Source: Bacteroidales bacterium (GTDB taxonomy: Bacteria; Bacteroidota; Bacteroidia; Bacteroidales; FEN-979). From it: a stretch of DNA of 64,000 bases. Each line of letters opens with the position of its first letter. Position 1 is the stretch's first letter. This document shows, piece after piece, positions 1-64,000 of the stretch. A model generated the notes under the pieces. That model saw only the letters and a list, made by a program, of their open reading frames with translations. It did not search any database and was not told the origin of the DNA. The stretch spans positions 8,339 through 72,338 of the forward strand of contig JBBQUQ010000001.1 in assembly GCA_038212325.1 (NCBI GenBank), in the 5' to 3' direction. A program made the translations under genes and the position numbers.

Positions 1-142
1 GTTTCCAGTTGGCGATGGGGTTGAAATCCTTTACCACAAACTGGTCACTCTCCACCTCCGGAGACCTTGGGGGCTGTCCGCAGGAATTGAGAAAAACGGG
101 TAGAAACAGAATGAGGAGAAAATACCTGGGCGAAAAGTTCAT
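1..142 (-). CDS. lipoprotein, N-terminal fragment (gene runs off the window start)
   Basis: The minus-strand ATG at 142-140 opens MNFSPRYFLLILFLPVFLNSCGQPP..., a hydrophobic signal plus lipobox L-N-S-C. It lies 10 nt downstream of the stop of the 153-1934 gene and stays open to position 1. It is too short for the ORF track. Confidence 0.45.
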   Translation of the reverse strand, partial: MNFSPRYFLLILFLPVFLNSCGQPPRSPEVESDQFVVKDFNPIANWK

Positions 143-152
143 GAAACAGCAG

Positions 153-1934
153 TTATTTGTTAACCGGAAGCGCATAGATTTGGACAAAATCGGGAAGCAA
201 CGACTGGTACTGCCTCGATTTTGACACATGGCCGATGGCAATTATTGAAACTTCGGAAGCATTCAGGAAACACCCCGGAACGAGCTTCAGCGATTCATAA
301 TACTTGGGGTTCTGGTCCTTCGCATAGCCGTGAAAATCAACTCCCGACAGGATGGTGAACGCAGTGTCGCTGAACCTGATCTCTTTCAGGTCGAAGCGCC
401 AATCACGGTTATAGCGGAATATGGCCGTTTTGTTGTCATTCCCCGGTACCGCGAAAAACTGGTCAGTTGGTTTCAGGGTGTCGAGTCCATGTGTTTTTCC
501 GACGTACCCCTGCTTTTCATTGAACAAGGGGTCCCATTTGTTCGCGGCAGCGTTCAATTTCCGCAGAGAGTAAGCATATCTCCCGTCGGATTTGTTCCTT
601 GTTACCGTCAAAACCACATCCATTGCCTGTGATGGATAAAACCGTCCCACCGAAATGCCAATTTCCTGTTTTCCCCGGTCCCACTCGTTGAGGGGGCTGC
701 CTTCGTCCCGTGATATAACTTTCCAGGCACCGCCCGATTTCCTGTCAGGTTCAAATGACATCACTTTCCACGAACCGTTGCCGGCAACGGAGAGGATTTC
801 GGAACGACCGTCGCCATTGAAATCGCCTGCAAAGAGAGAACCTTCAGGGATTTCTGATTTCCATAAGAATTGCAGACTGGCTTGCAGGTTGCCGGCGCCG
901 GTGCAAAGTTTTTCAGGCAAACTGACCACACCAACCGCCCAGCCCTTGTCACCTGCCAGGATCAGCTGATCCTCCCGGCTGGTGAGAAAGTTGCCCTTCA
1001 GGATTTTCTTCACGGTGCCAACGGCCGTCAATCCGGCCGGGTTACTCAGCGTGGCCTTCAGGAACTTGCGAAGCTCGGTGCAATAGGCGTAGGAGGTCAG
1101 CCTTCCATCTTTCCCGATAACGACGAGCCCATCTTTGCCTGTTCCGAAAAAATTTCCTGCAATGAAGAGATCACCGGGGCCAATATCCGCGGGATTAATC
1201 GGTTTGTCTGTCGGTTGCATTTCAAGCATTGAGACCGGAAACGGCGGATAATTCAATTTCGCGACATAGCCGGCAGGCTTGGTCATGTCAACCCGGGCCG
1301 AGTCGCCGCGGCGGTCGACTGCTCCGCCAAATGCGATGAAATAATCATCGATCAGGATATCGGTGCTGCTGTTGTTCCAGAAATAGACCTGGATTTTATA
1401 CCCTGGCTTAAATGCGACAGGTGTAAGGTCGAGGTATTTGCTTATTTTAAACCATTTTCCGCGGGGAACTTCAGGCTCAACCACTGCGGCGCTCTCCCAG
1501 CATACATTGACGCCAACTTGATTGGACGCGGTAAAAACAAGATGCCCTTTCACCTCCGTGGTTGTCGGGAACACATAAATCCAGGCACTGATCGCAACAG
1601 CTTTCAGGTTTTCGAGGCCGATCTCACTGGCTGTCCGCTCAACGGCCACACTGAAACTGTTCTGGCCAAACGCCTTTACCGAGTACTGACCCGAGTGCGC
1701 CAGCCCTTTGTAGAACCTGGCAGGCACCTCCTTACCGGCGGCAACCTCGAAATCATAATAGAGGGTATGCGGCGACTGGTTGTGGACCTTTTCAGGGTCT
1801 GAAAACTCCTTTTCAGGTGCTGCCGGCATTTTCACCACCCGGGCAAAGGGGAAGTATTTCAGCCCCACGGCAAGGATGACAATGGAAAAAAACAACATCA
1901 GGCTGAAGAGCAGCCTCTTATTTCTTTTACTCAT
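153..1934 (-). CDS. membrane-anchored FG-GAP/VCBS-repeat protein with an N-terminal beta-sandwich (CBM-like) domain
   Basis: 593-aa ORF. The N-terminal TM anchor is LLFSLMLFFSIVILAVGL. FG-GAP-like repeats include FAGDFNGDGRSEILSV and FIAGNFFGTGKDGLVVIG. Residues ~55-205 resemble domains in the 12766-14550 and 14560-15138 products. Confidence 0.7.
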   Translation of the reverse strand: MSKRNKRLLFSLMLFFSIVILAVGLKYFPFARVVKMPAAPEKEFSDPEKVHNQSPHTLYYDFEVAAGKEVPARFYKGLAHSGQYSVKAFGQNSFSVAVERTASEIGLENLKAVAISAWIYVFPTTTEVKGHLVFTASNQVGVNVCWESAAVVEPEVPRGKWFKISKYLDLTPVAFKPGYKIQVYFWNNSSTDILIDDYFIAFGGAVDRRGDSARVDMTKPAGYVAKLNYPPFPVSMLEMQPTDKPINPADIGPGDLFIAGNFFGTGKDGLVVIGKDGRLTSYAYCTELRKFLKATLSNPAGLTAVGTVKKILKGNFLTSREDQLILAGDKGWAVGVVSLPEKLCTGAGNLQASLQFLWKSEIPEGSLFAGDFNGDGRSEILSVAGNGSWKVMSFEPDRKSGGAWKVISRDEGSPLNEWDRGKQEIGISVGRFYPSQAMDVVLTVTRNKSDGRYAYSLRKLNAAANKWDPLFNEKQGYVGKTHGLDTLKPTDQFFAVPGNDNKTAIFRYNRDWRFDLKEIRFSDTAFTILSGVDFHGYAKDQNPKYYESLKLVPGCFLNASEVSIIAIGHVSKSRQYQSLLPDFVQIYALPVNK

Positions 1935-1944
1935 GCTTCAGCGG

Positions 1945-4900
1945 TTAGCGGATCACGATCATTTTCAGGCTCCCCGCGTAATCACCCGCCTTCATGCGGC
2001 AGGTGTAAACGCCGGCAGGAACCCGCCGCCCCCCGTTATCATTTCCATCCCACGTCTGCAGATGCGATCCTGGCTTCACGGCGTCGAGTTTCCAGGAACG
2101 AAGCATTGATCCCTGGAGGGAATAGATTTCCATGGTCACGTCAGCAACCGACGACAGATCATACTGAATCTGTGTTTCAGCAGAAAACGGGTTAGGAAAA
2201 ATGCCACGGAGACCGGTCGCCGTATTGGGTTCGAGGTCGCCGGCATCAACCGGGAAGGTGACATGCAGCGTTACAGGGATCACAAATTTGTTGTTGTATG
2301 AATCGCGCGCAACCAGGCTGCAGTGGTAGGTGTCGGGCACCAGGCCGGCCGCACTGATATTTACGAGGACGGTTCCTGTTTGGTTGTTCATCAGGCTTCC
2401 GGTGCTTCCTGATAACGAAACCCAGGAGTTTGCCAGGCCGTAATTCATGATCTTCACACTGCCGGGCAGCGCATGGGTCAAGGCTCCGATACTGTCGCCA
2501 CGCAATTGGTAAACCACAAAAATATCATTCATGAAGGCTTCGCCAATGGTACCTGTCAGGGTGGCAGTAGCAGTTTCTCCCGGTTTCAGCACACCCCTGC
2601 CCCCGGGGGTTTCGCCATGCCAGTTGAGGGATGCACCGTTGCCGGGAGTACCCTGGAAGGATAACTCCCCCAGTGAGCCTCCCGAAAAATTGGTGGCACC
2701 GGCAACCTCCACGCCGGGAGGAAAATCAAATTTGATGTGTTTGATGTATTCATTGTCGCCACTCAGGTTATGCACGCTGAAATTCCAGCTGAAAGCCTGC
2801 CCGGGCACGAACCCCTCGTTGCTGCAGGTAACGGTCGATCCCATGAGGTTATCGGTGCCGTAATCCTTTTTATTGGCGGTGGTATCAAAAACAAGCACCG
2901 AGTAATTCATGATCCCGCCTCCCAGGTTGGTGATATACAGCGGTTCTGTAGTGTCATGTCCGGTAACCAACGTTTTTTCAAACGAAAGCGGCGTAACCGA
3001 CAGCACAGGAACAGCGCCATCCATCAGCGGCAGCCTGATAAAATCGAGCAAGCATCCGTCCCACCCTGCGGCTACCGAGTAGTCTTTATGATATACCCAT
3101 GAAAACCGGTGAATGCCTGCTGTAACTGGAAAGGTCTCTTTGCTCCATGTTATTACGCCGTCCCATCTGCCCATTTCAAACCCATCGATAAAAAATGCCA
3201 GGTAGTCATAATTTTTACTGCCGCTGGGATCATATTCGCAGGATACATATTTATAGAAACTGATTTCGCCATCGGCCAGTATCCTGGCCGAAATGTTCAG
3301 GATGCTTTCGGCATTGTCGGTCACGGTGCCCGACCGTGAGCTGTAGGAACCCTCATACTTCACGCCGGTTTCAATGATCCAGGGCCACTGGCCTGTGCCG
3401 AACCAGGGGAACTTATTGAAATTGCCTGTTTCAAAATCCTCCACAATCTCCCCCGAAAACAGGTAGAGGGTGTCGGTATCGGCAAAGTTATTGTTTGCCG
3501 CAAGGTCTGACTTGATTTCAAAAATATGTTCCATCGGGGCCGAGCTGCCCGCCGTTGCATGAAAGACAACAGTCTTTGATGAATCCGGCTTCAGCTGGCT
3601 GATATTTGCTGAGTTCACGGTGAAGTTCAGGTTGGTGTCGAGCGATGTCAGCATGATGTTGATGGACGAAGCTTTTGCACTTCCTGAATTTTTATAGGTA
3701 AGGAGCATGTCGGCGCTCTCGCCCGGATCGGGTCTTCCGTTGTCGCCATCGGCAAACTCGGTACGGGTGATCCGGAAAACCGGTGCATGGGCCAACATTT
3801 CAATCGGCCGTTGAAACGTCTGCTCCTGCGACTGAACATGGAGCATCACGATAAACGAGTGGTTATCGGGCACGTCTGGCGACACCATAAATGCAAAAGC
3901 GTTCGCCAGCGCCAGGGTTTGACCGCCTGCGATCGAAGCCACGGTTTCCAAACTGTCGAGCAGTGTGATATACGGATCTGTTTCAGTTATCGAGAAACTG
4001 AGATTATTCATCGCCTGGCTGCCAATATTGTTGAGGCTGAGGGAGATGTTGGCAGTTTCACCGAATTCGATGAGGCTGTCGCCGCCGGATGTGACGGTTT
4101 GATTGACCAGCAAGCCAACCGTATTGAATAGCAGCACCTTGGTTGAGGAAATATTGTTGTTGTCGGTTACCCTGAATTTAACCGGCAGGTTCTGGTATGA
4201 ATAGGTAGGCGTGCCGGTGAAATGTCCATCTTCAGTGATTTGCATTTCGGGAGGAAACCCGCAGGTGGAAAATTTATCAAGGGTGTTGGATGTGATGGAA
4301 GGTGCATTATGGAGACCAGAAAACTGGTAGTTTTTGTTATCTCCTGACGAGAGCCCCCCGGTCCAGGCGGTGCCTGGCGGATAGGTCATATCGCCGTAAT
4401 AATACTCGATGGTTCCGTTGGGATAGAGCTTCACGGCAAAATTCAGGGTGGTACTGGTTTGCATGCCCGCCAGGGAGGCTTTCCACCTGAAAATCGCGTA
4501 ATTTGCATTGCCTTCATACCAGACCCCCTGCGACGACGAAGGGTAAATGGTGAGATCGGTCATGAAGGGCGAAATAATGCCGGTCTGCTTGAACAACAGC
4601 ATTTTATCAACCAGGTAAGGCCAGGTATAGGGCTGATCGTCGAACACGATGTAGCCATCGGCATAGACATAGACCTTATTGATGCTTTTTTGATAGTACG
4701 GGAAGTTGAACCCAAGGGTCTTGATGGCGAAACCGCTGTTATTGCTGGTAAGTGTCAACTGCTGGGCCGTAACCGCAGGGAATGCGGCGGGAAGGCTCAT
4801 TTCGGGATATTCGAGCTTGACATCCCAGAGGTATGGCGGGGTTCCGCTTGTTGCATTAAGTGTGGCATTATAAGGCTGGTACAATTGGGCCGGCGGCAAT

Positions 4901-6369
4901 GCAGCATTGGTGATGGATGGTTTGACAATGTTCAGCGTGTAGTTCTGGCTCAGGCGCGTCAGGCTGTTATTCTGCAGCGGCACGTTTGATGACGGGTAAT
5001 TGGTTGTGACTGCCGGGGTAACGGTATAATCAATGATCGCCCAGTTGACGATCTCCCCCGGTGCATTTCCCACTGGATCGGTTTCCTGCACCTGCAGAAA
5101 ATATTTCGCCGGCTGACCGCTGGTGATCTGGCTGATGAGCGGCGCCAGGTCAAGTCCGAACTCAATGGTTTTGTCGGCTTCCGTCGATCCGCCCTGCATA
5201 TACTGGTCGCCTCCCTGGTTATTGAAAATCGGAAATTCCAGGACATAGGAAGGCACGGTGGCGGCCATGTCGGTGTTCACGCCGGCCGTGACTTTGATCT
5301 TGTTCCTCGATGTATGCTTCAGTGTGACCTTCATGGTTAGCTGCGGGGTGCAGGTGGTTTTCACATCGAGCACATAGATGGTATGGTTCCAAATGCCGCC
5401 ATACCCCATGTTGTCGGCCAGGTTTTTATACATCGTGTAGCAAAAGCCGCTGTTGCACCAGCCTGTTCCGGCATAGCCATTGGCAAATTTCAACCCGCCC
5501 TTTTCCCAGTCGTGCATGTCGACAACGCCGTCGCTGTTGATGTCGATGTTGTTGGTGTACTGGCCATCGCCGTTGAAATCGTAACGGATGGAATCGTTGT
5601 ACCCGCAGATGGTCCAGCCATGCGAAGGACTTCCGCCCCAAAACGTCTGTACATATTTCCCGGCTTCCGGGGTGCCGGCAGGCAACAGTGCGACCGGTGG
5701 TCCGAAGTATTGTGCGTATATGTTGCCGACTCCGCCAACCGGCGATCCTTCAAGATGGTCGAGCAGCCAATATTTCAGCGTTTGCAATCCCTCGGGGGTA
5801 TCCACGCGGATACCCTTCACCGAATTCAACCGGTTGAACATCCCGTTGTAGTAAACATTGTAGCCCGAAATCCATCTTTTATACCCCCCGGTGTTGAGTC
5901 CCCCGCCGTAATCGACCACATTCATGTTTCCGCATGCCTTCACGATTTCCCAGGAGTCGAAAAAGCTGGCCCCGGTGTAGTTGTCGGCATTGTTCAGGAA
6001 ATCCCAGGTAAAATGGGTCGGATACTGGTTCGCGGGCAGGTTGGCAGCGAGCCCGCGCCGGCGGTCAACCTCATAGGTGAAATTGAAGGCAATGCCCGAC
6101 GATTGGCCGCATTCATAGCCCGATTGCGAAGTAATCGGCCTGAAAAACGGATTGGTGGAGTTGTCAACGCTTGTTGGCAGCAGCGGGGCATCAGCGCCCT
6201 GGTACGAGGCGGGCAACTTCAGTTCGGGGATGTTCGACAGCACAAAAAGTTCGTCGGGGGTGAGCGAAACCGGTTCAAGTCCCTTCTGGTAGGGCAGGTT
6301 CTGCGAAAAACTTACAGATCCGTAAAAAAAACTGAATCCAAGAATGAAACAAACGGCGATGTTTTTCAT
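1945..6369 (-). CDS. 1474-aa T9SS-secreted multidomain protein with an N-terminal papain-like (clan CA, C1-like) cysteine peptidase domain
   Basis: Signal peptide MKNIAVCFILGFSFFYGSVSFS. Papain-like residue order: Q82/C87 (SQSGYECGQSSGIAF), H250 (SHGWTICGYND), N297 (ANGYAGTGWCNSGF, compare papain NSWGTGWGENGY). An internal DFETGNF...LLDFIRLP jelly-roll domain is present. The last ~85 aa form a T9SS C-terminal sorting domain (FPNPFSAETQIQYDL...GVYTCRMKAG...KMIVIR). Confidence 0.8.
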   Translation of the reverse strand: MKNIAVCFILGFSFFYGSVSFSQNLPYQKGLEPVSLTPDELFVLSNIPELKLPASYQGADAPLLPTSVDNSTNPFFRPITSQSGYECGQSSGIAFNFTYEVDRRRGLAANLPANQYPTHFTWDFLNNADNYTGASFFDSWEIVKACGNMNVVDYGGGLNTGGYKRWISGYNVYYNGMFNRLNSVKGIRVDTPEGLQTLKYWLLDHLEGSPVGGVGNIYAQYFGPPVALLPAGTPEAGKYVQTFWGGSPSHGWTICGYNDSIRYDFNGDGQYTNNIDINSDGVVDMHDWEKGGLKFANGYAGTGWCNSGFCYTMYKNLADNMGYGGIWNHTIYVLDVKTTCTPQLTMKVTLKHTSRNKIKVTAGVNTDMAATVPSYVLEFPIFNNQGGDQYMQGGSTEADKTIEFGLDLAPLISQITSGQPAKYFLQVQETDPVGNAPGEIVNWAIIDYTVTPAVTTNYPSSNVPLQNNSLTRLSQNYTLNIVKPSITNAALPPAQLYQPYNATLNATSGTPPYLWDVKLEYPEMSLPAAFPAVTAQQLTLTSNNSGFAIKTLGFNFPYYQKSINKVYVYADGYIVFDDQPYTWPYLVDKMLLFKQTGIISPFMTDLTIYPSSSQGVWYEGNANYAIFRWKASLAGMQTSTTLNFAVKLYPNGTIEYYYGDMTYPPGTAWTGGLSSGDNKNYQFSGLHNAPSITSNTLDKFSTCGFPPEMQITEDGHFTGTPTYSYQNLPVKFRVTDNNNISSTKVLLFNTVGLLVNQTVTSGGDSLIEFGETANISLSLNNIGSQAMNNLSFSITETDPYITLLDSLETVASIAGGQTLALANAFAFMVSPDVPDNHSFIVMLHVQSQEQTFQRPIEMLAHAPVFRITRTEFADGDNGRPDPGESADMLLTYKNSGSAKASSINIMLTSLDTNLNFTVNSANISQLKPDSSKTVVFHATAGSSAPMEHIFEIKSDLAANNNFADTDTLYLFSGEIVEDFETGNFNKFPWFGTGQWPWIIETGVKYEGSYSSRSGTVTDNAESILNISARILADGEISFYKYVSCEYDPSGSKNYDYLAFFIDGFEMGRWDGVITWSKETFPVTAGIHRFSWVYHKDYSVAAGWDGCLLDFIRLPLMDGAVPVLSVTPLSFEKTLVTGHDTTEPLYITNLGGGIMNYSVLVFDTTANKKDYGTDNLMGSTVTCSNEGFVPGQAFSWNFSVHNLSGDNEYIKHIKFDFPPGVEVAGATNFSGGSLGELSFQGTPGNGASLNWHGETPGGRGVLKPGETATATLTGTIGEAFMNDIFVVYQLRGDSIGALTHALPGSVKIMNYGLANSWVSLSGSTGSLMNNQTGTVLVNISAAGLVPDTYHCSLVARDSYNNKFVIPVTLHVTFPVDAGDLEPNTATGLRGIFPNPFSAETQIQYDLSSVADVTMEIYSLQGSMLRSWKLDAVKPGSHLQTWDGNDNGGRRVPAGVYTCRMKAGDYAGSLKMIVIR

Positions 6370-6398
6370 GGTGCTGATGTTATTGAGGCATTACAAAT

Positions 6399-7862
6399 TT
6401 AGCGATTCTTTTTATACTGATCGTAAGAATAGATGGCATCCAGCAAAAGCATCGAATCGAGGCTGATCTTCAGCCTGTCAGCCTTTTTTCTGACCTGGTC
6501 CAGCCAATCCGCATTGTTTTTTATATCGAAGGTGAGATGGTACACGGTATCCCAGTAATTTTTACCCTGGTAACTATCGAAATTTGTATAAAAAGAGTAC
6601 CCTGCGTCCCCCCGAATCATTTCCTCGAGGGTTCTGCCCTCAAGTTTTGCCTTATTTACCATGAACCGGAACCATTCGCGGTCGTTCCTCATCTCGTTTT
6701 CAATTCCGTAGATCACCGGATCTTTGATTTCGGGGTGAAAGGCCAGGAACGCCTCATCGGCGAAATTCCAGAAACCGCAGTGAAGGTTTATCTCCGAGAC
6801 CATCAGAAGGACTACATCGAACTTTCCCAGTTTTTCGCGGAGATTGGATTTGTCGACATACTGTGGGGGGTTGTTATTGTGGTAGGGATAGACTTTTTTG
6901 TTGTAATACCAGTAATCCTGCGATTTAAACAGGTGCCGGCCATATTTCTCCACAATGTTGATGTAGTAGCTGTCGGCAATCACCAGGGCCGCCAGGGAAG
7001 CGGTTTTCGAGGTGTCGAATGAAATTGCCGGGTAACCGCCCGCGGTCGGTTTGAGAGGACATGCAAGGTTCAGCAACTCCCCAATGTCGTTGTCGGTGCC
7101 GACCGGCGTTGGAGAGCTGATGATTTTGCCCGTCACAAACCCGGGAACAATCTGACCTGTCGCTGCTTCTATGGTCTTCCGGAGGGTATCCACCGCATAT
7201 GGCACACCGTAAATGCTCCAGTGCATGCCGTATCGCGGAAAAAGAGGATATCGCGACGTATCTTTCATCTGAAGGAACCAACTGTTCAGATCGAGGAAAG
7301 GGATTCCCAGGTCGCGGCAATGCTGCACAAAATAGTCGTAATTCGTTACGGTACGCTTAACCGGGTGAAAACGGGCGGGAATGAATTCAGGATAAAAACT
7401 CGCTTTGCCGGGCTCAAAAACAAGCAGCAGGGGAATATGATGCGCCTTCAGGCTGTCCATCACATTCTGCAGGCGCGACAGTTTCCTGTCGATGACCGAC
7501 TTCCCGATGTAATAATCACCGGTATATTCATGAATGTAATCCTCCTCGTACAAGTACCGGTGCTTTCCCTGGATGAATCCTTCGGCATGGATCATCCGGA
7601 AGAGGCTGTAGTCAAATTGGTTGCTGAGGCGGATGAGCGAATTGCGGAAACCTGCGCCGGCATTGATGCGCCGGGTGAATTCATCCTGGAAACCGGCAGA
7701 AAACCACCTTCGCCAGGTAAACAGCTTCAGCGAAGGAGGTTCAGCCTTTGTGTAGAAGCCCTTCAACCGGGGTTCTTTGATAACGTTAACCGCCAACTGC
7801 AGGGCTGGTGCAGAAAGTATAACAAGGATCAGTACAACAAGTATGATCTTTGACGTTCGCAT
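6399..7862 (-). CDS. AlgX/AlgJ-like (SGNH-like) putative O-acyltransferase partner, membrane-anchored
   Basis: The ORF-track start at 7910 is GTG. The ATG at 7862 gives MRTSKIILVVLILVILSAP, a TM anchor like its paralog. An H-W motif (YGMHWSIYG) precedes an ADSYY motif, the same order as DxHW...GDS in AlgX/AlgJ. It is a paralog of 11390-12688 and sits beside an MBOAT gene. Confidence 0.6.
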   Translation of the reverse strand: MRTSKIILVVLILVILSAPALQLAVNVIKEPRLKGFYTKAEPPSLKLFTWRRWFSAGFQDEFTRRINAGAGFRNSLIRLSNQFDYSLFRMIHAEGFIQGKHRYLYEEDYIHEYTGDYYIGKSVIDRKLSRLQNVMDSLKAHHIPLLLVFEPGKASFYPEFIPARFHPVKRTVTNYDYFVQHCRDLGIPFLDLNSWFLQMKDTSRYPLFPRYGMHWSIYGVPYAVDTLRKTIEAATGQIVPGFVTGKIISSPTPVGTDNDIGELLNLACPLKPTAGGYPAISFDTSKTASLAALVIADSYYINIVEKYGRHLFKSQDYWYYNKKVYPYHNNNPPQYVDKSNLREKLGKFDVVLLMVSEINLHCGFWNFADEAFLAFHPEIKDPVIYGIENEMRNDREWFRFMVNKAKLEGRTLEEMIRGDAGYSFYTNFDSYQGKNYWDTVYHLTFDIKNNADWLDQVRKKADRLKISLDSMLLLDAIYSYDQYKKNR

Positions 7863-7927
7863 AAACCCGGGAAGGTTGTTGAATTCTCTCACAAAGTTAA
7901 AATATTTCACTGCCCGCCTGTTTTCCG

Positions 7928-9868
7928 TTAAAGGTAAAACACCTCCAGGCTGGTATTGATAAAATTTGACACATGAATGCTTTCTATGATCATCGGCGGA
8001 CCTTCGATGGTGAAAATTGTTGCAGGGTCGTTCAATTTCAGGTTATAGACCACAAATTCCACATATTCGCCGGGATCAAATTCGCCATGAATGTGGTTTA
8101 TTTTCAACTTGTTTTTCTCAAGCGGGTTAACCGGCTTTACTTTTAAGGTAACCGTAAAGTACTTGTACTTCGAATAGTACTCAACCAGTATTTTTTCGGA
8201 AACAGAATCGATCCGGGTATCGTTTGCGCCGGGCTGCTTCAACTGAGCGATGGCCAGCAGGGCATCGTCCGATTTATCAGCCTGGTTGTACATGATCCGA
8301 TAGCAGGGTTGCTGCGATTGTTTCGCCTGGCTCAGGAAAGCGCTGTCATTATAAAAAATGAACTGTGAAATGCCGGATTTGGCGGCAACGTAATGACTCC
8401 ATTCAAAGTTCTGTACCGTCAACCCACTGGCCTGGGTCGACGGATTATACCACAAATCTGCTCCGTACATCAGCGATGGCTGCGGAATGATTTTAAATTT
8501 ATCCGACTTCACCATTTCATCCATCGCATATAACCGGGTGCTGGCACGGTCAATGTCGCGGGTCACATAATAATTCGAAAAATCGGTGAGAAAGCTGCAC
8601 AGAACAAATCCGGCGGAAAGCACCAGCGCTGTTGCATGCCGCACGAGGGTGAAGGTTCCGGTAAAATTAAGCAAAAATGCCGTCAGGAGGGTGAGGAAAA
8701 GCACCACCCCGAACAAGGAAAAGAAGGTGGTTACATATCCCAGCATGTTTTGGGTTGTTACGTAAAAAGTGTATTTCACCGTTAATGCCAGGGGGATATG
8801 GGGGAAAAAGGTCATCATTGCTGCGAGTAAAGCCCCGGCCAGCAATGTTCTCCAGGCGATTTTCGGCATCCTGACCAGCAGGTACCAGCTCATGCCGAAA
8901 ACCAGGACGCCCTTGACGATCCATTCGACCCGGGCACGGGCAACGAGGTACGGTACGATGTTATGATAGCCGCCGATCATCTCGGATGTTTTCGCGAACA
9001 GGTCGTGGGTTGCATCATAAACCGTCAATGGGATCGCGGTGTACGATAATTTCCATAAAACAGTGAAAAATGAGTTAAGGATCGTGGCGGTGTCGGCCAT
9101 CTTATTCCCTTCATAACGCGTCGGGTGGGCATGGCTGTAGAGGATATACACGGTTAAATAAGAGATCGCGACTACCAGGAAAGGCAGGATTTGCCAGGCA
9201 ACCTTCTTCACCAACGGCAACCCTCGGTTTCCGCCGGTGAAGCTGTTATAGATGACAGCAAGGAAGACGAACACGATAAACAGGATGTACATCTCAAAAA
9301 ACAGCAAGCCCAGGGCAAACAGCATGGCAGAGCCCGCCAGTGCCCAATAATTTTTCGTTCGCTGAAAACGATGAAGCAGCAGGTACGAGAGCAGGAGGAT
9401 GGAGAACGAAAAAGAAAAGAAAAACGGGTAGTTGACAAACAGGCTGGTATGACGCGAAACCTGCGCCGTTACAAAAAACAACATCACGAAAAAGGCCGAC
9501 AGATCCTTCGATTTTGTAAGGATCAGCACCACACGGTAAAACAGGCAGAGCGATACCAGGATAGGGACGACCTGGAATAGTTTTATCACGAAAATATTAT
9601 CCCAGGCAAAAGGGATGCTTTGAATGGGAAGGGTGATGATGTATTGAAACCGGCCATGCATTTCGGCGAGGAGCACTGCATTTGTAAAAACCTTGTCAAG
9701 CCGTGTCACCAGGTAGCTGGCCATGTCGTCGCCACACGCCAGTCCGGTGTTAAACAACGGGTAAACGGAAATGATCGCAATGGTGATGAAGGCAAGATAA
9801 TAGAAAACGCTGGTGTTCCAGGTTATTTTGTCTTTGAGAAGAAACCGGCCTGCTTTTTTTATATCCAT
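7928..9868 (-). CDS. polytopic membrane protein, GT-C-like (YfhO/ArnT/PMT-style) putative glycosyltransferase with a C-terminal soluble domain
   Basis: The first ~430 aa are highly hydrophobic with many predicted TM helices. The first loop after TM1 carries the acidic motif CGDDMASY. A ~200-aa C-terminal non-membrane domain follows. ATG at 9868 (the track start at 9874 is TTG). Confidence 0.55.
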   Translation of the reverse strand: MDIKKAGRFLLKDKITWNTSVFYYLAFITIAIISVYPLFNTGLACGDDMASYLVTRLDKVFTNAVLLAEMHGRFQYIITLPIQSIPFAWDNIFVIKLFQVVPILVSLCLFYRVVLILTKSKDLSAFFVMLFFVTAQVSRHTSLFVNYPFFFSFSFSILLLSYLLLHRFQRTKNYWALAGSAMLFALGLLFFEMYILFIVFVFLAVIYNSFTGGNRGLPLVKKVAWQILPFLVVAISYLTVYILYSHAHPTRYEGNKMADTATILNSFFTVLWKLSYTAIPLTVYDATHDLFAKTSEMIGGYHNIVPYLVARARVEWIVKGVLVFGMSWYLLVRMPKIAWRTLLAGALLAAMMTFFPHIPLALTVKYTFYVTTQNMLGYVTTFFSLFGVVLFLTLLTAFLLNFTGTFTLVRHATALVLSAGFVLCSFLTDFSNYYVTRDIDRASTRLYAMDEMVKSDKFKIIPQPSLMYGADLWYNPSTQASGLTVQNFEWSHYVAAKSGISQFIFYNDSAFLSQAKQSQQPCYRIMYNQADKSDDALLAIAQLKQPGANDTRIDSVSEKILVEYYSKYKYFTVTLKVKPVNPLEKNKLKINHIHGEFDPGEYVEFVVYNLKLNDPATIFTIEGPPMIIESIHVSNFINTSLEVFYL

Positions 9869-9928
9869 GATCAAATTGGTTTAATTTCAGGTTTTAAAAA
9901 TCGTTGGATTCATTCATTCCATATACGG

Positions 9929-11386
9929 TTAAAACCTGAAATAGATGAACGGACTGAATCCGGAGGAGGTGATGGTTGCCTCGCCAAGGATGAACAGTAA
10001 AATTGCGATCACAGCGCATGCGATCATCAGACCTTTTCCCGGGTTGAAATAGAGCTTCCCGATCCATGATTCCACCTTTTTGAACCCGCCCCAGAACGAG
10101 AATAAGACGGCGATCGCCATCATGGTCCAGAATTTCGGGTTCAGCCAAACATCGCTCTCTCCTCCCTGGAAGGTAAACAGCCGGCGGATGAAAAACCAGG
10201 CTTCATCGATGGTTGCCGACCGGAAAATCAGCCAGCCGATCATCAGCAGGAAAAAGGTGAGTGCAATAGATGGCACTTTGCCTGCTTTTTTCAGGTATTT
10301 GAGCAGGAAGAGCCTGTCGGCGATGATGAAAACCCCCATGTACGCGCCCCAGATGATGAAGGTCCAGGCAGCCCCATGCCAGAAACCACACAGTAGAAAA
10401 GTTATGGTGGTGGCAATGAGGTAGATCACCTTATCGGCACGAAGTCCCAGGTATCGCTCCCTGGGAAGCTTGCGCGAAGTGGCATAGGCCAGCGGGAGAA
10501 AAACATAGTCGCGGAACCACAGAGACAGGGTCATGTGCCACCGGCGCCAGAATTCGGTGATGCTTTGCGAAACATAGGGGGAGTTGAAATTTTCGGGCAG
10601 TCTGAATCCCAGCATCCGTGCAAGCCCGATGGCCATATCGGTGTAGCCGGAGAAGTCAAAATAGATCTGGAAGGTAAAGGCCACGGCTCCGATCCAGGCC
10701 ATGCTGGTTGACAATTCGGCGGAGGAGAGCTGAAATATCTCATTGACTGTAACACCCAGCACGTCAGCGATCAGTACTTTTTTCGACAGCCCGATGATGA
10801 AACGGAAAAAACCGGTCAGCCGGAAGTCGAGCGTCTCCTGCTCCGACCGGTCGGCGATCTGCGATGCGATTTGCCCGGGCCTCACAATCGGCCCGGATAA
10901 CAGTTGTGGAAACATGAAAATATACAGTGCGTAATCCTGCAATTTTTCAAAAACCGGATACTGCTTTTTATACACATCGAAGGTGTAGGCCAGTTTCTGA
11001 AAGGTAATGAAGGAGATCCCTACCGGCAGGGCAATCTTCGTCCATCCGGCAGGTTTTGATCCGAAAACACCGAGGAGCGTGTCAAACTGGTCGACAAAGA
11101 AATTCATATATTTAAAATAGAGGAGCAGCGCCAGGTTCATCAGCACAGAAAGCCAGAACAATATCCTGCGCGCCGAACCGGTTTTCAGGGTCATCCGGCG
11201 GATGATTAAAAAATCAATGACGACCGATCCCGCCACGATAAAAACGAATTTCGGAGCTCCCCAGGCGTAGAAGAGGAGGCTGGCAATAAGGAGAAAGCCG
11301 TTTTTGTAACTGCGGTCGATCAGGAAATAAACAATCAGGATGAACGGAAGGAAGTATAGCAAAAATAAGCTGCTGTTGAATATCAT
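9929..11386 (-). CDS. MBOAT family membrane-bound O-acyltransferase (AlgI/DltB/PatA-like)
   Basis: 485 aa and polytopic. Hallmark motifs are FWRRWHMTLSLWFRDYVFLPL and LLCGFWHGAAW (the MBOAT conserved His). Confidence 0.9.
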   Translation of the reverse strand: MIFNSSLFLLYFLPFILIVYFLIDRSYKNGFLLIASLLFYAWGAPKFVFIVAGSVVIDFLIIRRMTLKTGSARRILFWLSVLMNLALLLYFKYMNFFVDQFDTLLGVFGSKPAGWTKIALPVGISFITFQKLAYTFDVYKKQYPVFEKLQDYALYIFMFPQLLSGPIVRPGQIASQIADRSEQETLDFRLTGFFRFIIGLSKKVLIADVLGVTVNEIFQLSSAELSTSMAWIGAVAFTFQIYFDFSGYTDMAIGLARMLGFRLPENFNSPYVSQSITEFWRRWHMTLSLWFRDYVFLPLAYATSRKLPRERYLGLRADKVIYLIATTITFLLCGFWHGAAWTFIIWGAYMGVFIIADRLFLLKYLKKAGKVPSIALTFFLLMIGWLIFRSATIDEAWFFIRRLFTFQGGESDVWLNPKFWTMMAIAVLFSFWGGFKKVESWIGKLYFNPGKGLMIACAVIAILLFILGEATITSSGFSPFIYFRF

Positions 11387-11389
11387 AGG

Positions 11390-12688
11390 CTACCTGAATT
11401 TTGACAAGCGTTTCAACTCATTATTGTACAAATATATCGCATCGTTCCTTACCATGGCATCCAGCGGAAGATTCTGCTCCTTCGCCTTTTTTTTCATCTC
11501 CTCCATCCATCCCGGGCTCATCCTGAAGTTCTCCTCGATCATCCTGATCCTCGTCTTTCCGGGATAATATTGCTCGTAAGCCCTGTCGACAAATCCATAA
11601 CCGATGTTGCCATAACCGGCATTGGTCTGCATCAGAATCACCACCTCCTGCCGGTCGAGTGCGCTGTCGAGGTTGATCCGGGCAGTATTTGTCGGCCTGG
11701 TATTCTGATCGGGATAAACCTCCTTGTCGTAATACCACATATCCTCCCGCAGGAACGTGTTTTTGATGATCCCGTTAAAATGCCAATACCAGTAATAGCT
11801 GTCGCTGACAAACAGTACGGCGGGTTTCGGGGCATCGCCGGCATAGGTGTGATGAAAAACAGGGTAGGTCATCTGCGGCACCGGGTTCTTCCAAACCAGG
11901 TTCAGCACGCGGTCCATGTCGTCGTCCTCCTTGCGGGCTTCAGGTTCAAGCATCAGGCTGTCGAGCACCATGTGGGGAAGTTCCCGGTTCAGGCTCTTTT
12001 CGAGATACCTGATGAGGGAATCGGCGCCTAAGTAAGCCCCGTAGCAACTCCAGTGCGCCCCGCTGAATGGGTAGAGGTTGTGACGGGAAGTGTCTTTCAG
12101 TTGCACAAGCCATGTGTTAAAATCGATCAGGTTGACCCCCGCATCTTTGAGCTTGCGCGAATAATAATCGTTATTTGTGGGTCCCCGCCCTCCTTCGAGA
12201 AAGCGGTCGGGAATGCTTTCGGGATAGTAAAAGCCTTTCCCAGGTGCCAGGATCACCAGGAGATGTATCTTCTTTTTTGTCCAGAAGTAATCCTGGAGAT
12301 ACTTGATGCGGGAAACCTTGTCGTCGAGAAACCTGGTGCCTGCGAAATCCCTGCCCAGGCATGCATCAATATGGGAATCGATTTGCATGATACCGTTCTT
12401 TCCAACAACAATGCGGGCCGCATGCGGAAGAGAAAACAACGTGTAATCGACCTGGTTGAATATCCTTGTGAATGCATTGTGGAACCCGACTGTCAGGTCG
12501 AGGTGCGGGGTAATTTTAGCCTGGTACTCGCCATTCCTGAGGTCTGCCATGCTGAATTCCGGCCGCTGCCGTTCTTCAAAATAACCTTCAAGCGGCCTGT
12601 CGGGAAAGATGGTAAGCACCTTTTGCACCGTAGGAAAAGCGAGCACCACCATGATCAAAAAAAAGATTGTGCTTTTTATCCACATCAT
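11390..12688 (-). CDS. AlgX/AlgJ-like (SGNH-like) putative O-acyltransferase partner, paralog of 6399-7862
   Basis: Its stop is 3 nt upstream of the MBOAT start. Motifs SGAHWSCYG and FVSDSYY align with YGMHWSIYG and VIADSYY of the paralog. The track start at 12742 is a TTG lying inside a -7 box. ATG at 12688 gives MMWIKSTIFFLIMVVLAF (TM anchor). Confidence 0.6.
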   Translation of the reverse strand: MMWIKSTIFFLIMVVLAFPTVQKVLTIFPDRPLEGYFEERQRPEFSMADLRNGEYQAKITPHLDLTVGFHNAFTRIFNQVDYTLFSLPHAARIVVGKNGIMQIDSHIDACLGRDFAGTRFLDDKVSRIKYLQDYFWTKKKIHLLVILAPGKGFYYPESIPDRFLEGGRGPTNNDYYSRKLKDAGVNLIDFNTWLVQLKDTSRHNLYPFSGAHWSCYGAYLGADSLIRYLEKSLNRELPHMVLDSLMLEPEARKEDDDMDRVLNLVWKNPVPQMTYPVFHHTYAGDAPKPAVLFVSDSYYWYWHFNGIIKNTFLREDMWYYDKEVYPDQNTRPTNTARINLDSALDRQEVVILMQTNAGYGNIGYGFVDRAYEQYYPGKTRIRMIEENFRMSPGWMEEMKKKAKEQNLPLDAMVRNDAIYLYNNELKRLSKFR

Positions 12689-12739
12689 CAGGCAACCATT
12701 AGTCAATCGCAGTAAAAAGGAGGATTTGCAGAACGCCGG

Positions 12740-12747
12740 CAAAGGTA
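12740..12747 (-). promoter_or_regulatory. candidate Bacteroidota -7 box (TACCTTTG on the minus strand)
   Basis: Matches TAnnTTTG. It lies 52 nt upstream of the ATG at 12688, in the 77-nt gap after the GT-C gene. Confidence 0.3.
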
Positions 12748-12765
12748 GTATTTTTCAACAGAATC

Positions 12766-14550
12766 TCAATGCCACCCATAGCGGTAACTCAGTTGCAAAT
12801 CATCCATGTATAAGCTGGCTTGCCTCGGGTTGCGGATGAAAAGGTCGATCTGCAGGCTTGAATCGTTTACATCGGGAATGATGAAGGTTTTTCGCACCTC
12901 AAACCAGGTTCCCTGGCTTCCTTCCACCTTGTCGAGTGGCTGTTCGTCGCCGAAAAGGGTTTTGTTCCCCTTGGCAACGGAGTATCCAAGCGATGCGCCG
13001 GTTGGCTTGCCGCTGTTTTTTAACATCCACACTGCCACTTCGATGGTTTTCGGATATGGATAGCCGAACAGGTCGGTATTGATCGAATAGAGCGGGGTGA
13101 TCCCTCCTTTCTCATTGGCAGCAATGCTGTATTGCCCCGAATGGGTAAAAATGGCCGAAGGCTTCTTTACCGGTGACAGCGCAAGGTTTTCAAAATCATT
13201 TTTATACGAGCCCATCCTGTGCAGCGGTGAAACAACCCCGGAGCGTTCGAACGAGCGCCGGAAGTGGTCCCAATCCCAGGTTGAACCATAATAGCACCGC
13301 TCGAAACGGTAGAGGGCAACGGTATAGCGGATGTTGGAATAAGCCAGTAAAAAAAGAAGGAACAGCATGATGGTTTTCACCAGGAACAGCCGGTGGCCGA
13401 ACACCCAGGTTGCCAGCCACCCGAATGGCACAGCAATGATCGCGTAATACTCGATGAATGAACGCTGGCCATAGCTGCACCCGAAGTACCACATTTTCCA
13501 TGAGGCAAAAACCAGGGTGATCAGCAGGAAAACCGATGCAATTAGCCAGCCGTTTAACCTCCTTTGAAAAATCATCATCGCGATCCCGGCCAGGAAGAAC
13601 AGAACCAGCGGCGTGTAGGTGAGCAGCCCGTTCACCGGGGAAAAAAGCACTTCGGCCACCGCAGGATGGCCCAGGTTGGTGAATCCTTCATTACTATAAG
13701 AAAAATAGAGCCATTTTCCCGACAGGTATTTCCAGTAGATCATCTGCGGAAGAAAAATAAGGAACAGGATTGCAAGGAAGGCCAGGAGACGCGACGGTTT
13801 CAGGAATTGCCTGGTGCGTTTCAGCCATTCGGCAGGGCCGGCAGCATCCCAGGTAAAGAACAGCAGTCCCAGGACGATGCTGGTGGGCCTGACCAGGATG
13901 GCCAATGACAGGATCACGCTGATCAGCAAAAAGTACTTGTATGTTGGCGAAGCATGGTATCGCTTCAAGGCAAACAGAAAAAGAGCGAATAGAAAAAACG
14001 AATAAACATGCGACATCATGCCGTCGATGAGCGAATAGTAAAACAGGTTGGTCCCCAGGAATATCATGGTGACGACAAAAAAGCTGACAGCAGGCCGGAA
14101 ATAGTGGTCGAGGAATCTTTTCAGGAACCAGAGCCCCAGCAACAGGTATACAATGGCGGCAAGGCTCATCATCCGCATGTAGAGCATGGAAAAACCGCTT
14201 TCGCTGTTGAGGCCGGCTATGCGCGAAACCAGTTCGGAGGCGAAAAAGAACGGCGATGCCAGCAAGGCAACGCCATAGGTGTATTTTGTATCGAGCTTGT
14301 TTTTCAGGGTATCTGTGCTGAAACCTCCGCCCGTGCGGATGTCGAGGTCGGCCGGCATCTTATGTGTATCGAACCGGTAAAAAAAGGTGGCAGGAAGATA
14401 AATGTAATACCCTGCCCGGTCGGACCATAGTTCGCTGCGATCGGAAAACCGTGTTGCATCCTTGTGGAAATACCAGGAAAGCGCCAGTGAGACACAAAAC
14501 AGCACATAAAAAAACCACTGCTGCCCCAGACTATTTCGCCATTTTACCAT
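12766..14550 (-). CDS. GT-C fold membrane glycosyltransferase (GT39/GT83-like, PMT/ArnT-style) with a C-terminal beta-sandwich domain
   Basis: 594 aa with about 11-13 TM helices. The loop after TM1 carries WSDRAGYY (acidic residue plus aromatic, as in the loop-1 motif of PMT/ArnT). The C-terminal ~150 aa are soluble (THSGQYSIAAN...LYMDDLQLSY). The start codon lies inside the 8-mer repeat array. Confidence 0.7.
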   Translation of the reverse strand: MVKWRNSLGQQWFFYVLFCVSLALSWYFHKDATRFSDRSELWSDRAGYYIYLPATFFYRFDTHKMPADLDIRTGGGFSTDTLKNKLDTKYTYGVALLASPFFFASELVSRIAGLNSESGFSMLYMRMMSLAAIVYLLLGLWFLKRFLDHYFRPAVSFFVVTMIFLGTNLFYYSLIDGMMSHVYSFFLFALFLFALKRYHASPTYKYFLLISVILSLAILVRPTSIVLGLLFFTWDAAGPAEWLKRTRQFLKPSRLLAFLAILFLIFLPQMIYWKYLSGKWLYFSYSNEGFTNLGHPAVAEVLFSPVNGLLTYTPLVLFFLAGIAMMIFQRRLNGWLIASVFLLITLVFASWKMWYFGCSYGQRSFIEYYAIIAVPFGWLATWVFGHRLFLVKTIMLFLLFLLAYSNIRYTVALYRFERCYYGSTWDWDHFRRSFERSGVVSPLHRMGSYKNDFENLALSPVKKPSAIFTHSGQYSIAANEKGGITPLYSINTDLFGYPYPKTIEVAVWMLKNSGKPTGASLGYSVAKGNKTLFGDEQPLDKVEGSQGTWFEVRKTFIIPDVNDSSLQIDLFIRNPRQASLYMDDLQLSYRYGWH

Positions 14551-14564
14551 TTTACCATTTTATT
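14533..14564. repeat. 8-bp tandem array (4 units: atttcgcc attttacc attttacc attttatt), the complement of the AAATGGYG family
   Basis: Read directly from the sequence. It spans the stop codon of 14560-15138 and the start codon of 12766-14550 (MVKWRNS...). Confidence 0.85.
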
Positions 14565-15138
14565 TGAAGCGTCCCCCCCCTTCATAACGTGTTACCTCCA
14601 CACTGTCAACCAGCATCTCCCCCTTTCCCCGGTACCAGAAATAGGCCTGCAGCACATCCTCGCCATCAGGGGCCTGCGGTACGTGATAATCGTTGCTTAC
14701 CCGGTTCCATTGGTTTGGTTCCAGGTTTTCATGTTCCAGCGCAACAAACATATACTTGAAATTGACTCCCTGGTGGTTGCAGGTAGCCACGAGGCTGCAC
14801 TTTGCCTCCGACACCGGGCATGAGAACCATACCTTTCCGGTAACCCGGATCCACGAAGCGTCGGACGGATTGAGATCCTTGAATTTTATCCATAGTCCGG
14901 GAGAAAACGCAACAGCCGGGCCCATTTTCAGCGGTTCAAGATCATAAAAAGCCAGACGATTTCCTTTATCTTCAAGGTGTGCCGGCAGATGTTCCCGCTC
15001 CGCCAGCGCCAACGGATCAATGATTTGATGCGTATCCCGGTAGTCAAGGTAATGGTTCACACATATGAAAATCCCCACCAGTAAAACTGCAGAAAATCCT
15101 GCAAACAAATTTCCCCGGAACAGACCCTTTTCACTCAT
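14560..15138 (-). CDS. small membrane-anchored protein with a beta-sandwich (CBM-like) domain
   Basis: 192 aa. TM anchor LFAGFSAVLLVGIFICV. The C-terminal part (WIRVTGKVWF...QWNRVSNDY...LQAYFWYRG...LVDSVEVTRY) resembles domains in the 153-1934 and 12766-14550 products. Confidence 0.55.
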   Translation of the reverse strand: MSEKGLFRGNLFAGFSAVLLVGIFICVNHYLDYRDTHQIIDPLALAEREHLPAHLEDKGNRLAFYDLEPLKMGPAVAFSPGLWIKFKDLNPSDASWIRVTGKVWFSCPVSEAKCSLVATCNHQGVNFKYMFVALEHENLEPNQWNRVSNDYHVPQAPDGEDVLQAYFWYRGKGEMLVDSVEVTRYEGGGRFK

Positions 15139-15175
15139 AAAAACACACGTTATGGTAAATTCCTGCCCATCCGGA

Positions 15176-15246
15176 CCTGCATTGTATGCATTGCCTGCAT
15201 TACCTGCATTGCCTGCATTTTTGCATTACCTGCATTGCCTGCATTC
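15176..15246. repeat. 9-bp tandem array, 8 units (cctgcattg consensus)
   Basis: The units read cctgcattg tatgcattg cctgcatta cctgcattg cctgcattt ttgcatta cctgcattg cctgcattc. It is intergenic between 14560-15138 and 15251-15985. Confidence 0.9.
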
Positions 15247-15250
15247 CAAA

Positions 15251-15985
15251 CTATTTAAGGTATCTCCTGTCCCACACATTGTATTTCAGCAAGCACCATA
15301 TCGCCCGGAAAGCATCCTTCATCCCGATTTTTTTTCCCTCCTCATAGGTTCGTCCGTAGTATGAAATGCCAACTTCGTAAATCCTGATTTTAGGAAATCT
15401 GGTGATCTTCGAGGTGACCTCAGGTTCAAACCCAAACCGCCTCTCCCTGAAGTATATCTTTTTCAGGATTTCGGCGCGGAAAAGCTTGTAGCAGGTCTCC
15501 ATGTCGGTGAGATTCAGGTTCGTGAACATGTTGGATACAAACGTAAGGAACTTGTTGCCGATCGAGTGCCAGAAAAAGAGGATCCGGTGCGGCCTTCCCC
15601 CCATGAACCGTGAACCGTACACCACATCGGCAAAGCCGTCGAGGAGCGGTTTCAGCAAAATATTGTATTCGGCAGGATCGTATTCAAGATCGGCATCCTG
15701 GATGATGATAAAATCGCCGGTTGCCTCCTCGATGCCGCGATGCAGGGCAGCTCCTTTGCCCAGGTTCACCGGCTGGTTGAACAGCCTGATGTCGCTGGCC
15801 GGGTGCGCGGCAATATACCGTTCCACCACGCCGATGGTTTCGTCGCGGCTGAAATCATTGACAATGATGATCTCTTTCGTCACCGCTTCCAACAATTCAA
15901 CGGCAAGAACTTTATCGAGAATAAGGTGGATGGTTGCCGCCTCGTTGTAAGCGGGAATTAAGATGCTGAGCTTTCGGGATTCCAT
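15251..15985 (-). CDS. family 2 glycosyltransferase, polyprenyl-phosphate sugar synthase type (Ppm1/DPM1/GtrB/ArnC-like)
   Basis: 244 aa and soluble. Motifs: [26 protein letters not shown] (DxD). Confidence 0.85.
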
Positions 15986-16002
15986 ATAACCGGTTCAAAG
16001 GG

Positions 16003-16010
16003 CAAAAATA
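16003..16010 (-). promoter_or_regulatory. candidate -7 box (TATTTTTG on the minus strand)
   Basis: Matches TAnnTTTG, 18 nt upstream of the ATG at 15985. Confidence 0.35.
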
Positions 16011-16032
16011 AGAGAAAATATCAAGGAATATG

Positions 16033-18570
16033 CTATTCGTAGTAATAGATGCGCTTAACCCTCCGCGAAATGCCCGTTAAAACCTCATACGGTATCGTCC
16101 CGAGTTCCTTCGCCAGGTCAGCAACAGGATGAAGGTCGCCGAAAATGACCACCTCGTCGCCTTCACGTATTTCGGTGAAATCGTGACGGGCGATGGGTGG
16201 CAGGTGACGGGTGATGTCGACCATTGTCAGGTCCATGCATATGTTCCCGATGATCGGGGCCGGTTTGCCGTGCACATAAAGGCACCCCCTGCCGTTTCCC
16301 AGCCTGCGGTTCAGCCCGTCGGCGTAGCCCACAGGCACAATGGCGATCACTGCATCTGTTTCGCTCCTGCCTTTCCGGTTATACCCGACGGTTTCACCTG
16401 CAGGGACATGCTTGATCTGGGTGATCACCGATTTCAGGGTGCTTACATTTCTCAGCATTTGCTGTTCTTCGGGGCTGCTGCCTACCCCGTACAAGCCGAT
16501 CCCAAGCCTTACCATGTCGAACTGCGCCCCGGGAAACCGGCTGATGCCGGCGGAGTTAAGGATATGAAGCAGGACGGGGTAATCCAGGATCCGGGTTATC
16601 CTGGTGCTCATTTCTTTAAAAAGCCTGACCTGCCGGTGTGTGAAGTCATCTTCTTCCGGATCTTCGCTGGCTGCCAGGTGTGAAAACACCGATTGAACCC
16701 TCAGGCCAGGATTCAGCTTCAGTCGTTCAATCAGTGGTTCAAGTTCATCCCGGGTAAATCCCAGGCGGTGCATGCCTGTATCAAGCTTGATATGGACCCG
16801 CACCTCCTGCTGGATGGAGGTCTGGTTGCGTTCAATGGCTTTCTCAAGAAGATGGAGAATGTGCAGGTTGTAAATCTCCGGCTCCAGGTTGTATTTCAAC
16901 AGGGTGTCGAGGCTCTGCTGCTCGGGGCTCATCACCATAATGGGCAGGTGAATCGCGGCCTTTCGCAACTCCACCCCTTCATCGGCATAAGCCACGGCCA
17001 GGTAATCGACACGGTGAAACTGCAGCAGGTTGGCAATTTCAAAGCTGCCGCTGCCGTAGGAAAATGCTTTGACCATCGCCATGGTTTTCGTGCCGGGGTG
17101 CAGTCCTGCCCTGAAATGGTTCAGGTTGTGGATCAGCGCATCCAGGTTGATCTCCATCACCGTTTCATGGGCTTTTTGCTGCAAGGCCTGGCTGATTTTT
17201 TCAAACTCGAACAGGCGCGCACCTTTCAGCAGGATGATCTCATTTTGAAACGAGGAAACAGGGAAATGCTCCAGGAATTCATCGGTGGTCGTAAAAAAAT
17301 CACTTTGCATGGTGAATGTACCGGCGTGTTTCATAAGGTCGCGGCCGATGCCGATGATGCGGCTGATGTTTCGGGATGCCAGCATCGAGGCTACCTCCCG
17401 GTACAATTCAGCCTTGTCGCGCCCTGTTTGAAGAATATCCGACAGGATGACTGTTTTTTTGTGCTGCTGGTTCTGCTGGTTCAGAAAATCGAGGGCGATG
17501 CTGAACGAATTGATGTCGGAATTGTAGCTGTCGTTGATCAGGGAACAGTGATTGATGGCCTCTTTGAGCTCGAGGCGCATGGCGATCGGAGCCAGGGAGG
17601 AATAGCGTGACAGGTGACGCGTGATGCGTGACATGCCTCCAAGGACAATATCGGTGGCGATGCAGTGAATGGAATTTTCTATCGAGGCCTCATCGGTAAA
17701 GGGGATGGTTACTTTAAAAGTTTCCGACCGCGACTCTCCGTGAATATGGGTTTGAGTCATTTCTTTTGTGACCCTGAAAATTTTCAGGTCGGCTTCGTGA
17801 TGCCGGCTCCAGGTGAATGTTTCCAGGTGTTTAAAGGCCGGGTCTGCCTTCAAACACTCTTTAATCAGCGAATAATCAGAACAGTAAACCAGGGTTTTTG
17901 CATTTGTGAACAGTTTCAGCTTTTCATTGACCTTCAGGCGCTGGCTATCAAAATACTCATCATGGGCATGACCGATGTTGGTGAAAATGCCGATCGTGGG
18001 GCTGATGATGGGTGCAATGCGCACCATTTCGCCCGGGCAGGATATGCCTGCTTCAAAGATGGCCAGGTTGTGGCCCGGCGCCATCTTCCACACCGAAAGC
18101 GGAACACCGGTCTGCGAATTATAGCTTTTGGGGCTGCGAATGATCCGGTAGTCGCCGCTCATCAGTTGAAAGAGCCACTCCTTGACAATGGTTTTGCCGT
18201 TGCTGCCGGTGATCCCAATAACGGGAATGGCGAACCGGCTCCGGTGGAATGCGCCAAGGGTTTGCAAGGCTGAGAGGGTGTCGGGGACAAGGATGAACGT
18301 TGCCAGGGGAAAAAGGCGGGCAGGCTGAAGGGCTGACGGGCAGACTGAAACCAGAAATGTTCGTACTCCCTTTTCATAGAGTTCGTCAATATATTTATGC
18401 CCGTCGTTGCGATCGGAAACCAGGGCAACAAAGAGGCAATTTTCGGGGTGGATGAGCCGCCGGCTGTCGATCAGCAGGTCGACGATTACAGGATCATCGC
18501 TGCCTGCGGAATAAACAGTACCGCCGCATATGGAGGCAATTTTCGAGACCGTGATGGCCTGGTCTGTCAT
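16033..18570 (-). CDS. murF/alr: bifunctional UDP-N-acetylmuramoyl-tripeptide--D-alanyl-D-alanine ligase / alanine racemase
   Basis: 845 aa. The N-terminal half is Mur ligase (GITGSNGKT P-loop). The C-terminal half is alanine racemase (AMVKAFSYGSGS PLP-lysine motif, LGIGLYG, CMDLTMVD). This fusion is common in Bacteroidota. Confidence 0.9.
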   Translation of the reverse strand: MTDQAITVSKIASICGGTVYSAGSDDPVIVDLLIDSRRLIHPENCLFVALVSDRNDGHKYIDELYEKGVRTFLVSVCPSALQPARLFPLATFILVPDTLSALQTLGAFHRSRFAIPVIGITGSNGKTIVKEWLFQLMSGDYRIIRSPKSYNSQTGVPLSVWKMAPGHNLAIFEAGISCPGEMVRIAPIISPTIGIFTNIGHAHDEYFDSQRLKVNEKLKLFTNAKTLVYCSDYSLIKECLKADPAFKHLETFTWSRHHEADLKIFRVTKEMTQTHIHGESRSETFKVTIPFTDEASIENSIHCIATDIVLGGMSRITRHLSRYSSLAPIAMRLELKEAINHCSLINDSYNSDINSFSIALDFLNQQNQQHKKTVILSDILQTGRDKAELYREVASMLASRNISRIIGIGRDLMKHAGTFTMQSDFFTTTDEFLEHFPVSSFQNEIILLKGARLFEFEKISQALQQKAHETVMEINLDALIHNLNHFRAGLHPGTKTMAMVKAFSYGSGSFEIANLLQFHRVDYLAVAYADEGVELRKAAIHLPIMVMSPEQQSLDTLLKYNLEPEIYNLHILHLLEKAIERNQTSIQQEVRVHIKLDTGMHRLGFTRDELEPLIERLKLNPGLRVQSVFSHLAASEDPEEDDFTHRQVRLFKEMSTRITRILDYPVLLHILNSAGISRFPGAQFDMVRLGIGLYGVGSSPEEQQMLRNVSTLKSVITQIKHVPAGETVGYNRKGRSETDAVIAIVPVGYADGLNRRLGNGRGCLYVHGKPAPIIGNICMDLTMVDITRHLPPIARHDFTEIREGDEVVIFGDLHPVADLAKELGTIPYEVLTGISRRVKRIYYYE
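16183..16217. repeat. degenerate 7-bp tandem array (gtgacgg gcgatgg gtggcag gtgacgg gtgatgt) inside the alr coding region
   Basis: Read directly. It translates on the minus strand to DITRHLPPIARHDF. Confidence 0.6.
17605..17632. repeat. 7-bp tandem array (gcgtgac aggtgac gcgtgat gcgtgac) inside the murF coding region
   Basis: Read directly. It translates on the minus strand to MSRITRHLSRY. Confidence 0.8.
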
Positions 18571-19646
18571 GAACGGCTGTTATCGGGTTGGGCTCCTGCA
18601 GACCCTAATTGATTTGCATGGAGTTCGTCGTATTCAAGGCGGTGCATGAAAATATCGCCGGCCATGTATAAGGCATTCCGGAACGCTTCGGGCGAGGCTT
18701 CGTTTTTTCCTGCCAGATCATACGCAGTGCCATGTGCAGGCGAAGTGCGGATAACAGGCAGCCCGGCAGTGAAATTCACGCCTTCGTCGAACGACATCAG
18801 CTTAAACGGCAGCATGCCCTGGTCGTGGTACATGGCCAGGATGCCATCAAAAGTCCTGAAACCCGTCGCTCCGAAAAATCCGTCGGCCGGGTATGGCCCG
18901 AAAGCAAGGATGTTCTGGCTATAGGCCTTTTCAATTGCCGGGATAATGATTGTTTTCTCCTCATTCCCGATTAACCCGTCGTCGCCGGCATGCGGATTCA
19001 GCGACAGAACGGCGATCCGAGGCTTGACAATCCCGAAATCACGCATAAGCGATTGGTTCATCACCTGGATCTTGCTGAGGATCAATTGCTCGGTGAGTAC
19101 CTCTTTGACCTTGCTCAATGGGATATGCCCGGTTACCACCCCGATACGCAGCACATTGTTGATCATCAGCATGAGGTAGCTGTCTGACTTGAATTTCTGT
19201 GCAAAGTACTCGGTATGGCCCGGGAAGTCGAATCCGGGTGCCTGGATATTCTTTTTATTAATGGGAGCAGTTACAACTACATCTATCAGGTTTTTCTGTA
19301 AATCTTCACAGGCAGTTTCAAGGGAAAGCAGGGCCAGTTCTCCTGCGACCGGGGTCGATTTCCCGAGATCCATTTTTATCTCCTCATCATGTATATTCAC
19401 AAGGTTTGGCCTCCGCGGGTGAGCCTGGTCGGCCTTTTTGACAATGTTAAAATTAAAATCATTGATATTCAAAACTTTTCTGTGGTAGGAGGCAACCTTC
19501 GACGAACCATAAACCATGATGGTGTACAATTCCATCAGCCGTTGATCCTGCAATGTTTTAATAATAACCTCGTAACCAATGCCATTCACATCGCCATGGG
19601 TAATCCCGATGCGCACACGCCTTTCTTTATCAACAGGTTGTTCCAT
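18567..19646 (-). CDS. pdxA: 4-hydroxythreonine-4-phosphate dehydrogenase
   Basis: 359 aa. Motifs: GITHGDVNGIGYEVI, GHTEYF, TSPAHGTAYDLAGKN. It has a 4-nt ATGA overlap with murF/alr. Confidence 0.9.
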   Translation of the reverse strand: MEQPVDKERRVRIGITHGDVNGIGYEVIIKTLQDQRLMELYTIMVYGSSKVASYHRKVLNINDFNFNIVKKADQAHPRRPNLVNIHDEEIKMDLGKSTPVAGELALLSLETACEDLQKNLIDVVVTAPINKKNIQAPGFDFPGHTEYFAQKFKSDSYLMLMINNVLRIGVVTGHIPLSKVKEVLTEQLILSKIQVMNQSLMRDFGIVKPRIAVLSLNPHAGDDGLIGNEEKTIIIPAIEKAYSQNILAFGPYPADGFFGATGFRTFDGILAMYHDQGMLPFKLMSFDEGVNFTAGLPVIRTSPAHGTAYDLAGKNEASPEAFRNALYMAGDIFMHRLEYDELHANQLGSAGAQPDNSRS

Positions 19647-19663
19647 ATGTTACAATTGGGGTG

Positions 19664-19671
19664 CAAATATA
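19664..19671 (-). promoter_or_regulatory. candidate -7 box (TATATTTG on the minus strand)
   Basis: Matches TAnnTTTG, 18 nt upstream of the pdxA ATG. Confidence 0.35.
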
Positions 19672-19679
19672 TTTAAAAA

Positions 19680-19711
19680 AAATGGCGAAATGGTCAAATG
19701 GCGAAATGGCG
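19680..19711. repeat. 8-bp tandem array, 4 units (aaatggcg aaatggtc aaatggcg aaatggcg)
   Basis: Read directly. It overlaps the last codons and the stop of pepA (...FRHFAI*). Confidence 0.85.
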
Positions 19712-21166
19712 AAAAACAAAATCAAACAACAACCTCACCCCGAACCCGGTGCCGCCCTGCCCGCGGTAGGAATCGTGTTTTTCAAGGAATGCCGGCCCGG
19801 CAATGTCGAGATGGATATAGGGATAGTCTGTGAATTTCTCCAGGAATTTGCCGGCGGTGATCATCCCGGCTTCCGGGGGCCCCAGGTTTTTCAGGTCGGC
19901 CAGCTCCGATTTGATCTGCTCGCCATATTCGCTCCACATGGGGAATTCTGCCAGACGTTCATAGACATCGCATCCTGAAATTTTTAATTTTTCGATTTCC
20001 GCTGTGGCATTCACCTGCATGGCCACAGCCCCGAACTTTCCAATGGCGCGCACGGCTGCACCGGTGAGCGTAGCCAGGTCGATTACCAGCGCCGGGTCAT
20101 ACTTTTTTGCATAGCTCAGGGCATCTGCCAGGATCAGCCTTCCTTCGGCGTCGGTATTCAGTACCTCCACGGTCATGCCATTGTGCATGGTGATGATATC
20201 GCCCGAAACCAGGGCTTTCACCCCCGGGCGGTTATCGGTTGCCGGCATGAGGCCCACCACGTGAACCGGCAGCTTCGCCATCGCGATGGCGTAAACTGCG
20301 CAGGCAACTGCAGCAGCCCCCGACATGTCGTCTTTCATGTTCAGCATCGAATCGCCCGGTTTGAGATTCATCCCGCCCGTATCGTACACAACCCCCTTGC
20401 CTACGAATACAACCGGTTTTTTGTTTTTCGCATTGGCAGGTTTCCATTCCATCACGGTAAAAGTGGGCGGCTCATGGCTGCCCTGGTTTACGCCAAGCAA
20501 TCCGCCCATCTTAAGCGCTGCAATCTTCTGCTTGTTCAGAACCTCGGCATCTGCACCCGATTCCCTGGCCATCTGTTCCACCTCCCTGGCGAAGATGGCT
20601 GCTGTAAGATGTGAATTGGGTTCGTTGATGAGATCGCGGCAGCGGGCGACGGCGTGGAGAAGAATGTTAAGCCGCGTGACGCGTGACGCGTGACGCGCGA
20701 CAGGTTTTAAGCCGGCATCCTCTTCCAGTGCTTTGGAGTAGATTTCGATCTCCGAAAGGGTATTTAAGTTATCCTTCTCGCTTTTATGTTTCAGGAACTG
20801 GTACGACCCAAGTGCAAGGCCTTCGGTGAATGCAATTACTTCATCTCCCATCCCTTCTGCATCAAACACAGCAACACGGCTGGCTTTCTGCGCGTTGAGA
20901 AATCCGGCGACCTTATCTCCTGCCTTACGCGAAGCCTCCAGCCGTTTCGACCCCTCTTTTTCGTCCCTTACATAATAGACATATACCCAGTAGGTTAACC
21001 GGTTAAACCCTGTCAAATCCTGTTTTAGGGTCTCGACCTGCTGCTTAAGGTAGTTCTTTTCTGCCGCATTGAGAATGCCTGCCGGCAATTTTGAGAGCTT
21101 TGACACAATTACAGCCAGGTGGCCGAGTTCCTGCTCTTTATGGGTGAGGGTGATGGATGGGATCAT
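19694..21166 (-). CDS. pepA: leucyl aminopeptidase (M17)
   Basis: Motifs NTDAEGRLILAD and VGKGVVYDTGG. The track start at 21211 is a TTG overlapping two -7 boxes. The ATG at 21166 (MIPSITLTHKE) is preferred. Confidence 0.85.
   Translation of the reverse strand: MIPSITLTHKEQELGHLAVIVSKLSKLPAGILNAAEKNYLKQQVETLKQDLTGFNRLTYWVYVYYVRDEKEGSKRLEASRKAGDKVAGFLNAQKASRVAVFDAEGMGDEVIAFTEGLALGSYQFLKHKSEKDNLNTLSEIEIYSKALEEDAGLKPVARHASRVTRLNILLHAVARCRDLINEPNSHLTAAIFAREVEQMARESGADAEVLNKQKIAALKMGGLLGVNQGSHEPPTFTVMEWKPANAKNKKPVVFVGKGVVYDTGGMNLKPGDSMLNMKDDMSGAAAVACAVYAIAMAKLPVHVVGLMPATDNRPGVKALVSGDIITMHNGMTVEVLNTDAEGRLILADALSYAKKYDPALVIDLATLTGAAVRAIGKFGAVAMQVNATAEIEKLKISGCDVYERLAEFPMWSEYGEQIKSELADLKNLGPPEAGMITAGKFLEKFTDYPYIHLDIAGPAFLEKHDSYRGQGGTGFGVRLLFDFVFRHFAI
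20674..20701. repeat. 7-bp tandem array (gcgtgac x3 plus gcgcgac) inside the pepA coding region
   Basis: Read directly. It translates on the minus strand to VARHASRVTR. Confidence 0.85.
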
Positions 21167-21199
21167 GTTTTTAAGTACTTTTGAAGCGGATTTGAAATA

Positions 21200-21216
21200 C
21201 AAAATTAACAAAATTA
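21200..21216 (-). promoter_or_regulatory. two overlapping candidate -7 boxes (TAATTTTG x2 on the minus strand)
   Basis: caaaatta occurs at 21200-21207 and again at 21209-21216, 33-42 nt upstream of the ATG at 21166. Confidence 0.3.
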
Positions 21217-21272
21217 CCCGTGGGCGATTTGTTTAAGTTCAAATCCAAAATGCAACATGCAAAAATGAAATA

Positions 21273-22352
21273 ATGACGACAGCAAACCTTATATATAAAT
21301 CACTACAATCTGAATTCCTGACCATCGAAGAGGGCAAATTCCTTTACGAAACCCTTCCGCTGGCCGACTTGATGCTGATAGGCAATGAACTGCGAAAAAA
21401 ACTACATCCTGAAGGCACAGTTTCCTGGATCATCGACCGCAATGTAAACATCACCAATGTCTGCATCTCCGGGTGCAAATTCTGTAATTTCTACCGCACC
21501 TCAGGCAGCAGAGATGCTTACATCACCTCAATTCCTGAATACTGCAACAAGATCGAGGAGATGAAGCGGTTGGGAGGCAGTCAGTTACTGCTCCAGGGCG
21601 GGTTGCATCCCAAATTGAGCCTCGATTTTTACGAAAATCTGTTTGCCGACCTCAAAAGCAGGTATCCCGAGGTGCGGCTGCATGCCCTTGGGCCCCCTGA
21701 AATTGCATGGCTGGCGAAAAAGGAGAACCTCTCATTTAAAACTGTCCTGGAACGGCTTGTCGCCGCAGGTCTCGACAGTTTGCCAGGGGCCGGAGCGGAA
21801 ATACTGGCCAACAGGGTGCGAAAAGTACTATCCCCGGCCAAATGTTCGAAGCAGTCATGGCTCGACGTAATGCGGGCAGCCCATGAACTGAACCTGACCA
21901 CCTCGGCAACCATGATGTTCGGGCATATCGAAACCATCGAAGAGCGGTTTGAACACCTGTGCGCGCTTCGTGAACTTCAATCGCAGAAACCTGATGGAAA
22001 CAAGGGTTTCCTGTCGTTCATCCCCTGGCCTTTCCAGGATGACAGGACCGTGCTGAAGGAAAAATCAGGGGTCGTTAACAAGGTTACGCCCGAAGAATAT
22101 ATCCGCATGATCGCCATCAGCCGGATTATGCTGCCCAACATCCCGAACATCCAGGCTTCGTGGCTCACGGTTGGGAAAGATACTGCCCAGCTGTGCCTCC
22201 ATGCCGGCGCCAATGATTTTGGCAGCATCATGATCGAGGAAAATGTTGTGAGTGTTGCCGGCGCCAACCACAAATTTGACGCGGCAGGCATCCAGAAGGC
22301 TATCAGGGATGCAGGATTCGAGCCACGGCTGAGGGACCAGGACTTTAACTGA
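21273..22352 (+). CDS. radical SAM enzyme of the MqnC/MqnE/CofH family (futalosine-pathway menaquinone biosynthesis type)
   Basis: 359 aa. It has the CX3CX2C cluster CISGCKFC within IDRNVNITNVCISGCKFCNFYR, and the overall layout is typical of MqnC/MqnE/CofH. I cannot separate the subfamilies by eye. Confidence 0.75.
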   Translation: MTTANLIYKSLQSEFLTIEEGKFLYETLPLADLMLIGNELRKKLHPEGTVSWIIDRNVNITNVCISGCKFCNFYRTSGSRDAYITSIPEYCNKIEEMKRLGGSQLLLQGGLHPKLSLDFYENLFADLKSRYPEVRLHALGPPEIAWLAKKENLSFKTVLERLVAAGLDSLPGAGAEILANRVRKVLSPAKCSKQSWLDVMRAAHELNLTTSATMMFGHIETIEERFEHLCALRELQSQKPDGNKGFLSFIPWPFQDDRTVLKEKSGVVNKVTPEEYIRMIAISRIMLPNIPNIQASWLTVGKDTAQLCLHAGANDFGSIMIEENVVSVAGANHKFDAAGIQKAIRDAGFEPRLRDQDFN

Positions 22353-22496
22353 GAAAATTCGCCCGGCCTCTGCCGTGCGAGATCACGGGGTTTTAAAACA
22401 CGGCCACGTTTTTTTTCCGTTTTAAGGCGGAAATATATCCCGTAAAATCCGGAAATATCTCTTCCCTGTGTTTTGTCCGGATCGGGTGAAGTGATA

Positions 22497-22504
22497 TACT
22501 TTTG
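22497..22504 (+). promoter_or_regulatory. candidate -7 box TACTTTTG with a TTTG -33-like element at 22472-22475
   Basis: Matches TAnnTTTG, 62 nt upstream of the ATG at 22567. Confidence 0.3.
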
Positions 22505-22566
22505 TTTGGTTTAGATATGCCAGGTATCAGCCGGCGATTAATTACATAATATATAAACCAAACAAA

Positions 22567-25500
22567 ATGAAAAAAAATTACTTATTATCTCTTCCCATAA
22601 TTGCGGTTTTATTGCTGGGACAATTGTTATTTTTCCAGCATACAGCCTATTCCCAAGCCACTGAACCAGTTTCTATCGGGACTGAGAGCCATGTGGTAAA
22701 TTTTGATAACGCCCTGCATCAAAAACCAGTGCAGCATCACTTAACCAGAGCCCTCACTCCGCAGGAAATGCATGTTCTGGGCGAGTTAACCCCTGCAGAA
22801 AGAACCTTGATCGAGGGATACGTTGAACCACTCGCTGTAGGTGTTGTGCGTGATCTGAAAGAACCCATCCGGTTTTCCCTGAGCGAAATTAACATACCAG
22901 CCCAGGGCGAAGTATCGGTTTCCGGTGGCAGACTTGCAAGGATCAACGAAGATACCATCGTCTGGACGACCTGTATCAAGTCGGCAAAGGCAGATGAACT
23001 CCGGATCTTTTTCTCAGAAGGCAATTTTCCGGATGGCGTAAAAGTAAATTTCTTCAGCAAAGATGGCTATGCATTTAACCAGTTTGACCTGAGGGGAATG
23101 CTGAAAGAGGATGGTTTTTACACTACCACAACCTTTGCCGATTATGTTTTTATGGAAGTAGTGATCCCGGTCAGGTTGATCACGGAGAATTTGTATTTTG
23201 TCGTACCAAAGGTGGTCCACTCCGACAGCCGATACATGCCTGACGCTCCTCTTGACTGCTATCAGGATGTAAATTGTTCTTATGCAAATGGTTATGGCGA
23301 TATTGGTTCCTTGAAAGCGAGTACAGCCAAACTATCGTTCGTCGTTAGCGGCGTAAACTATATTTGTTCGGGCGGCCTGCTGAATGATGCAAGAGGTATT
23401 GATTGGCAGCCATTTTTATTAACAGCCAACCATTGTTTCAGCTCACAGGCTTCGGCAACCTCGCTCGAAGCCCGTTTCGACCTTTTCTCCACCTCATGCA
23501 ATGGGGGAACCAACCCAAATGTAGTCCTGGTCAACGGGTCGAGCCTTATTGCAACCAATAGTGGAAGTGATTTTACAATGGTGCTTCTTAACCAATTTCC
23601 TTCAGGATACAGAGCCTTTTTGGGATGGACAACGGGTGCCGTGGCAGACAATGAAACGATGCATTCGGTAAACCATCCTGCCGGGATGCCACAGAAATAT
23701 GTACGGGTGGCGAACGATTACTCTCCGGCATACAACTGCACAGGTTTCAGCACCTCAAATTTTCACTATACCAATGTGCTCGGCGGTCAAACCACCGGAG
23801 GCAGCTCAGGCGGGCTGATCGTCAATTCCGGTGGAGGGGTGGTCGGTCAGTTATACGGCACTTGCCATGGGACAACCTGGGGCGAATGTAATTATGGATC
23901 CTTTAATAACATGTGGGGCCGGTTCAATGTATCGTATAACAACAACAACTTACAATACTGGCTGAATGGTGGCGGGTCAAGCGTTTACATGTCAACCTCC
24001 ACTTCATCGCTCTCCTACGCGACACTCAACGTGGGTTCTTACCAGGATTTGACCGTAACCGTTTATAATGACGGATATATTCCATACTATTTGAACCTCG
24101 AAGCAGGAAATGCATACATTTCCGGTGCCGATGCGAGCCAGTTTTCCATCATAGGCACTTCGTACCTTTATCTGTCGCCGAGCACATCGGGCACTTTCAC
24201 CGTGCGCTTTGCACCAACCTCTTCCGGTGCAAAATCGGCGTCATTGAATATACCCCACAACGCAAATAACATTGTCAGCCCGAAAGTGATCTCACTTTCC
24301 GGCGCCGCAGAACCATGTTCAAATATCATTTCACTCGGAACCGGCGGGACGGCCAATGCAAAGACTTATTCTAAAAGCGGATCAGGCATATGGTATACAA
24401 CTTTTTCACCGTGCGGCAGTTGGTCTTGTCCGGGCAATGAGCAAATTTACAGTTTTACAGCTCCGTACACGGGTTACTACAGCATTGCAGTCTCTGCATC
24501 AAATTCGCACTGGATCGACTATATGTGGAAAACAAGCTGCGACGGAGGTGTATGGACCTGCATAGATGATGCTTATTATCCAGGCACCTATGGTTCCATT
24601 TACTGGACTGCCGGCAGCACCTATTATATCCTGGCGGATGCTGAATCGACCGCTCTTACCACGCAAACGTTCTACGTCTTCCTGAACCCTTGCCTGAACA
24701 CTGTTTCCATCGGCGGAACCGGACCTGATTACAGCCAGACCTATAACGGGGGCGGAACCGGGGGATGGAATTCAAATATTGCAGGCCCCTGCAGTTGGCT
24801 CTGTCCCGGAGTTGAGAGTGTGTACAGTTTTGTAGCACCTTATACCGGATATTATAGTCTGAATGTTTCCAGCACGACAGAATACTATGTTGACTACGCA
24901 TGGAGTACCTCGTGTGGATCAACCGGATGGAACTGTATCCAGGATGTTTTGAGCCCCGGCAATTACGGCAACATGTTCTGGACGGCCGGTACAACCTACT
25001 ACATCCTGCTTGATGATGAAAATGGAGTTGTAGGGCCGCAAACATTTTATATAAACGAACCAAACCCCTGTCAGGGCATCATCTCCCTGGCATGCAACCA
25101 GTCGGTTGCATTTGCAGGGGGCGGACCGGGTGTGTGGGGTTACAACCCATGTTATTCCTCGCCCGGCTTTGAACAAATCTACAGCTTCGTAGCACCCACA
25201 ACGGGCCAGTACAGCATCGAGGTCAATGCCGCAGGAAGTTGGGTTGATTACCTATGGAAAGCAGGATCCTGCTCTGCCGGCGACTGGAATTGCATATCTT
25301 ACGTTCAAAGCCCCGGACAATATGGCTCCATGGAATGGACTGCCGGCACCACCTATTATATCATGCTGGATGATGAAGACACATATGCCGGAATACATAG
25401 TTTCAAGATCATTTGTCCTGAGCTGTGCCATACTTGCCCGGTTTATGATTATCAGATATCTCCCAATGAAACCTGGCAGCTTTCCTCCTCATCCATTGAC

Positions 25501-26568
25501 AGTTACGGATGTAAAAACTACAAGTTTTATGCTTACACCGGGTATTCATATACGTTCAAGACCGGTTGCGGCGACGGGGCTACTGCAAATTATGACAGTT
25601 ACCTGCAAGTGCTTGATGCAAGCTGTGCAGAGGTTGCCTACAATGACGACGGTTGCGACGGCACATTGTCAAAGATCGAATGGACCCCGGTCGCCAGTGG
25701 ATATTACACGCTTAAAGTGCTTGGATATTCAAGCAATTTCGGCTCCTACACCCTTGCATACAATATGTGTTATACGGCACCGGCAATGCCTGACCTGATC
25801 TCGGGCCCGGCAGTGATTGGTGAAGGTACCGAACAGTCCTACAGCATTCCTGAGGTATACGGAGCAACATCCTACACCTGGTCATTCAGCGGTACGGGGA
25901 TTATTACCGGAAGCGGAACCAGCATCATCCTGTCGGCAACAAGCGACGGAGTGTTGAGTGTTACAGCGAACAACCTCTGCGGAAGCAGTTCTCCTTACCA
26001 GTTAGGCATAACCGTCATCCCGCAATTCGTTTACCCTGCCAATATTGTCATAACACCGGGGTCGACCGTATGCTATGCTGCCACGCAAACCATCACGGTG
26101 GCCGGCGGTGGATCCTACTACTATGTTCTGAATGGCGGCAGCGCCGAATTTGTTGCCGGGCAAAATATCTTTTTCATGCCCGGGTTAACGGTATACAGCG
26201 GAGGTCATCTCCTTGGCCGGATCACAACCACCGATACCTATTGTACGCCGGTTGTTGCAAAATCTGTCGAGAATGGCATTGCCGGAACTGCCGGGAATGA
26301 GATGCCTGCAATAATCGCAGGGGATTCATTCTTCAAAGTTTACCCAAATCCAACGTCCGGTGCCTTCACGCTTGAATTATCCGCCGAACCCGAAGGAGAA
26401 CTGGTGAAGGTGCAATGTTACAACCTTTTAGGGGCTTTGATCATTGAGAAGGAGTTCGAAACAGGAAAGCGCCATGAATTCACACTGGCCAACCAGGCAC
26501 CCGGGCTCTACGTATTAAAGGTTACGCAAAATAACCGGGCTGGCATGCAGAAGATTGTCAGGCAATAG
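22567..26568 (+). CDS. T9SS-secreted trypsin-like (S1, lysyl/glutamyl-endopeptidase-like) serine peptidase with three tandem Cys-rich repeats, a PPC-like domain and a sorting domain
   Basis: 1333 aa with a signal peptide. Catalytic-triad motifs: LLTANHCF (His), SDFTMVLL (Asp), TTGGSSGGLIV (Ser). Three ~125-aa repeats span aa 584-950, followed by a PPC-like domain. The T9SS tail is KVYPNPTSGAFTLEL...GLYVLKV. Confidence 0.85.
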   Translation: MKKNYLLSLPIIAVLLLGQLLFFQHTAYSQATEPVSIGTESHVVNFDNALHQKPVQHHLTRALTPQEMHVLGELTPAERTLIEGYVEPLAVGVVRDLKEPIRFSLSEINIPAQGEVSVSGGRLARINEDTIVWTTCIKSAKADELRIFFSEGNFPDGVKVNFFSKDGYAFNQFDLRGMLKEDGFYTTTTFADYVFMEVVIPVRLITENLYFVVPKVVHSDSRYMPDAPLDCYQDVNCSYANGYGDIGSLKASTAKLSFVVSGVNYICSGGLLNDARGIDWQPFLLTANHCFSSQASATSLEARFDLFSTSCNGGTNPNVVLVNGSSLIATNSGSDFTMVLLNQFPSGYRAFLGWTTGAVADNETMHSVNHPAGMPQKYVRVANDYSPAYNCTGFSTSNFHYTNVLGGQTTGGSSGGLIVNSGGGVVGQLYGTCHGTTWGECNYGSFNNMWGRFNVSYNNNNLQYWLNGGGSSVYMSTSTSSLSYATLNVGSYQDLTVTVYNDGYIPYYLNLEAGNAYISGADASQFSIIGTSYLYLSPSTSGTFTVRFAPTSSGAKSASLNIPHNANNIVSPKVISLSGAAEPCSNIISLGTGGTANAKTYSKSGSGIWYTTFSPCGSWSCPGNEQIYSFTAPYTGYYSIAVSASNSHWIDYMWKTSCDGGVWTCIDDAYYPGTYGSIYWTAGSTYYILADAESTALTTQTFYVFLNPCLNTVSIGGTGPDYSQTYNGGGTGGWNSNIAGPCSWLCPGVESVYSFVAPYTGYYSLNVSSTTEYYVDYAWSTSCGSTGWNCIQDVLSPGNYGNMFWTAGTTYYILLDDENGVVGPQTFYINEPNPCQGIISLACNQSVAFAGGGPGVWGYNPCYSSPGFEQIYSFVAPTTGQYSIEVNAAGSWVDYLWKAGSCSAGDWNCISYVQSPGQYGSMEWTAGTTYYIMLDDEDTYAGIHSFKIICPELCHTCPVYDYQISPNETWQLSSSSIDSYGCKNYKFYAYTGYSYTFKTGCGDGATANYDSYLQVLDASCAEVAYNDDGCDGTLSKIEWTPVASGYYTLKVLGYSSNFGSYTLAYNMCYTAPAMPDLISGPAVIGEGTEQSYSIPEVYGATSYTWSFSGTGIITGSGTSIILSATSDGVLSVTANNLCGSSSPYQLGITVIPQFVYPANIVITPGSTVCYAATQTITVAGGGSYYYVLNGGSAEFVAGQNIFFMPGLTVYSGGHLLGRITTTDTYCTPVVAKSVENGIAGTAGNEMPAIIAGDSFFKVYPNPTSGAFTLELSAEPEGELVKVQCYNLLGALIIEKEFETGKRHEFTLANQAPGLYVLKVTQNNRAGMQKIVRQ

Positions 26569-26607
26569 AGCAAGTTCCCGGTATCGGGTTAAATATTTTA
26601 CCGGCAG

Positions 26608-26648
26608 AAAAGCCATTTACGGGGTCACCCCCTGTAAATGGCTTTTTT
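26608..26648 (+). terminator. rho-independent terminator
   Basis: The hairpin is aaagccatttacgggg / ccctgtaaatggcttt with a short loop, followed by a T-run (gcTTTTTTga), 40 nt after the stop at 26568. Confidence 0.7.
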
Positions 26649-26715
26649 GAACCCCTGATCATGGCTTAACTTTTAAGCCAAAATATCTGTTTCTTAACCT
26701 GTAAAACCTTCAGCT

Positions 26716-29700
26716 ATGAATAAAAAAATAACTCACCTGAGCATTCTGCTGCCAATCATCATGATGTTGATCTTATTCACATCCATATCACAATCTTTCG
26801 CACAAAATGAACAGTCGGCAGGAACTCCATTGGTGGTTCATCCTGCCAGGGCAGAAACTGTTTCTGAAATTATGGACCGGGCAAAAAGAAATCCCGAACC
26901 GCAGATGCACGTGCGGCCTGAAATGGAAAATCCCGATCGCTCGAACCTGCCTCAAAATCCTGAATCCAGGCCTGCCGCAGGTTTTCCAGAATATGACCAG
27001 TCTGCCAATGCTTATCGGGGCCAGGCTTCTGACCAGCCTCAGACAATTGGCCTTTCCTTCAGCGGATTTACCAGTTCATCCGCATTCGGGCCTTTTCCCC
27101 CTGACGATATGGGAGCCATCGGCCCCACTCAGTATATCGTGGCAGTTAACGGAATCATCAGGTCATTTAATTCAACCACCGGGGTGGCTGATGGGGTTTT
27201 GAATGCAACCCCCGAAGCCTTCTTCGCCTCGGTCATGACCCCGATCGGAGGCGCAATAACATCCAATTTTACTTCGGATCCGCGGGTTCGGTACGACCGG
27301 CTTTCGGGCAAATGGATCCTGATCATTATTGACGTGCCAAATAATGGTGCTGCTGCAAACAGGTTGTTAATCGCCGTAAGCAATACATCAACCATCACTG
27401 GCGGTACTGTGTGGACATTCACCCAGTTTACCAGTGAGGCAAATACGTTCTTTGACTACCCTACCATCGGGATCGATGTAAACGCCGTTTATATCGGGGG
27501 AAATATGTTTTCGCTGGCCGGGAATTTTGTTCACACAAACGGCTATGTGATTAACCGGCTGAACCTGGAATCAGGCGGCGCATATACGGTGTATCCTTTC
27601 CTCAACCTGGCACTGGGAGCCGGCGCTGGTCCGTATACGCCGCAAGGCGTTGATAATTTTGACATTTCGGCCACCCAGGGATATTTTATCGGCGTGGATA
27701 ACGCTACCTATGGCACCCTCATGTTGCGCAGGGTGAGTACGCCGGCTGGCGTGCCAACTATTTCATCAAATATTCCCGTCACAGTTAATTCCACCTCTGG
27801 TCCTCATATCGTTCCCCATTCAGGCAATACCGGGGGCACCAATGGGAACCTCGACGCCATTGATGACAGGCTTTACGCCGCCATGATCAGGGGCGGACAT
27901 TTGTGGACCGCGCAAACTATTTACGTGAATGCATCGGGCACCACCACTTCGGCAAATCGCAACGGAGTGCGCTGGTATGATCTGATGAACCTGGCCACTA
28001 CACCGGCAGTAAACCAGTCAGGAACTGTTTTCGACCCTGCAGCCTCCAACCCCAGGTGGTACTTCTTCCCGTCGGTTATGGTCTCCGGACAAGGTCACGC
28101 TGCATTCGGTTTAACTGCCGGTGGTAACGCCGACCATGCCAATGCCGCCACAACCGGCCGTTTATCCGTTGATCCGGCAGGGACCACGCAGTCCATCGCC
28201 TTGACCACCGCAAGCGCCACAGCCTATAATCCTTCCGGCGACCCCGGAGGTGCCGGCGGAAGGAGATGGGGAGATTACTCTTATGTTTCGCTTGATCCGC
28301 TTGATGATATGACGATGTGGATGGTAAACCAATATTGTTCAGGGGCCAATGTTTATGGCTGCAATGTCACCAAACTGATCGCACCGCCGCCTGCTACCCC
28401 CGCAACCTGCAGTCCCGCTGTGGCATCAGCCGGACAGTCTTCGGTCAATATTGTGGTAACCGGCAATTCGGTCAGCGGCAGCGGATTTTATGATCCGGGC
28501 TCCAATCTTCCGGCGCCGGCATTGGCTTTTCATCATATTACAGCCACCGTTACAGGAGGTGTTGTGGTTAACAGCGTAACCTATACCAATCCTACACATA
28601 TTACGTTGAATATCAATACAAATGCTGCCACTGGCGGTTTGCAGACAGTTACGGTTTTCAATCCCGACGGACAATCCGTTGCCGGCATCGGGATCCTGAG
28701 GATCTGCCCGCTGATCACGGTTATAAATCCAACACCTGCGACCGGTACGGCAGGAACTGTTTTCAGCAAGACTTTTACCTCTTCCGGAGGAGCGCCGGCA
28801 GTCACCTATAGTACTGCAAGCGTGTTACCAAATGGCCTGGCACTGGCCGCCAATGGTGTGTTGAGCGGAGTTCCAGCCCAAACAGGCACCTTCCCTGTCG
28901 TTGTCGTTGCCACCGATGTTAATGGTTGTACCGGTACAGGTTCTCCTTATAACCTGGTGATAAGCTGTCCGGTTGTGAATCCTTCAATTTTCGCAAACGG
29001 ACCCACCGCATTTTGTCCGGGAGGATCGGTGCAATTATCTTCCAGCGGTGGCAATGCCTTGCAATTCAATGGCACCTCAAGTTATGTGACCATTCCTTCG
29101 GGCATCAATTCGGCCTTCAGCAGCAGCCGGGTTACCGTTGAAGGCTGGTTTTACCAGACCGCTGCAACCGTTGCCACCCCGGCCCTTGTCACAGAAGCGT
29201 ACCTCGGCGACGGAAAAGTGACATTTTCGATGTATTTAAGCGGACAGCAGATCATCGCCGGATTCTTTTCCGGTGCCTGGATCACCGCCGGCAGCACTTC
29301 AAACCTGCCGCTGAACGTATGGACCCATGTTGCAGCCACTTATGATCAAACGGCCATCAGGATTTATATCAACGGCGTAGCTGCGGGCTCTTTTGCAACT
29401 GCCTCTGTGTTGCCAGCCGGCACCGAAGAATGGAGAATAGGCAGGAGATGGGATAATGCCGAATATTTCCAAGGCAGAATGGATGAAATACGTATTTGGA
29501 ATATAGCCAGGTCGCAGGCCCAGATCCAGGCAGGCATGAGCATGGTCCTTCCGCCAAATACAAACGGTTTGACTGCCTGCTACAGGCTCGATGAAGGAGC
29601 AGGAACATCGGCCGCAGACCTTACCGGACATGGATATAATGGCACCATCGTGAGCAGTCCGACATGGGTAATTCCATCAACAGCACCACTGGCAGGTTAT

Positions 29701-30636
29701 TCCGGCTACCTGTGGTCGAACGGCGCTGCCACTTCCGGCATCAATGTAAATGCCACAGGAAGTTACACCGTTACCGTCACTGATCTTTATGGCTGTGCTG
29801 GTGCCAGTGCTGCAACTGCAGTCACCTTGAAGGGATTAACCGGTGCCGCCGGGGTGATTTCGGGTCCGGCCGTGACTGCCCAGGGACATACGGGACTTGT
29901 TTATACGGTTCCGGCCATTCCAAATGCGACCGGTTATGTGTGGGCTTTACCATCAGGGGCGACCCCTGCATCAGGGTCCAATACAAACAGCATCACAGTT
30001 GATTTTTCGGCAGCGGCTGTTTCAGGAAACATAAGTGTTTATGGGACGAATGATTGTGGAAACGGCGCGGTATCTCCGCAATTTGCCATCACCGTTATTG
30101 TCTCAACCTACAATACAGGGAATACCGTAGTGAACTCCGGAAATATACTATGTTATAACGCCATCCAGACCATTTTTGTTCCGGGGAACGGCAACACCTT
30201 TGCAGTGCTGAGTGGCGGAAGCGCCACCATGATCGCCGGTCAGAATATATTCTATCAGCCGGGGACAATGGCTGCATCCGGTGGATATCTGCACGGGTAC
30301 ATTACCACGAACAACCAGTATTGCGGCGGGATGGCACCCTCCATGCTTACAGTGGTTGCAGGGATTGAAACACTTCCGGTGGGTTCAGTTACCCCATTCT
30401 TAAAAATATACCCGAATCCCACCTCCGGAACCTTTACAATTGAACTGACCGGCGATACAGGATCACAGGATGCGAGGGTTGAAATTATGAATATGAACGG
30501 TGTCAAAGTGCTTGATGAACAGCTGAACGGTGACAGGAAATACAACTTATCCATCACAGCCATGCCACCGGGCCTCTATTTTATACATGTTGTTGCAGGA
30601 AACCTTGCTGAAACGGTTAAATTGGTAAAATTGTAA
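26716..30636 (+). CDS. T9SS-secreted multidomain protein with Ig-like and LamG (concanavalin-like) domains
   Basis: 1306 aa with a signal peptide. Putative-Ig domain: TFTSSGGAPAVTYS...LPNGLALAANGVLSGVP. LamG_3-like domain: LQFNGTSSYVTIP...WTHVAATYD...GRMDEIRIWNIARSQAQIQ. T9SS tail: KIYPNPTSGTFTIEL...GLYFIHV. The N-terminal ~550 aa are unrecognised. Confidence 0.85.
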   Translation: MNKKITHLSILLPIIMMLILFTSISQSFAQNEQSAGTPLVVHPARAETVSEIMDRAKRNPEPQMHVRPEMENPDRSNLPQNPESRPAAGFPEYDQSANAYRGQASDQPQTIGLSFSGFTSSSAFGPFPPDDMGAIGPTQYIVAVNGIIRSFNSTTGVADGVLNATPEAFFASVMTPIGGAITSNFTSDPRVRYDRLSGKWILIIIDVPNNGAAANRLLIAVSNTSTITGGTVWTFTQFTSEANTFFDYPTIGIDVNAVYIGGNMFSLAGNFVHTNGYVINRLNLESGGAYTVYPFLNLALGAGAGPYTPQGVDNFDISATQGYFIGVDNATYGTLMLRRVSTPAGVPTISSNIPVTVNSTSGPHIVPHSGNTGGTNGNLDAIDDRLYAAMIRGGHLWTAQTIYVNASGTTTSANRNGVRWYDLMNLATTPAVNQSGTVFDPAASNPRWYFFPSVMVSGQGHAAFGLTAGGNADHANAATTGRLSVDPAGTTQSIALTTASATAYNPSGDPGGAGGRRWGDYSYVSLDPLDDMTMWMVNQYCSGANVYGCNVTKLIAPPPATPATCSPAVASAGQSSVNIVVTGNSVSGSGFYDPGSNLPAPALAFHHITATVTGGVVVNSVTYTNPTHITLNINTNAATGGLQTVTVFNPDGQSVAGIGILRICPLITVINPTPATGTAGTVFSKTFTSSGGAPAVTYSTASVLPNGLALAANGVLSGVPAQTGTFPVVVVATDVNGCTGTGSPYNLVISCPVVNPSIFANGPTAFCPGGSVQLSSSGGNALQFNGTSSYVTIPSGINSAFSSSRVTVEGWFYQTAATVATPALVTEAYLGDGKVTFSMYLSGQQIIAGFFSGAWITAGSTSNLPLNVWTHVAATYDQTAIRIYINGVAAGSFATASVLPAGTEEWRIGRRWDNAEYFQGRMDEIRIWNIARSQAQIQAGMSMVLPPNTNGLTACYRLDEGAGTSAADLTGHGYNGTIVSSPTWVIPSTAPLAGYSGYLWSNGAATSGINVNATGSYTVTVTDLYGCAGASAATAVTLKGLTGAAGVISGPAVTAQGHTGLVYTVPAIPNATGYVWALPSGATPASGSNTNSITVDFSAAAVSGNISVYGTNDCGNGAVSPQFAITVIVSTYNTGNTVVNSGNILCYNAIQTIFVPGNGNTFAVLSGGSATMIAGQNIFYQPGTMAASGGYLHGYITTNNQYCGGMAPSMLTVVAGIETLPVGSVTPFLKIYPNPTSGTFTIELTGDTGSQDARVEIMNMNGVKVLDEQLNGDRKYNLSITAMPPGLYFIHVVAGNLAETVKLVKL

Positions 30637-30678
30637 CAGGAAACCTTGCACCCCGTCGGTGAAAGAATCGTGGCAACA

Positions 30679-31770
30679 TTACTTCATTTTGATCAATTTG
30701 AGTATTTCAGTTGAACCATCTGCCGTAACCATAACAAAATAAAGTCCATCTGAAAAATCAACCATGCTGAATTCGTGTTGTTTCTCTCCATGCAGCCTTT
30801 CATTCATCACCATTACCCCATCCATGGTATAAACCTTTACCTCAACATTTTCAAGGTCATGATCGCCCTTAAGTAACAGTGTGAAATTACCATTTGTGGG
30901 ATTGGGGTATATCAGCATGGAAGGTTTTTCAACTTCTCCTTCACTGATAAGTGTCGACTTTAAACCATTGTTCAACGATCTATCTTTGAGACAGCGAGTG
31001 GATAGTCCTGTCACTTTATAAAACTGGCCATTGGTTGAGGCGGCGATTGAATACGATGCTCCACGATAATATACATCAGTATTGGGATTATAACCTGGCG
31101 ACACAGTCCAGAAGATAGCATCCTTGCCCTTATAATAGAAATTTCCGTTACTCCAGCGTTCGCCGGCAGGTAAAGCCGTAAACCCCACGGAATTGGTGGC
31201 TGCAGTATTTGGAAACAGATAGTGAGTATATCCTTTTTCCTTAATCATTCCTCCGGCAACCCCCACCCCACCCAAATAAGTCACCAGTGCTCCCCATTCA
31301 CCATTGGTCGGTATATGCCATCCGCCCGGACAAATACCCTGAACATCGCCTGTAGGTATAGGATTCCAATTCGTTGTATTATTTGCTCCATTAAGATATT
31401 GAACCATTTCGCTCCATTGGTAGAGTCCACCGTAAACTTTACATAACGAATCTAAATCGTCGTAACAGTATTTTTCAATGATTCCGTTATCAGTTTGATT
31501 TTGATTACTGTTGATTTTTGTACCAACAGATAAATTATTTTTAAACCAGCATTGTGAACCTATTTCTACTGTGTAAAGTATATCTCCGCCATAAACTACT
31601 ATTGAAATTCCATTGCATGCACCACCCGGCAATGTGTCAGGTATGGCGATAAACCGTTTATGAAGAATTGTGCTTGGTGGTTTGATTTGAATATCAATTC
31701 CAATATATGTTTGTGCTGATGCAGTGAACACAGACAACCCGAATAACAATAATAAACTAAAATTTTTCAT
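30679..31770 (-). CDS. T9SS-secreted protein with a Fibrobacter succinogenes major paralogous (Fib_succ_major) domain
   Basis: Motifs YGGLYQWSEM and CPGGWHIPTNGEW. T9SS tail: IYPNPTNGNFTLLL...GLYFVMV. ATG at 31770 gives the signal peptide MKNFSLLLLFGLSVFTASAQ. The track start at 31869 would lie upstream of the -7 box. Confidence 0.8.
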   Translation of the reverse strand: MKNFSLLLLFGLSVFTASAQTYIGIDIQIKPPSTILHKRFIAIPDTLPGGACNGISIVVYGGDILYTVEIGSQCWFKNNLSVGTKINSNQNQTDNGIIEKYCYDDLDSLCKVYGGLYQWSEMVQYLNGANNTTNWNPIPTGDVQGICPGGWHIPTNGEWGALVTYLGGVGVAGGMIKEKGYTHYLFPNTAATNSVGFTALPAGERWSNGNFYYKGKDAIFWTVSPGYNPNTDVYYRGASYSIAASTNGQFYKVTGLSTRCLKDRSLNNGLKSTLISEGEVEKPSMLIYPNPTNGNFTLLLKGDHDLENVEVKVYTMDGVMVMNERLHGEKQHEFSMVDFSDGLYFVMVTADGSTEILKLIKMK

Positions 31771-31805
31771 TTTCTCGTTTTTTAAATTACCGGAATTCAA
31801 CTGCG

Positions 31806-31813
31806 CAAAGGTA
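31806..31813 (-). promoter_or_regulatory. candidate -7 box (TACCTTTG on the minus strand)
   Basis: Matches TAnnTTTG, 36 nt upstream of the ATG at 31770. Confidence 0.35.
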
Positions 31814-32082
31814 AATACCCTTTTAATCACAGGTATTACACAAATTTGAAATAATGTTGTATGTTTCACACGTTTTCCAGAGAAATGGGTTTTCTCTTTG
31901 CAATCCCGTAATTGCCACTACGCAAAAGCTTCCTTATCTCCTCCATGATTTTAATATGGTCAATCCGGACTCATGGAGTGTTTTTTCATCGGGGTACAAC
32001 GACAACAGTAACCTGGTAGCTCCGCACCCACTGATTGAAAATCTCACGGTTCATATTAATGGGCATTGTTCAGGAAGTAATT

Positions 32083-32110
32083 TAAAAACCACCCTTTACG
32101 AGTGGTGGTT
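32083..32110 (-). terminator. rho-independent terminator of the 32118-33980 gene
   Basis: The minus-strand RNA has the stem aaccacc/ggtggtt with a 10-nt loop, followed by TTTTT, 8 nt after the stop. Confidence 0.5.
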
Positions 32111-32117
32111 ACAGCAA

Positions 32118-33980
32118 TTAATATTTCTTAATGATTTTAGCGTTAGATGACCTGTCTCCCATCGTCACATGAATAAAATAAATTCCGGGTTGCATGTTAT
32201 TGATGGAAAATTCTTTTGACTTATTACCTGTCATGTCCTCTTCAATGACCTTTGCTCCAAGCATGCTGTAAATCTGCACCACCGGGCGAGATAATTGTTC
32301 TGAGGCTAACAATTCGAGCGTAAATTTTCCTTCTGTGGGGTTGGGATAAACTCTGAAGAGGTTCGACTTATCGCCTATAATCGGTTTATTCTCATTTACA
32401 GTGGTAGTCAACATCGAAAGAGGTTGCATCCCGCAGGGGGATTCGCTGATATATCCATGTAAGTAACCTCCGCTCAGAACAGTGGTTCCCGGCATATAGT
32501 GGATCTCTTGTCCCGCAATCATACTAACATTACCACCAGGCTGTACGATAAAGTAGGTTCCATTTCCCGCCACGGTAATGGTTTGCATGGCATTATACAC
32601 TCTGGTATCTGCAACAATGATATTGGTCAGGTAAAGATTGGCAGGAACCACAGGATTGGTACTATTGACAGTTATTGCAACGGTAGTCAATGCCCCGGTA
32701 GTTGTAAGCGCTCTGCCGTCAAGTATAACTCCGGTATTCAGCCCCAGAGCACCGTTGTTACAAATTATTGTTCCGCAGAAAACTGAATAATTATTTATGC
32801 TCACTGCACCTTCAATTTTCCAAAACACATTTCTTGCCATCGCTCCGTTTGTCAAAATGACTTTTGAATAGGTACTTGTTGAAAGTGCACCGTTTATCTT
32901 GATAACAAATACTGCATCGGGGTTACCTTGCGCATCGAGGTAAAGACTATCTGTTAATACTGTAGCAGCATCAAGGAGATACGTATGCGGAGTCAGATTC
33001 AGGTTGTTTCCAAACTGTGCAGGATATAACAGGTTGATATCATAAGGCAGGAGATTGAGATAATTATATACATTGAGTAAATCGGCTGCGCAGGTTGCTG
33101 TGGAGATATCCGGAATGGGATGTATGGTACCGGTTACGAGTAAAGGATCAAAGCCTGTGGTTAAACCTACATTCGTTCCAATATCCCCAACAACATGCGT
33201 GATGCCGCTGTTTGAAACAGCTCCGTCAGCAGAAAATAATGCATAGCATGCTGTTGAAGCAAGGGCAGGAGCATCGGGTCCGGTGAGCACAGGACTTCCG
33301 CAACCGACCGGGGTAAATGCCTTCACTCCGTGAACAGTAACTGCTCCTGCAATAGAAAGGGCTCTTCCATTAAGTCTGCTGCCTGAGAATATTTCTATTG
33401 CAGCATTGTGGGCGATGATAGTTCCCTTCATCTTGGTACCAGCGGCCAGACTCACTAAACCTTCTACTTTCCAGTATACATTACATGCTTGCGCACCATT
33501 AAGCAAAAGTATCCGGGAAGAGGGGCCGGAGGAGAATGCACCCTGGATTTGGAAAATAAATACAGCATTTGCATTTCCCTGCCCGTCTAAATATAGGTCC
33601 AGGTTCAGCGATGCAGCCGCGGAAATTGAATAAACACCTTCGTTAAGTGTGTCGCCATTACCTAAAAGAGGCGCAGGAAAGAACATAGGTGTTGTCCCAT
33701 TCAGCAGGTTATATGCAGTGAGCAAATCAGCGGAAGCTGATGCACTCACGCCATCACCATCGTGCATCTGCCCGTTCACATTGCCAAACCCGGTGCTGGA
33801 ACCTGAGTTTGTGCCTACATTTCCTGTGATGTGCGAAATTCCGGTGTTGGTTACAGCTCCCGCAGAAGAGAAAAGCACAAAACTGCCCACAGTGCCCAAA
33901 TTGGGAGCCTGGGCAAAATTCATAATCGGGAATAATAACAAAGTACCGGATGTCAAAATATACAGAATTTTTGCTTTCAT
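32118..33980 (-). CDS. T9SS-secreted protein with two tandem ice-binding-like (DUF3494) beta-helix domains
   Basis: 620 aa with a signal peptide. The DUF3494-type openings LGTVGSFVLFSSAGAVTNTGISHITGNVGTNSGSSTGF and ACYALFSADGAVSNSGITHVVGDIGTNVGLTTGF each precede ...NGRALS/DGRALT. T9SS tail: RVYPNPTEGKFTLEL...GIYFIHV. Confidence 0.8.
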   Translation of the reverse strand: MKAKILYILTSGTLLLFPIMNFAQAPNLGTVGSFVLFSSAGAVTNTGISHITGNVGTNSGSSTGFGNVNGQMHDGDGVSASASADLLTAYNLLNGTTPMFFPAPLLGNGDTLNEGVYSISAAASLNLDLYLDGQGNANAVFIFQIQGAFSSGPSSRILLLNGAQACNVYWKVEGLVSLAAGTKMKGTIIAHNAAIEIFSGSRLNGRALSIAGAVTVHGVKAFTPVGCGSPVLTGPDAPALASTACYALFSADGAVSNSGITHVVGDIGTNVGLTTGFDPLLVTGTIHPIPDISTATCAADLLNVYNYLNLLPYDINLLYPAQFGNNLNLTPHTYLLDAATVLTDSLYLDAQGNPDAVFVIKINGALSTSTYSKVILTNGAMARNVFWKIEGAVSINNYSVFCGTIICNNGALGLNTGVILDGRALTTTGALTTVAITVNSTNPVVPANLYLTNIIVADTRVYNAMQTITVAGNGTYFIVQPGGNVSMIAGQEIHYMPGTTVLSGGYLHGYISESPCGMQPLSMLTTTVNENKPIIGDKSNLFRVYPNPTEGKFTLELLASEQLSRPVVQIYSMLGAKVIEEDMTGNKSKEFSINNMQPGIYFIHVTMGDRSSNAKIIKKY

Positions 33981-34470
33981 GTGGTTTGTTTTTAAGATTA
34001 AACTTATTAATGATTTACTCCTTCTTTTTTGTATTTTTTGACGTTATATTCCTACGTATTCATTGTAATTAAGTCCTATTTTTCATTAAAAGACATTCGA
34101 CTCTAAACTGAAGGCCATCTTCGACAACAAATGCCGGTTTACTTATAGTGTTTATGTACTGACTGACTGTTGCAAAAATTACAATTCAAAGATGATTATG
34201 TTTTAACGGAAAAGTGTTATATAATCTTGGAAATTTATTACATAATTCTCACATTTTCTGTCGTGTAGCGTTTTTCAACCTTGAGACAGCCATCCATCTG
34301 GTATTCCCATGCGTCCGCATCGAGTGGCAAACCGTGACTGAAAATGGAGGGCTGCCCTGAACCCCGCCTGAAATAAATTTGGGTATTGTCTTTCGTGATA
34401 AATCACCTGAATAGAATGGTCATCAAAGGCGAATAACTATAACCCTGTGTTTGCCGTTGTATGTGCCAAA

Positions 34471-34506
34471 AGAAAAAACCACTTACAAAAAACGTTGTAA
34501 GTGGTT
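34471..34506 (-). terminator. rho-independent terminator downstream of the tRNA
   Basis: A 12-bp perfect stem (34477-34488 pairs with 34495-34506, aaccacttacaa/ttgtaagtggtt) is followed on the minus strand by TTTTTTCT. Confidence 0.7.
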
Positions 34507-34516
34507 GATTTTGCTG

Positions 34517-34590
34517 TGGGCCCAACAGGACTTGAACCTGTGGCCAGCTGATTATGAGTCAGCTGCTCTAACCGTCTGAGCTATGGGCCC
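34517..34590 (-). tRNA. tRNA with CAT anticodon (elongator type: tRNA-Met or lysidine-dependent tRNA-Ile2)
   Basis: The 74-nt minus-strand sequence is GGGCCCATAGCTCAGACGGTTAGAGCAGCTGACTCATAATCAGCTGGCCACAGGTTCAAGTCCTGTTGGGCCCA. It folds as a cloverleaf with a 7-bp acceptor stem, anticodon loop CTCATAA and T-loop GGTTCAAGTCC. CCA is not encoded. It lacks the initiator features (1:72 mismatch, GGG/CCC anticodon stem). Confidence 0.9.
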
Positions 34591-34595
34591 GTCTC

Positions 34596-34631
34596 GAATG
34601 ACGAAAATGCGAATGACGAATATGCGAATTG
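34596..34631. repeat. 15-bp tandem repeat, 2.4 units (gaatgacgaaWatgc)
   Basis: It reads gaatgacgaaaatgc gaatgacgaatatgc gaattg and begins 5 nt upstream of the tRNA 5' end. Confidence 0.85.
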
Positions 34632-34757
34632 AGGGGTGCAAAGATAGAAAAATATTACAATTTCTGCAAACAGGTATCTATGGCGCCCGAAAGCGATATT
34701 TTTGACTATGCGCATAGCCTATCTGTAAAAAACCTTGACAATCATGAAAAAAAACTG

Positions 34758-34765
34758 TACCTTTG
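34758..34765 (+). promoter_or_regulatory. candidate -7 box TACCTTTG
   Basis: Matches TAnnTTTG, 26 nt upstream of the queA ATG. Confidence 0.35.
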
Positions 34766-34791
34766 CCGCCCTTTGAAACAGGCAGAAAATC

Positions 34792-35841
34792 ATGAAATTA
34801 TCCCAGTTCCGCTTCCACTTACCGCCCGATTTGATCGCCAACGAACCTTCGAAAAATCGTGACGATGTTCCCATGCTGATTCTTGATCGTAAAACGCAAA
34901 CCATTGAACACGGGCAATTTAAGGACATCCTTACCTATTTTGGCGAAGGTGATGTTTTTATCATCAACAATACAAAAGTATTCCCGGCACGGCTTTTCGG
35001 GGAAAAGGAGAAAACAGGGGCCAAGATCGAAGTGTTCCTGCTTCGCGAACTGAACCGTGAATCGCGCCTCTGGGACGTTCTGGTTGACCCTGCCCGCAAG
35101 ATCAGGATCGGCAACAAACTCTATTTCGGTGAAGACGACTCGCTGGTTGCAGAGGTCATCGACAATACCACTTCACGTGGCCGCACCATCCGGTTCCTTT
35201 TTGACGGACCCTACGAAGAGTTTAAAAAAACCATCCAGCGACTGGGTGAAACCCCTTTGCCTAAAATTCATAACCGCCAGGCCAACTCAGAAGATGAGGA
35301 GCGGTACCAAACTATTTTTGCCAAGCACGAAGGCGCCGTCGCAGCCCCGATCGCCGGGCTTCATTTCAGCCGCGAGATCATGAAACGCCTCGAATTGCAG
35401 GGGGTTTCCTTCGCAGAGATCACGTTGCACCTCGGGCTCGGAAACTTCCGCACCATCGATGTGGAGGATTTAACCAAGCATAAAATGGATTCAGAGGAGA
35501 TGATCATCGAACCTGAAGCCTCCGAAATGGTGAATCGCACCATGCAACACAAAGGACGGATCGTGGCAGTTGGAACTACCACCATGAAAGCCATCGAATC
35601 GTCGGTGACCGTTGCAGGCACCCTCAAACCTTACAGGGGCTGGACCAATAAATTCATCTTCCCCCCCTATGAATTCAGCATCGCCAACGCCATGATCACC
35701 AACCTGCATATGCCGCAGTCGCCGATGATGATGATGGTCGCCGCGTTTGCCGGCTATGACCTCCTCATGAAAGCCTACGAGGTTGCCATCGATAAAAAAT
35801 ATAAGTTCTTCACCTACGGCAACCCGATGCTGATCCTTTGA
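34792..35841 (+). CDS. queA: S-adenosylmethionine:tRNA ribosyltransferase-isomerase
   Basis: 349 aa. The N-terminus [19 protein letters not shown] and the motif [10 protein letters not shown] are typical of QueA. Confidence 0.9.
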
Positions 35842-35842
35842 C

Positions 35843-36004
35843 AAATGTAAAATGGTAAAATGGTAAAATGGTAAAATAGTGCTTAGTTTACCATTTTACC
35901 ATTTTGCCATTTTGCCATTTTGCCATTTTGCCATTTTACCATTTTGCCATTTTACCATTTTTGATTTGCTTTTCCGAATTTTACCATTTTTAATTTCACC
36001 ATTT
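35843..36004. repeat. composite 8-bp tandem array: ~4.7 units aaaatggt (35843-35880), then 9 inverted units [ag]ccatttt (35890-35961) and a degenerate tail to 36004
   Basis: Read directly. It fills the whole queA-ispD intergenic space, and the ispD TTG start lies in the degenerate tail. Confidence 0.9.
35849..35913 (+). terminator. long hairpin formed by the inverted 8-mer arrays (putative queA terminator)
   Basis: 35849-35875 pairs with 35887-35913, giving 27 contiguous pairs with one G-U and an 11-nt loop. It starts 8 nt after the queA stop and is followed by T-rich repeat units. Confidence 0.5.
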
Positions 36005-36755
36005 GTTGAAAAAGTCGGCGGTCATTGTGGCGGGAGGTTCAGGGAGCCGGATGGATGCAGGGATCCCGAAGCAATTCCTCCTGCTTGGTGGAATACCGTT
36101 GCTGATGCACAGCATGAATTCTTTTCACCTCGCCTATCCTGACATTTCACTGACGATTGCATTACCGGCCGGCCAGTTCTCCAGATGGAGTCAACTCTGT
36201 GCCGAGCATAATTTTGTCCTGACGCACCAGGTTGTGGAGGGGGGCAAAACCCGCTTTCATTCGGTTAAAAATGCACTGTCATGCCTTGACGGCGACGGAT
36301 TGGTTGCGGTTCATGACGGCGCACGGCCCCTGATTACTGCATCGCTTATCAGGAATGCCTTCCTCACAGCTGAGCAACTTGGAAACTGCATCCCTGTTAT
36401 ACCGCTCAACGAATCGCTGAGGAGGGTTTCAGGTAACACTGACCGCCTGGTAAGCCATGCGGTTGACCGCCTGGAGTACCGTGTGGTTCAAACACCCCAG
36501 GTTTTTCATGCCGCCACCCTTCAAAAAGCCTATGAACAGGAATACCGCGACAGTTTTACCGACGATGCCATGGTGGCCGAAAGTTTCGGAGAAACCATAC
36601 ACCTCATCGAAGGCGACCCGGTAAACCTGAAAATCACCCACCCATCCGACCTTGCTGCAGCCGCTAACTTCTTCTCCCTTTCCACCGGTACGGAAGAAAC
36701 AGCCCCAGCAAGCCCGCCAGCGGAACATAGACCAATTGCCAGGCCTGCGCGATAA
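36003..36755 (+). CDS. ispD: 2-C-methyl-D-erythritol 4-phosphate cytidylyltransferase
   Basis: The N-terminal motif is AVIVAGGSGSRMDAGIPKQFL, with VHDGARP further in. It has a TTG start (no nearby ATG). The 3' end overlaps the convergent GT2 gene by 92 nt. Confidence 0.85.
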   Translation: MLKKSAVIVAGGSGSRMDAGIPKQFLLLGGIPLLMHSMNSFHLAYPDISLTIALPAGQFSRWSQLCAEHNFVLTHQVVEGGKTRFHSVKNALSCLDGDGLVAVHDGARPLITASLIRNAFLTAEQLGNCIPVIPLNESLRRVSGNTDRLVSHAVDRLEYRVVQTPQVFHAATLQKAYEQEYRDSFTDDAMVAESFGETIHLIEGDPVNLKITHPSDLAAAANFFSLSTGTEETAPASPPAEHRPIARPAR

Positions 36756-37818
36756 AATAATACCCTGCCAGCTCCCTCTTCCCGAAAAACCGCATCATGA
36801 GCCAGACAATCGGGAATTCCAGCAGAATTTTCGCAAGCCAGAGGACGAATGCAACCGGGAAAATCACCGGGAACCAGATGCCCGCAACAATGCCAGTCAA
36901 CAGCAGCAGGTGAGTTAACCAGGTAAACATCCCGACCAGTATCACAGCTGGGTCGCGATATCCCCGGCTTTTGGAAACCCAGCGGATACGCTGATTAATA
37001 AAGCCTCCCAGGGTCGCTTCGGGCACAGTGCTGACCCCCGACACCGGTTCGGTATTAAAAACCACGGATCCCTTCCCATAATGCTTCCTGATCGCGCTCA
37101 TCATAAACTGATCATCCCCGGAACTGTACCGGAGGTTTCCGCTAAAACCCCCGCATTGATAAAATGCTTCGCGCCTGTAGGCCAGGTTGGCGCCGTTGCA
37201 CATCACCGGATATCCCAGTGCGGAGCTTCCGGCAGTAGTGCCCATCAGCCCGAGAAATTCCAGCGATTGTACCCTTTGTAGCAGGTTTTTCTCCCGGGTG
37301 AACGAAACAGGACCCAGCACCATTTTGGTTGCAGGGAATGCAAAGCAGGAAACCATGGATGAGATCCAGCCTGTCCCCCGGCAGGTATCGGCATCCGTAA
37401 ACAACAGGATATCTCCTCTTGCGATGGCAACAGCCCGCTCAATCGCCCGCTTTTTTCCTGTCCCCACAGGCTCATTGCCCGGGGGAAAGACCGTGACAAG
37501 GGGAAAGCCGGGATGTTCCCTGGCAAACTGCTTTACAAATTCCATGGTGGCGTCGTCGCTGTAATCATCGGCCACGATCACCTCAAGGCTCTGAGCCGGG
37601 TAATCCTGTTCGTGCATCTCTGCCAGGATCCGGACGATGTTGCCCTCCTCATTGCGGACAGGTATGATAACCGTAACAAACCCAGCCGGCTGAGCCGATT
37701 GCAGCGGATGCCGTTTAAGCGTCCGTATCAACCCGGCGGTGACGGAGCCGATCATCAATGCATAGACTGCCATCACAGTCAACATAAGCGTTGCGCAGAT
37801 TTCAAGGATCCCCATCAT
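36664..37818 (-). CDS. membrane-integrated family 2 glycosyltransferase with a processive-type Q(R)xRW motif
   Basis: Motifs VIIPVRNEEGNI, VADDYSDD, LFTDADT, QRIRW, plus TM helices at both ends. The ATG at 37818 overlaps the upstream stop (ATGA). The track N-terminal extension to 37965 overlaps the upstream gene. Confidence 0.8.
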   Translation of the reverse strand: MMGILEICATLMLTVMAVYALMIGSVTAGLIRTLKRHPLQSAQPAGFVTVIIPVRNEEGNIVRILAEMHEQDYPAQSLEVIVADDYSDDATMEFVKQFAREHPGFPLVTVFPPGNEPVGTGKKRAIERAVAIARGDILLFTDADTCRGTGWISSMVSCFAFPATKMVLGPVSFTREKNLLQRVQSLEFLGLMGTTAGSSALGYPVMCNGANLAYRREAFYQCGGFSGNLRYSSGDDQFMMSAIRKHYGKGSVVFNTEPVSGVSTVPEATLGGFINQRIRWVSKSRGYRDPAVILVGMFTWLTHLLLLTGIVAGIWFPVIFPVAFVLWLAKILLEFPIVWLMMRFFGKRELAGYYFIAQAWQLVYVPLAGLLGLFLPYRWKGRRS

Positions 37819-38837
37819 GCAACCGTTTTTCTGAAAAATTGCAGGCGAAAAACAAATATTGTTCCGGCCAGGGCCGGCAGCCCCAGGTTGATCATCCACA
37901 AAAGCGTTGATGCAGCAAATACGCCCATGGTGATTTTGCCCGACGTGGCAGCCTGGCCAAACCAAAGCCCGAAAATATAAATCGCCACAGAACCCCTTAC
38001 GCCCAGTTCGGTGAGGGTAATTGTCGGAATGATTGCCATAATCAGGTAAACAAGGGCGATCAGGGCCAGTGCAACAAAGTAAGGGATCGTTACATCGAAC
38101 AACACCAGGAGGATGTAAAACTGCGTCGAGAAGACAAGATACCTGGAAAGGCTCAAAAACAAGACCGTGGCCATTTCCCGGTTATGATAGAATGCAAATA
38201 TTCTGAAAAATTTCCTCAGCCTCTTCAACCTGTTTTGTAAGATCCGCTCCTTCAGGGTGGCCAGGAACGAGAGTTTGAAAAACAGGGCAACCAGCAATAA
38301 ATCAAGGGCAATAAGAAGCGTGGCAAGGCAGAAGTAGAGATACCCATAGCTGAAAGCGGCGTCGGGCAGGAACCGCGGCATGAGCATCAGCAGGGCCATT
38401 GAACCTGCAAGCACCGTGATCAGGAGCTGGCTCAGGCTTCCTACCATCGTGATCAGGATGCCTTCAATGCGGCTTGCCGTTTTAAGGATGTAAATCCTCC
38501 CGAAGAACTCTCCTACCCGGTTGGGAATAAACGAACTAACGGTAAGGCCGGCCAGAACAGCCTGGAAAGATCTAAAAAAACTTACATCCTCAACTTTCCC
38601 GATCAGGTACTGCCATTTAACTGCTTCAATACTCCAGTTGAGGGCCATCATTAAAACAACAAACAAAAGCCCGGTTTTAAACTCGGGCTTCCACAGATGC
38701 TCATCAAGTGCAGAAAGAAGTCCCGGGAGGTCGGTCTTTTGAAAAACCTGCCGGTAAATGAAAAAGCAAGTCACCAGGAAAATCGCCAGCTGGATCAGCA
38801 AGTTCATTATTTTCTGTACTTTTGAAAGCTTTTTCAT
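37815..38837 (-). CDS. UPF0104 / lysylphosphatidylglycerol-synthase-TM-region-like (flippase-like) membrane protein
   Basis: The protein is polytopic and hydrophobic, with Arg/Lys-rich loops ([12 protein letters not shown]). It is translationally coupled to the downstream GT2. The start is uncertain (ATG at 38837 or 38807; the track start is 38888). Confidence 0.6.
38817..38824 (+). promoter_or_regulatory. candidate -7 box TACTTTTG
   Basis: Matches TAnnTTTG, 20 nt upstream of the ruvC ATG at 38845. Confidence 0.35.
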
Positions 38838-38844
38838 TTTGCTT

Positions 38845-39396
38845 ATGGCCGTCGAACGCATTATTCTGGGAATTGATCCGGGTACCACCGTGATGGGTTA
38901 CGGCATTATCAGCATTGCCGGGAACAAGATCAGCGTGCTCGCTTTAGGCGTGCTAAAATTAAACAAATACGACGACCATCCTTTACGGCTTAAAATTATT
39001 TTTGAGCGCATGATCTCACTGATCGAACAATACCACCCGGATGAACTGTCGATCGAAGCTCCTTTTTTCGGAAAGAATGTTCAGTCGATGTTAAAACTCG
39101 GGAGGGCACAAGGTGTTGCGATTGCCGCGGCCCTGTCGCGGTCGATTCCCATTTTCGAATATTCGCCGCGCAAGATCAAGCAATCCATCACCGGTAAAGG
39201 CGCAGCTTCGAAAGAGCAGGTCGCCGCCATGCTGGTTCATCTCCTGAAGATCACCGAATTACCCGAAACCATGGATGCCACCGACGGACTTGCCGCCGCA
39301 GTTTGCCATTATTTTCAGAACGGGCGACCCGAAACCGGGAAAAAATTCACAGGGTGGAAGAGTTTTTTAAGTGAGAACCCCGGGCGGCTGGGATAA
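38845..39396 (+). CDS. ruvC: crossover junction endodeoxyribonuclease RuvC
   Basis: [22 protein letters not shown] is the canonical RuvC N-terminus. The track start at 38758 adds 29 non-homologous hydrophobic residues. Confidence 0.9.
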
Positions 39397-40575
39397 TTAC
39401 ATCAATTTCTGGTAAACCATCCACCAGCGGTCGGGGATGTCGTTTTCACAGGCAATCTGGTAATCCTTATAGGAGCATGGAACGAGGTAGTGCCGTTCAT
39501 ATTTGATGCGCTGCTCGGCAGGCAGGGGAATTTCCAGCCACCAACGGTCGGTTCGCTTGCTTTTGTAAAAAACGATCTCCTCCTTGTGATCCCTGATACT
39601 GACGCGGTATTTCAGGTAATCATCTTCGTTTTTAAAGGGAAAATCGTGGGCGCGGTTATAATAGCCGTCGATGAAATACCAGATCATCTGGGCAACAAGG
39701 TGGGCCGTTTGCCCGGTTTTATCGAACTTTGGATTTACCTCGTAAAATCCGATGGATGTCAGCTTGTCGCTTAAGCCGGCATACCGTGCGATCTGGCAGG
39801 CTTCTTCGCCGTAAAATCCATTCGGCGTGGCATTTGCATTTCCCGGGGCATCGGAAATCCGTATCGCTGATACATCAAAAGTAAGCATGTCGGCATTGCG
39901 CACGATGGGCTCGACATCTTCAAGGGTATCGCGCACGATTCCCAGGCGGAATGTGTCGAAAAACAGGTTTCTCATCAGCTTGAGGGCCTCCTGGTCGATG
40001 AAATAGGTCTGGTATCCTATGTTTGCGAAATTGAACAGGTAGTTGGGCTGATGCAGAATAATACTGCTTAGGTATGACCGCGCATTGAGCTCCTCTTCTG
40101 ATTTTCCCAGGTCAAACATGGGATCGACCGCAACAATGTTGATGATCTGGCCAAGGCTCTGGTAGGCCTGGTAGTTGGCAAAGGTATGATCCTGGCTTCC
40201 ACCGAGTATCACCGGAAGAACATTGTTCTCGATCATTTCAGCGATGGCTGAGCTTAACGCAAAATAGGTGTCGGAAACGGAAAAACCATTTTTAACATTC
40301 CCGAGGTCGACCATTTTTATCGGATAGGGTCCGATGTTAAGCGCGTAAAGGTACTTCCTGATGGCATTGGGAGCCAATCCGCATCCTTCGTTGCCAATCG
40401 CCCTCCTGTCGTCGGTGACACCGATCAGGGCGATGTTCGAGCCTCCATAATCAGGCAGGCCGCCCGCTTCGGTATGGATGCCTATGATGTTGCCAAGCCG
40501 GCCTTGCCCGGAAGTATCTCCGAAATATTGGAATTCGTCCGGGTTGAGCGGTTCAAAAAAAGGGGAAATATCCAT
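39397..40575 (-). CDS. arginase/formimidoylglutamase-fold (ureohydrolase family) protein with atypical metal-ligand motifs
   Basis: 392 aa. The family-like motifs appear in canonical order: LGGSQDHT (compare GGDHS), AVDPMFDL (compare DAHxD), FDVSAIRISDAPG (compare SxDxDxxDPxxAPG). Confidence 0.6.
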   Translation of the reverse strand: MDISPFFEPLNPDEFQYFGDTSGQGRLGNIIGIHTEAGGLPDYGGSNIALIGVTDDRRAIGNEGCGLAPNAIRKYLYALNIGPYPIKMVDLGNVKNGFSVSDTYFALSSAIAEMIENNVLPVILGGSQDHTFANYQAYQSLGQIINIVAVDPMFDLGKSEEELNARSYLSSIILHQPNYLFNFANIGYQTYFIDQEALKLMRNLFFDTFRLGIVRDTLEDVEPIVRNADMLTFDVSAIRISDAPGNANATPNGFYGEEACQIARYAGLSDKLTSIGFYEVNPKFDKTGQTAHLVAQMIWYFIDGYYNRAHDFPFKNEDDYLKYRVSIRDHKEEIVFYKSKRTDRWWLEIPLPAEQRIKYERHYLVPCSYKDYQIACENDIPDRWWMVYQKLM

Positions 40576-40581
40576 GGGACA

Positions 40582-42903
40582 TTACTTTTTCTTCTTCGAT
40601 TTTGACTTTGAAGGTTGTGTTTCTGCGATGATGGCCTTGCATTCTTCCAGGGTCAGCGCCTTGGCATCTTTCCCTCTGGGTATCTTGTAATTTTCCTTGT
40701 TGCAGGCAACATATGGTCCAAAACGGCCATTAAGCACCTGGATCAGGGTTTTATTGTCCGTGAATTCCCTCAGGATCTTCTGGCTGTTGGACTGCCGTTT
40801 GGCCAGGATTATCTCAATGGCCCGTTCAAGTTCGACGGTAAGAGGATCGATCTCCTTCGGGAGAGAATAAAAGAGCGATTTATGGCGAATATAGGGGCCA
40901 AACCGACCGGTTGCAACCACCACCTCGGCTTCTTCAAATTCTCCCACTGTGCGTGGAAGTTTAAAAAGGTCAAGGGCTTCTTCAAGGGTGAGGGTCTCAA
41001 TGCTCTGGCCTTTTTTCAGGGAGGCAAATTTCGGTTTTGCCTCAGCATCGGCATCTCCCATCTGAACCATCGGCCCGTAACGGCCAATCTTCACAAATAC
41101 ATTCTCGCCGCTTTTGGGATCTTTTCCGAGGAGTTTCTCCCCGCTCACCTTCCCGGTGTTTTCAAGGGTGCCTTCAACCTGCTTGTGAAAAGGGAAATAG
41201 AATTCTTTGATCATCTGGTTCCAGACAATTTTTCCTTCAGCGATTTCGTCAAATTCCTCCTCCACGCTGGCCGTGAAATTATAGTCAAGGATGTTGTCAA
41301 AATGCTGGATCAGGAAACTGTTCACCAGGGTTCCGATATCGGTGGGAAACAGCTTTGACTTTTCCGAACCGACCGTTTCGCTTTTTATCTCCTCGGTGAT
41401 GGTTGATTTTTTCAGGGTCACCAAGGCAAATTCACGCTGAACGCCGGGGCGGTCTTCCTTGACCACATACTCCCTTTTCTGGATGGTGGAAATGGTGGGG
41501 GCATAGGTGGATGGCCGGCCAATACCAAGTTCTTCCAGCTTTTTTACCAGCATGGCTTCCGTATACCGGAACGGCTGCTGGGTGAATTTTTGCTGGGCTG
41601 TCATTTCAACCAGCCCGAGCTGTTCGCCGGCATTCATGGGGGGAAGCATGCCCTCTTCGCCGCCCTGTTCATCATCGTCTGTCGACTCCATGTAGACTTT
41701 AAGGAATCCGTCGAACCTGATCACTTCGCCTTTGGCAATAAATTTTTCAGCAGTGGCCGAAACACCAATGGTGACAGTAGTTTTTTCAAGTTCGGCATCC
41801 GCCATCTGCGAGGCGATGGTGCGTTTCCAGATCAGCTCATACAGCCTTTTATGCGACTTGTCCCCTTCAATGGTTTTGTTGGTCATGTAGGTCGGGCGAA
41901 TGGCTTCATGGGCTTCCTGAGCACCCTTGGTTTTGGTTGCGAATTTTCGTGTTTTCACATATTCAGCCCCGAAGGAGGCCGTAATTTCAGTCCGCGACAT
42001 TGCGAGCGCCATATCGGAAAGGTTCACCGAGTCGGTACGCATGTAGGTGATAAACCCCGATTCGTAGAGTTCCTGGGCCACACGCATGGTATTGGCCACG
42101 GAGAAGCCGAGTTTTCTGGAGGCCTCCTGCTGCAGGGTGGATGTGGTGAATGGCGGGGCGGGGGTTTTTTTTGCAGGCTTGGTATCTACATCTTCAATTG
42201 TATATTGTGCATCGATGCATTTCTGCAGGAAGGCTGTTGCTTCTTCTTTTTTCACAAAGCGCTTGTTCAGTTCGGCCTTCACGGAACTGCCTTTTTCATT
42301 TGTTTTGAGGATGAAGTCGCCGACAATCCGGAAGGCAGAAGTGCTGAGGAAATTTTTGATCTCTTCTTCCCTTTCAACGATCAGCCGCACTGCCACAGAT
42401 TGAACCCTGCCGGCAGATAGCGACGGCTTAATCTTCTTCCAGAGCAATGGCGACAGTTCAAATCCCACGAGGCGGTCGAGCACCCTGCGCGCCTGTTGTG
42501 CGTCGACAAGGTTTTTATCGATGCTGCGCGGATGTTCAATGGCCTGCTGTATCGCAGTTTTGGTGATTTCATGAAAGGCGATGCGCTTGGTTTTGCTTTC
42601 ATCCAGTCCCAGGGCTTCGATGAGATGCCATGAGATGGCTTCTCCTTCGCGGTCCTCGTCAGATGCCAGCCATACCCATTCCGCATCTTTGGCAAGCCGG
42701 GTAAGTTCGGCAACCACTTTTTTCTTCTCAGGTGAAATGATATACCTGGGAATAAACCCATTTTCAATATCAACGCCTAGATCTTTCTTCGACAGATCGA
42801 CAACGTGTCCCATACAGGACTTCACCGTAAAATCCTTTCCCAGAAACCCGCCAATGGTTTTGGCCTTGGCCGGAGACTCAACAATCACTAAGTTCTTTGT
42901 CAT
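40582..42903 (-). CDS. topA: DNA topoisomerase I
   Basis: It has the Toprim N-terminus MTKNLVIVESPAKAKTI and the YMRTDS active-site Tyr motif, with GRFGPY repeats near the C-terminus. ATG at 42903. The track GTG at 42933 sits 3 nt from the -7 box. Confidence 0.92.
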   Translation of the reverse strand: MTKNLVIVESPAKAKTIGGFLGKDFTVKSCMGHVVDLSKKDLGVDIENGFIPRYIISPEKKKVVAELTRLAKDAEWVWLASDEDREGEAISWHLIEALGLDESKTKRIAFHEITKTAIQQAIEHPRSIDKNLVDAQQARRVLDRLVGFELSPLLWKKIKPSLSAGRVQSVAVRLIVEREEEIKNFLSTSAFRIVGDFILKTNEKGSSVKAELNKRFVKKEEATAFLQKCIDAQYTIEDVDTKPAKKTPAPPFTTSTLQQEASRKLGFSVANTMRVAQELYESGFITYMRTDSVNLSDMALAMSRTEITASFGAEYVKTRKFATKTKGAQEAHEAIRPTYMTNKTIEGDKSHKRLYELIWKRTIASQMADAELEKTTVTIGVSATAEKFIAKGEVIRFDGFLKVYMESTDDDEQGGEEGMLPPMNAGEQLGLVEMTAQQKFTQQPFRYTEAMLVKKLEELGIGRPSTYAPTISTIQKREYVVKEDRPGVQREFALVTLKKSTITEEIKSETVGSEKSKLFPTDIGTLVNSFLIQHFDNILDYNFTASVEEEFDEIAEGKIVWNQMIKEFYFPFHKQVEGTLENTGKVSGEKLLGKDPKSGENVFVKIGRYGPMVQMGDADAEAKPKFASLKKGQSIETLTLEEALDLFKLPRTVGEFEEAEVVVATGRFGPYIRHKSLFYSLPKEIDPLTVELERAIEIILAKRQSNSQKILREFTDNKTLIQVLNGRFGPYVACNKENYKIPRGKDAKALTLEECKAIIAETQPSKSKSKKKK

Positions 42904-42935
42904 TCGGATACCTTGTTTGGTGCTCAAATCCACTG

Positions 42936-42943
42936 CAAAAGTA
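42936..42943 (-). promoter_or_regulatory. candidate -7 box (TACTTTTG on the minus strand)
   Basis: Matches TAnnTTTG, 33 nt upstream of the topA ATG at 42903. Confidence 0.35.
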
Positions 42944-42962
42944 AGACAATAAACTTAATCCA

Positions 42963-42970
42963 TACCTTTG
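42963..42970 (+). promoter_or_regulatory. candidate -7 box TACCTTTG
   Basis: Matches TAnnTTTG, 52 nt upstream of the miaB GTG. Confidence 0.3.
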
Positions 42971-43022
42971 CACCTCATTTTTATGCTTAATCGGCTTTGC
43001 CGCCAAAAGGTAATACATCAAC

Positions 43023-44357
43023 GTGAAAAAAAATAAAAATATATATATCGAGACCTACGGGTGCCAGATGAATTTTTCTGACAGTGAGATTGTTGCATCC
43101 ATTTTAACAGAAAGCGGCTACGCGTATACCGACGATGTGATGATGGCGGGGATTATTTTTGTCAACACCTGTTCAATCCGTGAAAATGCAGAGGACCGGG
43201 TGAGAAAACGCCTTCAATATTTTAAATCGCTGCGCAAAAAAAATCCGGAATTGGTGATCGGATTGCTTGGATGCATGGCCGACCGCACCAAAACAGCACT
43301 GATGGAAGAGGAGCAACTGCTCGACCTGGTTGCAGGGCCTGATGCTTACCGGCATCTGCCACAACTTCTTGAGCAGGTCGGAACCGGCCAGCGGGCCATC
43401 GACACTATTCTATCGGTTGATGAAACCTATGCCGACATTACCCCGGTAAGGCTTGATTCGAACGGGGTTTCTGCCTTTATCTCCATCATGCGCGGCTGTG
43501 AAAACTACTGCTCCTATTGTGTGGTGCCATCAACACGCGGGCAGGAGCGCAGCCGGGATGCAGCCTCAATTGTACGTGAAACCCGCGACCTGTTTGAAAA
43601 AGGCTACCGGGAGGTGACCCTGCTCGGACAAAATGTCAACTCCTATTCATGGGAGGCGGGAGGCCGTATCATCACTTTTTCAGATCTGCTCGGGCAGGTT
43701 GCCGCAGTGAACCCGCTGATGCGCATCCGGTTTGCCACCTCGCACCCGAAAGACATCTCCGACACGCTGCTCAAGACCATTGCACAGCATGATAATTTAT
43801 GCAAAGCCATTCATTTGCCGGTTCAGTCGGGGAGCAACCACATGCTCGACCTGATGAACCGCAAATACACCCGTGAGGAATACCAGGAACGTATAACAGC
43901 CATCAGGGAGATCATTCCGGGTTGCGCCATTTCCACCGATATCATCGCCGGGTTTTGCGATGAAACCGAAGAGGACCACCAGGATACGCTTTCGCTGATG
44001 ACATGGGTGGGCTATGACGCCGCATTCATGTTCAAATATTCAGAACGGCCTCAAACACTGGCCGCAGAAACCCTTACCGACAATGTGCCTGAAGAGGTAA
44101 AAGATCGTAGGCTGAGAGAGATCATAGACCTTCAGCAGCAATTGTCGCTCGAAAACAACAAGAAAGATGTTGGAACAATATTCGATATTTTGGTCGAGGG
44201 AAAGTCTAAAAGATCAGACAACCAGTACTTTGGAAGGAATTCCCAAAACAAGGTCGCTGTTTTCACCAAAACGCAATCGGGCCCGGGAGCGTATGTAAGG
44301 GTGCATGTCACAGGCGCAACTTCTGCTACATTACTGGGGGAAGTTGTTGAAAAATAA
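43023..44357 (+). CDS. miaB: tRNA-2-methylthio-N6-dimethylallyladenosine synthase
   Basis: Motifs: YIETYGCQMN (UPF0004 domain), radical SAM CENYCSYCVVP, and a C-terminal TRAM domain. GTG start. Confidence 0.9.
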   Translation: MKKNKNIYIETYGCQMNFSDSEIVASILTESGYAYTDDVMMAGIIFVNTCSIRENAEDRVRKRLQYFKSLRKKNPELVIGLLGCMADRTKTALMEEEQLLDLVAGPDAYRHLPQLLEQVGTGQRAIDTILSVDETYADITPVRLDSNGVSAFISIMRGCENYCSYCVVPSTRGQERSRDAASIVRETRDLFEKGYREVTLLGQNVNSYSWEAGGRIITFSDLLGQVAAVNPLMRIRFATSHPKDISDTLLKTIAQHDNLCKAIHLPVQSGSNHMLDLMNRKYTREEYQERITAIREIIPGCAISTDIIAGFCDETEEDHQDTLSLMTWVGYDAAFMFKYSERPQTLAAETLTDNVPEEVKDRRLREIIDLQQQLSLENNKKDVGTIFDILVEGKSKRSDNQYFGRNSQNKVAVFTKTQSGPGAYVRVHVTGATSATLLGEVVEK

Positions 44358-44359
44358 CT

Positions 44360-44367
44360 TACTTTTG
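44360..44367 (+). promoter_or_regulatory. candidate -7 box TACTTTTG
   Basis: Matches TAnnTTTG, 21 nt upstream of the ATG at 44389. Confidence 0.35.
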
Positions 44368-44388
44368 CCCGTTCAACTTCAGGCTTAT

Positions 44389-45183
44389 ATGAAAAAAATA
44401 CTGACGCCGGTCGCAAAATCTGCCTTGATATTCCTTTTATCAGCAGTATTTTTGTCCTCCTGCGTGCCCCAGAAAAAGATCAAATACCTTCAGCGGGAGC
44501 AGGCAAAGGACACCACCTCCTACTATCCCGGCAAACTAAAGTCGAATTATAAGATCCAGATCAAAGACAACCTCTACATCCGCGTATACGCGCTGGACGA
44601 GAAGGCCTACCAGTTCTTCAACCGCCAGGGGGGCACCAGTTCGTTCAACGATTATGCCAACGACGCCTCGGTTTACCTGAACAGCTACGGCGTGAACGCC
44701 GAAGGCTATATCGACTTCCCGGTGGTGGGTAAAGTTTTGGTGAAGGGGCTTACCGTTGACCAGGCGAAAACGGTGCTGCAGGAGGCCATCGGCGAGTACC
44801 TGAAGGAGACCACCGTAGTGGTTAAAATGGTCAATTTCAAGGTGACCCTGATTGGCGAAGTATCGCGTCCCGGACAATTTACCATTTACCAGGACGATAT
44901 GAACCTGTTTGAAGCGATTTCGCTGGCGGGCGACATGACCGAGTTTGCCAACCGCAACAAGGTGGCGCTGATTCGCATAGAGAAGGGCGGTTCCCGGGTG
45001 CATTACATCGATCTCACGAGTGATCAGATCCTCACCTCGCCCTACTATCACCTGCAGCCGAACGACATTATTTACATATCGCCGCTGGGCTACAAGCGCT
45101 GGGGGCTGGGCTCCGTTTTTCCATGGGCGCTGGTGATGGCCTCCATCTCCACCACACTTCTGCTGATCAACTATTTCCAATAA
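44389..45183 (+). CDS. wza: polysaccharide export outer-membrane lipoprotein (Wza-like, Poly_export + SLBB)
   Basis: MKKILTPVAKSALIFLLSAVFLSSC is a lipoprotein signal. Motifs: YKIQIKDNLYIRVY, GYIDFPVVGKVLVKGLT, PNDIIYI. The track start at 44305 overlaps miaB. Confidence 0.8.
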   Translation: MKKILTPVAKSALIFLLSAVFLSSCVPQKKIKYLQREQAKDTTSYYPGKLKSNYKIQIKDNLYIRVYALDEKAYQFFNRQGGTSSFNDYANDASVYLNSYGVNAEGYIDFPVVGKVLVKGLTVDQAKTVLQEAIGEYLKETTVVVKMVNFKVTLIGEVSRPGQFTIYQDDMNLFEAISLAGDMTEFANRNKVALIRIEKGGSRVHYIDLTSDQILTSPYYHLQPNDIIYISPLGYKRWGLGSVFPWALVMASISTTLLLINYFQ

Positions 45184-45193
45184 TATATTTATC

Positions 45194-47680
45194 ATGAACG
45201 GAAATATCAGTAACGCGCCCCAGCAACAGCAAACAGTTGATTACAAAATCATTCTGTTCAAATTTTACCGTTTCTGGTATTTTTTCGCTCTGACCATTTT
45301 TATCGCACTCATTGTCGCGTTCATCTTCAATAAATACACCAAGTCCGTTTATGAGGTGAAAACCACCGTGCTGATCAAAGACAAGTCGGAAAATAAATTA
45401 AACCCGCAGGATCTTCTGGGCATGGGACTGTTCAACAACATGCAGAACCTGCAGAATGAAATCGGCATTTTAACCTCCTATACGCTTACCTACCGCACCG
45501 TCACCAAGATCGGGTTCGAGGTCTCGTACTACGTGGAGGATAATTTTGTGACCAGGGAGTTATATCACGACAGCCCCTTCAAGGTTATCATGGACACCTC
45601 CGTTCCCCAACCTGTAAACATGTTCTTCAATATCAAGTTCCTGTCGGGGAGCAAATTCAGGTTGGAAACGAGCGATGAGGCGATCAGGTTTTACAACTTT
45701 TCAACCAGGAAAATGGTTGATGGCAGGAAAGATAATGTAGTGGCCGATCAAATATACACGATCGGGCAGGAGGTGCAGTCCAAGCATTTTAAATTCCGCG
45801 TGGTTCTGAATGAAATACCACATGAGGAGCAGGATATGACGAAATCATATTCGTTCATGTTCAAGAATTACGACGCCCTGGTCACGGAGTTCAAATTGTT
45901 CAACATCGAGCCTATCAATAAGGAGGCTTCGATCGTTGAGATTAAACTTAAAGGCGGAAATGTCGACAAACTGGTCGACTTCCTGAATAACCTTACCAAG
46001 GAGTATCTTGCAAAGGGGCTGGAGAAGAAGAACATTGTAGCTTCACGAACGATTGCTTTCATCGACAATGAGTTGCGGGGAATTACCGATTCGCTGAATG
46101 CTTCAGAAAAAGCGCTTATGCTCTTCAGAACCAACAAGGAAATCATGAACCTGAACGATGAAGCAAAGCAGGTTTTTGAAAAAATGATGCAGCTTCAGGA
46201 TGAAAAAGCAATTCTGATGGTAAAAACAAGATACCTTCAGAATATGAAAGAGTACATTGAAAAAAATCAGAAATTCGACGAACTCATCGTGCCTGCATCA
46301 ATGGGTATCGAAAACACGGTTTTAAACGACCTTACCATGCAGTTAACCACGCTCTACATGAAGCGTACGGAGACCTCGCAGTTTTCGAAATCAAAGAATC
46401 CGAGCCTTATGGCGATTGACCTGCAGATTGCAACCACAAAAAACGCCCTGTATGAAAATGTAAAGAGTGCGATCAATTCCAACACCATCGCCTTGCAGGA
46501 GGTGAACAGCAGGGTGGCGGCGATCAACAGCCGAATCAGCAATCTTCCTGAAACCCAGCGTGTGCTATTTGGAATTGAACGGAAATTCAAACTCACCGAC
46601 GCAATATACACCTACCTTCTGCAGAAGCGCTCTGAAGCCCAGATCTCACAGGCTGCCAATCTTTCGGACAATGAGGTTGTTGACGAAGCTTCATCCATCG
46701 GGCTGACGCCGGTATTCCCCAAAAAGTCCCTGAATTATATCATTGCACTGATCCTGGGGATCCTTGTTCCCATCCTCTACATCCTCGGAAAAGACTATTT
46801 CAATGATAAGATCATGGAGCGGGAGGATGTTGAAAAACTCACAAAACTCCCTATCGTCGGCCATGTCATACACAGCGACAAACCCAGCACAGTGGTTGTG
46901 ATCGATTCCCCGAAATCGACCATTGCCGAGTCGTTCCGGTCGGTCAGAACCAACATAAATTACCTGGTTCAGGGTAAAGAAAAACAAACGATCCTGATCA
47001 CAGCCGACATGGTCAGCGCCGGCAAGACCTATGTTTCCATCAACCTTGCCCTGATTTTTGCCTTATATGGCAAAAAAACACTTCTGATGGGATTTGACCT
47101 GCGAAAGCCAAAAATATTCGAGGACTTCGGGCTGACGAATGCAGCAGGAATCAGTTCCTTCATGATCGGTAAAAGCAAGCTGGAGGAGATCATTCAGTTT
47201 TCGGGCATCGAAAATCTTGACATCATCGCGTCCGGCCCTGTACCGCCGAACCCTGCCGAATTAATTGCCTCGCTGAAGTGTACTGAAATGTTTGCCCGCC
47301 TGAAGGAGATTTACGATTACATCATCATCGACACCCCGCCCGTCGGACTTGTCACTGATGCGTTTCTCCTGATGAAGCATGTTGATGCTACGCTGTTCCT
47401 GGTTCGCCAGGGTTTTACACATAAAAAGATATTCGGATCCATTATTCACGACATGGAAACACGCAACATTTCAAACCTGGCAATTTTAATCAATGATGTT
47501 AAGCTGAACCGGAGTTCATATGGCTACGGGTATGGCTACGGCTATGGCTATGGGTACGGTTACGGATATGGTTACGGATCGGGATACGGTTATGGCTATG
47601 GTTATGGTTACTACTCAGATGACAAAGAAAAAGCAAAAAAAAGCAAGACATTTCTTCAGCGTTTATTTTCCAAATCTTAG
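45194..47680 (+). CDS. wzc: polysaccharide co-polymerase / BY-kinase (Wzc/GumC-like tyrosine autokinase) with a (YG)n C-terminal tail
   Basis: 828 aa. It has an N-terminal Wzz-like TM pair with a coiled-coil periplasmic domain. Kinase motifs: Walker A MVSAGKT, A' LLMGFDLRKP, B IIIDTPPV. The C-terminal Tyr cluster is YGYGYG... Confidence 0.8.
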   Translation: MNGNISNAPQQQQTVDYKIILFKFYRFWYFFALTIFIALIVAFIFNKYTKSVYEVKTTVLIKDKSENKLNPQDLLGMGLFNNMQNLQNEIGILTSYTLTYRTVTKIGFEVSYYVEDNFVTRELYHDSPFKVIMDTSVPQPVNMFFNIKFLSGSKFRLETSDEAIRFYNFSTRKMVDGRKDNVVADQIYTIGQEVQSKHFKFRVVLNEIPHEEQDMTKSYSFMFKNYDALVTEFKLFNIEPINKEASIVEIKLKGGNVDKLVDFLNNLTKEYLAKGLEKKNIVASRTIAFIDNELRGITDSLNASEKALMLFRTNKEIMNLNDEAKQVFEKMMQLQDEKAILMVKTRYLQNMKEYIEKNQKFDELIVPASMGIENTVLNDLTMQLTTLYMKRTETSQFSKSKNPSLMAIDLQIATTKNALYENVKSAINSNTIALQEVNSRVAAINSRISNLPETQRVLFGIERKFKLTDAIYTYLLQKRSEAQISQAANLSDNEVVDEASSIGLTPVFPKKSLNYIIALILGILVPILYILGKDYFNDKIMEREDVEKLTKLPIVGHVIHSDKPSTVVVIDSPKSTIAESFRSVRTNINYLVQGKEKQTILITADMVSAGKTYVSINLALIFALYGKKTLLMGFDLRKPKIFEDFGLTNAAGISSFMIGKSKLEEIIQFSGIENLDIIASGPVPPNPAELIASLKCTEMFARLKEIYDYIIIDTPPVGLVTDAFLLMKHVDATLFLVRQGFTHKKIFGSIIHDMETRNISNLAILINDVKLNRSSYGYGYGYGYGYGYGYGYGYGSGYGYGYGYGYYSDDKEKAKKSKTFLQRLFSKS

Positions 47681-47693
47681 GAGGTAAAAGGGA

Positions 47694-48599
47694 ATGAACA
47701 ACCATCATTTGACTCACCTGAAAGAGCTGGAGTCTGAAGCAATTTACGTATTAAGAGAGGTGGCCGCCCAATTTGAGCGCCCGGTACTGCTCTTTTCCGG
47801 TGGCAAGGACTCTATTGTTCTTGTTCATCTTTCGCTCAAGGCCTTTTTTCCGGCAAAAATCCCCTTTCCACTGCTGCATATTGATACCGGGCACAATTTC
47901 GTGGAGACCCTTGAATTCCGCGATAGCCTGGCCAGCAACGTGAATGCACGGCTCCTTATCGGTTCGGTTCAGGAGAGCATCGACAAAGGAAGGGCCGTGG
48001 AGGAAAAAGGGATCAATGCAAGCCGGAATGTATTGCAAACGGTTACCCTGCTCGACGCGATAGAGACATACAAATTCGATGCCGCCATCGGAGGAGCCCG
48101 CCGTGATGAAGAAAAGGCCCGGGCAAAAGAGCGGTTCTTTTCCCACCGCGATGAATTTGGCCAATGGGATCCCAAAAATCAGCGGCCTGAACTGTGGTAT
48201 ATGTTCAACGGGAAAAAGAGGATGGGAGAACATTTCAGGGTGTTCCCGATCAGCAATTGGACCGAAATGGATGTGTGGCAGTATATTCTTGCCGAAAACA
48301 TCGACCTTCCAAGCATCTATTTCACCCATGAGCGGGATGTGTTTTTCCGCGACGGAGTGTGGCTGGCATCAGCCCCTTTCATGGAAATGAAACCTTCGGA
48401 GAAGGTGGAGTACCGGAGAGTTCGCTGCCGTACCGTGGGCGACATCTCCTGCACCGGGCTTACCTTGTCAACGGCTGACACCGTTGAAGACATCATTCAG
48501 GAAATTGCTGCCACCCGGGTTACCGAACGGGGCGGCAGGTATGACGACAAACGGTCGGAAGCGGCCATGGAAGACCGCAAAAAAGAGGGCTATTTTTAA
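47694..48599 (+). CDS. cysD: sulfate adenylyltransferase subunit 2
   Basis: 301 aa. Motif LLFSGGKDSIVL (PAPS-reductase-like fold), and the ending ...RKKEGYF is typical of CysD. An AGGAGG lies 9 nt upstream. Confidence 0.9.
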   Translation: MNNHHLTHLKELESEAIYVLREVAAQFERPVLLFSGGKDSIVLVHLSLKAFFPAKIPFPLLHIDTGHNFVETLEFRDSLASNVNARLLIGSVQESIDKGRAVEEKGINASRNVLQTVTLLDAIETYKFDAAIGGARRDEEKARAKERFFSHRDEFGQWDPKNQRPELWYMFNGKKRMGEHFRVFPISNWTEMDVWQYILAENIDLPSIYFTHERDVFFRDGVWLASAPFMEMKPSEKVEYRRVRCRTVGDISCTGLTLSTADTVEDIIQEIAATRVTERGGRYDDKRSEAAMEDRKKEGYF

Positions 48600-49879
48600 T
48601 GGAACGGACATTTTCTTCAAAAGCCTATCTCGGCATGGAACTTCTGCGGTTTACAACTGCAGGAAGTGTTGACGATGGGAAAAGCACCCTGATAGGGCGG
48701 CTGTTATACGACAGCAAATCGATATTCGAAGACCAGCTTGATGCCGTAAAGCGGGCAAGCGTTCAAAAAGGAAGCGAACACCTCAACCTGGCCTTGTTTA
48801 CCGACGGCCTTCGCGCCGAAAGAGAACAGGGAATTACCATCGATGTGGCTTACCGTTATTTTGCAACGCCAAACCGAAAGTTCATCATTGCCGACACGCC
48901 CGGCCATATCCAGTATACCCGGAACATGGTTACCGGCGCCTCTACCGCGAACGCGGCCATCGTGCTGATCGATGCCCGTAACGGAGTGATCGAACAAACC
49001 CACCGCCATGCTTTTATTGCATCCCTTCTCGGGATACCCCACATCATCGTTTGCATCAATAAGATGGACCTGATGGATTACCAGGAGCAGGTTTATACAT
49101 CCATTTTGAATGATTTTCAGGCATTTGCCGAACAGATATTTCCGGGAAAGGACATGCGGTTCATCCCGATCAGCGCCCTGAAAGGCGACAATGTGGTAAA
49201 ACCCTCGGAAAATATGCCGTGGTACACCGGTGGAACACTGCTGCACCACCTTGAAACCATTCCCATCAGCCAGGACCATGACCTCACCCATAAACGGTTC
49301 CCGGTGCAATACGTGATCAGGCCGGAATCAGATGAATTTCACGACTACCGCGGGTATGCAGGCAGGGTTGCAGGCGGATTTTTTCATCCCGGTGATAAAA
49401 TTGTTGTATTGCCTTCAAATATTGAGAGTGAAATCATTTCGGTCGATACCCTTTCGGGCCCGCTCGCCGAAGCACATCCTCCCATGTCGGTAACCCTTAC
49501 CCTGAGGGATGATGTCGATCTGAGCCGCGGCGATATGATCGCAGGAAAAGACGATGCTCCAAGCGAAAGCTGTGATATCACGGCCATGATTTGCTGGATG
49601 AACCAGAAGCCGCTGCAAATTAACGGGAAATATGCGCTTAAGCATACGACCAAAGATACCCGCTGCATGATCAAAGAAGTCGATTACGTGCTGAATATTA
49701 GTACACTGGATAAGGTCGGGGAAAACAAAACCGTCAGGATGAATGACATTGCACACATACAACTGCGAACCACCAAGCCCCTGTTCTTCGACCCTTACAC
49801 CATAAATCGTATCACCGGCAGCCTGATCCTTATTGATGAAGCAACCAATGAGACAGTTGCAGCCGGCATGATCGTCTGA
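48599..49879 (+). CDS. cysN: sulfate adenylyltransferase subunit 1 (GTPase), without a fused APS kinase
   Basis: G-domain motifs: AGSVDDGKST, DTPGH, NKMD. Its start overlaps the cysD stop (TAATG). Confidence 0.9.
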   Translation: MERTFSSKAYLGMELLRFTTAGSVDDGKSTLIGRLLYDSKSIFEDQLDAVKRASVQKGSEHLNLALFTDGLRAEREQGITIDVAYRYFATPNRKFIIADTPGHIQYTRNMVTGASTANAAIVLIDARNGVIEQTHRHAFIASLLGIPHIIVCINKMDLMDYQEQVYTSILNDFQAFAEQIFPGKDMRFIPISALKGDNVVKPSENMPWYTGGTLLHHLETIPISQDHDLTHKRFPVQYVIRPESDEFHDYRGYAGRVAGGFFHPGDKIVVLPSNIESEIISVDTLSGPLAEAHPPMSVTLTLRDDVDLSRGDMIAGKDDAPSESCDITAMICWMNQKPLQINGKYALKHTTKDTRCMIKEVDYVLNISTLDKVGENKTVRMNDIAHIQLRTTKPLFFDPYTINRITGSLILIDEATNETVAAGMIV

Positions 49880-49988
49880 TGTCACGGTTGCGCCCGATAA
49901 ACCGCTTTTCTGCTGGCTATCTGCAATAAATGCCGAAAAAATCAGTTATTTGTAATGTTCCATCGTTTATTTCAGAAAACCATTATCC

Positions 49989-52304
49989 ATGAAGCCTTTA
50001 CGCTATATTTTCGCATGCTTGCTCATCTTTTCAGGATTTCAGGGAGTCTTTGCCCAGCAGGTCCCCATCGGCCAGTGGCGCGATGAACTCCCGTATACCC
50101 TTGTCAACTCCCTGACTGAGGCAGGCACCCGTATTTATGCCTCCACGCCCTACGCCGTTTTCTATTTTGACAAGGAAGATAACACCGTAGTGCGCATCAC
50201 AAAGATTTCGGGGTTATCAGACATCGGCATCAGCTGCATCAGTTATAACAATGAGTATAAAACCCTTGTGATCGCTTACAGCAATGCCAATATCGACCTG
50301 ATCAAGGACAACACTGTCATCAATTTATCAGACATCAAGCGCAAGCCCATTCTTGGGAATAAAACCATAAACGACATCTTTTTTATCGGGAAAGATGCCT
50401 ATCTCTCCTGCGGATTCGGCATCGTCGTGCTTGACATCGACAAGGAGGAGATTCGCGACACCTATTATATCGGACAGGAAGGCAGCCAGGTGAATGTGCT
50501 CGCCATGACGAAAGATGACCACGACACACTTTTTGCTGCCACGGAAAAGGGGATCTACAAGGCCTGGTACCTCGATCCGAACCTTGCAAATTTCGCATCA
50601 TGGCACAAGGATCTTCAAATAGATTCAACCGCGACCTATAATACGATCACTTTGTTTTCAGGCAAGGTCTTCGTGAATAAACAGGTTGCTTCGGTTACAG
50701 CGGATACGATATATACGCATGCAAACGGAGCCTGGAGCCGGTGGAACCCGAATGCCGGCAATGAAGTGATGCATCTTGCATCAAATGATAAATACCTGGT
50801 TATTGCCAATAAATATAATATTAAGACATTCAATGCCGGGTTGAATTTTTTCACCAATGTTCCCGGCTCACCTTATCCGCAGGTCGCCATTCCCGATAAA
50901 GACGGGTTATTCTGGGCGGGAGACACTTACCTGGGATTATCGAGTTATAATCCAAACGATAATACGGTAAACCGCATCAACCTGAGCGGCCCGTCGACCG
51001 CATTGGCCTTCAGCATGGCATGCAGGGCCAACGACCTTTACATTGCACCCGGAGGCAGAGATGGCACGTTTGCACCTATCTATACCAAGCCTGAGGTTTA
51101 CCACTTCAACGATTCCGACTGGAAGAACATGGCTGAATTCAATAATCCCATGATGATCCAGACGCATGACATTGTATGCATCGCCATCGATCCGGATGAC
51201 AGCAAACATGTTTTTGCCGGAACGTATGGTTCGGGATTGCTCGAAATATACAATGATTCGGTTATCAAGAGATTCACAAACAGCAACAGCACCCTCGGCA
51301 ATTACTCAGGTTCCGACCCGTCCGATATTCGCGTTGGAGGAGTTGCATACGACCCCGAAGGCAATTTATGGGTGGCTTGCTCACATACCAACCAGTCCTT
51401 CTCTATGTATAAGAGCGGGACATGGACCCCGTTCACAATTCCGGTGGAGATCGACATGGGGCAGATGATGATTACCCACACCGGACAGAAGTGGGTTCAA
51501 TTGCGCTACGGCACGATGAATTCCAATTCGGTGATGGTCTTTACCGACAACGGCACTCCCGGGAATTCTGCCGATGACCAGTACCGGCTCTTAAATTCAA
51601 CAGAGGGAAATGGCAACATCCCCGGAACGACTGTTTTTGCCATGGCTGAAGATCATAACGGCGAGGTATGGGTCGGGACCGAAAAAGGCGTTGGCGTGTT
51701 CTATTCGACGGAGAATATTTTTACCGGCCAGAATTTCGATGCACAGCAAATCCTCGTAACACAGGGGAGCCACGTTCAATACCTGCTCGAAAACGAAACA
51801 GTTACGGCAATTGCTGTCGACGGAGCCAACCAGAAATGGATCGGCACCGACCGCGGCGGCGTTTTCCTGTTCTCACCCGACGGAACAAAAGAAATTTATC
51901 ACTTTACTGCCGAAAACAGTCCGTTGCTCTCCAACCGCATAACCTGCATTGCCCTGAGCCAGAATGGGGAGGTTTATTATGGAACCGACCAGGGAGTTGT
52001 CTCCTTCAGGGCTTCTGCCACACCCGGAGGCGATAGCAACGAAAATGTATATGCCTTTCCAAACCCGGTAAAGGAGGATTATGAAGGAACCATCGCGGTA
52101 AAAGGGCTGGTTAACAATGCAGCAGTCAGAATTACCGATGTTGCAGGAAACCTGGTCTATTCCACGCAGGCCGAAGGCGGCCAGGCGGTTTGGAATGGAA
52201 AAAATTTCGCCGGAAAAAAGGCCCGCACCGGGGTCTACCTGGTATATGCCGCCAATGATGACGGAAGTGAGAAAATTGTCACGAAAATTCTCATCATCAA
52301 CTGA
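49989..52304 (+). CDS. porZ: double beta-propeller (two-component-regulator-propeller repeats) protein with a T9SS C-terminal domain; PorZ-like
   Basis: 771 aa with a signal peptide. It has repeated W.GT..G..F blades (EVWVGTEKGVGVF, KWIGTDRGGVFLF, VYYGTDQGVVSF). C-terminal domain: AFPNPVKEDYEGTIAVKGL...ITDVAGNLVY...GGQAVWNGKN...TGVYLVYAA...KILIIN. The size and architecture match PorZ. The PorZ assignment is from memory of the family, not from a search. Confidence 0.55.
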   Translation: MKPLRYIFACLLIFSGFQGVFAQQVPIGQWRDELPYTLVNSLTEAGTRIYASTPYAVFYFDKEDNTVVRITKISGLSDIGISCISYNNEYKTLVIAYSNANIDLIKDNTVINLSDIKRKPILGNKTINDIFFIGKDAYLSCGFGIVVLDIDKEEIRDTYYIGQEGSQVNVLAMTKDDHDTLFAATEKGIYKAWYLDPNLANFASWHKDLQIDSTATYNTITLFSGKVFVNKQVASVTADTIYTHANGAWSRWNPNAGNEVMHLASNDKYLVIANKYNIKTFNAGLNFFTNVPGSPYPQVAIPDKDGLFWAGDTYLGLSSYNPNDNTVNRINLSGPSTALAFSMACRANDLYIAPGGRDGTFAPIYTKPEVYHFNDSDWKNMAEFNNPMMIQTHDIVCIAIDPDDSKHVFAGTYGSGLLEIYNDSVIKRFTNSNSTLGNYSGSDPSDIRVGGVAYDPEGNLWVACSHTNQSFSMYKSGTWTPFTIPVEIDMGQMMITHTGQKWVQLRYGTMNSNSVMVFTDNGTPGNSADDQYRLLNSTEGNGNIPGTTVFAMAEDHNGEVWVGTEKGVGVFYSTENIFTGQNFDAQQILVTQGSHVQYLLENETVTAIAVDGANQKWIGTDRGGVFLFSPDGTKEIYHFTAENSPLLSNRITCIALSQNGEVYYGTDQGVVSFRASATPGGDSNENVYAFPNPVKEDYEGTIAVKGLVNNAAVRITDVAGNLVYSTQAEGGQAVWNGKNFAGKKARTGVYLVYAANDDGSEKIVTKILIIN

Positions 52305-53062
52305 TGCTTTATTCAACAAAGGGCATTGTTTTTCATTCTATCAAATATTCAGAGACCAGTGTAATCGTTAAAATTTACACCGGGATGTTCGGAATTCAAT
52401 CCTACCTTTTCAAAGGCATCCGCGTTTCAAAATCAAAAATCAAGCCCGGGCTTTTTCAATCCATGACTCTGCTTGACCTGGTGGTGTATCATCGGGAAAA
52501 ACATTCGCTGCAATCGGTGAAGGAGGTGCGTATTGCCCATCCGTTTAAAACCATCCCGTTCGATATCCGGAAAAGTTCTGTGGTTCTGTTTATCAATGAG
52601 TTGGCTTATAAGGCCATCCGTGAAGAAGAGCCCAACCCCGACCTTTTTGAATTTCTCTGGCAAACATGTCTCGACCTGGACGGAACGGAAGAAAGCGTGT
52701 CAGGTTTCCACATCCGCTTTGCGCTTGAGCTGATGCATCACCTTGGCATCTTCCCGCAAAACAACTATTCATCGGCATTTCCGGTGTTCAACCTGCGCGA
52801 AGGGCTTTTCCAGGCCTCCATCCCGGTCCATCCGAATTATCTCGACCAGGAGTACAGCCGGATGATGTCGGGGGTGCTCGAAAAATGCCAGGTGGAGGCA
52901 AACCAAAATGGTGAAATTGTGAAATGGCGGAATGGTGAAATGTTCCAGGATGCAGGAGCAAGGAACAAGCTGCTTGAAATCATTCTTCTTTATTATCAGC
53001 TGCATCTTCCCGGGTTCAGGGAAGTACAGTCGCATCATATCCTCCATGAAGTTTTGGCCTAA
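52304..53062 (+). CDS. recO: DNA repair protein RecO
   Basis: 252 aa. The OB-fold N-terminus is [22 protein letters not shown]. Its start overlaps the upstream stop (TGATG). Confidence 0.85.
52906..52945. repeat. 8-bp tandem array, 5 units (aaatggtg aaattgtg aaatggcg gaatggtg aaatgttc) inside recO
   Basis: Read directly. It is translated in frame as [13 protein letters not shown]. Confidence 0.8.
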
Positions 53063-53067
53063 ATCTG

Positions 53068-53075
53068 TATCTTTG
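53068..53075 (+). promoter_or_regulatory. candidate -7 box TATCTTTG
   Basis: Matches TAnnTTTG, 16 nt upstream of the lysS ATG. Confidence 0.35.
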
Positions 53076-53091
53076 CCGAAAATTTGGCAAT

Positions 53092-54627
53092 ATGACGACA
53101 GGATTAACCGAACAGGAAACCATACGCAGAAATTCACTGAATGAGCTTACCAGGCTTGGCATCGACCCGTATCCCCCGGAAACGTTTGAGGTCAATGTAA
53201 AATCGTCTGATATAAAAAATAATTTCCCCGCCGACCACACCCTTTTCCAGCAGGCAAGCATCGCCGGGCGCATCATGAGCAGGCGCATCATGGGGGCTGC
53301 ATCCTTTGTGGAGCTCCAGGATGAAAGCGGCCGCATCCAGCTGTATATGAAGCGGGATGACATATGCCCGGGAGAAGATAAAACACTGTACAACACCGTA
53401 TTCAAAAAATTGCTCGATATCGGCGACATCATTGGTGTGACAGGCTTTGTCTTCATCACCCAGATGGGAGAAATCACCATCCATGTCCAGTCGCTGAAGC
53501 TGCTCTGCAAATCCCTCCGGCCGCTGCCCATCGTGAAGGAAAAGGAGGACGAGGTTTTTGATGCATTCACCGATCCGGAACAACGGTATCGCCAGCGCTA
53601 TGTCGACATGATCGTAAACCCTGAGGTGCGCGAGGTATTTGTAAAACGAAATATCCTGTTAAATTCGATGCGCAATTACCTGAATGCCAAATCGTACCTT
53701 GAAGTTGAGACCCCGATTTTGCAACCCCTTTACGGAGGCGCGGCCGCCAGACCATTTAAAACCTTCCACAACACGCTGGATATGACGCTCTATCTCCGCA
53801 TTGCGAATGAGCTTTACCTGAAAAGGCTGATCGTAGGCGGATATGACGGCGTTTATGAATTTTCAAAGGATTTTCGCAACGAGGGGATGGACCGTTTTCA
53901 CAATCCCGAATTCACCCAGATGGAGTTGTATGTTGCCTATAAAGACTATGAGTGGATGATGGATCTCGTGGAGGAGATGGTGGAAAAGATCGCCATGGAC
54001 CTGCACGGGAAAACACAGGTACAGGTGGGCGAAAACATGGTCGATTTCAAACGGCCATGGAAACGGTTTAGCATGTTCGAAGCTATCCAACATTTTACCG
54101 GGATCAGCATTGACGGAAAATCGGAGGAGGAACTCGGCGAAATCGCCAAAGAGCTGGATGTGCCCATCGATCGCACCATGGCCAAGGGAAAGATCATCGA
54201 CCAGATATTTGGTGAAAAATGCGAACCGTTCCTCATCCAGCCGACGTTCATCACCGATTACCCGGTGGAGATGTCGCCGCTTGCCAAGAAGCATCGCAGC
54301 AAACCCGGTTTGGTTGAACGGTTTGAAGCCATTTGCAATGGGAAAGAGCTCTGCAACTCCTTCTCCGAGTTAAACGATCCCATCGACCAGCGCGAGCGGT
54401 TTGCATCGCAGCTTGAACTGGGAAAACGCGGCGACGATGAGTCGATGGTGCTCGACGAAGATTTTCTGCGGGCGCTTGAATTCGGCATGCCGCCCACCGC
54501 CGGGCTCGGTATCGGCATTGACCGTTTGACCATGATCATGACCAATTCCCAATCCATCCAGGATGTGCTTTTCTTCCCGCAGATGCGGCCGGAGAAGAGG
54601 CCAAATAGTGAAATGGCGAAATGGTGA
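53092..54627 (+). CDS. lysS: lysine--tRNA ligase (class II)
   Basis: 511 aa. Motifs: [21 protein letters not shown]. The last residues, NSEMAKW, come from the 8-mer array. Confidence 0.92.
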
Positions 54628-54630
54628 AAT
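54603..54630. repeat. 8-bp tandem array, 3.5 units (aaatagtg aaatggcg aaatggtg aaat)
   Basis: Read directly. It contains the lysS stop and abuts the stop of the convergent 54630-56666 gene. Confidence 0.85.
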
Positions 54631-56666
54631 CAACGGATCAATGCGATCCGGATTGTTTCTACATTGTTTTTAGTTCTGAGCATGCACAGATAAATTCCTC
54701 CAGGAAGTTTGTCGCCGCCGTTATCGGTTCCATCCCATTGAACCTTGAAAGATCCCGGTTCAAGTACCTGCGAAACCAGTGATTTGACCCTGACTCCATT
54801 GACATCCAGTATTTCCATTGAAACCTCTCCGCGCATTGTTATTTCCAGCGGAATGGTTGTAACAAAACTAAACGGATTGGGGTAACTGTCTCCAATGCCA
54901 GCATGATTTACAGGTTCGCCAACAGAGGTCAGTAAAGCTGCATTGACCATGATAATCAAGTGAAAGCTGCCGGCAGAGGTGGTCACTCTCAGGCTATCCA
55001 TCAAATAGACAATAGAGGGATTCAAATTAAGCAGAAAAGCAATCGATACCCGGAAGGCAACGCTGTCGCCTGGGTTGACCTGGTGAGGCAACGCTACTGA
55101 AATGGAATCAACAGACCATCCAAAAGCTGTTCCCTGCTGCTGAATTGCAGTCAGACTGATCGGATTTGGTGTGTAGTTATGCAACTGGACGATTTGCCTG
55201 CCTTCGCTGGTCGTATTAACCCAGATGGTATCCGGAACAGGTGTTAAGTTGGTATAAACCGTCTGGAAAGAAAACGGGTCGGCAGCCCCGATGAGCGGGG
55301 CAGATGCATGGCGACCCGACTCGTCGGCAGCGGTAAGATAGTATTTTACCACACTTCCGGCAGGCTGTTTGGGAATTGTGCCGGTGTAATTTTTGCCTGC
55401 CGTGTTCAACATCAGTGCCGTGTGATAGGATCCGCCATTCACCTGGTAATGAATCAGCACCGAATCGGCCTTAACCGGCTGATGGCTGCTGGCAATGATC
55501 TCGGCACTCACCGGGTAATCAGATTCGCAAGGCTGGTTGCCAAAGATGGGGATATGCTTAATCTGAAGCAGGCCAATGTCGGAAATCCCCATCACCCGGC
55601 AGTGCAGGGCATCAGTCGATACCCAGGGAGTTGATGGATTCCCGATAAAGCCAATCACCTGGTACCCGGGCATGGCGGCTTCATAAACCGCCTTAGCGCT
55701 GTCGTCCCACACGGAATTCATGAAGGGCACCAGCACTTTGTTGTTGAGGATCACCGAATTGGAGTAGGGCTGGTCCTGTGGCGTCTTCACCCGATAAACC
55801 TTGTAGTTGTAACCATATGAAGAGGTTTGCGAGGCCCAGTATGCGGCTGCCGATTCAAGTGCACTGTATTCGGGATCGTTTGTGAGCACCTGCCTGATCA
55901 ATATTTTACCAGGAGCAAGAAATTTCCCCCAGCAATCGATGTGATCGATGGTCGACTGCGTGTTCGGATCGGGTACGACATGAAAATTGGTAATACCCAG
56001 GTAATCACTCATCTTCTGGGCAATCTGCTCGTGGGTCTGGGTTGGGTTCTCCACCCAAACCAGGTCGGTGGAGGCCGATATCCCGAATCCGTCGGTCATG
56101 TAATCGCCCCCGGTGGAGATAACGTTCATGCCGTACCACGGGATACCCAGCATTTGCGCCATTTTCTTAGGTATTTCATCATCGTTCGGACGCGGACGGT
56201 TATAGGGGAAGTCGACAATTCCGATCTGGTCGGCGCTGTCCGACTCAAACCAGGGGCCATAATCCCGTGTCCAGTAGCTGTCGGTTGGCGCGATCAGGAA
56301 ATTGCAATGACTCGTATCCACGCCATTTGCGACGTACTGGCTTATGACCGTGTTCTTCTGTGAAATTGAGGCGACGATGGTTGTAACCGTGACATCAGTG
56401 GCCATCTCCTTAATGAGGGATATCGGGATGCCAAAAGGGTATCGAACCAGGGCTCCCTGCATGCGGTCAAATTCGGCAACATTCCGCATCGGGGCTGAAG
56501 GCGGATCTGTTTCGACAAAACCCCTTCCGATTTCACTCCTGCGCAACAATTCATCGGGCGACATTTCGTGTCGAAGCACCGGCCGGCTGAACCGGGAGGT
56601 GTCTTGTGCCATGCTATTGGTGGCAATCATTATTACCAGGATCAGGATGGTGGAGATCTTTTTCAT
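54630..56666 (-). CDS. T9SS-secreted agmatine deiminase / Porphyromonas-type peptidylarginine deiminase family protein
   Basis: 678 aa with a signal peptide. Motifs: WTRDYGPWF, and DALHCRVMG as the putative catalytic Cys motif. Ig-like middle domains are present. T9SS tail: YPNPFSFVTTIPLEI...GIYLCMLRT...IALIR. Confidence 0.8.
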   Translation of the reverse strand: MKKISTILILVIMIATNSMAQDTSRFSRPVLRHEMSPDELLRRSEIGRGFVETDPPSAPMRNVAEFDRMQGALVRYPFGIPISLIKEMATDVTVTTIVASISQKNTVISQYVANGVDTSHCNFLIAPTDSYWTRDYGPWFESDSADQIGIVDFPYNRPRPNDDEIPKKMAQMLGIPWYGMNVISTGGDYMTDGFGISASTDLVWVENPTQTHEQIAQKMSDYLGITNFHVVPDPNTQSTIDHIDCWGKFLAPGKILIRQVLTNDPEYSALESAAAYWASQTSSYGYNYKVYRVKTPQDQPYSNSVILNNKVLVPFMNSVWDDSAKAVYEAAMPGYQVIGFIGNPSTPWVSTDALHCRVMGISDIGLLQIKHIPIFGNQPCESDYPVSAEIIASSHQPVKADSVLIHYQVNGGSYHTALMLNTAGKNYTGTIPKQPAGSVVKYYLTAADESGRHASAPLIGAADPFSFQTVYTNLTPVPDTIWVNTTSEGRQIVQLHNYTPNPISLTAIQQQGTAFGWSVDSISVALPHQVNPGDSVAFRVSIAFLLNLNPSIVYLMDSLRVTTSAGSFHLIIMVNAALLTSVGEPVNHAGIGDSYPNPFSFVTTIPLEITMRGEVSMEILDVNGVRVKSLVSQVLEPGSFKVQWDGTDNGGDKLPGGIYLCMLRTKNNVETIRIALIR

Positions 56667-56696
56667 TCAAAAAGGATATGACTATGAATACTTTTA

Positions 56697-56704
56697 CAAA
56701 AGTA
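56697..56704 (-). promoter_or_regulatory. candidate -7 box (TACTTTTG on the minus strand)
   Basis: Matches TAnnTTTG, 31 nt upstream of the ATG at 56666. Confidence 0.35.
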
Positions 56705-56743
56705 GCAATTTCGCTGTTTTCCCAAAATCTAAAAATAAAACCC

Positions 56744-56751
56744 TATTTTTG
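56744..56751 (+). promoter_or_regulatory. candidate -7 box TATTTTTG
   Basis: Matches TAnnTTTG, 41 nt upstream of the ATG at 56793. Confidence 0.35.
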
Positions 56752-56792
56752 CAGTTATTCTATAACCTGTTATCGATTAAAAAGTTATCTGC

Positions 56793-58589
56793 ATGGCTTT
56801 AAAAAAAATCCTTCCTGTCATCCTTTCTCTCTTACTGTTCCATTTTTGCCTGCCTGCACAGGTGCCCATCCGTCCCGATTCACTTACCAGTAAAAAGCCA
56901 TTTATCGAAGATGACCAGGTTGTACTCATGCTTGACAGCCTCGCCAATCTTAAAATTTTTGAAGACACTCAATTTCCGAATGCAAACCAATATCAAAACT
57001 GGGCCACCTATTCTGACAATGATATTCCCACCTTCCCCGATTCTGTTTATTCGGAGCGCATTGCACTCATGAATGATCAGTCGCCCTTTGAATTTGTATA
57101 TAACGGGGAGGTGAAAAAATTCATTGAACTTTATGGCGTCAGAAAACGCAAACTGACCGCCCGGATCCTTGGGCTGACCCAGATATATTTTCCGTTGTTT
57201 GAAGAGCATCTCGATAAATTCAACATGCCGCTGGAACTCAAATACCTTGCTGTTATTGAATCGGCGCTAAACCCGATCGCCAATTCACCCGCCGGCGCCA
57301 AGGGGTTGTGGCAATTCATGTACGGCACCGGGAAGGTTTACGGGCTTAAGGTAAGCACCTATGTCGACGACCGGTTCGACCCCTACAAGTCAACCATTGC
57401 AGCATGCGAACACCTGACAGATTTGTACGACATCTACGGAAGCTGGTCATTGGCCCTGGCTGCTTATAATTCCGGGGCTGGCAATGTGAACAAAGCTATT
57501 CGCAGGGCAGGGGGTATCAAAAATTTCTGGGCCATAAAAAAGTTTCTTCCGAAAGAAACCGCCTCTTATGTTCCTGCTTTTATTGCGGCAAGTTATGTTC
57601 TGACCTATGCCAATGAACACAAGATTTACCCGGTTGATCCGGGCATTCTATATTATGAAGTAGACACGGTAACGGTTCATAACCCATTGTCGTTCGACCA
57701 GATTTCTGAAATGCTGAATATCCCGATGGATGAAATTGCCTTTCTCAATCCCTCCTTTAAGCGGCGGATAATCCCGGCTTCTGCGGAAAATCCATATAAA
57801 CTTCGGTTGCGGAAAAAGTACATCGGCAATTTTATCAACAATGAAGCGGCGCTTTATGCCTACAGAACAAAAGATGGCCTGGCCAGCGACGCAATGGCAC
57901 AAATGGTTTATACCAGCTACCGTGATTCTGAACTCTACACGGTCAAGAGTGGTGAAACGGTTACCTCGATAGCCAAAAAATTCCATATGACCCCCGGAGA
58001 ACTGAAATCCCTCAACGGGTTGAAGAAAAACACCATCAAGCCTAAGAAAAAAATCCTGGTGTACACCAATTCGGCCAAAGGCAACAACCAGGGTAATGGG
58101 GTCGCCTCCACCTATGTTCCGCAGACTGTTCCCAGGGATACCGCGGCAAAAACGACTTCTTTAAACAAGGATTCGGAACCGGTTGCCTCCAAAACCATTA
58201 CCCCTGATCATAATCCCCAAACCATTCACGTAGTCAAAAGCGGGGAAAACCTCGGAAAGATCGCTGCAAAATATCATTGTACAACAGCGGAACTGATGAA
58301 ATGGAACAACATGAGCAGCCAGAAAATACTGGTTGGCCAGAAAATAAAAGTAGCTTCGGTAGGCATCGCAAGCACCTCAGCGACCAGAACTGAATCGGGG
58401 AATCCCAAGCCGAAAACCACCTCCACTACAGGCTCCCAGCGGTTTACCTATTATACCATCGTGTCAGGCGACAACCTTTGGGATATTGCCGATAAATTTG
58501 ATGTAACCGTGTCGCAGCTCAAGTCGGTCAACAACCTGAAAAATAACAGCCGACTCAAACCGGGCCAGAAGATAAAAATCCCGAAATAA
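56793..58589 (+). CDS. lytic transglycosylase (SLT domain) with three LysM domains (MltD-like)
   Basis: SLT motif: [23 protein letters not shown]...AYNSG. LysM repeats: [48 protein letters not shown]. Confidence 0.85.
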
Positions 58590-58725
58590 TTATTGTATCT
58601 TTCTCCGGTTATTGCAAACCCTGTCATTCATACAATATTTGGTTTTTCCGATGAAACCTTCCACAGTTCCTAACCCGTAAGAGAAAAAGTGGTGCCGGAA
58701 TTCATTATAAATGCATTGCAAGGCC

Positions 58726-60033
58726 ATGAAAATAATCCCGTCAATTAGCCGCAGCCGGATCATTTCAGCAGCAATTGTGCTGTTGCTCCTCTTGCACGCT
58801 GTCGCGGAGGCACAGGACTCCATCACCCTGGATTATTGCTACCGGCAGGCTGAAAAGAACTATCCGCTGCACCGGCAGCTTGAATTGCTGGGAAACTCCA
58901 ATACCTTTAAGGTTCAGACCCTGAACAAGAATTACCTGCCGCAATTCAATGTCAACGCAAGCGCCTCCCTGCAATCGGATGTGACCGAGGTAGCCATTGA
59001 CTTTCCGTCGGGCATGTCGGTGCCCATCATGCCCACGCTGAGCAAGGACTGGTACAAGCTGACACTCGACGTAAACCAGGTAATCTACGACGGCCATGTG
59101 ACCGAGTACCAGAAAAAAGCAGAAGCCTTCAACCTGCAGGCCGACCGGAAAGGCGTGGAGATTGAACTTTACAAACTCAAAGAGAGGATCAACCAGGTGT
59201 TCTTCAGCATTATCCTGGTTCAGCAGAATGAATTGCTGCTGATAAGCAACCGGGAACGCCTCGAAGCAAAACTGGCCGAAGTGCAGTCGGGAATCAGGAA
59301 TGGAGCCATCCTTGAGATGAATGCCGACATTCTCAGGGCTGAACTCGTGCGCATCGATCAGCAACTCACCGAAAGCCGAATGGACCGGAGCACCTCTTAT
59401 AACATGCTGTCAGAGCTGATTTCATTCAAGGTCTCAGAAAATTCGACTTTTGCCATACCTATTGTAAACCTCGCGGGAACGGTTTTTGAAAACAGGCGGT
59501 TTGAAAACGAGCTGTACAACATCCAGCGTTCGAAAGTGGACCTGATGCGGAACATGATCACCACCAGATGGAACCCGAAGTTATTCGCTTATGGGCAGGT
59601 CGGATACGGAAGGCCGAGCCTGAACATGCTGGATGACAACTTTATGCCATGGTGGTTGTTTGGGGCAAAACTGACCTGGTCACCCTGGAACTGGAACCAG
59701 AATAAAAATGAAAAGCAGATTCTCAACATTCAGAACGACATCTTGCGGACTCAGCAAGAAACATTCGATAAAAATCTGAAAATCAGCTCACAAAAAGACC
59801 TGGGTGAAATCATGAAATTCACCGGGATGCTATCACAAGACGACCAGATAATCGGTTTGAGGGAAAAGATCTCCAAAACGGCCTCTTCTCAGCTGGATAA
59901 CGGGGTAATCACCTCAAGTGATTACATTGCCCGGATGAATGAGGAGACGCTTTCGCGGTTGAACCTGGAAATCCATAAAATTCAATTAATTAAAGCAAAA
60001 CTATCGTATCTGTATACCCTGGGAAAACTTTGA
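58726..60033 (+). CDS. TolC-family outer membrane efflux protein
   Basis: Signal peptide MKIIPSISRSRIISAAIVLLLLLHAVAEAQ. It shows the two-repeat coiled-coil pattern typical of OEP/TolC and heads a HlyD/ABC operon. Confidence 0.75.
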   Translation: MKIIPSISRSRIISAAIVLLLLLHAVAEAQDSITLDYCYRQAEKNYPLHRQLELLGNSNTFKVQTLNKNYLPQFNVNASASLQSDVTEVAIDFPSGMSVPIMPTLSKDWYKLTLDVNQVIYDGHVTEYQKKAEAFNLQADRKGVEIELYKLKERINQVFFSIILVQQNELLLISNRERLEAKLAEVQSGIRNGAILEMNADILRAELVRIDQQLTESRMDRSTSYNMLSELISFKVSENSTFAIPIVNLAGTVFENRRFENELYNIQRSKVDLMRNMITTRWNPKLFAYGQVGYGRPSLNMLDDNFMPWWLFGAKLTWSPWNWNQNKNEKQILNIQNDILRTQQETFDKNLKISSQKDLGEIMKFTGMLSQDDQIIGLREKISKTASSQLDNGVITSSDYIARMNEETLSRLNLEIHKIQLIKAKLSYLYTLGKL

Positions 60034-60069
60034 GAAATGGTTGTGACTCTCCGTGAAATTAACCAAATA

Positions 60070-60966
60070 ATGAATATGAGAACGAGTCTGATAACAGCAG
60101 TGATTACACTGGCCTTACTGGGGTCCTGCAACAATGACAAAGACAAACCGGATGCCTACGGTTCATTCGAAGCCACAGAGATCACGGTGTCATCGTTGGC
60201 CAATGGAAAAATCATGCAGTTTAACCTTGAAGAAGGGCAGTTGCTCGATTCGAACCAGGTGGTTGGCTTTGTCGACTCCACCGATCTGCATTTGAAAAAA
60301 CTGCAGCTCTCGGAACAAAAAAGTGCGACAGGCTCACGAAGGGATGATCTTACGTCGCAAATTGCCATCCAGGAGCAGAGCCGTGAAAACATGCTGGTTG
60401 AAAAAAACCGGTTGGTCAGACTGTTTAAAGACGGAGCCGCAACACAAAAGCAGCTTGACGACATCAACTCCGCCCTGAACCTGGTCGACAAGCAGATCGC
60501 TTCGATCAAAACTCAGTTCAAGGGTGTCGATGACCAAACCGGCAGCGCCGAACAGCAGATTGCTCAGGTGCGCGAATCCATCAAAAATGCACGCATTGTC
60601 AACCCGGTAAAAGGGACTGTGCTCACAAAATTCGCAGAGAACAACGAAGTGACTGCTTTTGGAAAGCCCTTGTACAAGATTGCTGATCTGCGTGAAATGC
60701 AGCTTCGGGTCTACATCAGCGGAGCGCAGTTGCCGCATGTCACCATTGGCGACAAGGTGGAAGTTCGCATTGATAAAGATGAAAAGACCAATTCAACCAT
60801 GGAGGGCTTCGTAAGCTGGATCTCACAAACCGCTGAGTTCACGCCAAAAACCATACAAACAAAAGAGGAGCGTGTCAACCTTGTGTACGCCGTGAAAGTT
60901 CGGGTCCCGAATGACGGCAGCCTGAAAATAGGGATGCCCGGCGAGATTAAACTGAAGTCAAAATAA
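60070..60966 (+). CDS. HlyD-family periplasmic adaptor (membrane fusion protein)
   Basis: Lipoprotein-type signal MNMRTSLITAVITLALLGSC. It has a long coiled-coil segment and the C-terminal beta-barrel motif EFTPKTIQTKEERVNLVYAVKV, typical of YbhG-like adaptors. Confidence 0.8.
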   Translation: MNMRTSLITAVITLALLGSCNNDKDKPDAYGSFEATEITVSSLANGKIMQFNLEEGQLLDSNQVVGFVDSTDLHLKKLQLSEQKSATGSRRDDLTSQIAIQEQSRENMLVEKNRLVRLFKDGAATQKQLDDINSALNLVDKQIASIKTQFKGVDDQTGSAEQQIAQVRESIKNARIVNPVKGTVLTKFAENNEVTAFGKPLYKIADLREMQLRVYISGAQLPHVTIGDKVEVRIDKDEKTNSTMEGFVSWISQTAEFTPKTIQTKEERVNLVYAVKVRVPNDGSLKIGMPGEIKLKSK

Positions 60967-60981
60967 CCTAAAACAACAACG

Positions 60982-61452
60982 ATGAAAAAAATCACCACAG
61001 TGTCTTTATTGCTCATGCTCCTTACCGTATGGTCAGGACTGACCGCTTCGGCGCAAACCCACAAAGCGGATGACATCCTTGGAACCTGGCTGAACCAGGA
61101 AGCCACCGGTAAGATTACCCTGTATAAAGAAAACGGCAAGTACTTTGGCAAGCTTGTATGGCTCAGGGAGCCGAATGACAAGGACTCTGGATTGCCTCGC
61201 ACCGACAGGTTTAACTCCGATCCCAAATTTCAAACGACCCCGCTGATCGGCATGGTCAACATGAAGAACTTCACCTTCGATGGCAGTGACGAATGGTTGG
61301 GCGGTACCATTTATGACCCGAAAAACGGAAAGACCTACAAATGCAGTATCCAGTTCGATGGTTCGGCCAAATTGAAAATCAGGGGATACATGGGTGTTTC
61401 ACTGCTCGGAAGAAACACATACTGGACCAAATCAACCCCTCCGCAGAAATAA
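60982..61452 (+). CDS. DUF2147 domain protein (secreted)
   Basis: It has a signal peptide and DILGTWLNQEATGKITLYKENGKYFGKLVWL...GGTIYDPKNGKTYKC...RGYMGVSLLGRNTYWTK, which matches the DUF2147 pattern. Confidence 0.75.
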   Translation: MKKITTVSLLLMLLTVWSGLTASAQTHKADDILGTWLNQEATGKITLYKENGKYFGKLVWLREPNDKDSGLPRTDRFNSDPKFQTTPLIGMVNMKNFTFDGSDEWLGGTIYDPKNGKTYKCSIQFDGSAKLKIRGYMGVSLLGRNTYWTKSTPPQK

Positions 61453-61455
61453 ATT

Positions 61456-62430
61456 ATGCCGGATAACTCCGTCCATGTTCAGCACCTGACCAAACGGTTT
61501 GGCGAAACCCTTGCCCTCGACGACGTAACCTTCGACGTGGCCAGGGGTGAGCTGTTCGGATTCATCGGGCCCGACGGGGCCGGCAAAACCACCCTTCTCC
61601 GCATCCTGACAACCCTGCTTCTTGCCGATTCAGGAATGTGCAGCGTTGAAGGCTATGATGTTGTGAAGGACCATAAGCAGATCAGAAAAATCTGTGGTTA
61701 CATGCCAGGCAAATTTTCGCTTTACCAGGACCTGACCGTAGAGGAGAACCTGAATTTTTTTGCAACCATCTTTGGAACCACCATTCGCGAAAACTACGAC
61801 CTGGTTAAGGAGGTGTACCAGCAGATTGAGCCCTTTAAAAACAGGAAGGCCGGAAAATTGTCGGGCGGAATGAAACAAAAACTGGCATTGTCATGCGCCA
61901 TGATCCACAAGCCGGATGTATTGTTCCTCGATGAACCCACCACGGGGGTGGATGCCGTTTCGCGGCTTGAGTTTTGGGAAATGCTTAAACGGTTAAAAGC
62001 GGCCGGTATCACCATCCTGGTCTCCACACCTTATATGGATGAGGCCGGCCTTTGCGACCGGGTCGCGCTGGTGCAAAACGGCCGCATCATGACCATCAGC
62101 ACGCCCCAGGAGGTTATCCGGAATTACCCCATGTCGCTGCTTTCGGTGAAGGCAGGCGATATTTATCATCTTTTGGGAGAACTCAGGCAATATCCCGGCG
62201 TGCATAGCGTGCATGCCTTCGGTCAATCGGCCCATGTGGCATTCAGGGAAGTGGAAATCGATCAAGATACCCTGGCGCGGTTTCTCAGGAAAAACAAACA
62301 TGAATCGGTTGAAATCACAACCATTGAGGCAACGATTGAAGATTGTTTCATGGAACTTATGACGACCCCACCCTTTACCCCACCCCTCCCTATTTGGGGA
62401 GAGGCCGGGGGTGGGGTCCAAAAACCTTGA
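61456..62430 (+). CDS. ABC transporter ATP-binding protein (YbhF N-half-like)
   Basis: Walker A GPDGAGKTT, signature LSGGMKQKL, Walker B VLFLDEPT. The last ~20 codons (PPFTPPLPIWGEAGGGVQKP) read through a GC-rich palindromic element. Confidence 0.88.
   Translation: MPDNSVHVQHLTKRFGETLALDDVTFDVARGELFGFIGPDGAGKTTLLRILTTLLLADSGMCSVEGYDVVKDHKQIRKICGYMPGKFSLYQDLTVEENLNFFATIFGTTIRENYDLVKEVYQQIEPFKNRKAGKLSGGMKQKLALSCAMIHKPDVLFLDEPTTGVDAVSRLEFWEMLKRLKAAGITILVSTPYMDEAGLCDRVALVQNGRIMTISTPQEVIRNYPMSLLSVKAGDIYHLLGELRQYPGVHSVHAFGQSAHVAFREVEIDQDTLARFLRKNKHESVEITTIEATIEDCFMELMTTPPFTPPLPIWGEAGGGVQKP
62364..62418. repeat. GC-rich imperfect palindromic element (gaccccaccc ... gggtggggtc)
   Basis: The 10-bp terminal inverted arms at 62364-62373 and 62409-62418 enclose ccccacccctccc/ggggagagg. 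The core GACCCCACCC is shared with the 63165-63236 element. Confidence 0.75.
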
Positions 62431-62437
62431 ATAACCC

Positions 62438-63172
62438 ATGCCCTCAGCCAGCGAAAATATCATCACCGTTAAAAACCTCGTCAAGAAGTTTGGCTCGTTT
62501 GTAGCCAATGATCACCTGACTTTCGACGTTAAAAAAGGGGAGATATTTGGTTTCCTGGGGGCCAACGGCGCGGGGAAAACGACGGCAATAAAAATTCTCT
62601 GCGGGCTCTCCTATCCTACCTCCGGTGAGCTGATGGTGGCGGGTTTTAACATTTACAAGGAGCGTGACAAGGTTAAACGGAACATCGGGTATATGAGCCA
62701 GCGGTTTTCATTGTACGATGACCTCACGGTTTATGAGAATATACGGTTTTACGGAGGGATTTACGGATTAAAAAAAAATGAGATTGATTCCCGTGCACAT
62801 GCCCTGATGGAGCGCCTGGGATTTGAATCGGCCCGTGATAAACTGATCAGGGACATCCCGCTGGGCTGGAAACAAAAGCTGGCTTTCTCCGTCGCAATGC
62901 TGCATAACCCGAAAATTGTTTTTCTTGACGAACCTACCGGCGGGGTCGACCCTGTTACCCGCAGGCAGTTCTGGGATATGATATTTGAAACGGCAAATAA
63001 TGGAATAACTGTGTTTGTTACAACGCATTATATGGATGAAGCGGAATACTGCGACCGCGTTTCGATCATGGTCGACGGGAAGATCGCGGCGCTTGACACG
63101 CCTGAAAAACTTAAACTTCAGTTCAATGCTGCTTCGATGAATGATGTGTTTATTAAACTGGCAAGGGGCTGA
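62438..63172 (+). CDS. ABC transporter ATP-binding protein (YbhF C-half-like)
   Basis: Walker A GANGAGKTT, signature (degenerate) PLGWKQKL, Walker B IVFLDEPT. Confidence 0.88.
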   Translation: MPSASENIITVKNLVKKFGSFVANDHLTFDVKKGEIFGFLGANGAGKTTAIKILCGLSYPTSGELMVAGFNIYKERDKVKRNIGYMSQRFSLYDDLTVYENIRFYGGIYGLKKNEIDSRAHALMERLGFESARDKLIRDIPLGWKQKLAFSVAMLHNPKIVFLDEPTGGVDPVTRRQFWDMIFETANNGITVFVTTHYMDEAEYCDRVSIMVDGKIAALDTPEKLKLQFNAASMNDVFIKLARG

Positions 63173-63236
63173 CCCCACCCCCGGAAAGGGAGGGGGCTGA
63201 CCCCACCCCCGGCCCCTCCCCAAAAAGGGAGGGGGA
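63165..63236. repeat. GC-rich repeat element: 20-bp direct repeat ggggctgaccccacccccgg x2 plus the hairpin cccctccc/gggagggg
   Basis: The direct repeats lie at 63165-63184 and 63193-63212. aaagggaggggg occurs at 63185-63196 and 63224-63235. A perfect 8-bp stem pairs 63213-63220 with 63227-63234. The stop codon of the ABC gene lies in the first repeat. Confidence 0.85.
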
Positions 63237-63256
63237 ACAGCAAACTTTATGAAATG

Positions 63257-63302
63257 AAAAAATCTGTGAAAATCTGCGATCTTTTCTGCGAAAATCTGCG
63301 AG
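63257..63302. repeat. 10-12-bp tandem repeat (aaaatctgYg) x4
   Basis: It reads aaaatctgtg aaaatctgcg atcttttctgcg aaaatctgcg and ends directly upstream of the ATG at 63307. Confidence 0.8.
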
Positions 63303-63306
63303 AAAC

Positions 63307-63753
63307 ATGATTCTCCTACAAAAATTCAAACCCTCAGTCAGCAAGCGCAACCTGCTGTTTATGGCCAGCCTGGCATGGATCACCGCAGGCGGAATTCTTG
63401 GCGGGCGTGGATTGGCCTACCTGGGTCAGCATGGCCAGTATTTTGGCTGGCGCCTGGCGGGGGGATTGATTTTTGGAGGCCTTTTTTACATCCTGCTTTT
63501 TGCAAAAATTTCACGAAAACACATCAAACGGATCAAGGGACTCAACATCCCCTACCCATGCGCGTTTTCATTTTTCAACCTGCGGGGCTATGTCATGATG
63601 GCCATGATGATCAGCGGGGGAATCGTGCTGCGAAGGTTCGATGTGATCAACAAAGAATGGCTCTACAATTTTTATATTGCCATGGCAGTGCCGTTGCTGA
63701 TATCGGCGTTGCGGTTTTTCTATTTCTGGGCAACAAACAAGGAGATCGCATGA
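63307..63753 (+). CDS. small integral membrane protein of unknown function
   Basis: 148 aa with four hydrophobic segments. Its stop overlaps the start of the downstream ABC-2 permease (ATGA). I recognise no family. Confidence 0.55.
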   Translation: MILLQKFKPSVSKRNLLFMASLAWITAGGILGGRGLAYLGQHGQYFGWRLAGGLIFGGLFYILLFAKISRKHIKRIKGLNIPYPCAFSFFNLRGYVMMAMMISGGIVLRRFDVINKEWLYNFYIAMAVPLLISALRFFYFWATNKEIA

Positions 63754-64000
63754 AAAGGTTCCGGGGATTTGTCGTCAAGGAGTTTTATCACATCTTCAGG
63801 GATTACCGCACCCTGCTGATCCTTTTTGGCATGCCTGCCGTGCAGTTGATGCTGTTCGGTTATGTGCTCACCAATGAGATCAGGGATGCTAAAATTGCCA
63901 TTTACGATCCATCCAAGGATGTAGTGACCCGCAAGATCAGTGACAAGATTCTCTCTTCTGGCTATTTTATCCTGGACCGGAACCTGGGCTCAGTGGCCGA
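63750..64000 (+). CDS. ABC-2 type transporter permease (YbhS/YbhR-like), N-terminal fragment running off the window end
   Basis: ATG at 63750 opens MKRFRGFVVKEFYHIFRDYRTLLILFGMPAVQLMLFGYVLTNEI..., a typical ABC-2 permease N-terminus. It stays open to position 64000 and is not in the ORF track because it is truncated. Confidence 0.7.
   Translation, partial: MKRFRGFVVKEFYHIFRDYRTLLILFGMPAVQLMLFGYVLTNEIRDAKIAIYDPSKDVVTRKISDKILSSGYFILDRNLGSVA

Follow-up and report, generated by a model that had tools for sequence, protein, structure and literature searches.

Results

Organization of the locus

Three T9SS cargo proteins, P1 to P3, are encoded in the window (the whole 64,000-nucleotide stretch of Bacteroidales DNA that was analysed) and were delineated from ORF translations and from Pfam and NCBIfam matches. 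P1 (22567..26568, plus strand; 1333 aa) consists, in order, of a signal peptide, a trypsin-like region, a choice-of-anchor D domain, three Cys-rich repeats, a PKD_6 domain, the module that concerns us here, a linker and a type A CTD. P2 (26716..30636, plus strand; 1306 aa) has a signal peptide, a LamG domain (Laminin_G_3), PKD_6, the module, a linker and a type A CTD, while P3 (32118..33980, minus strand; 620 aa) has a signal peptide, two Ice_binding (DUF3494) domains, the module, a linker and a type A CTD. The N-termini of P1, P2 and P3 were read by eye from the sequence as Sec signal peptides (MKKNYLLSLPIIAVLLLGQLLFFQHTAYSQ, MNKKITHLSILLPIIMMLILFTSISQSFAQ and MKAKILYILTSGTLLLFPIMNFAQA, respectively). 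A fourth T9SS cargo protein, P4 (30679..31869, minus strand), adjoins these genes and carries a FISUMP domain and the same tail subtype but no module; its similarity to the other three is confined to the tail, whereas similarity among P1 to P3 extends across module, linker and tail. A PorZ homologue is also encoded within the window, which indicates that the attachment machinery is present.

The module copies lie at 26038..26244 on the plus strand (copy 1; P1 aa 1158-1226), 30121..30324 on the plus strand (copy 2; P2 aa 1136-1203) and 32433..32636 on the minus strand (copy 3; P3 aa 449-516), and the peptides quoted for them in an earlier note on this DNA are exact translations. The block that the note described as shared is real: in a module-only BLAST the copies were 50-62% identical in pairs (58-71 bits; E values of 3e-18 to 4e-13), far above the highest score of 25 bits in 100 shuffles. 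An HMM built from the three copies found just these three in a six-frame translation of the window. A second block of ~75 aa, noted ahead of the module in P1 and P2, is equally real and corresponds to Pfam PKD_6 (PF19408), at 25780..26001 on the plus strand in P1 (aa 1072-1145; E 2.9e-13, 50.4 bits) and 29848..30075 on the plus strand in P2 (aa 1045-1120; E 2.7e-18, 66.5 bits), both above the gathering threshold of 25 bits.

Each module is followed by a linker, at 26245..26337 (plus strand) in P1, 30325..30405 (plus strand) in P2 and 32352..32432 (minus strand) in P3. The P1 linker is unconserved and, going by the P2 model, predicted to be disordered, and PorU cleavage of P1 would be expected within it, judging by where such sites lie in other cargo (PMC11969387, PMC4804311). 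The type A CTDs occupy 26338..26565 on the plus strand (P1 aa 1258-1333; PF18962 47.8 bits, TIGR04183 39.9 bits), 30406..30633 on the plus strand (P2 aa 1231-1306; 55.6 and 48.0 bits) and 32121..32351 on the minus strand (P3 aa 544-620; 52.1 and 48.7 bits), all above the curated cutoffs of both models (27 bits for PF18962 and 23 bits for TIGR04183). As read from the translations, 28-32 residues separate the final module Cys from the YPNP motif in P1 to P3; the corresponding Cys-to-YPNP spacing in P4 is 27 aa, as in the module proteins.

Distribution of the module and coupling to the tail

In an exhaustive HMMER scan for the module, matches were obtained to 1,855 representatives of 50%-identity clusters at E<=1e-3 and to 1,240 at E<=1e-10; hence, the module is not private to the source genome. 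A detailed set of 151 proteins comprised the 150 best-scoring of the 1,855 clusters and one further match. The earlier note had asked if the module always sits adjacent to a TIGR04183-type tail, and this was very nearly the case: a T9SS type A tail was present downstream in 149 of these 151 proteins, with a module-to-tail gap of median 22 aa (5-95% range, 19-28), and among family members scanned with curated models PF18962 and TIGR04183 each matched 88 of 91. Similarly, 75 of 81 module-bearing ORF segments from related loci had a tail, and five of the six exceptions end at a segment edge. The converse does not hold, as P4 and seven other ORF segments have a tail but no module, and module proteins and CTD proteins without the module are found together in the same genomes.

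The proteins examined contained one to three copies of the module. In 14 of the 151, two or three copies were arranged back to back with a period of ~79 aa and a Cys pair in each, and the linker and tail adjoined the last copy only. The passenger domains were varied (LamG, trypsin-like, ice-binding-like, FISUMP, RHS, SprB, cohesin, fn3 and C39-like peptidase), and PKD_6 was present upstream of the module in 18 of 91 family members. Our results reveal a large family in Bacteroidota whose members, across the best 150 of the 1,855 clusters, almost always immediately precede a T9SS type A CTD; members with no tail may occur among the lower-scoring clusters. They support the view of the module as a self-contained, conserved element closely tied to the TIGR04183-type tail. 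We hold its identity as a domain and its coupling to the CTD with high confidence.

Relationship to NF045639

The earlier note could not name the module. On sequence comparison it is a divergent, sub-threshold relative of NCBIfam NF045639 (GCX_COOH, "3-coathanger stack domain"). The isolated copies 1, 2 and 3 scored 17.9, 12.7 and 18.2 bits, respectively, below the cutoff of 26 bits, and a scan of full-length P1 to P3 gave no NF045639 match at E<=0.01; an annotation pipeline would thus leave these proteins unlabelled. Public names of family members are either "hypothetical" or "T9SS type A sorting domain-containing". One exception in wording is P0017, a top-scoring family member (1302 aa), which has the LamG-PKD_6-tail organization of P2 and carries the name "LamG-like jellyroll fold domain-containing protein". 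Across the family, NF045639 was by far the commonest match, detected in 74 of 87 module sequences at E<=1 (best E, 3.2e-10), and ~5% of the family reaches the cutoff (about 6 of 87 module sequences at or near it, and 4 of 91 full-length proteins). One that passes is P0008 (35.7 bits, profile positions 12-47), and the window copies align in the same register as family members, at positions 12/13-46 of 49. Through such close relatives above the cutoff, the module is linked transitively to bona fide NF045639 members and is homologous to them.

The 49-position model covers rungs 2 and 3 of the predicted fold described below and leaves the first rung and first Cys outside; it also stops a few residues short of the last Cys of the module. 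The short name GCX_COOH suggests a C-terminal Gly-Cys-Xaa. Pfam has no model for the module, NF045639 is the only curated model to recognise it, and we found neither literature on nor an assigned function for either. The note's proviso that the module might already be a defined domain of known function is therefore half borne out, in that NCBIfam defines it and attaches no function.

Predicted fold

The structure prediction proposed in the earlier note gave a confident fold. The AF2 model of copy 2 (pLDDT 88.9, pTM 0.75) shows an autonomous folded domain of ~70 residues with strands at residues 2-4, 8-10, 15-20 / 23-26, 33-35, 40-45 / 48-51, 55-57 and 62-67. This 3x3 pattern in the DSSP string may be read as a three-rung triangular beta-helix, and would fit the NF045639 name if the rungs are taken as three stacked triangular "coat hangers". 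Comparing the profiles of the individual rungs with hhalign revealed no significant internal repeat. A Foldseek search of the module model against the PDB returned nothing significant (best E, 0.6; TM <= 0.43) and no Ig-like matches; small beta-solenoids dominated the non-significant list. The suggestion that the module itself is a linker can be set aside: the module is predicted with confidence to be folded, and the linker proper is the stretch of ~24 unconserved residues that follows it.

A model of module, linker and CTD of P2 together contained two confident domains joined by a linker of pLDDT <50, with no predicted contact between module and CTD; the pTM of 0.47 suggests that the two domains have no fixed mutual orientation. 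The CTD half formed a seven-strand beta-sandwich (residues 100-176) that matched the CTD of NucA in the translocon (8glk_D; E 1.2e-5, TM 0.86, rmsd 1.8) as well as those of mirolase (8qb1) and RemA (8gl6_D), and no match to the two-domain model covered the module half. These models bear on the idea that the module is part of an enlarged CTD, i.e., of the secretion signal needed for outer-membrane translocation. The near-constant adjacency of the two would be explained in this way, and CTDs of varying length do exist (PMC11969387). However, the CTD alone is a full seven-strand sandwich closely matched by solved CTDs, and a flexible linker of unconserved sequence lies between it and the module. 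P4 and further proteins with a tail alone share this tail subtype, and the difference between long and short CTDs lies within the sandwich rather than in an added domain (PMC11969387). We consider an enlarged CTD very improbable.

Conservation of the module, linker and tail

Mean pairwise identity was 56% for the module, 34% for the tail and 13% for the linker. The linker, rich in Pro, Ser, Thr, Ala and Glu, is roughly constant in length (about 22-24 aa) and unconserved in sequence. A near-invariant Cys lies close to each end of the module, and the pair is kept in 149 of 150 sequences, suggesting that a disulfide may staple the two ends. Both are present in copy 1; copy 3 is the sole sequence of the 150 without the first, having Val there. 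The last Cys, which is invariant across the family, comes after Tyr, Phe or Trp and often before Gly; it is located ~100 residues from the protein C-terminus and would come to lie close to the mature C-terminus once the CTD is removed.

The conserved positions include aromatic and His residues (the GGYLHGYITT motif), as might be anticipated if the module bound ligands in the manner of a very small beta-helix lectin or CBM, bringing enzymes and adhesins of many kinds to one shared substrate or to the polysaccharide on the surface of the cell itself. Tandem multiplication is typical of avidity-driven binding modules, and enzymes and adhesin-like domains are indeed among the passengers. Against ligand binding, we found no similarity to any CBM or lectin in sequence or fold and no significant fold match in the PDB, and binding modules are not usually fixed at one place beside a secretion signal. 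The domain is also very small, and most of the positions conserved in it hold Gly or other small residues, as is usual in the turns of beta-helices. A binding function seems improbable.

A module more conserved than the CTD is also what would be predicted for a docking or recognition element, bound by PorU, PorV, PorZ, PorQ, a lineage-specific shuttle or the anchoring glycolipid, which would govern where or how efficiently the CTD is cleaved and determine anchoring versus release of the cargo. The position of the module with respect to the CTD and the length of the linker between them are held within narrow limits, and PorZ is encoded nearby. De Diego et al. (PMC4804311) reported that CTD processing is dictated by motifs in the two domains on either side of the linker, and that A-LPS attachment of RgpB depends critically on the length of the junction. 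However, P4 has the same linker length without a module, suggesting that the length constraint belongs to the linker-tail unit, and in tandem arrays most modules do not adjoin a CTD. Furthermore, AF2 predicts no module-CTD contact, module and tail identities are weakly correlated (Mantel r 0.16), and CTD proteins without the module occur in the same genomes. We regard docking as the foremost alternative, though an unlikely one. The specific version in which the module is a lineage-wide docking element for T9SS attachment (to PorU, PorV, PorZ or glycolipid) that decides cleavage or fixation is slightly less likely again; if true, it would explain both conservation above that of the secretion signal and the fixed distance from the tail, and would mean that T9SS cargo carries a second signal that has so far gone unrecognised. 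The module may thus be a recognition element for processing, as the earlier note proposed, but it is not required for this type of tail (P4 and the seven ORF segments).

Discussion

The reading that we favour, and to which we give roughly an even chance, is by analogy with known cargo that the module serves as a spacer or pedestal ahead of the CTD and forms the final folded part of a surface-anchored protein. The cargo would be exported by Sec and fold in the periplasm, and would then be carried through the T9SS by its CTD. PorU is predicted to cut the flexible linker and to attach the C-terminus created in this way to a glycolipid at the cell surface. As the cut would fall in the linker, the mature protein would end with the module as its final folded domain, the one nearest to the outer membrane. 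During secretion, it may act as a rigid spacer or insulator that prevents the various passengers from disturbing the CTD and offers the linker to the sortase; once anchored, it may serve as a compact, protease-resistant pedestal.

The tandem copies, each with its Cys pair, behave in a stalk-like, autonomous manner, and the module is not required by the tail, as P4 shares the tail subtype and linker length without it. Of the three functions guessed at in the earlier note, a surface-attachment stalk provides the best fit. The module is nevertheless more conserved relative to the tail than would be expected of a spacer with a passive role, which hints that its carriers have a partner in common. 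It is also possible that a tiny beta-helix rich in structural Gly is under an unusually strong fold constraint. The P3 copy, with one Cys of the pair missing, is an observation that counts against the spacer or pedestal reading.

Known systems resemble the module in different respects. Small beta-solenoids (bactofilin DUF583, the MinC C-terminal domain, curli CsgA/FapC and autotransporter passenger rungs) share its predicted short stacked beta-rungs and Gly-rich turns. They are, however, longer domains that form polymers or act as passengers, and they have neither a terminal Cys pair nor a link to the T9SS. The "long" and "short" CTDs of Prevotella intermedia have extra sequence near the cleavage site, and cleavage falls within a flexible linker ahead of the folded CTD (PMC11969387). 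In that species the extra length lies inside the sandwich (seven versus three strands), whereas the module proteins have a normal seven-strand CTD, with the module as a domain in its own right.

The closest parallel is with the IgSF domain of Porphyromonas gingivalis RgpB, Kgp and PPAD, which directly precedes a type A CTD and is the final folded unit once the cargo is mature (PMC4804311). [quoted passage not shown] The folds are unrelated, an Ig beta-sandwich as opposed to the module's predicted mini beta-helix; the RgpB linker has 9 residues versus about 24 in the module family; and the IgSF domain is not highly conserved in sequence across cargos whereas the module is. The module most probably works like the gingipain IgSF pre-CTD domain, as a functional analogue only.

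Results

Three T9SS cargo proteins in the window, P1 (22567-26568, + strand; ORF of 1333 aa), P2 (26716-30636, + strand; 1306 aa) and P3 (32118-33980, - strand; 620 aa), carry a conserved module before the linker and the type A C-terminal sorting domain (CTD, or tail). The three blocks reported in the earlier note exist, as translation at its coordinates gives exactly the peptides that it quoted. Curated models assign to P1 a trypsin-like region, a choice-of-anchor D domain, PKD_6 (aa 1072-1145) and Por_Secre_tail (aa 1258-1331); to P2 a Laminin_G_3 domain, PKD_6 (aa 1045-1120) and the tail (aa 1231-1303); and to P3 two Ice_binding domains and the tail (aa 544-617). In each protein the module (aa 1158-1226, 1136-1203 and 449-516, respectively) is an unannotated gap between these domains. 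Full-length BLAST showed that P1, P2 and P3 have in common one continuous segment, consisting of module, linker and tail. The modules alone are 50-62% identical in pairwise comparisons (58-71 bits, E 3e-18 to 4e-13 in module-only BLAST), while 100 shuffles of one module gave at most 25 bits, which excludes chance similarity among the three. A preceding block of ~75 aa had also been proposed for P1 and P2; it is indeed common to both but is Pfam PKD_6, since the curated models put this domain ahead of the module in each. A search of the six-frame translation of the window with an HMM of the three copies found no further module.

P1 also contains three tandem Cys-rich repeats of ~120 aa (aa 585-955; 24319-25431, + strand) with the motif CPG.E.(I/V)YSF.AP.TG.YS, which are 47-51% identical among themselves (E 1e-30 to 1e-41) and have zero Pfam or NCBIfam matches at E<=0.01. 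They are followed by a fourth, unrelated Cys-rich segment of ~115 aa.

The adjacent cargo protein P4 (30679-31869, - strand) consists of a FISUMP domain and a tail, with no module. Its listed start codon, GTG, probably lies too far upstream, as an internal MKNFSLLLLFGLSVFTASAQ looks like the true signal peptide. Full-length BLAST found the tail alone in common with P1-P3. This tail is of the same subtype and scores as well with the family tail HMM as other cargo tails, and the 27 residues from the terminal Cys of the last domain to YPNP equal the spacing in module-bearing proteins. Elsewhere in the window, a 678-aa protein (54630-56666, - strand) combines a Porphyromonas-type peptidyl-arginine deiminase domain with CBM_56 and a FlgD_ig match at its C-terminus, and a C-terminal FlgD_ig domain is the sole Pfam match of a 1474-aa protein (1945-6369, - strand); both may be cargo with another CTD type, outside the reach of the tail HMM. 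The window also encodes an 845-aa protein (16033-18570, - strand) in which the middle and C domains of a Mur ligase are fused to a complete alanine racemase.

An exhaustive HMMER scan over 1.84 billion cluster representatives (50%-identity clusters) detected the module in 1,855 proteins at E<=1e-3 and in 1,240 at E<=1e-10; a word-indexed protein search was near-blind to so short a module, returning one match each with 3-sequence and 87-sequence profiles. The earlier suggestion that the module lies next to a TIGR04183-type tail was borne out by strong coupling in every sample inspected. A T9SS tail follows the module in 149 of 151 proteins (the best 150 of the 1,855 plus one earlier match), the remaining two being truncated fragments, and a check of 91 full-length members against curated models found PF18962 in 88/91 and TIGR04183 in 88/91. 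Among the 151 proteins, the median gap from module to tail is 22 aa (5-95%, 19-28) and the median distance from module end to C-terminus is 98 residues. Fourteen of them have two or three tandem copies, with a period of ~79 residues and a Cys pair in every copy. Passengers are very diverse and include PKD_6 (18/91), FISUMP, PKD, SprB, RHS, Listeria-Bacteroides repeat, fn3, cohesin and C39-like peptidase domains, among others.

Scanning one genome per species with sequence patterns yielded 69 loci, all from Bacteroidota MAGs labelled mostly as Bacteroidales, Prolixibacteraceae or Draconibacterium. A single MAG had up to ~7 loci; the patterns, from a 3-sequence alignment, are narrow, and this taxonomic range is therefore a lower bound. 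ORF segments in the related loci and the window comprise 75 with module and tail, 8 with a tail only and 6 with a module only, five of the last being cut by the segment end. In the sixth, from the related locus L038 (+ strand, frame 2; segment L038|+1|1907), the module is followed by 49 residues and no detectable T9SS tail, and this segment could represent a frameshift, a pseudogene or a rare tail-less member. One family member, P0017 (1302 aa; LamG, PKD_6, module and tail), has a P2-like architecture and is encoded at 8001-11909 of another related locus, L070 (GCA_049317265.1, JBMOIP010000008.1), among unrelated cell-wall and glycosyltransferase genes and with no adjoining module-bearing cargo. 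As this neighbourhood differs from that in the window, we rejected the idea that the three-cargo cluster is a conserved operon.

Mean pairwise identity is 0.56 for the module, 0.13 for the linker and 0.34 for the tail, and module and tail identities are weakly correlated (Mantel r 0.16; 500 permutations reached at most 0.146). Pro, Ser, Thr, Ala and Glu are abundant in the linker, and the last Cys lies 25-40 residues from xPNP (mode 27-28). The module consensus is ..N.....G(Q)..CYNA.QTITVAG.GTTF.V..GGSAT.IAGQNI..LPGT.V..GGYLHGYITT.G.YC, and both conserved Cys are kept in 149/150 aligned sequences. The sole exception is the P3 copy (32433-32636, - strand), which has Val at the first conserved Cys and keeps the last; if the pair normally forms a disulfide, this module would hold an unpaired Cys.

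An AlphaFold2 model of the module, built on an 87-sequence alignment (pLDDT 88.9, pTM 0.75), has nine short strands (2-4, 8-10, 15-20 / 23-26, 33-35, 40-45 / 48-51, 55-57, 62-67), and we read these three strand groups as the triangular rungs of a predicted beta-helix. An internal repeat, Q-[TN]-I ... [AP]-G ... V-x-x-G-G ... I, is visible by eye only; comparison of the three predicted rungs by hhalign gave no significant rung-to-rung repeat (E about 0.5). A Foldseek search of the PDB with the module model returned nothing significant (best E 0.6), the weak list being mostly beta-solenoids. The model of module, linker and CTD (pLDDT 87.2, pTM 0.47) shows two confidently predicted domains and, between them, a linker with pLDDT <50, indicating no fixed mutual orientation. 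As a positive control, this two-domain model matched solved T9SS CTDs (8glk_D, E 1.2e-5, TM 0.86; 8qb1; 8gl6_D) through its CTD half only. We rejected the possibility that the module is the linker itself, as it is predicted to be folded, and the possibility that it is an integral part of the CTD, given the two predicted domains and the confinement of the Foldseek matches to the CTD half.

Pfam searches with the three modules (E<=10) and with 87 members (E<=1) gave scattered noise only and no model for the module, and a PDB sequence search (best E 0.027) found no solved structure related by sequence. The view that the module cannot be named was, however, not upheld. The NCBIfam model NF045639 (GCX_COOH, '3-coathanger stack domain') matches all three window modules in one register (profile 12/13-46 of 49) with 17.9, 12.7 and 18.2 bits, below its cutoff of 26, and matches 74/87 family modules at E<=1 (best E 3.2e-10). 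The cutoff is reached by about 6/87 modules and 4/91 full-length proteins; the two-copy member P0008 scores 35.7 bits. The shared register and the members above the cutoff establish homology between the module and this domain. The module is a divergent, sub-threshold member of the NF045639 lineage, a curated but uncharacterised domain. With its 49 positions, NF045639 spans predicted rungs 2-3 only and misses about 95% of the family. Public names of members ('hypothetical protein', 'T9SS type A sorting domain-containing protein', 'YD repeat-containing protein', 'LamG-like jellyroll fold domain-containing protein') include no coathanger domain, full-text literature searches found no biological papers on the coathanger domain, GCX_COOH or NF045639, and a recent T9SS effector review contained no match to the terms searched for a pre-CTD domain.

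Discussion

T9SS cargo is usually described as a passenger plus a CTD. To our knowledge, studies of the region directly before the CTD are confined to a few Porphyromonas proteins, in which it influences processing and anchoring. Our results show that one small domain holds this position in a family of at least 1,855 50%-identity clusters, as verified for the best-scoring 150, and is more conserved than the CTD.

Type A cargo is exported by Sec, folds in the periplasm and is recognized through its CTD; the PorU sortase then cuts the flexible linker immediately ahead of the folded CTD, and the cargo is attached to a surface glycolipid (PMC11969387; PMC4804311). After such cleavage the module would be the mature protein's C-terminal domain, lying closest to the membrane. 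A PorZ homologue (49989-52304, + strand; 771 aa), with the PorZ N-terminal beta-propeller PF21544 (E 1e-40) and Reg_prop repeats, is encoded some 17 kb away from the cargo cluster and shows that T9SS attachment machinery exists in this organism.

Four observations favour a role for the module as a spacer or pedestal: copy number varies, with bead-like tandem copies; the fused passengers are very diverse; no contact between module and CTD is predicted; and P4 has the same tail subtype and spacing without a module. It is very improbable that the module is an obligatory part of the secretion signal, a signal that P4 carries in the same subtype. What a passive spacer chiefly fails to explain is why conservation of the module exceeds that of the secretion signal; the reason is either a low tolerance of change in so small a beta-helix or a common partner. 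Because of this conservation (0.56 vs 0.34), we retain as the main rival, possible though clearly less probable, a docking element for the attachment complex. A ligand-binding domain is a more doubtful second rival. If the module is a spacer only, the finding amounts to a modest gain in annotation.

There is an annotation gap, as Pfam is without a model and the NF045639 cutoff is passed by about 5% of members; a full-length model of ~70 residues would better annotate many 'hypothetical' Bacteroidota surface proteins. The module is also a clean candidate for probing the effects of pre-CTD domains on PorU cleavage and surface attachment, and could serve as a compact spacer in T9SS display constructs.

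[quoted passage not shown] The module represents not a new kind of system but a clear annotation gap and a good experimental handle on pre-CTD domains, occupying the same pre-CTD position as the IgSF domain of RgpB with an unrelated fold.
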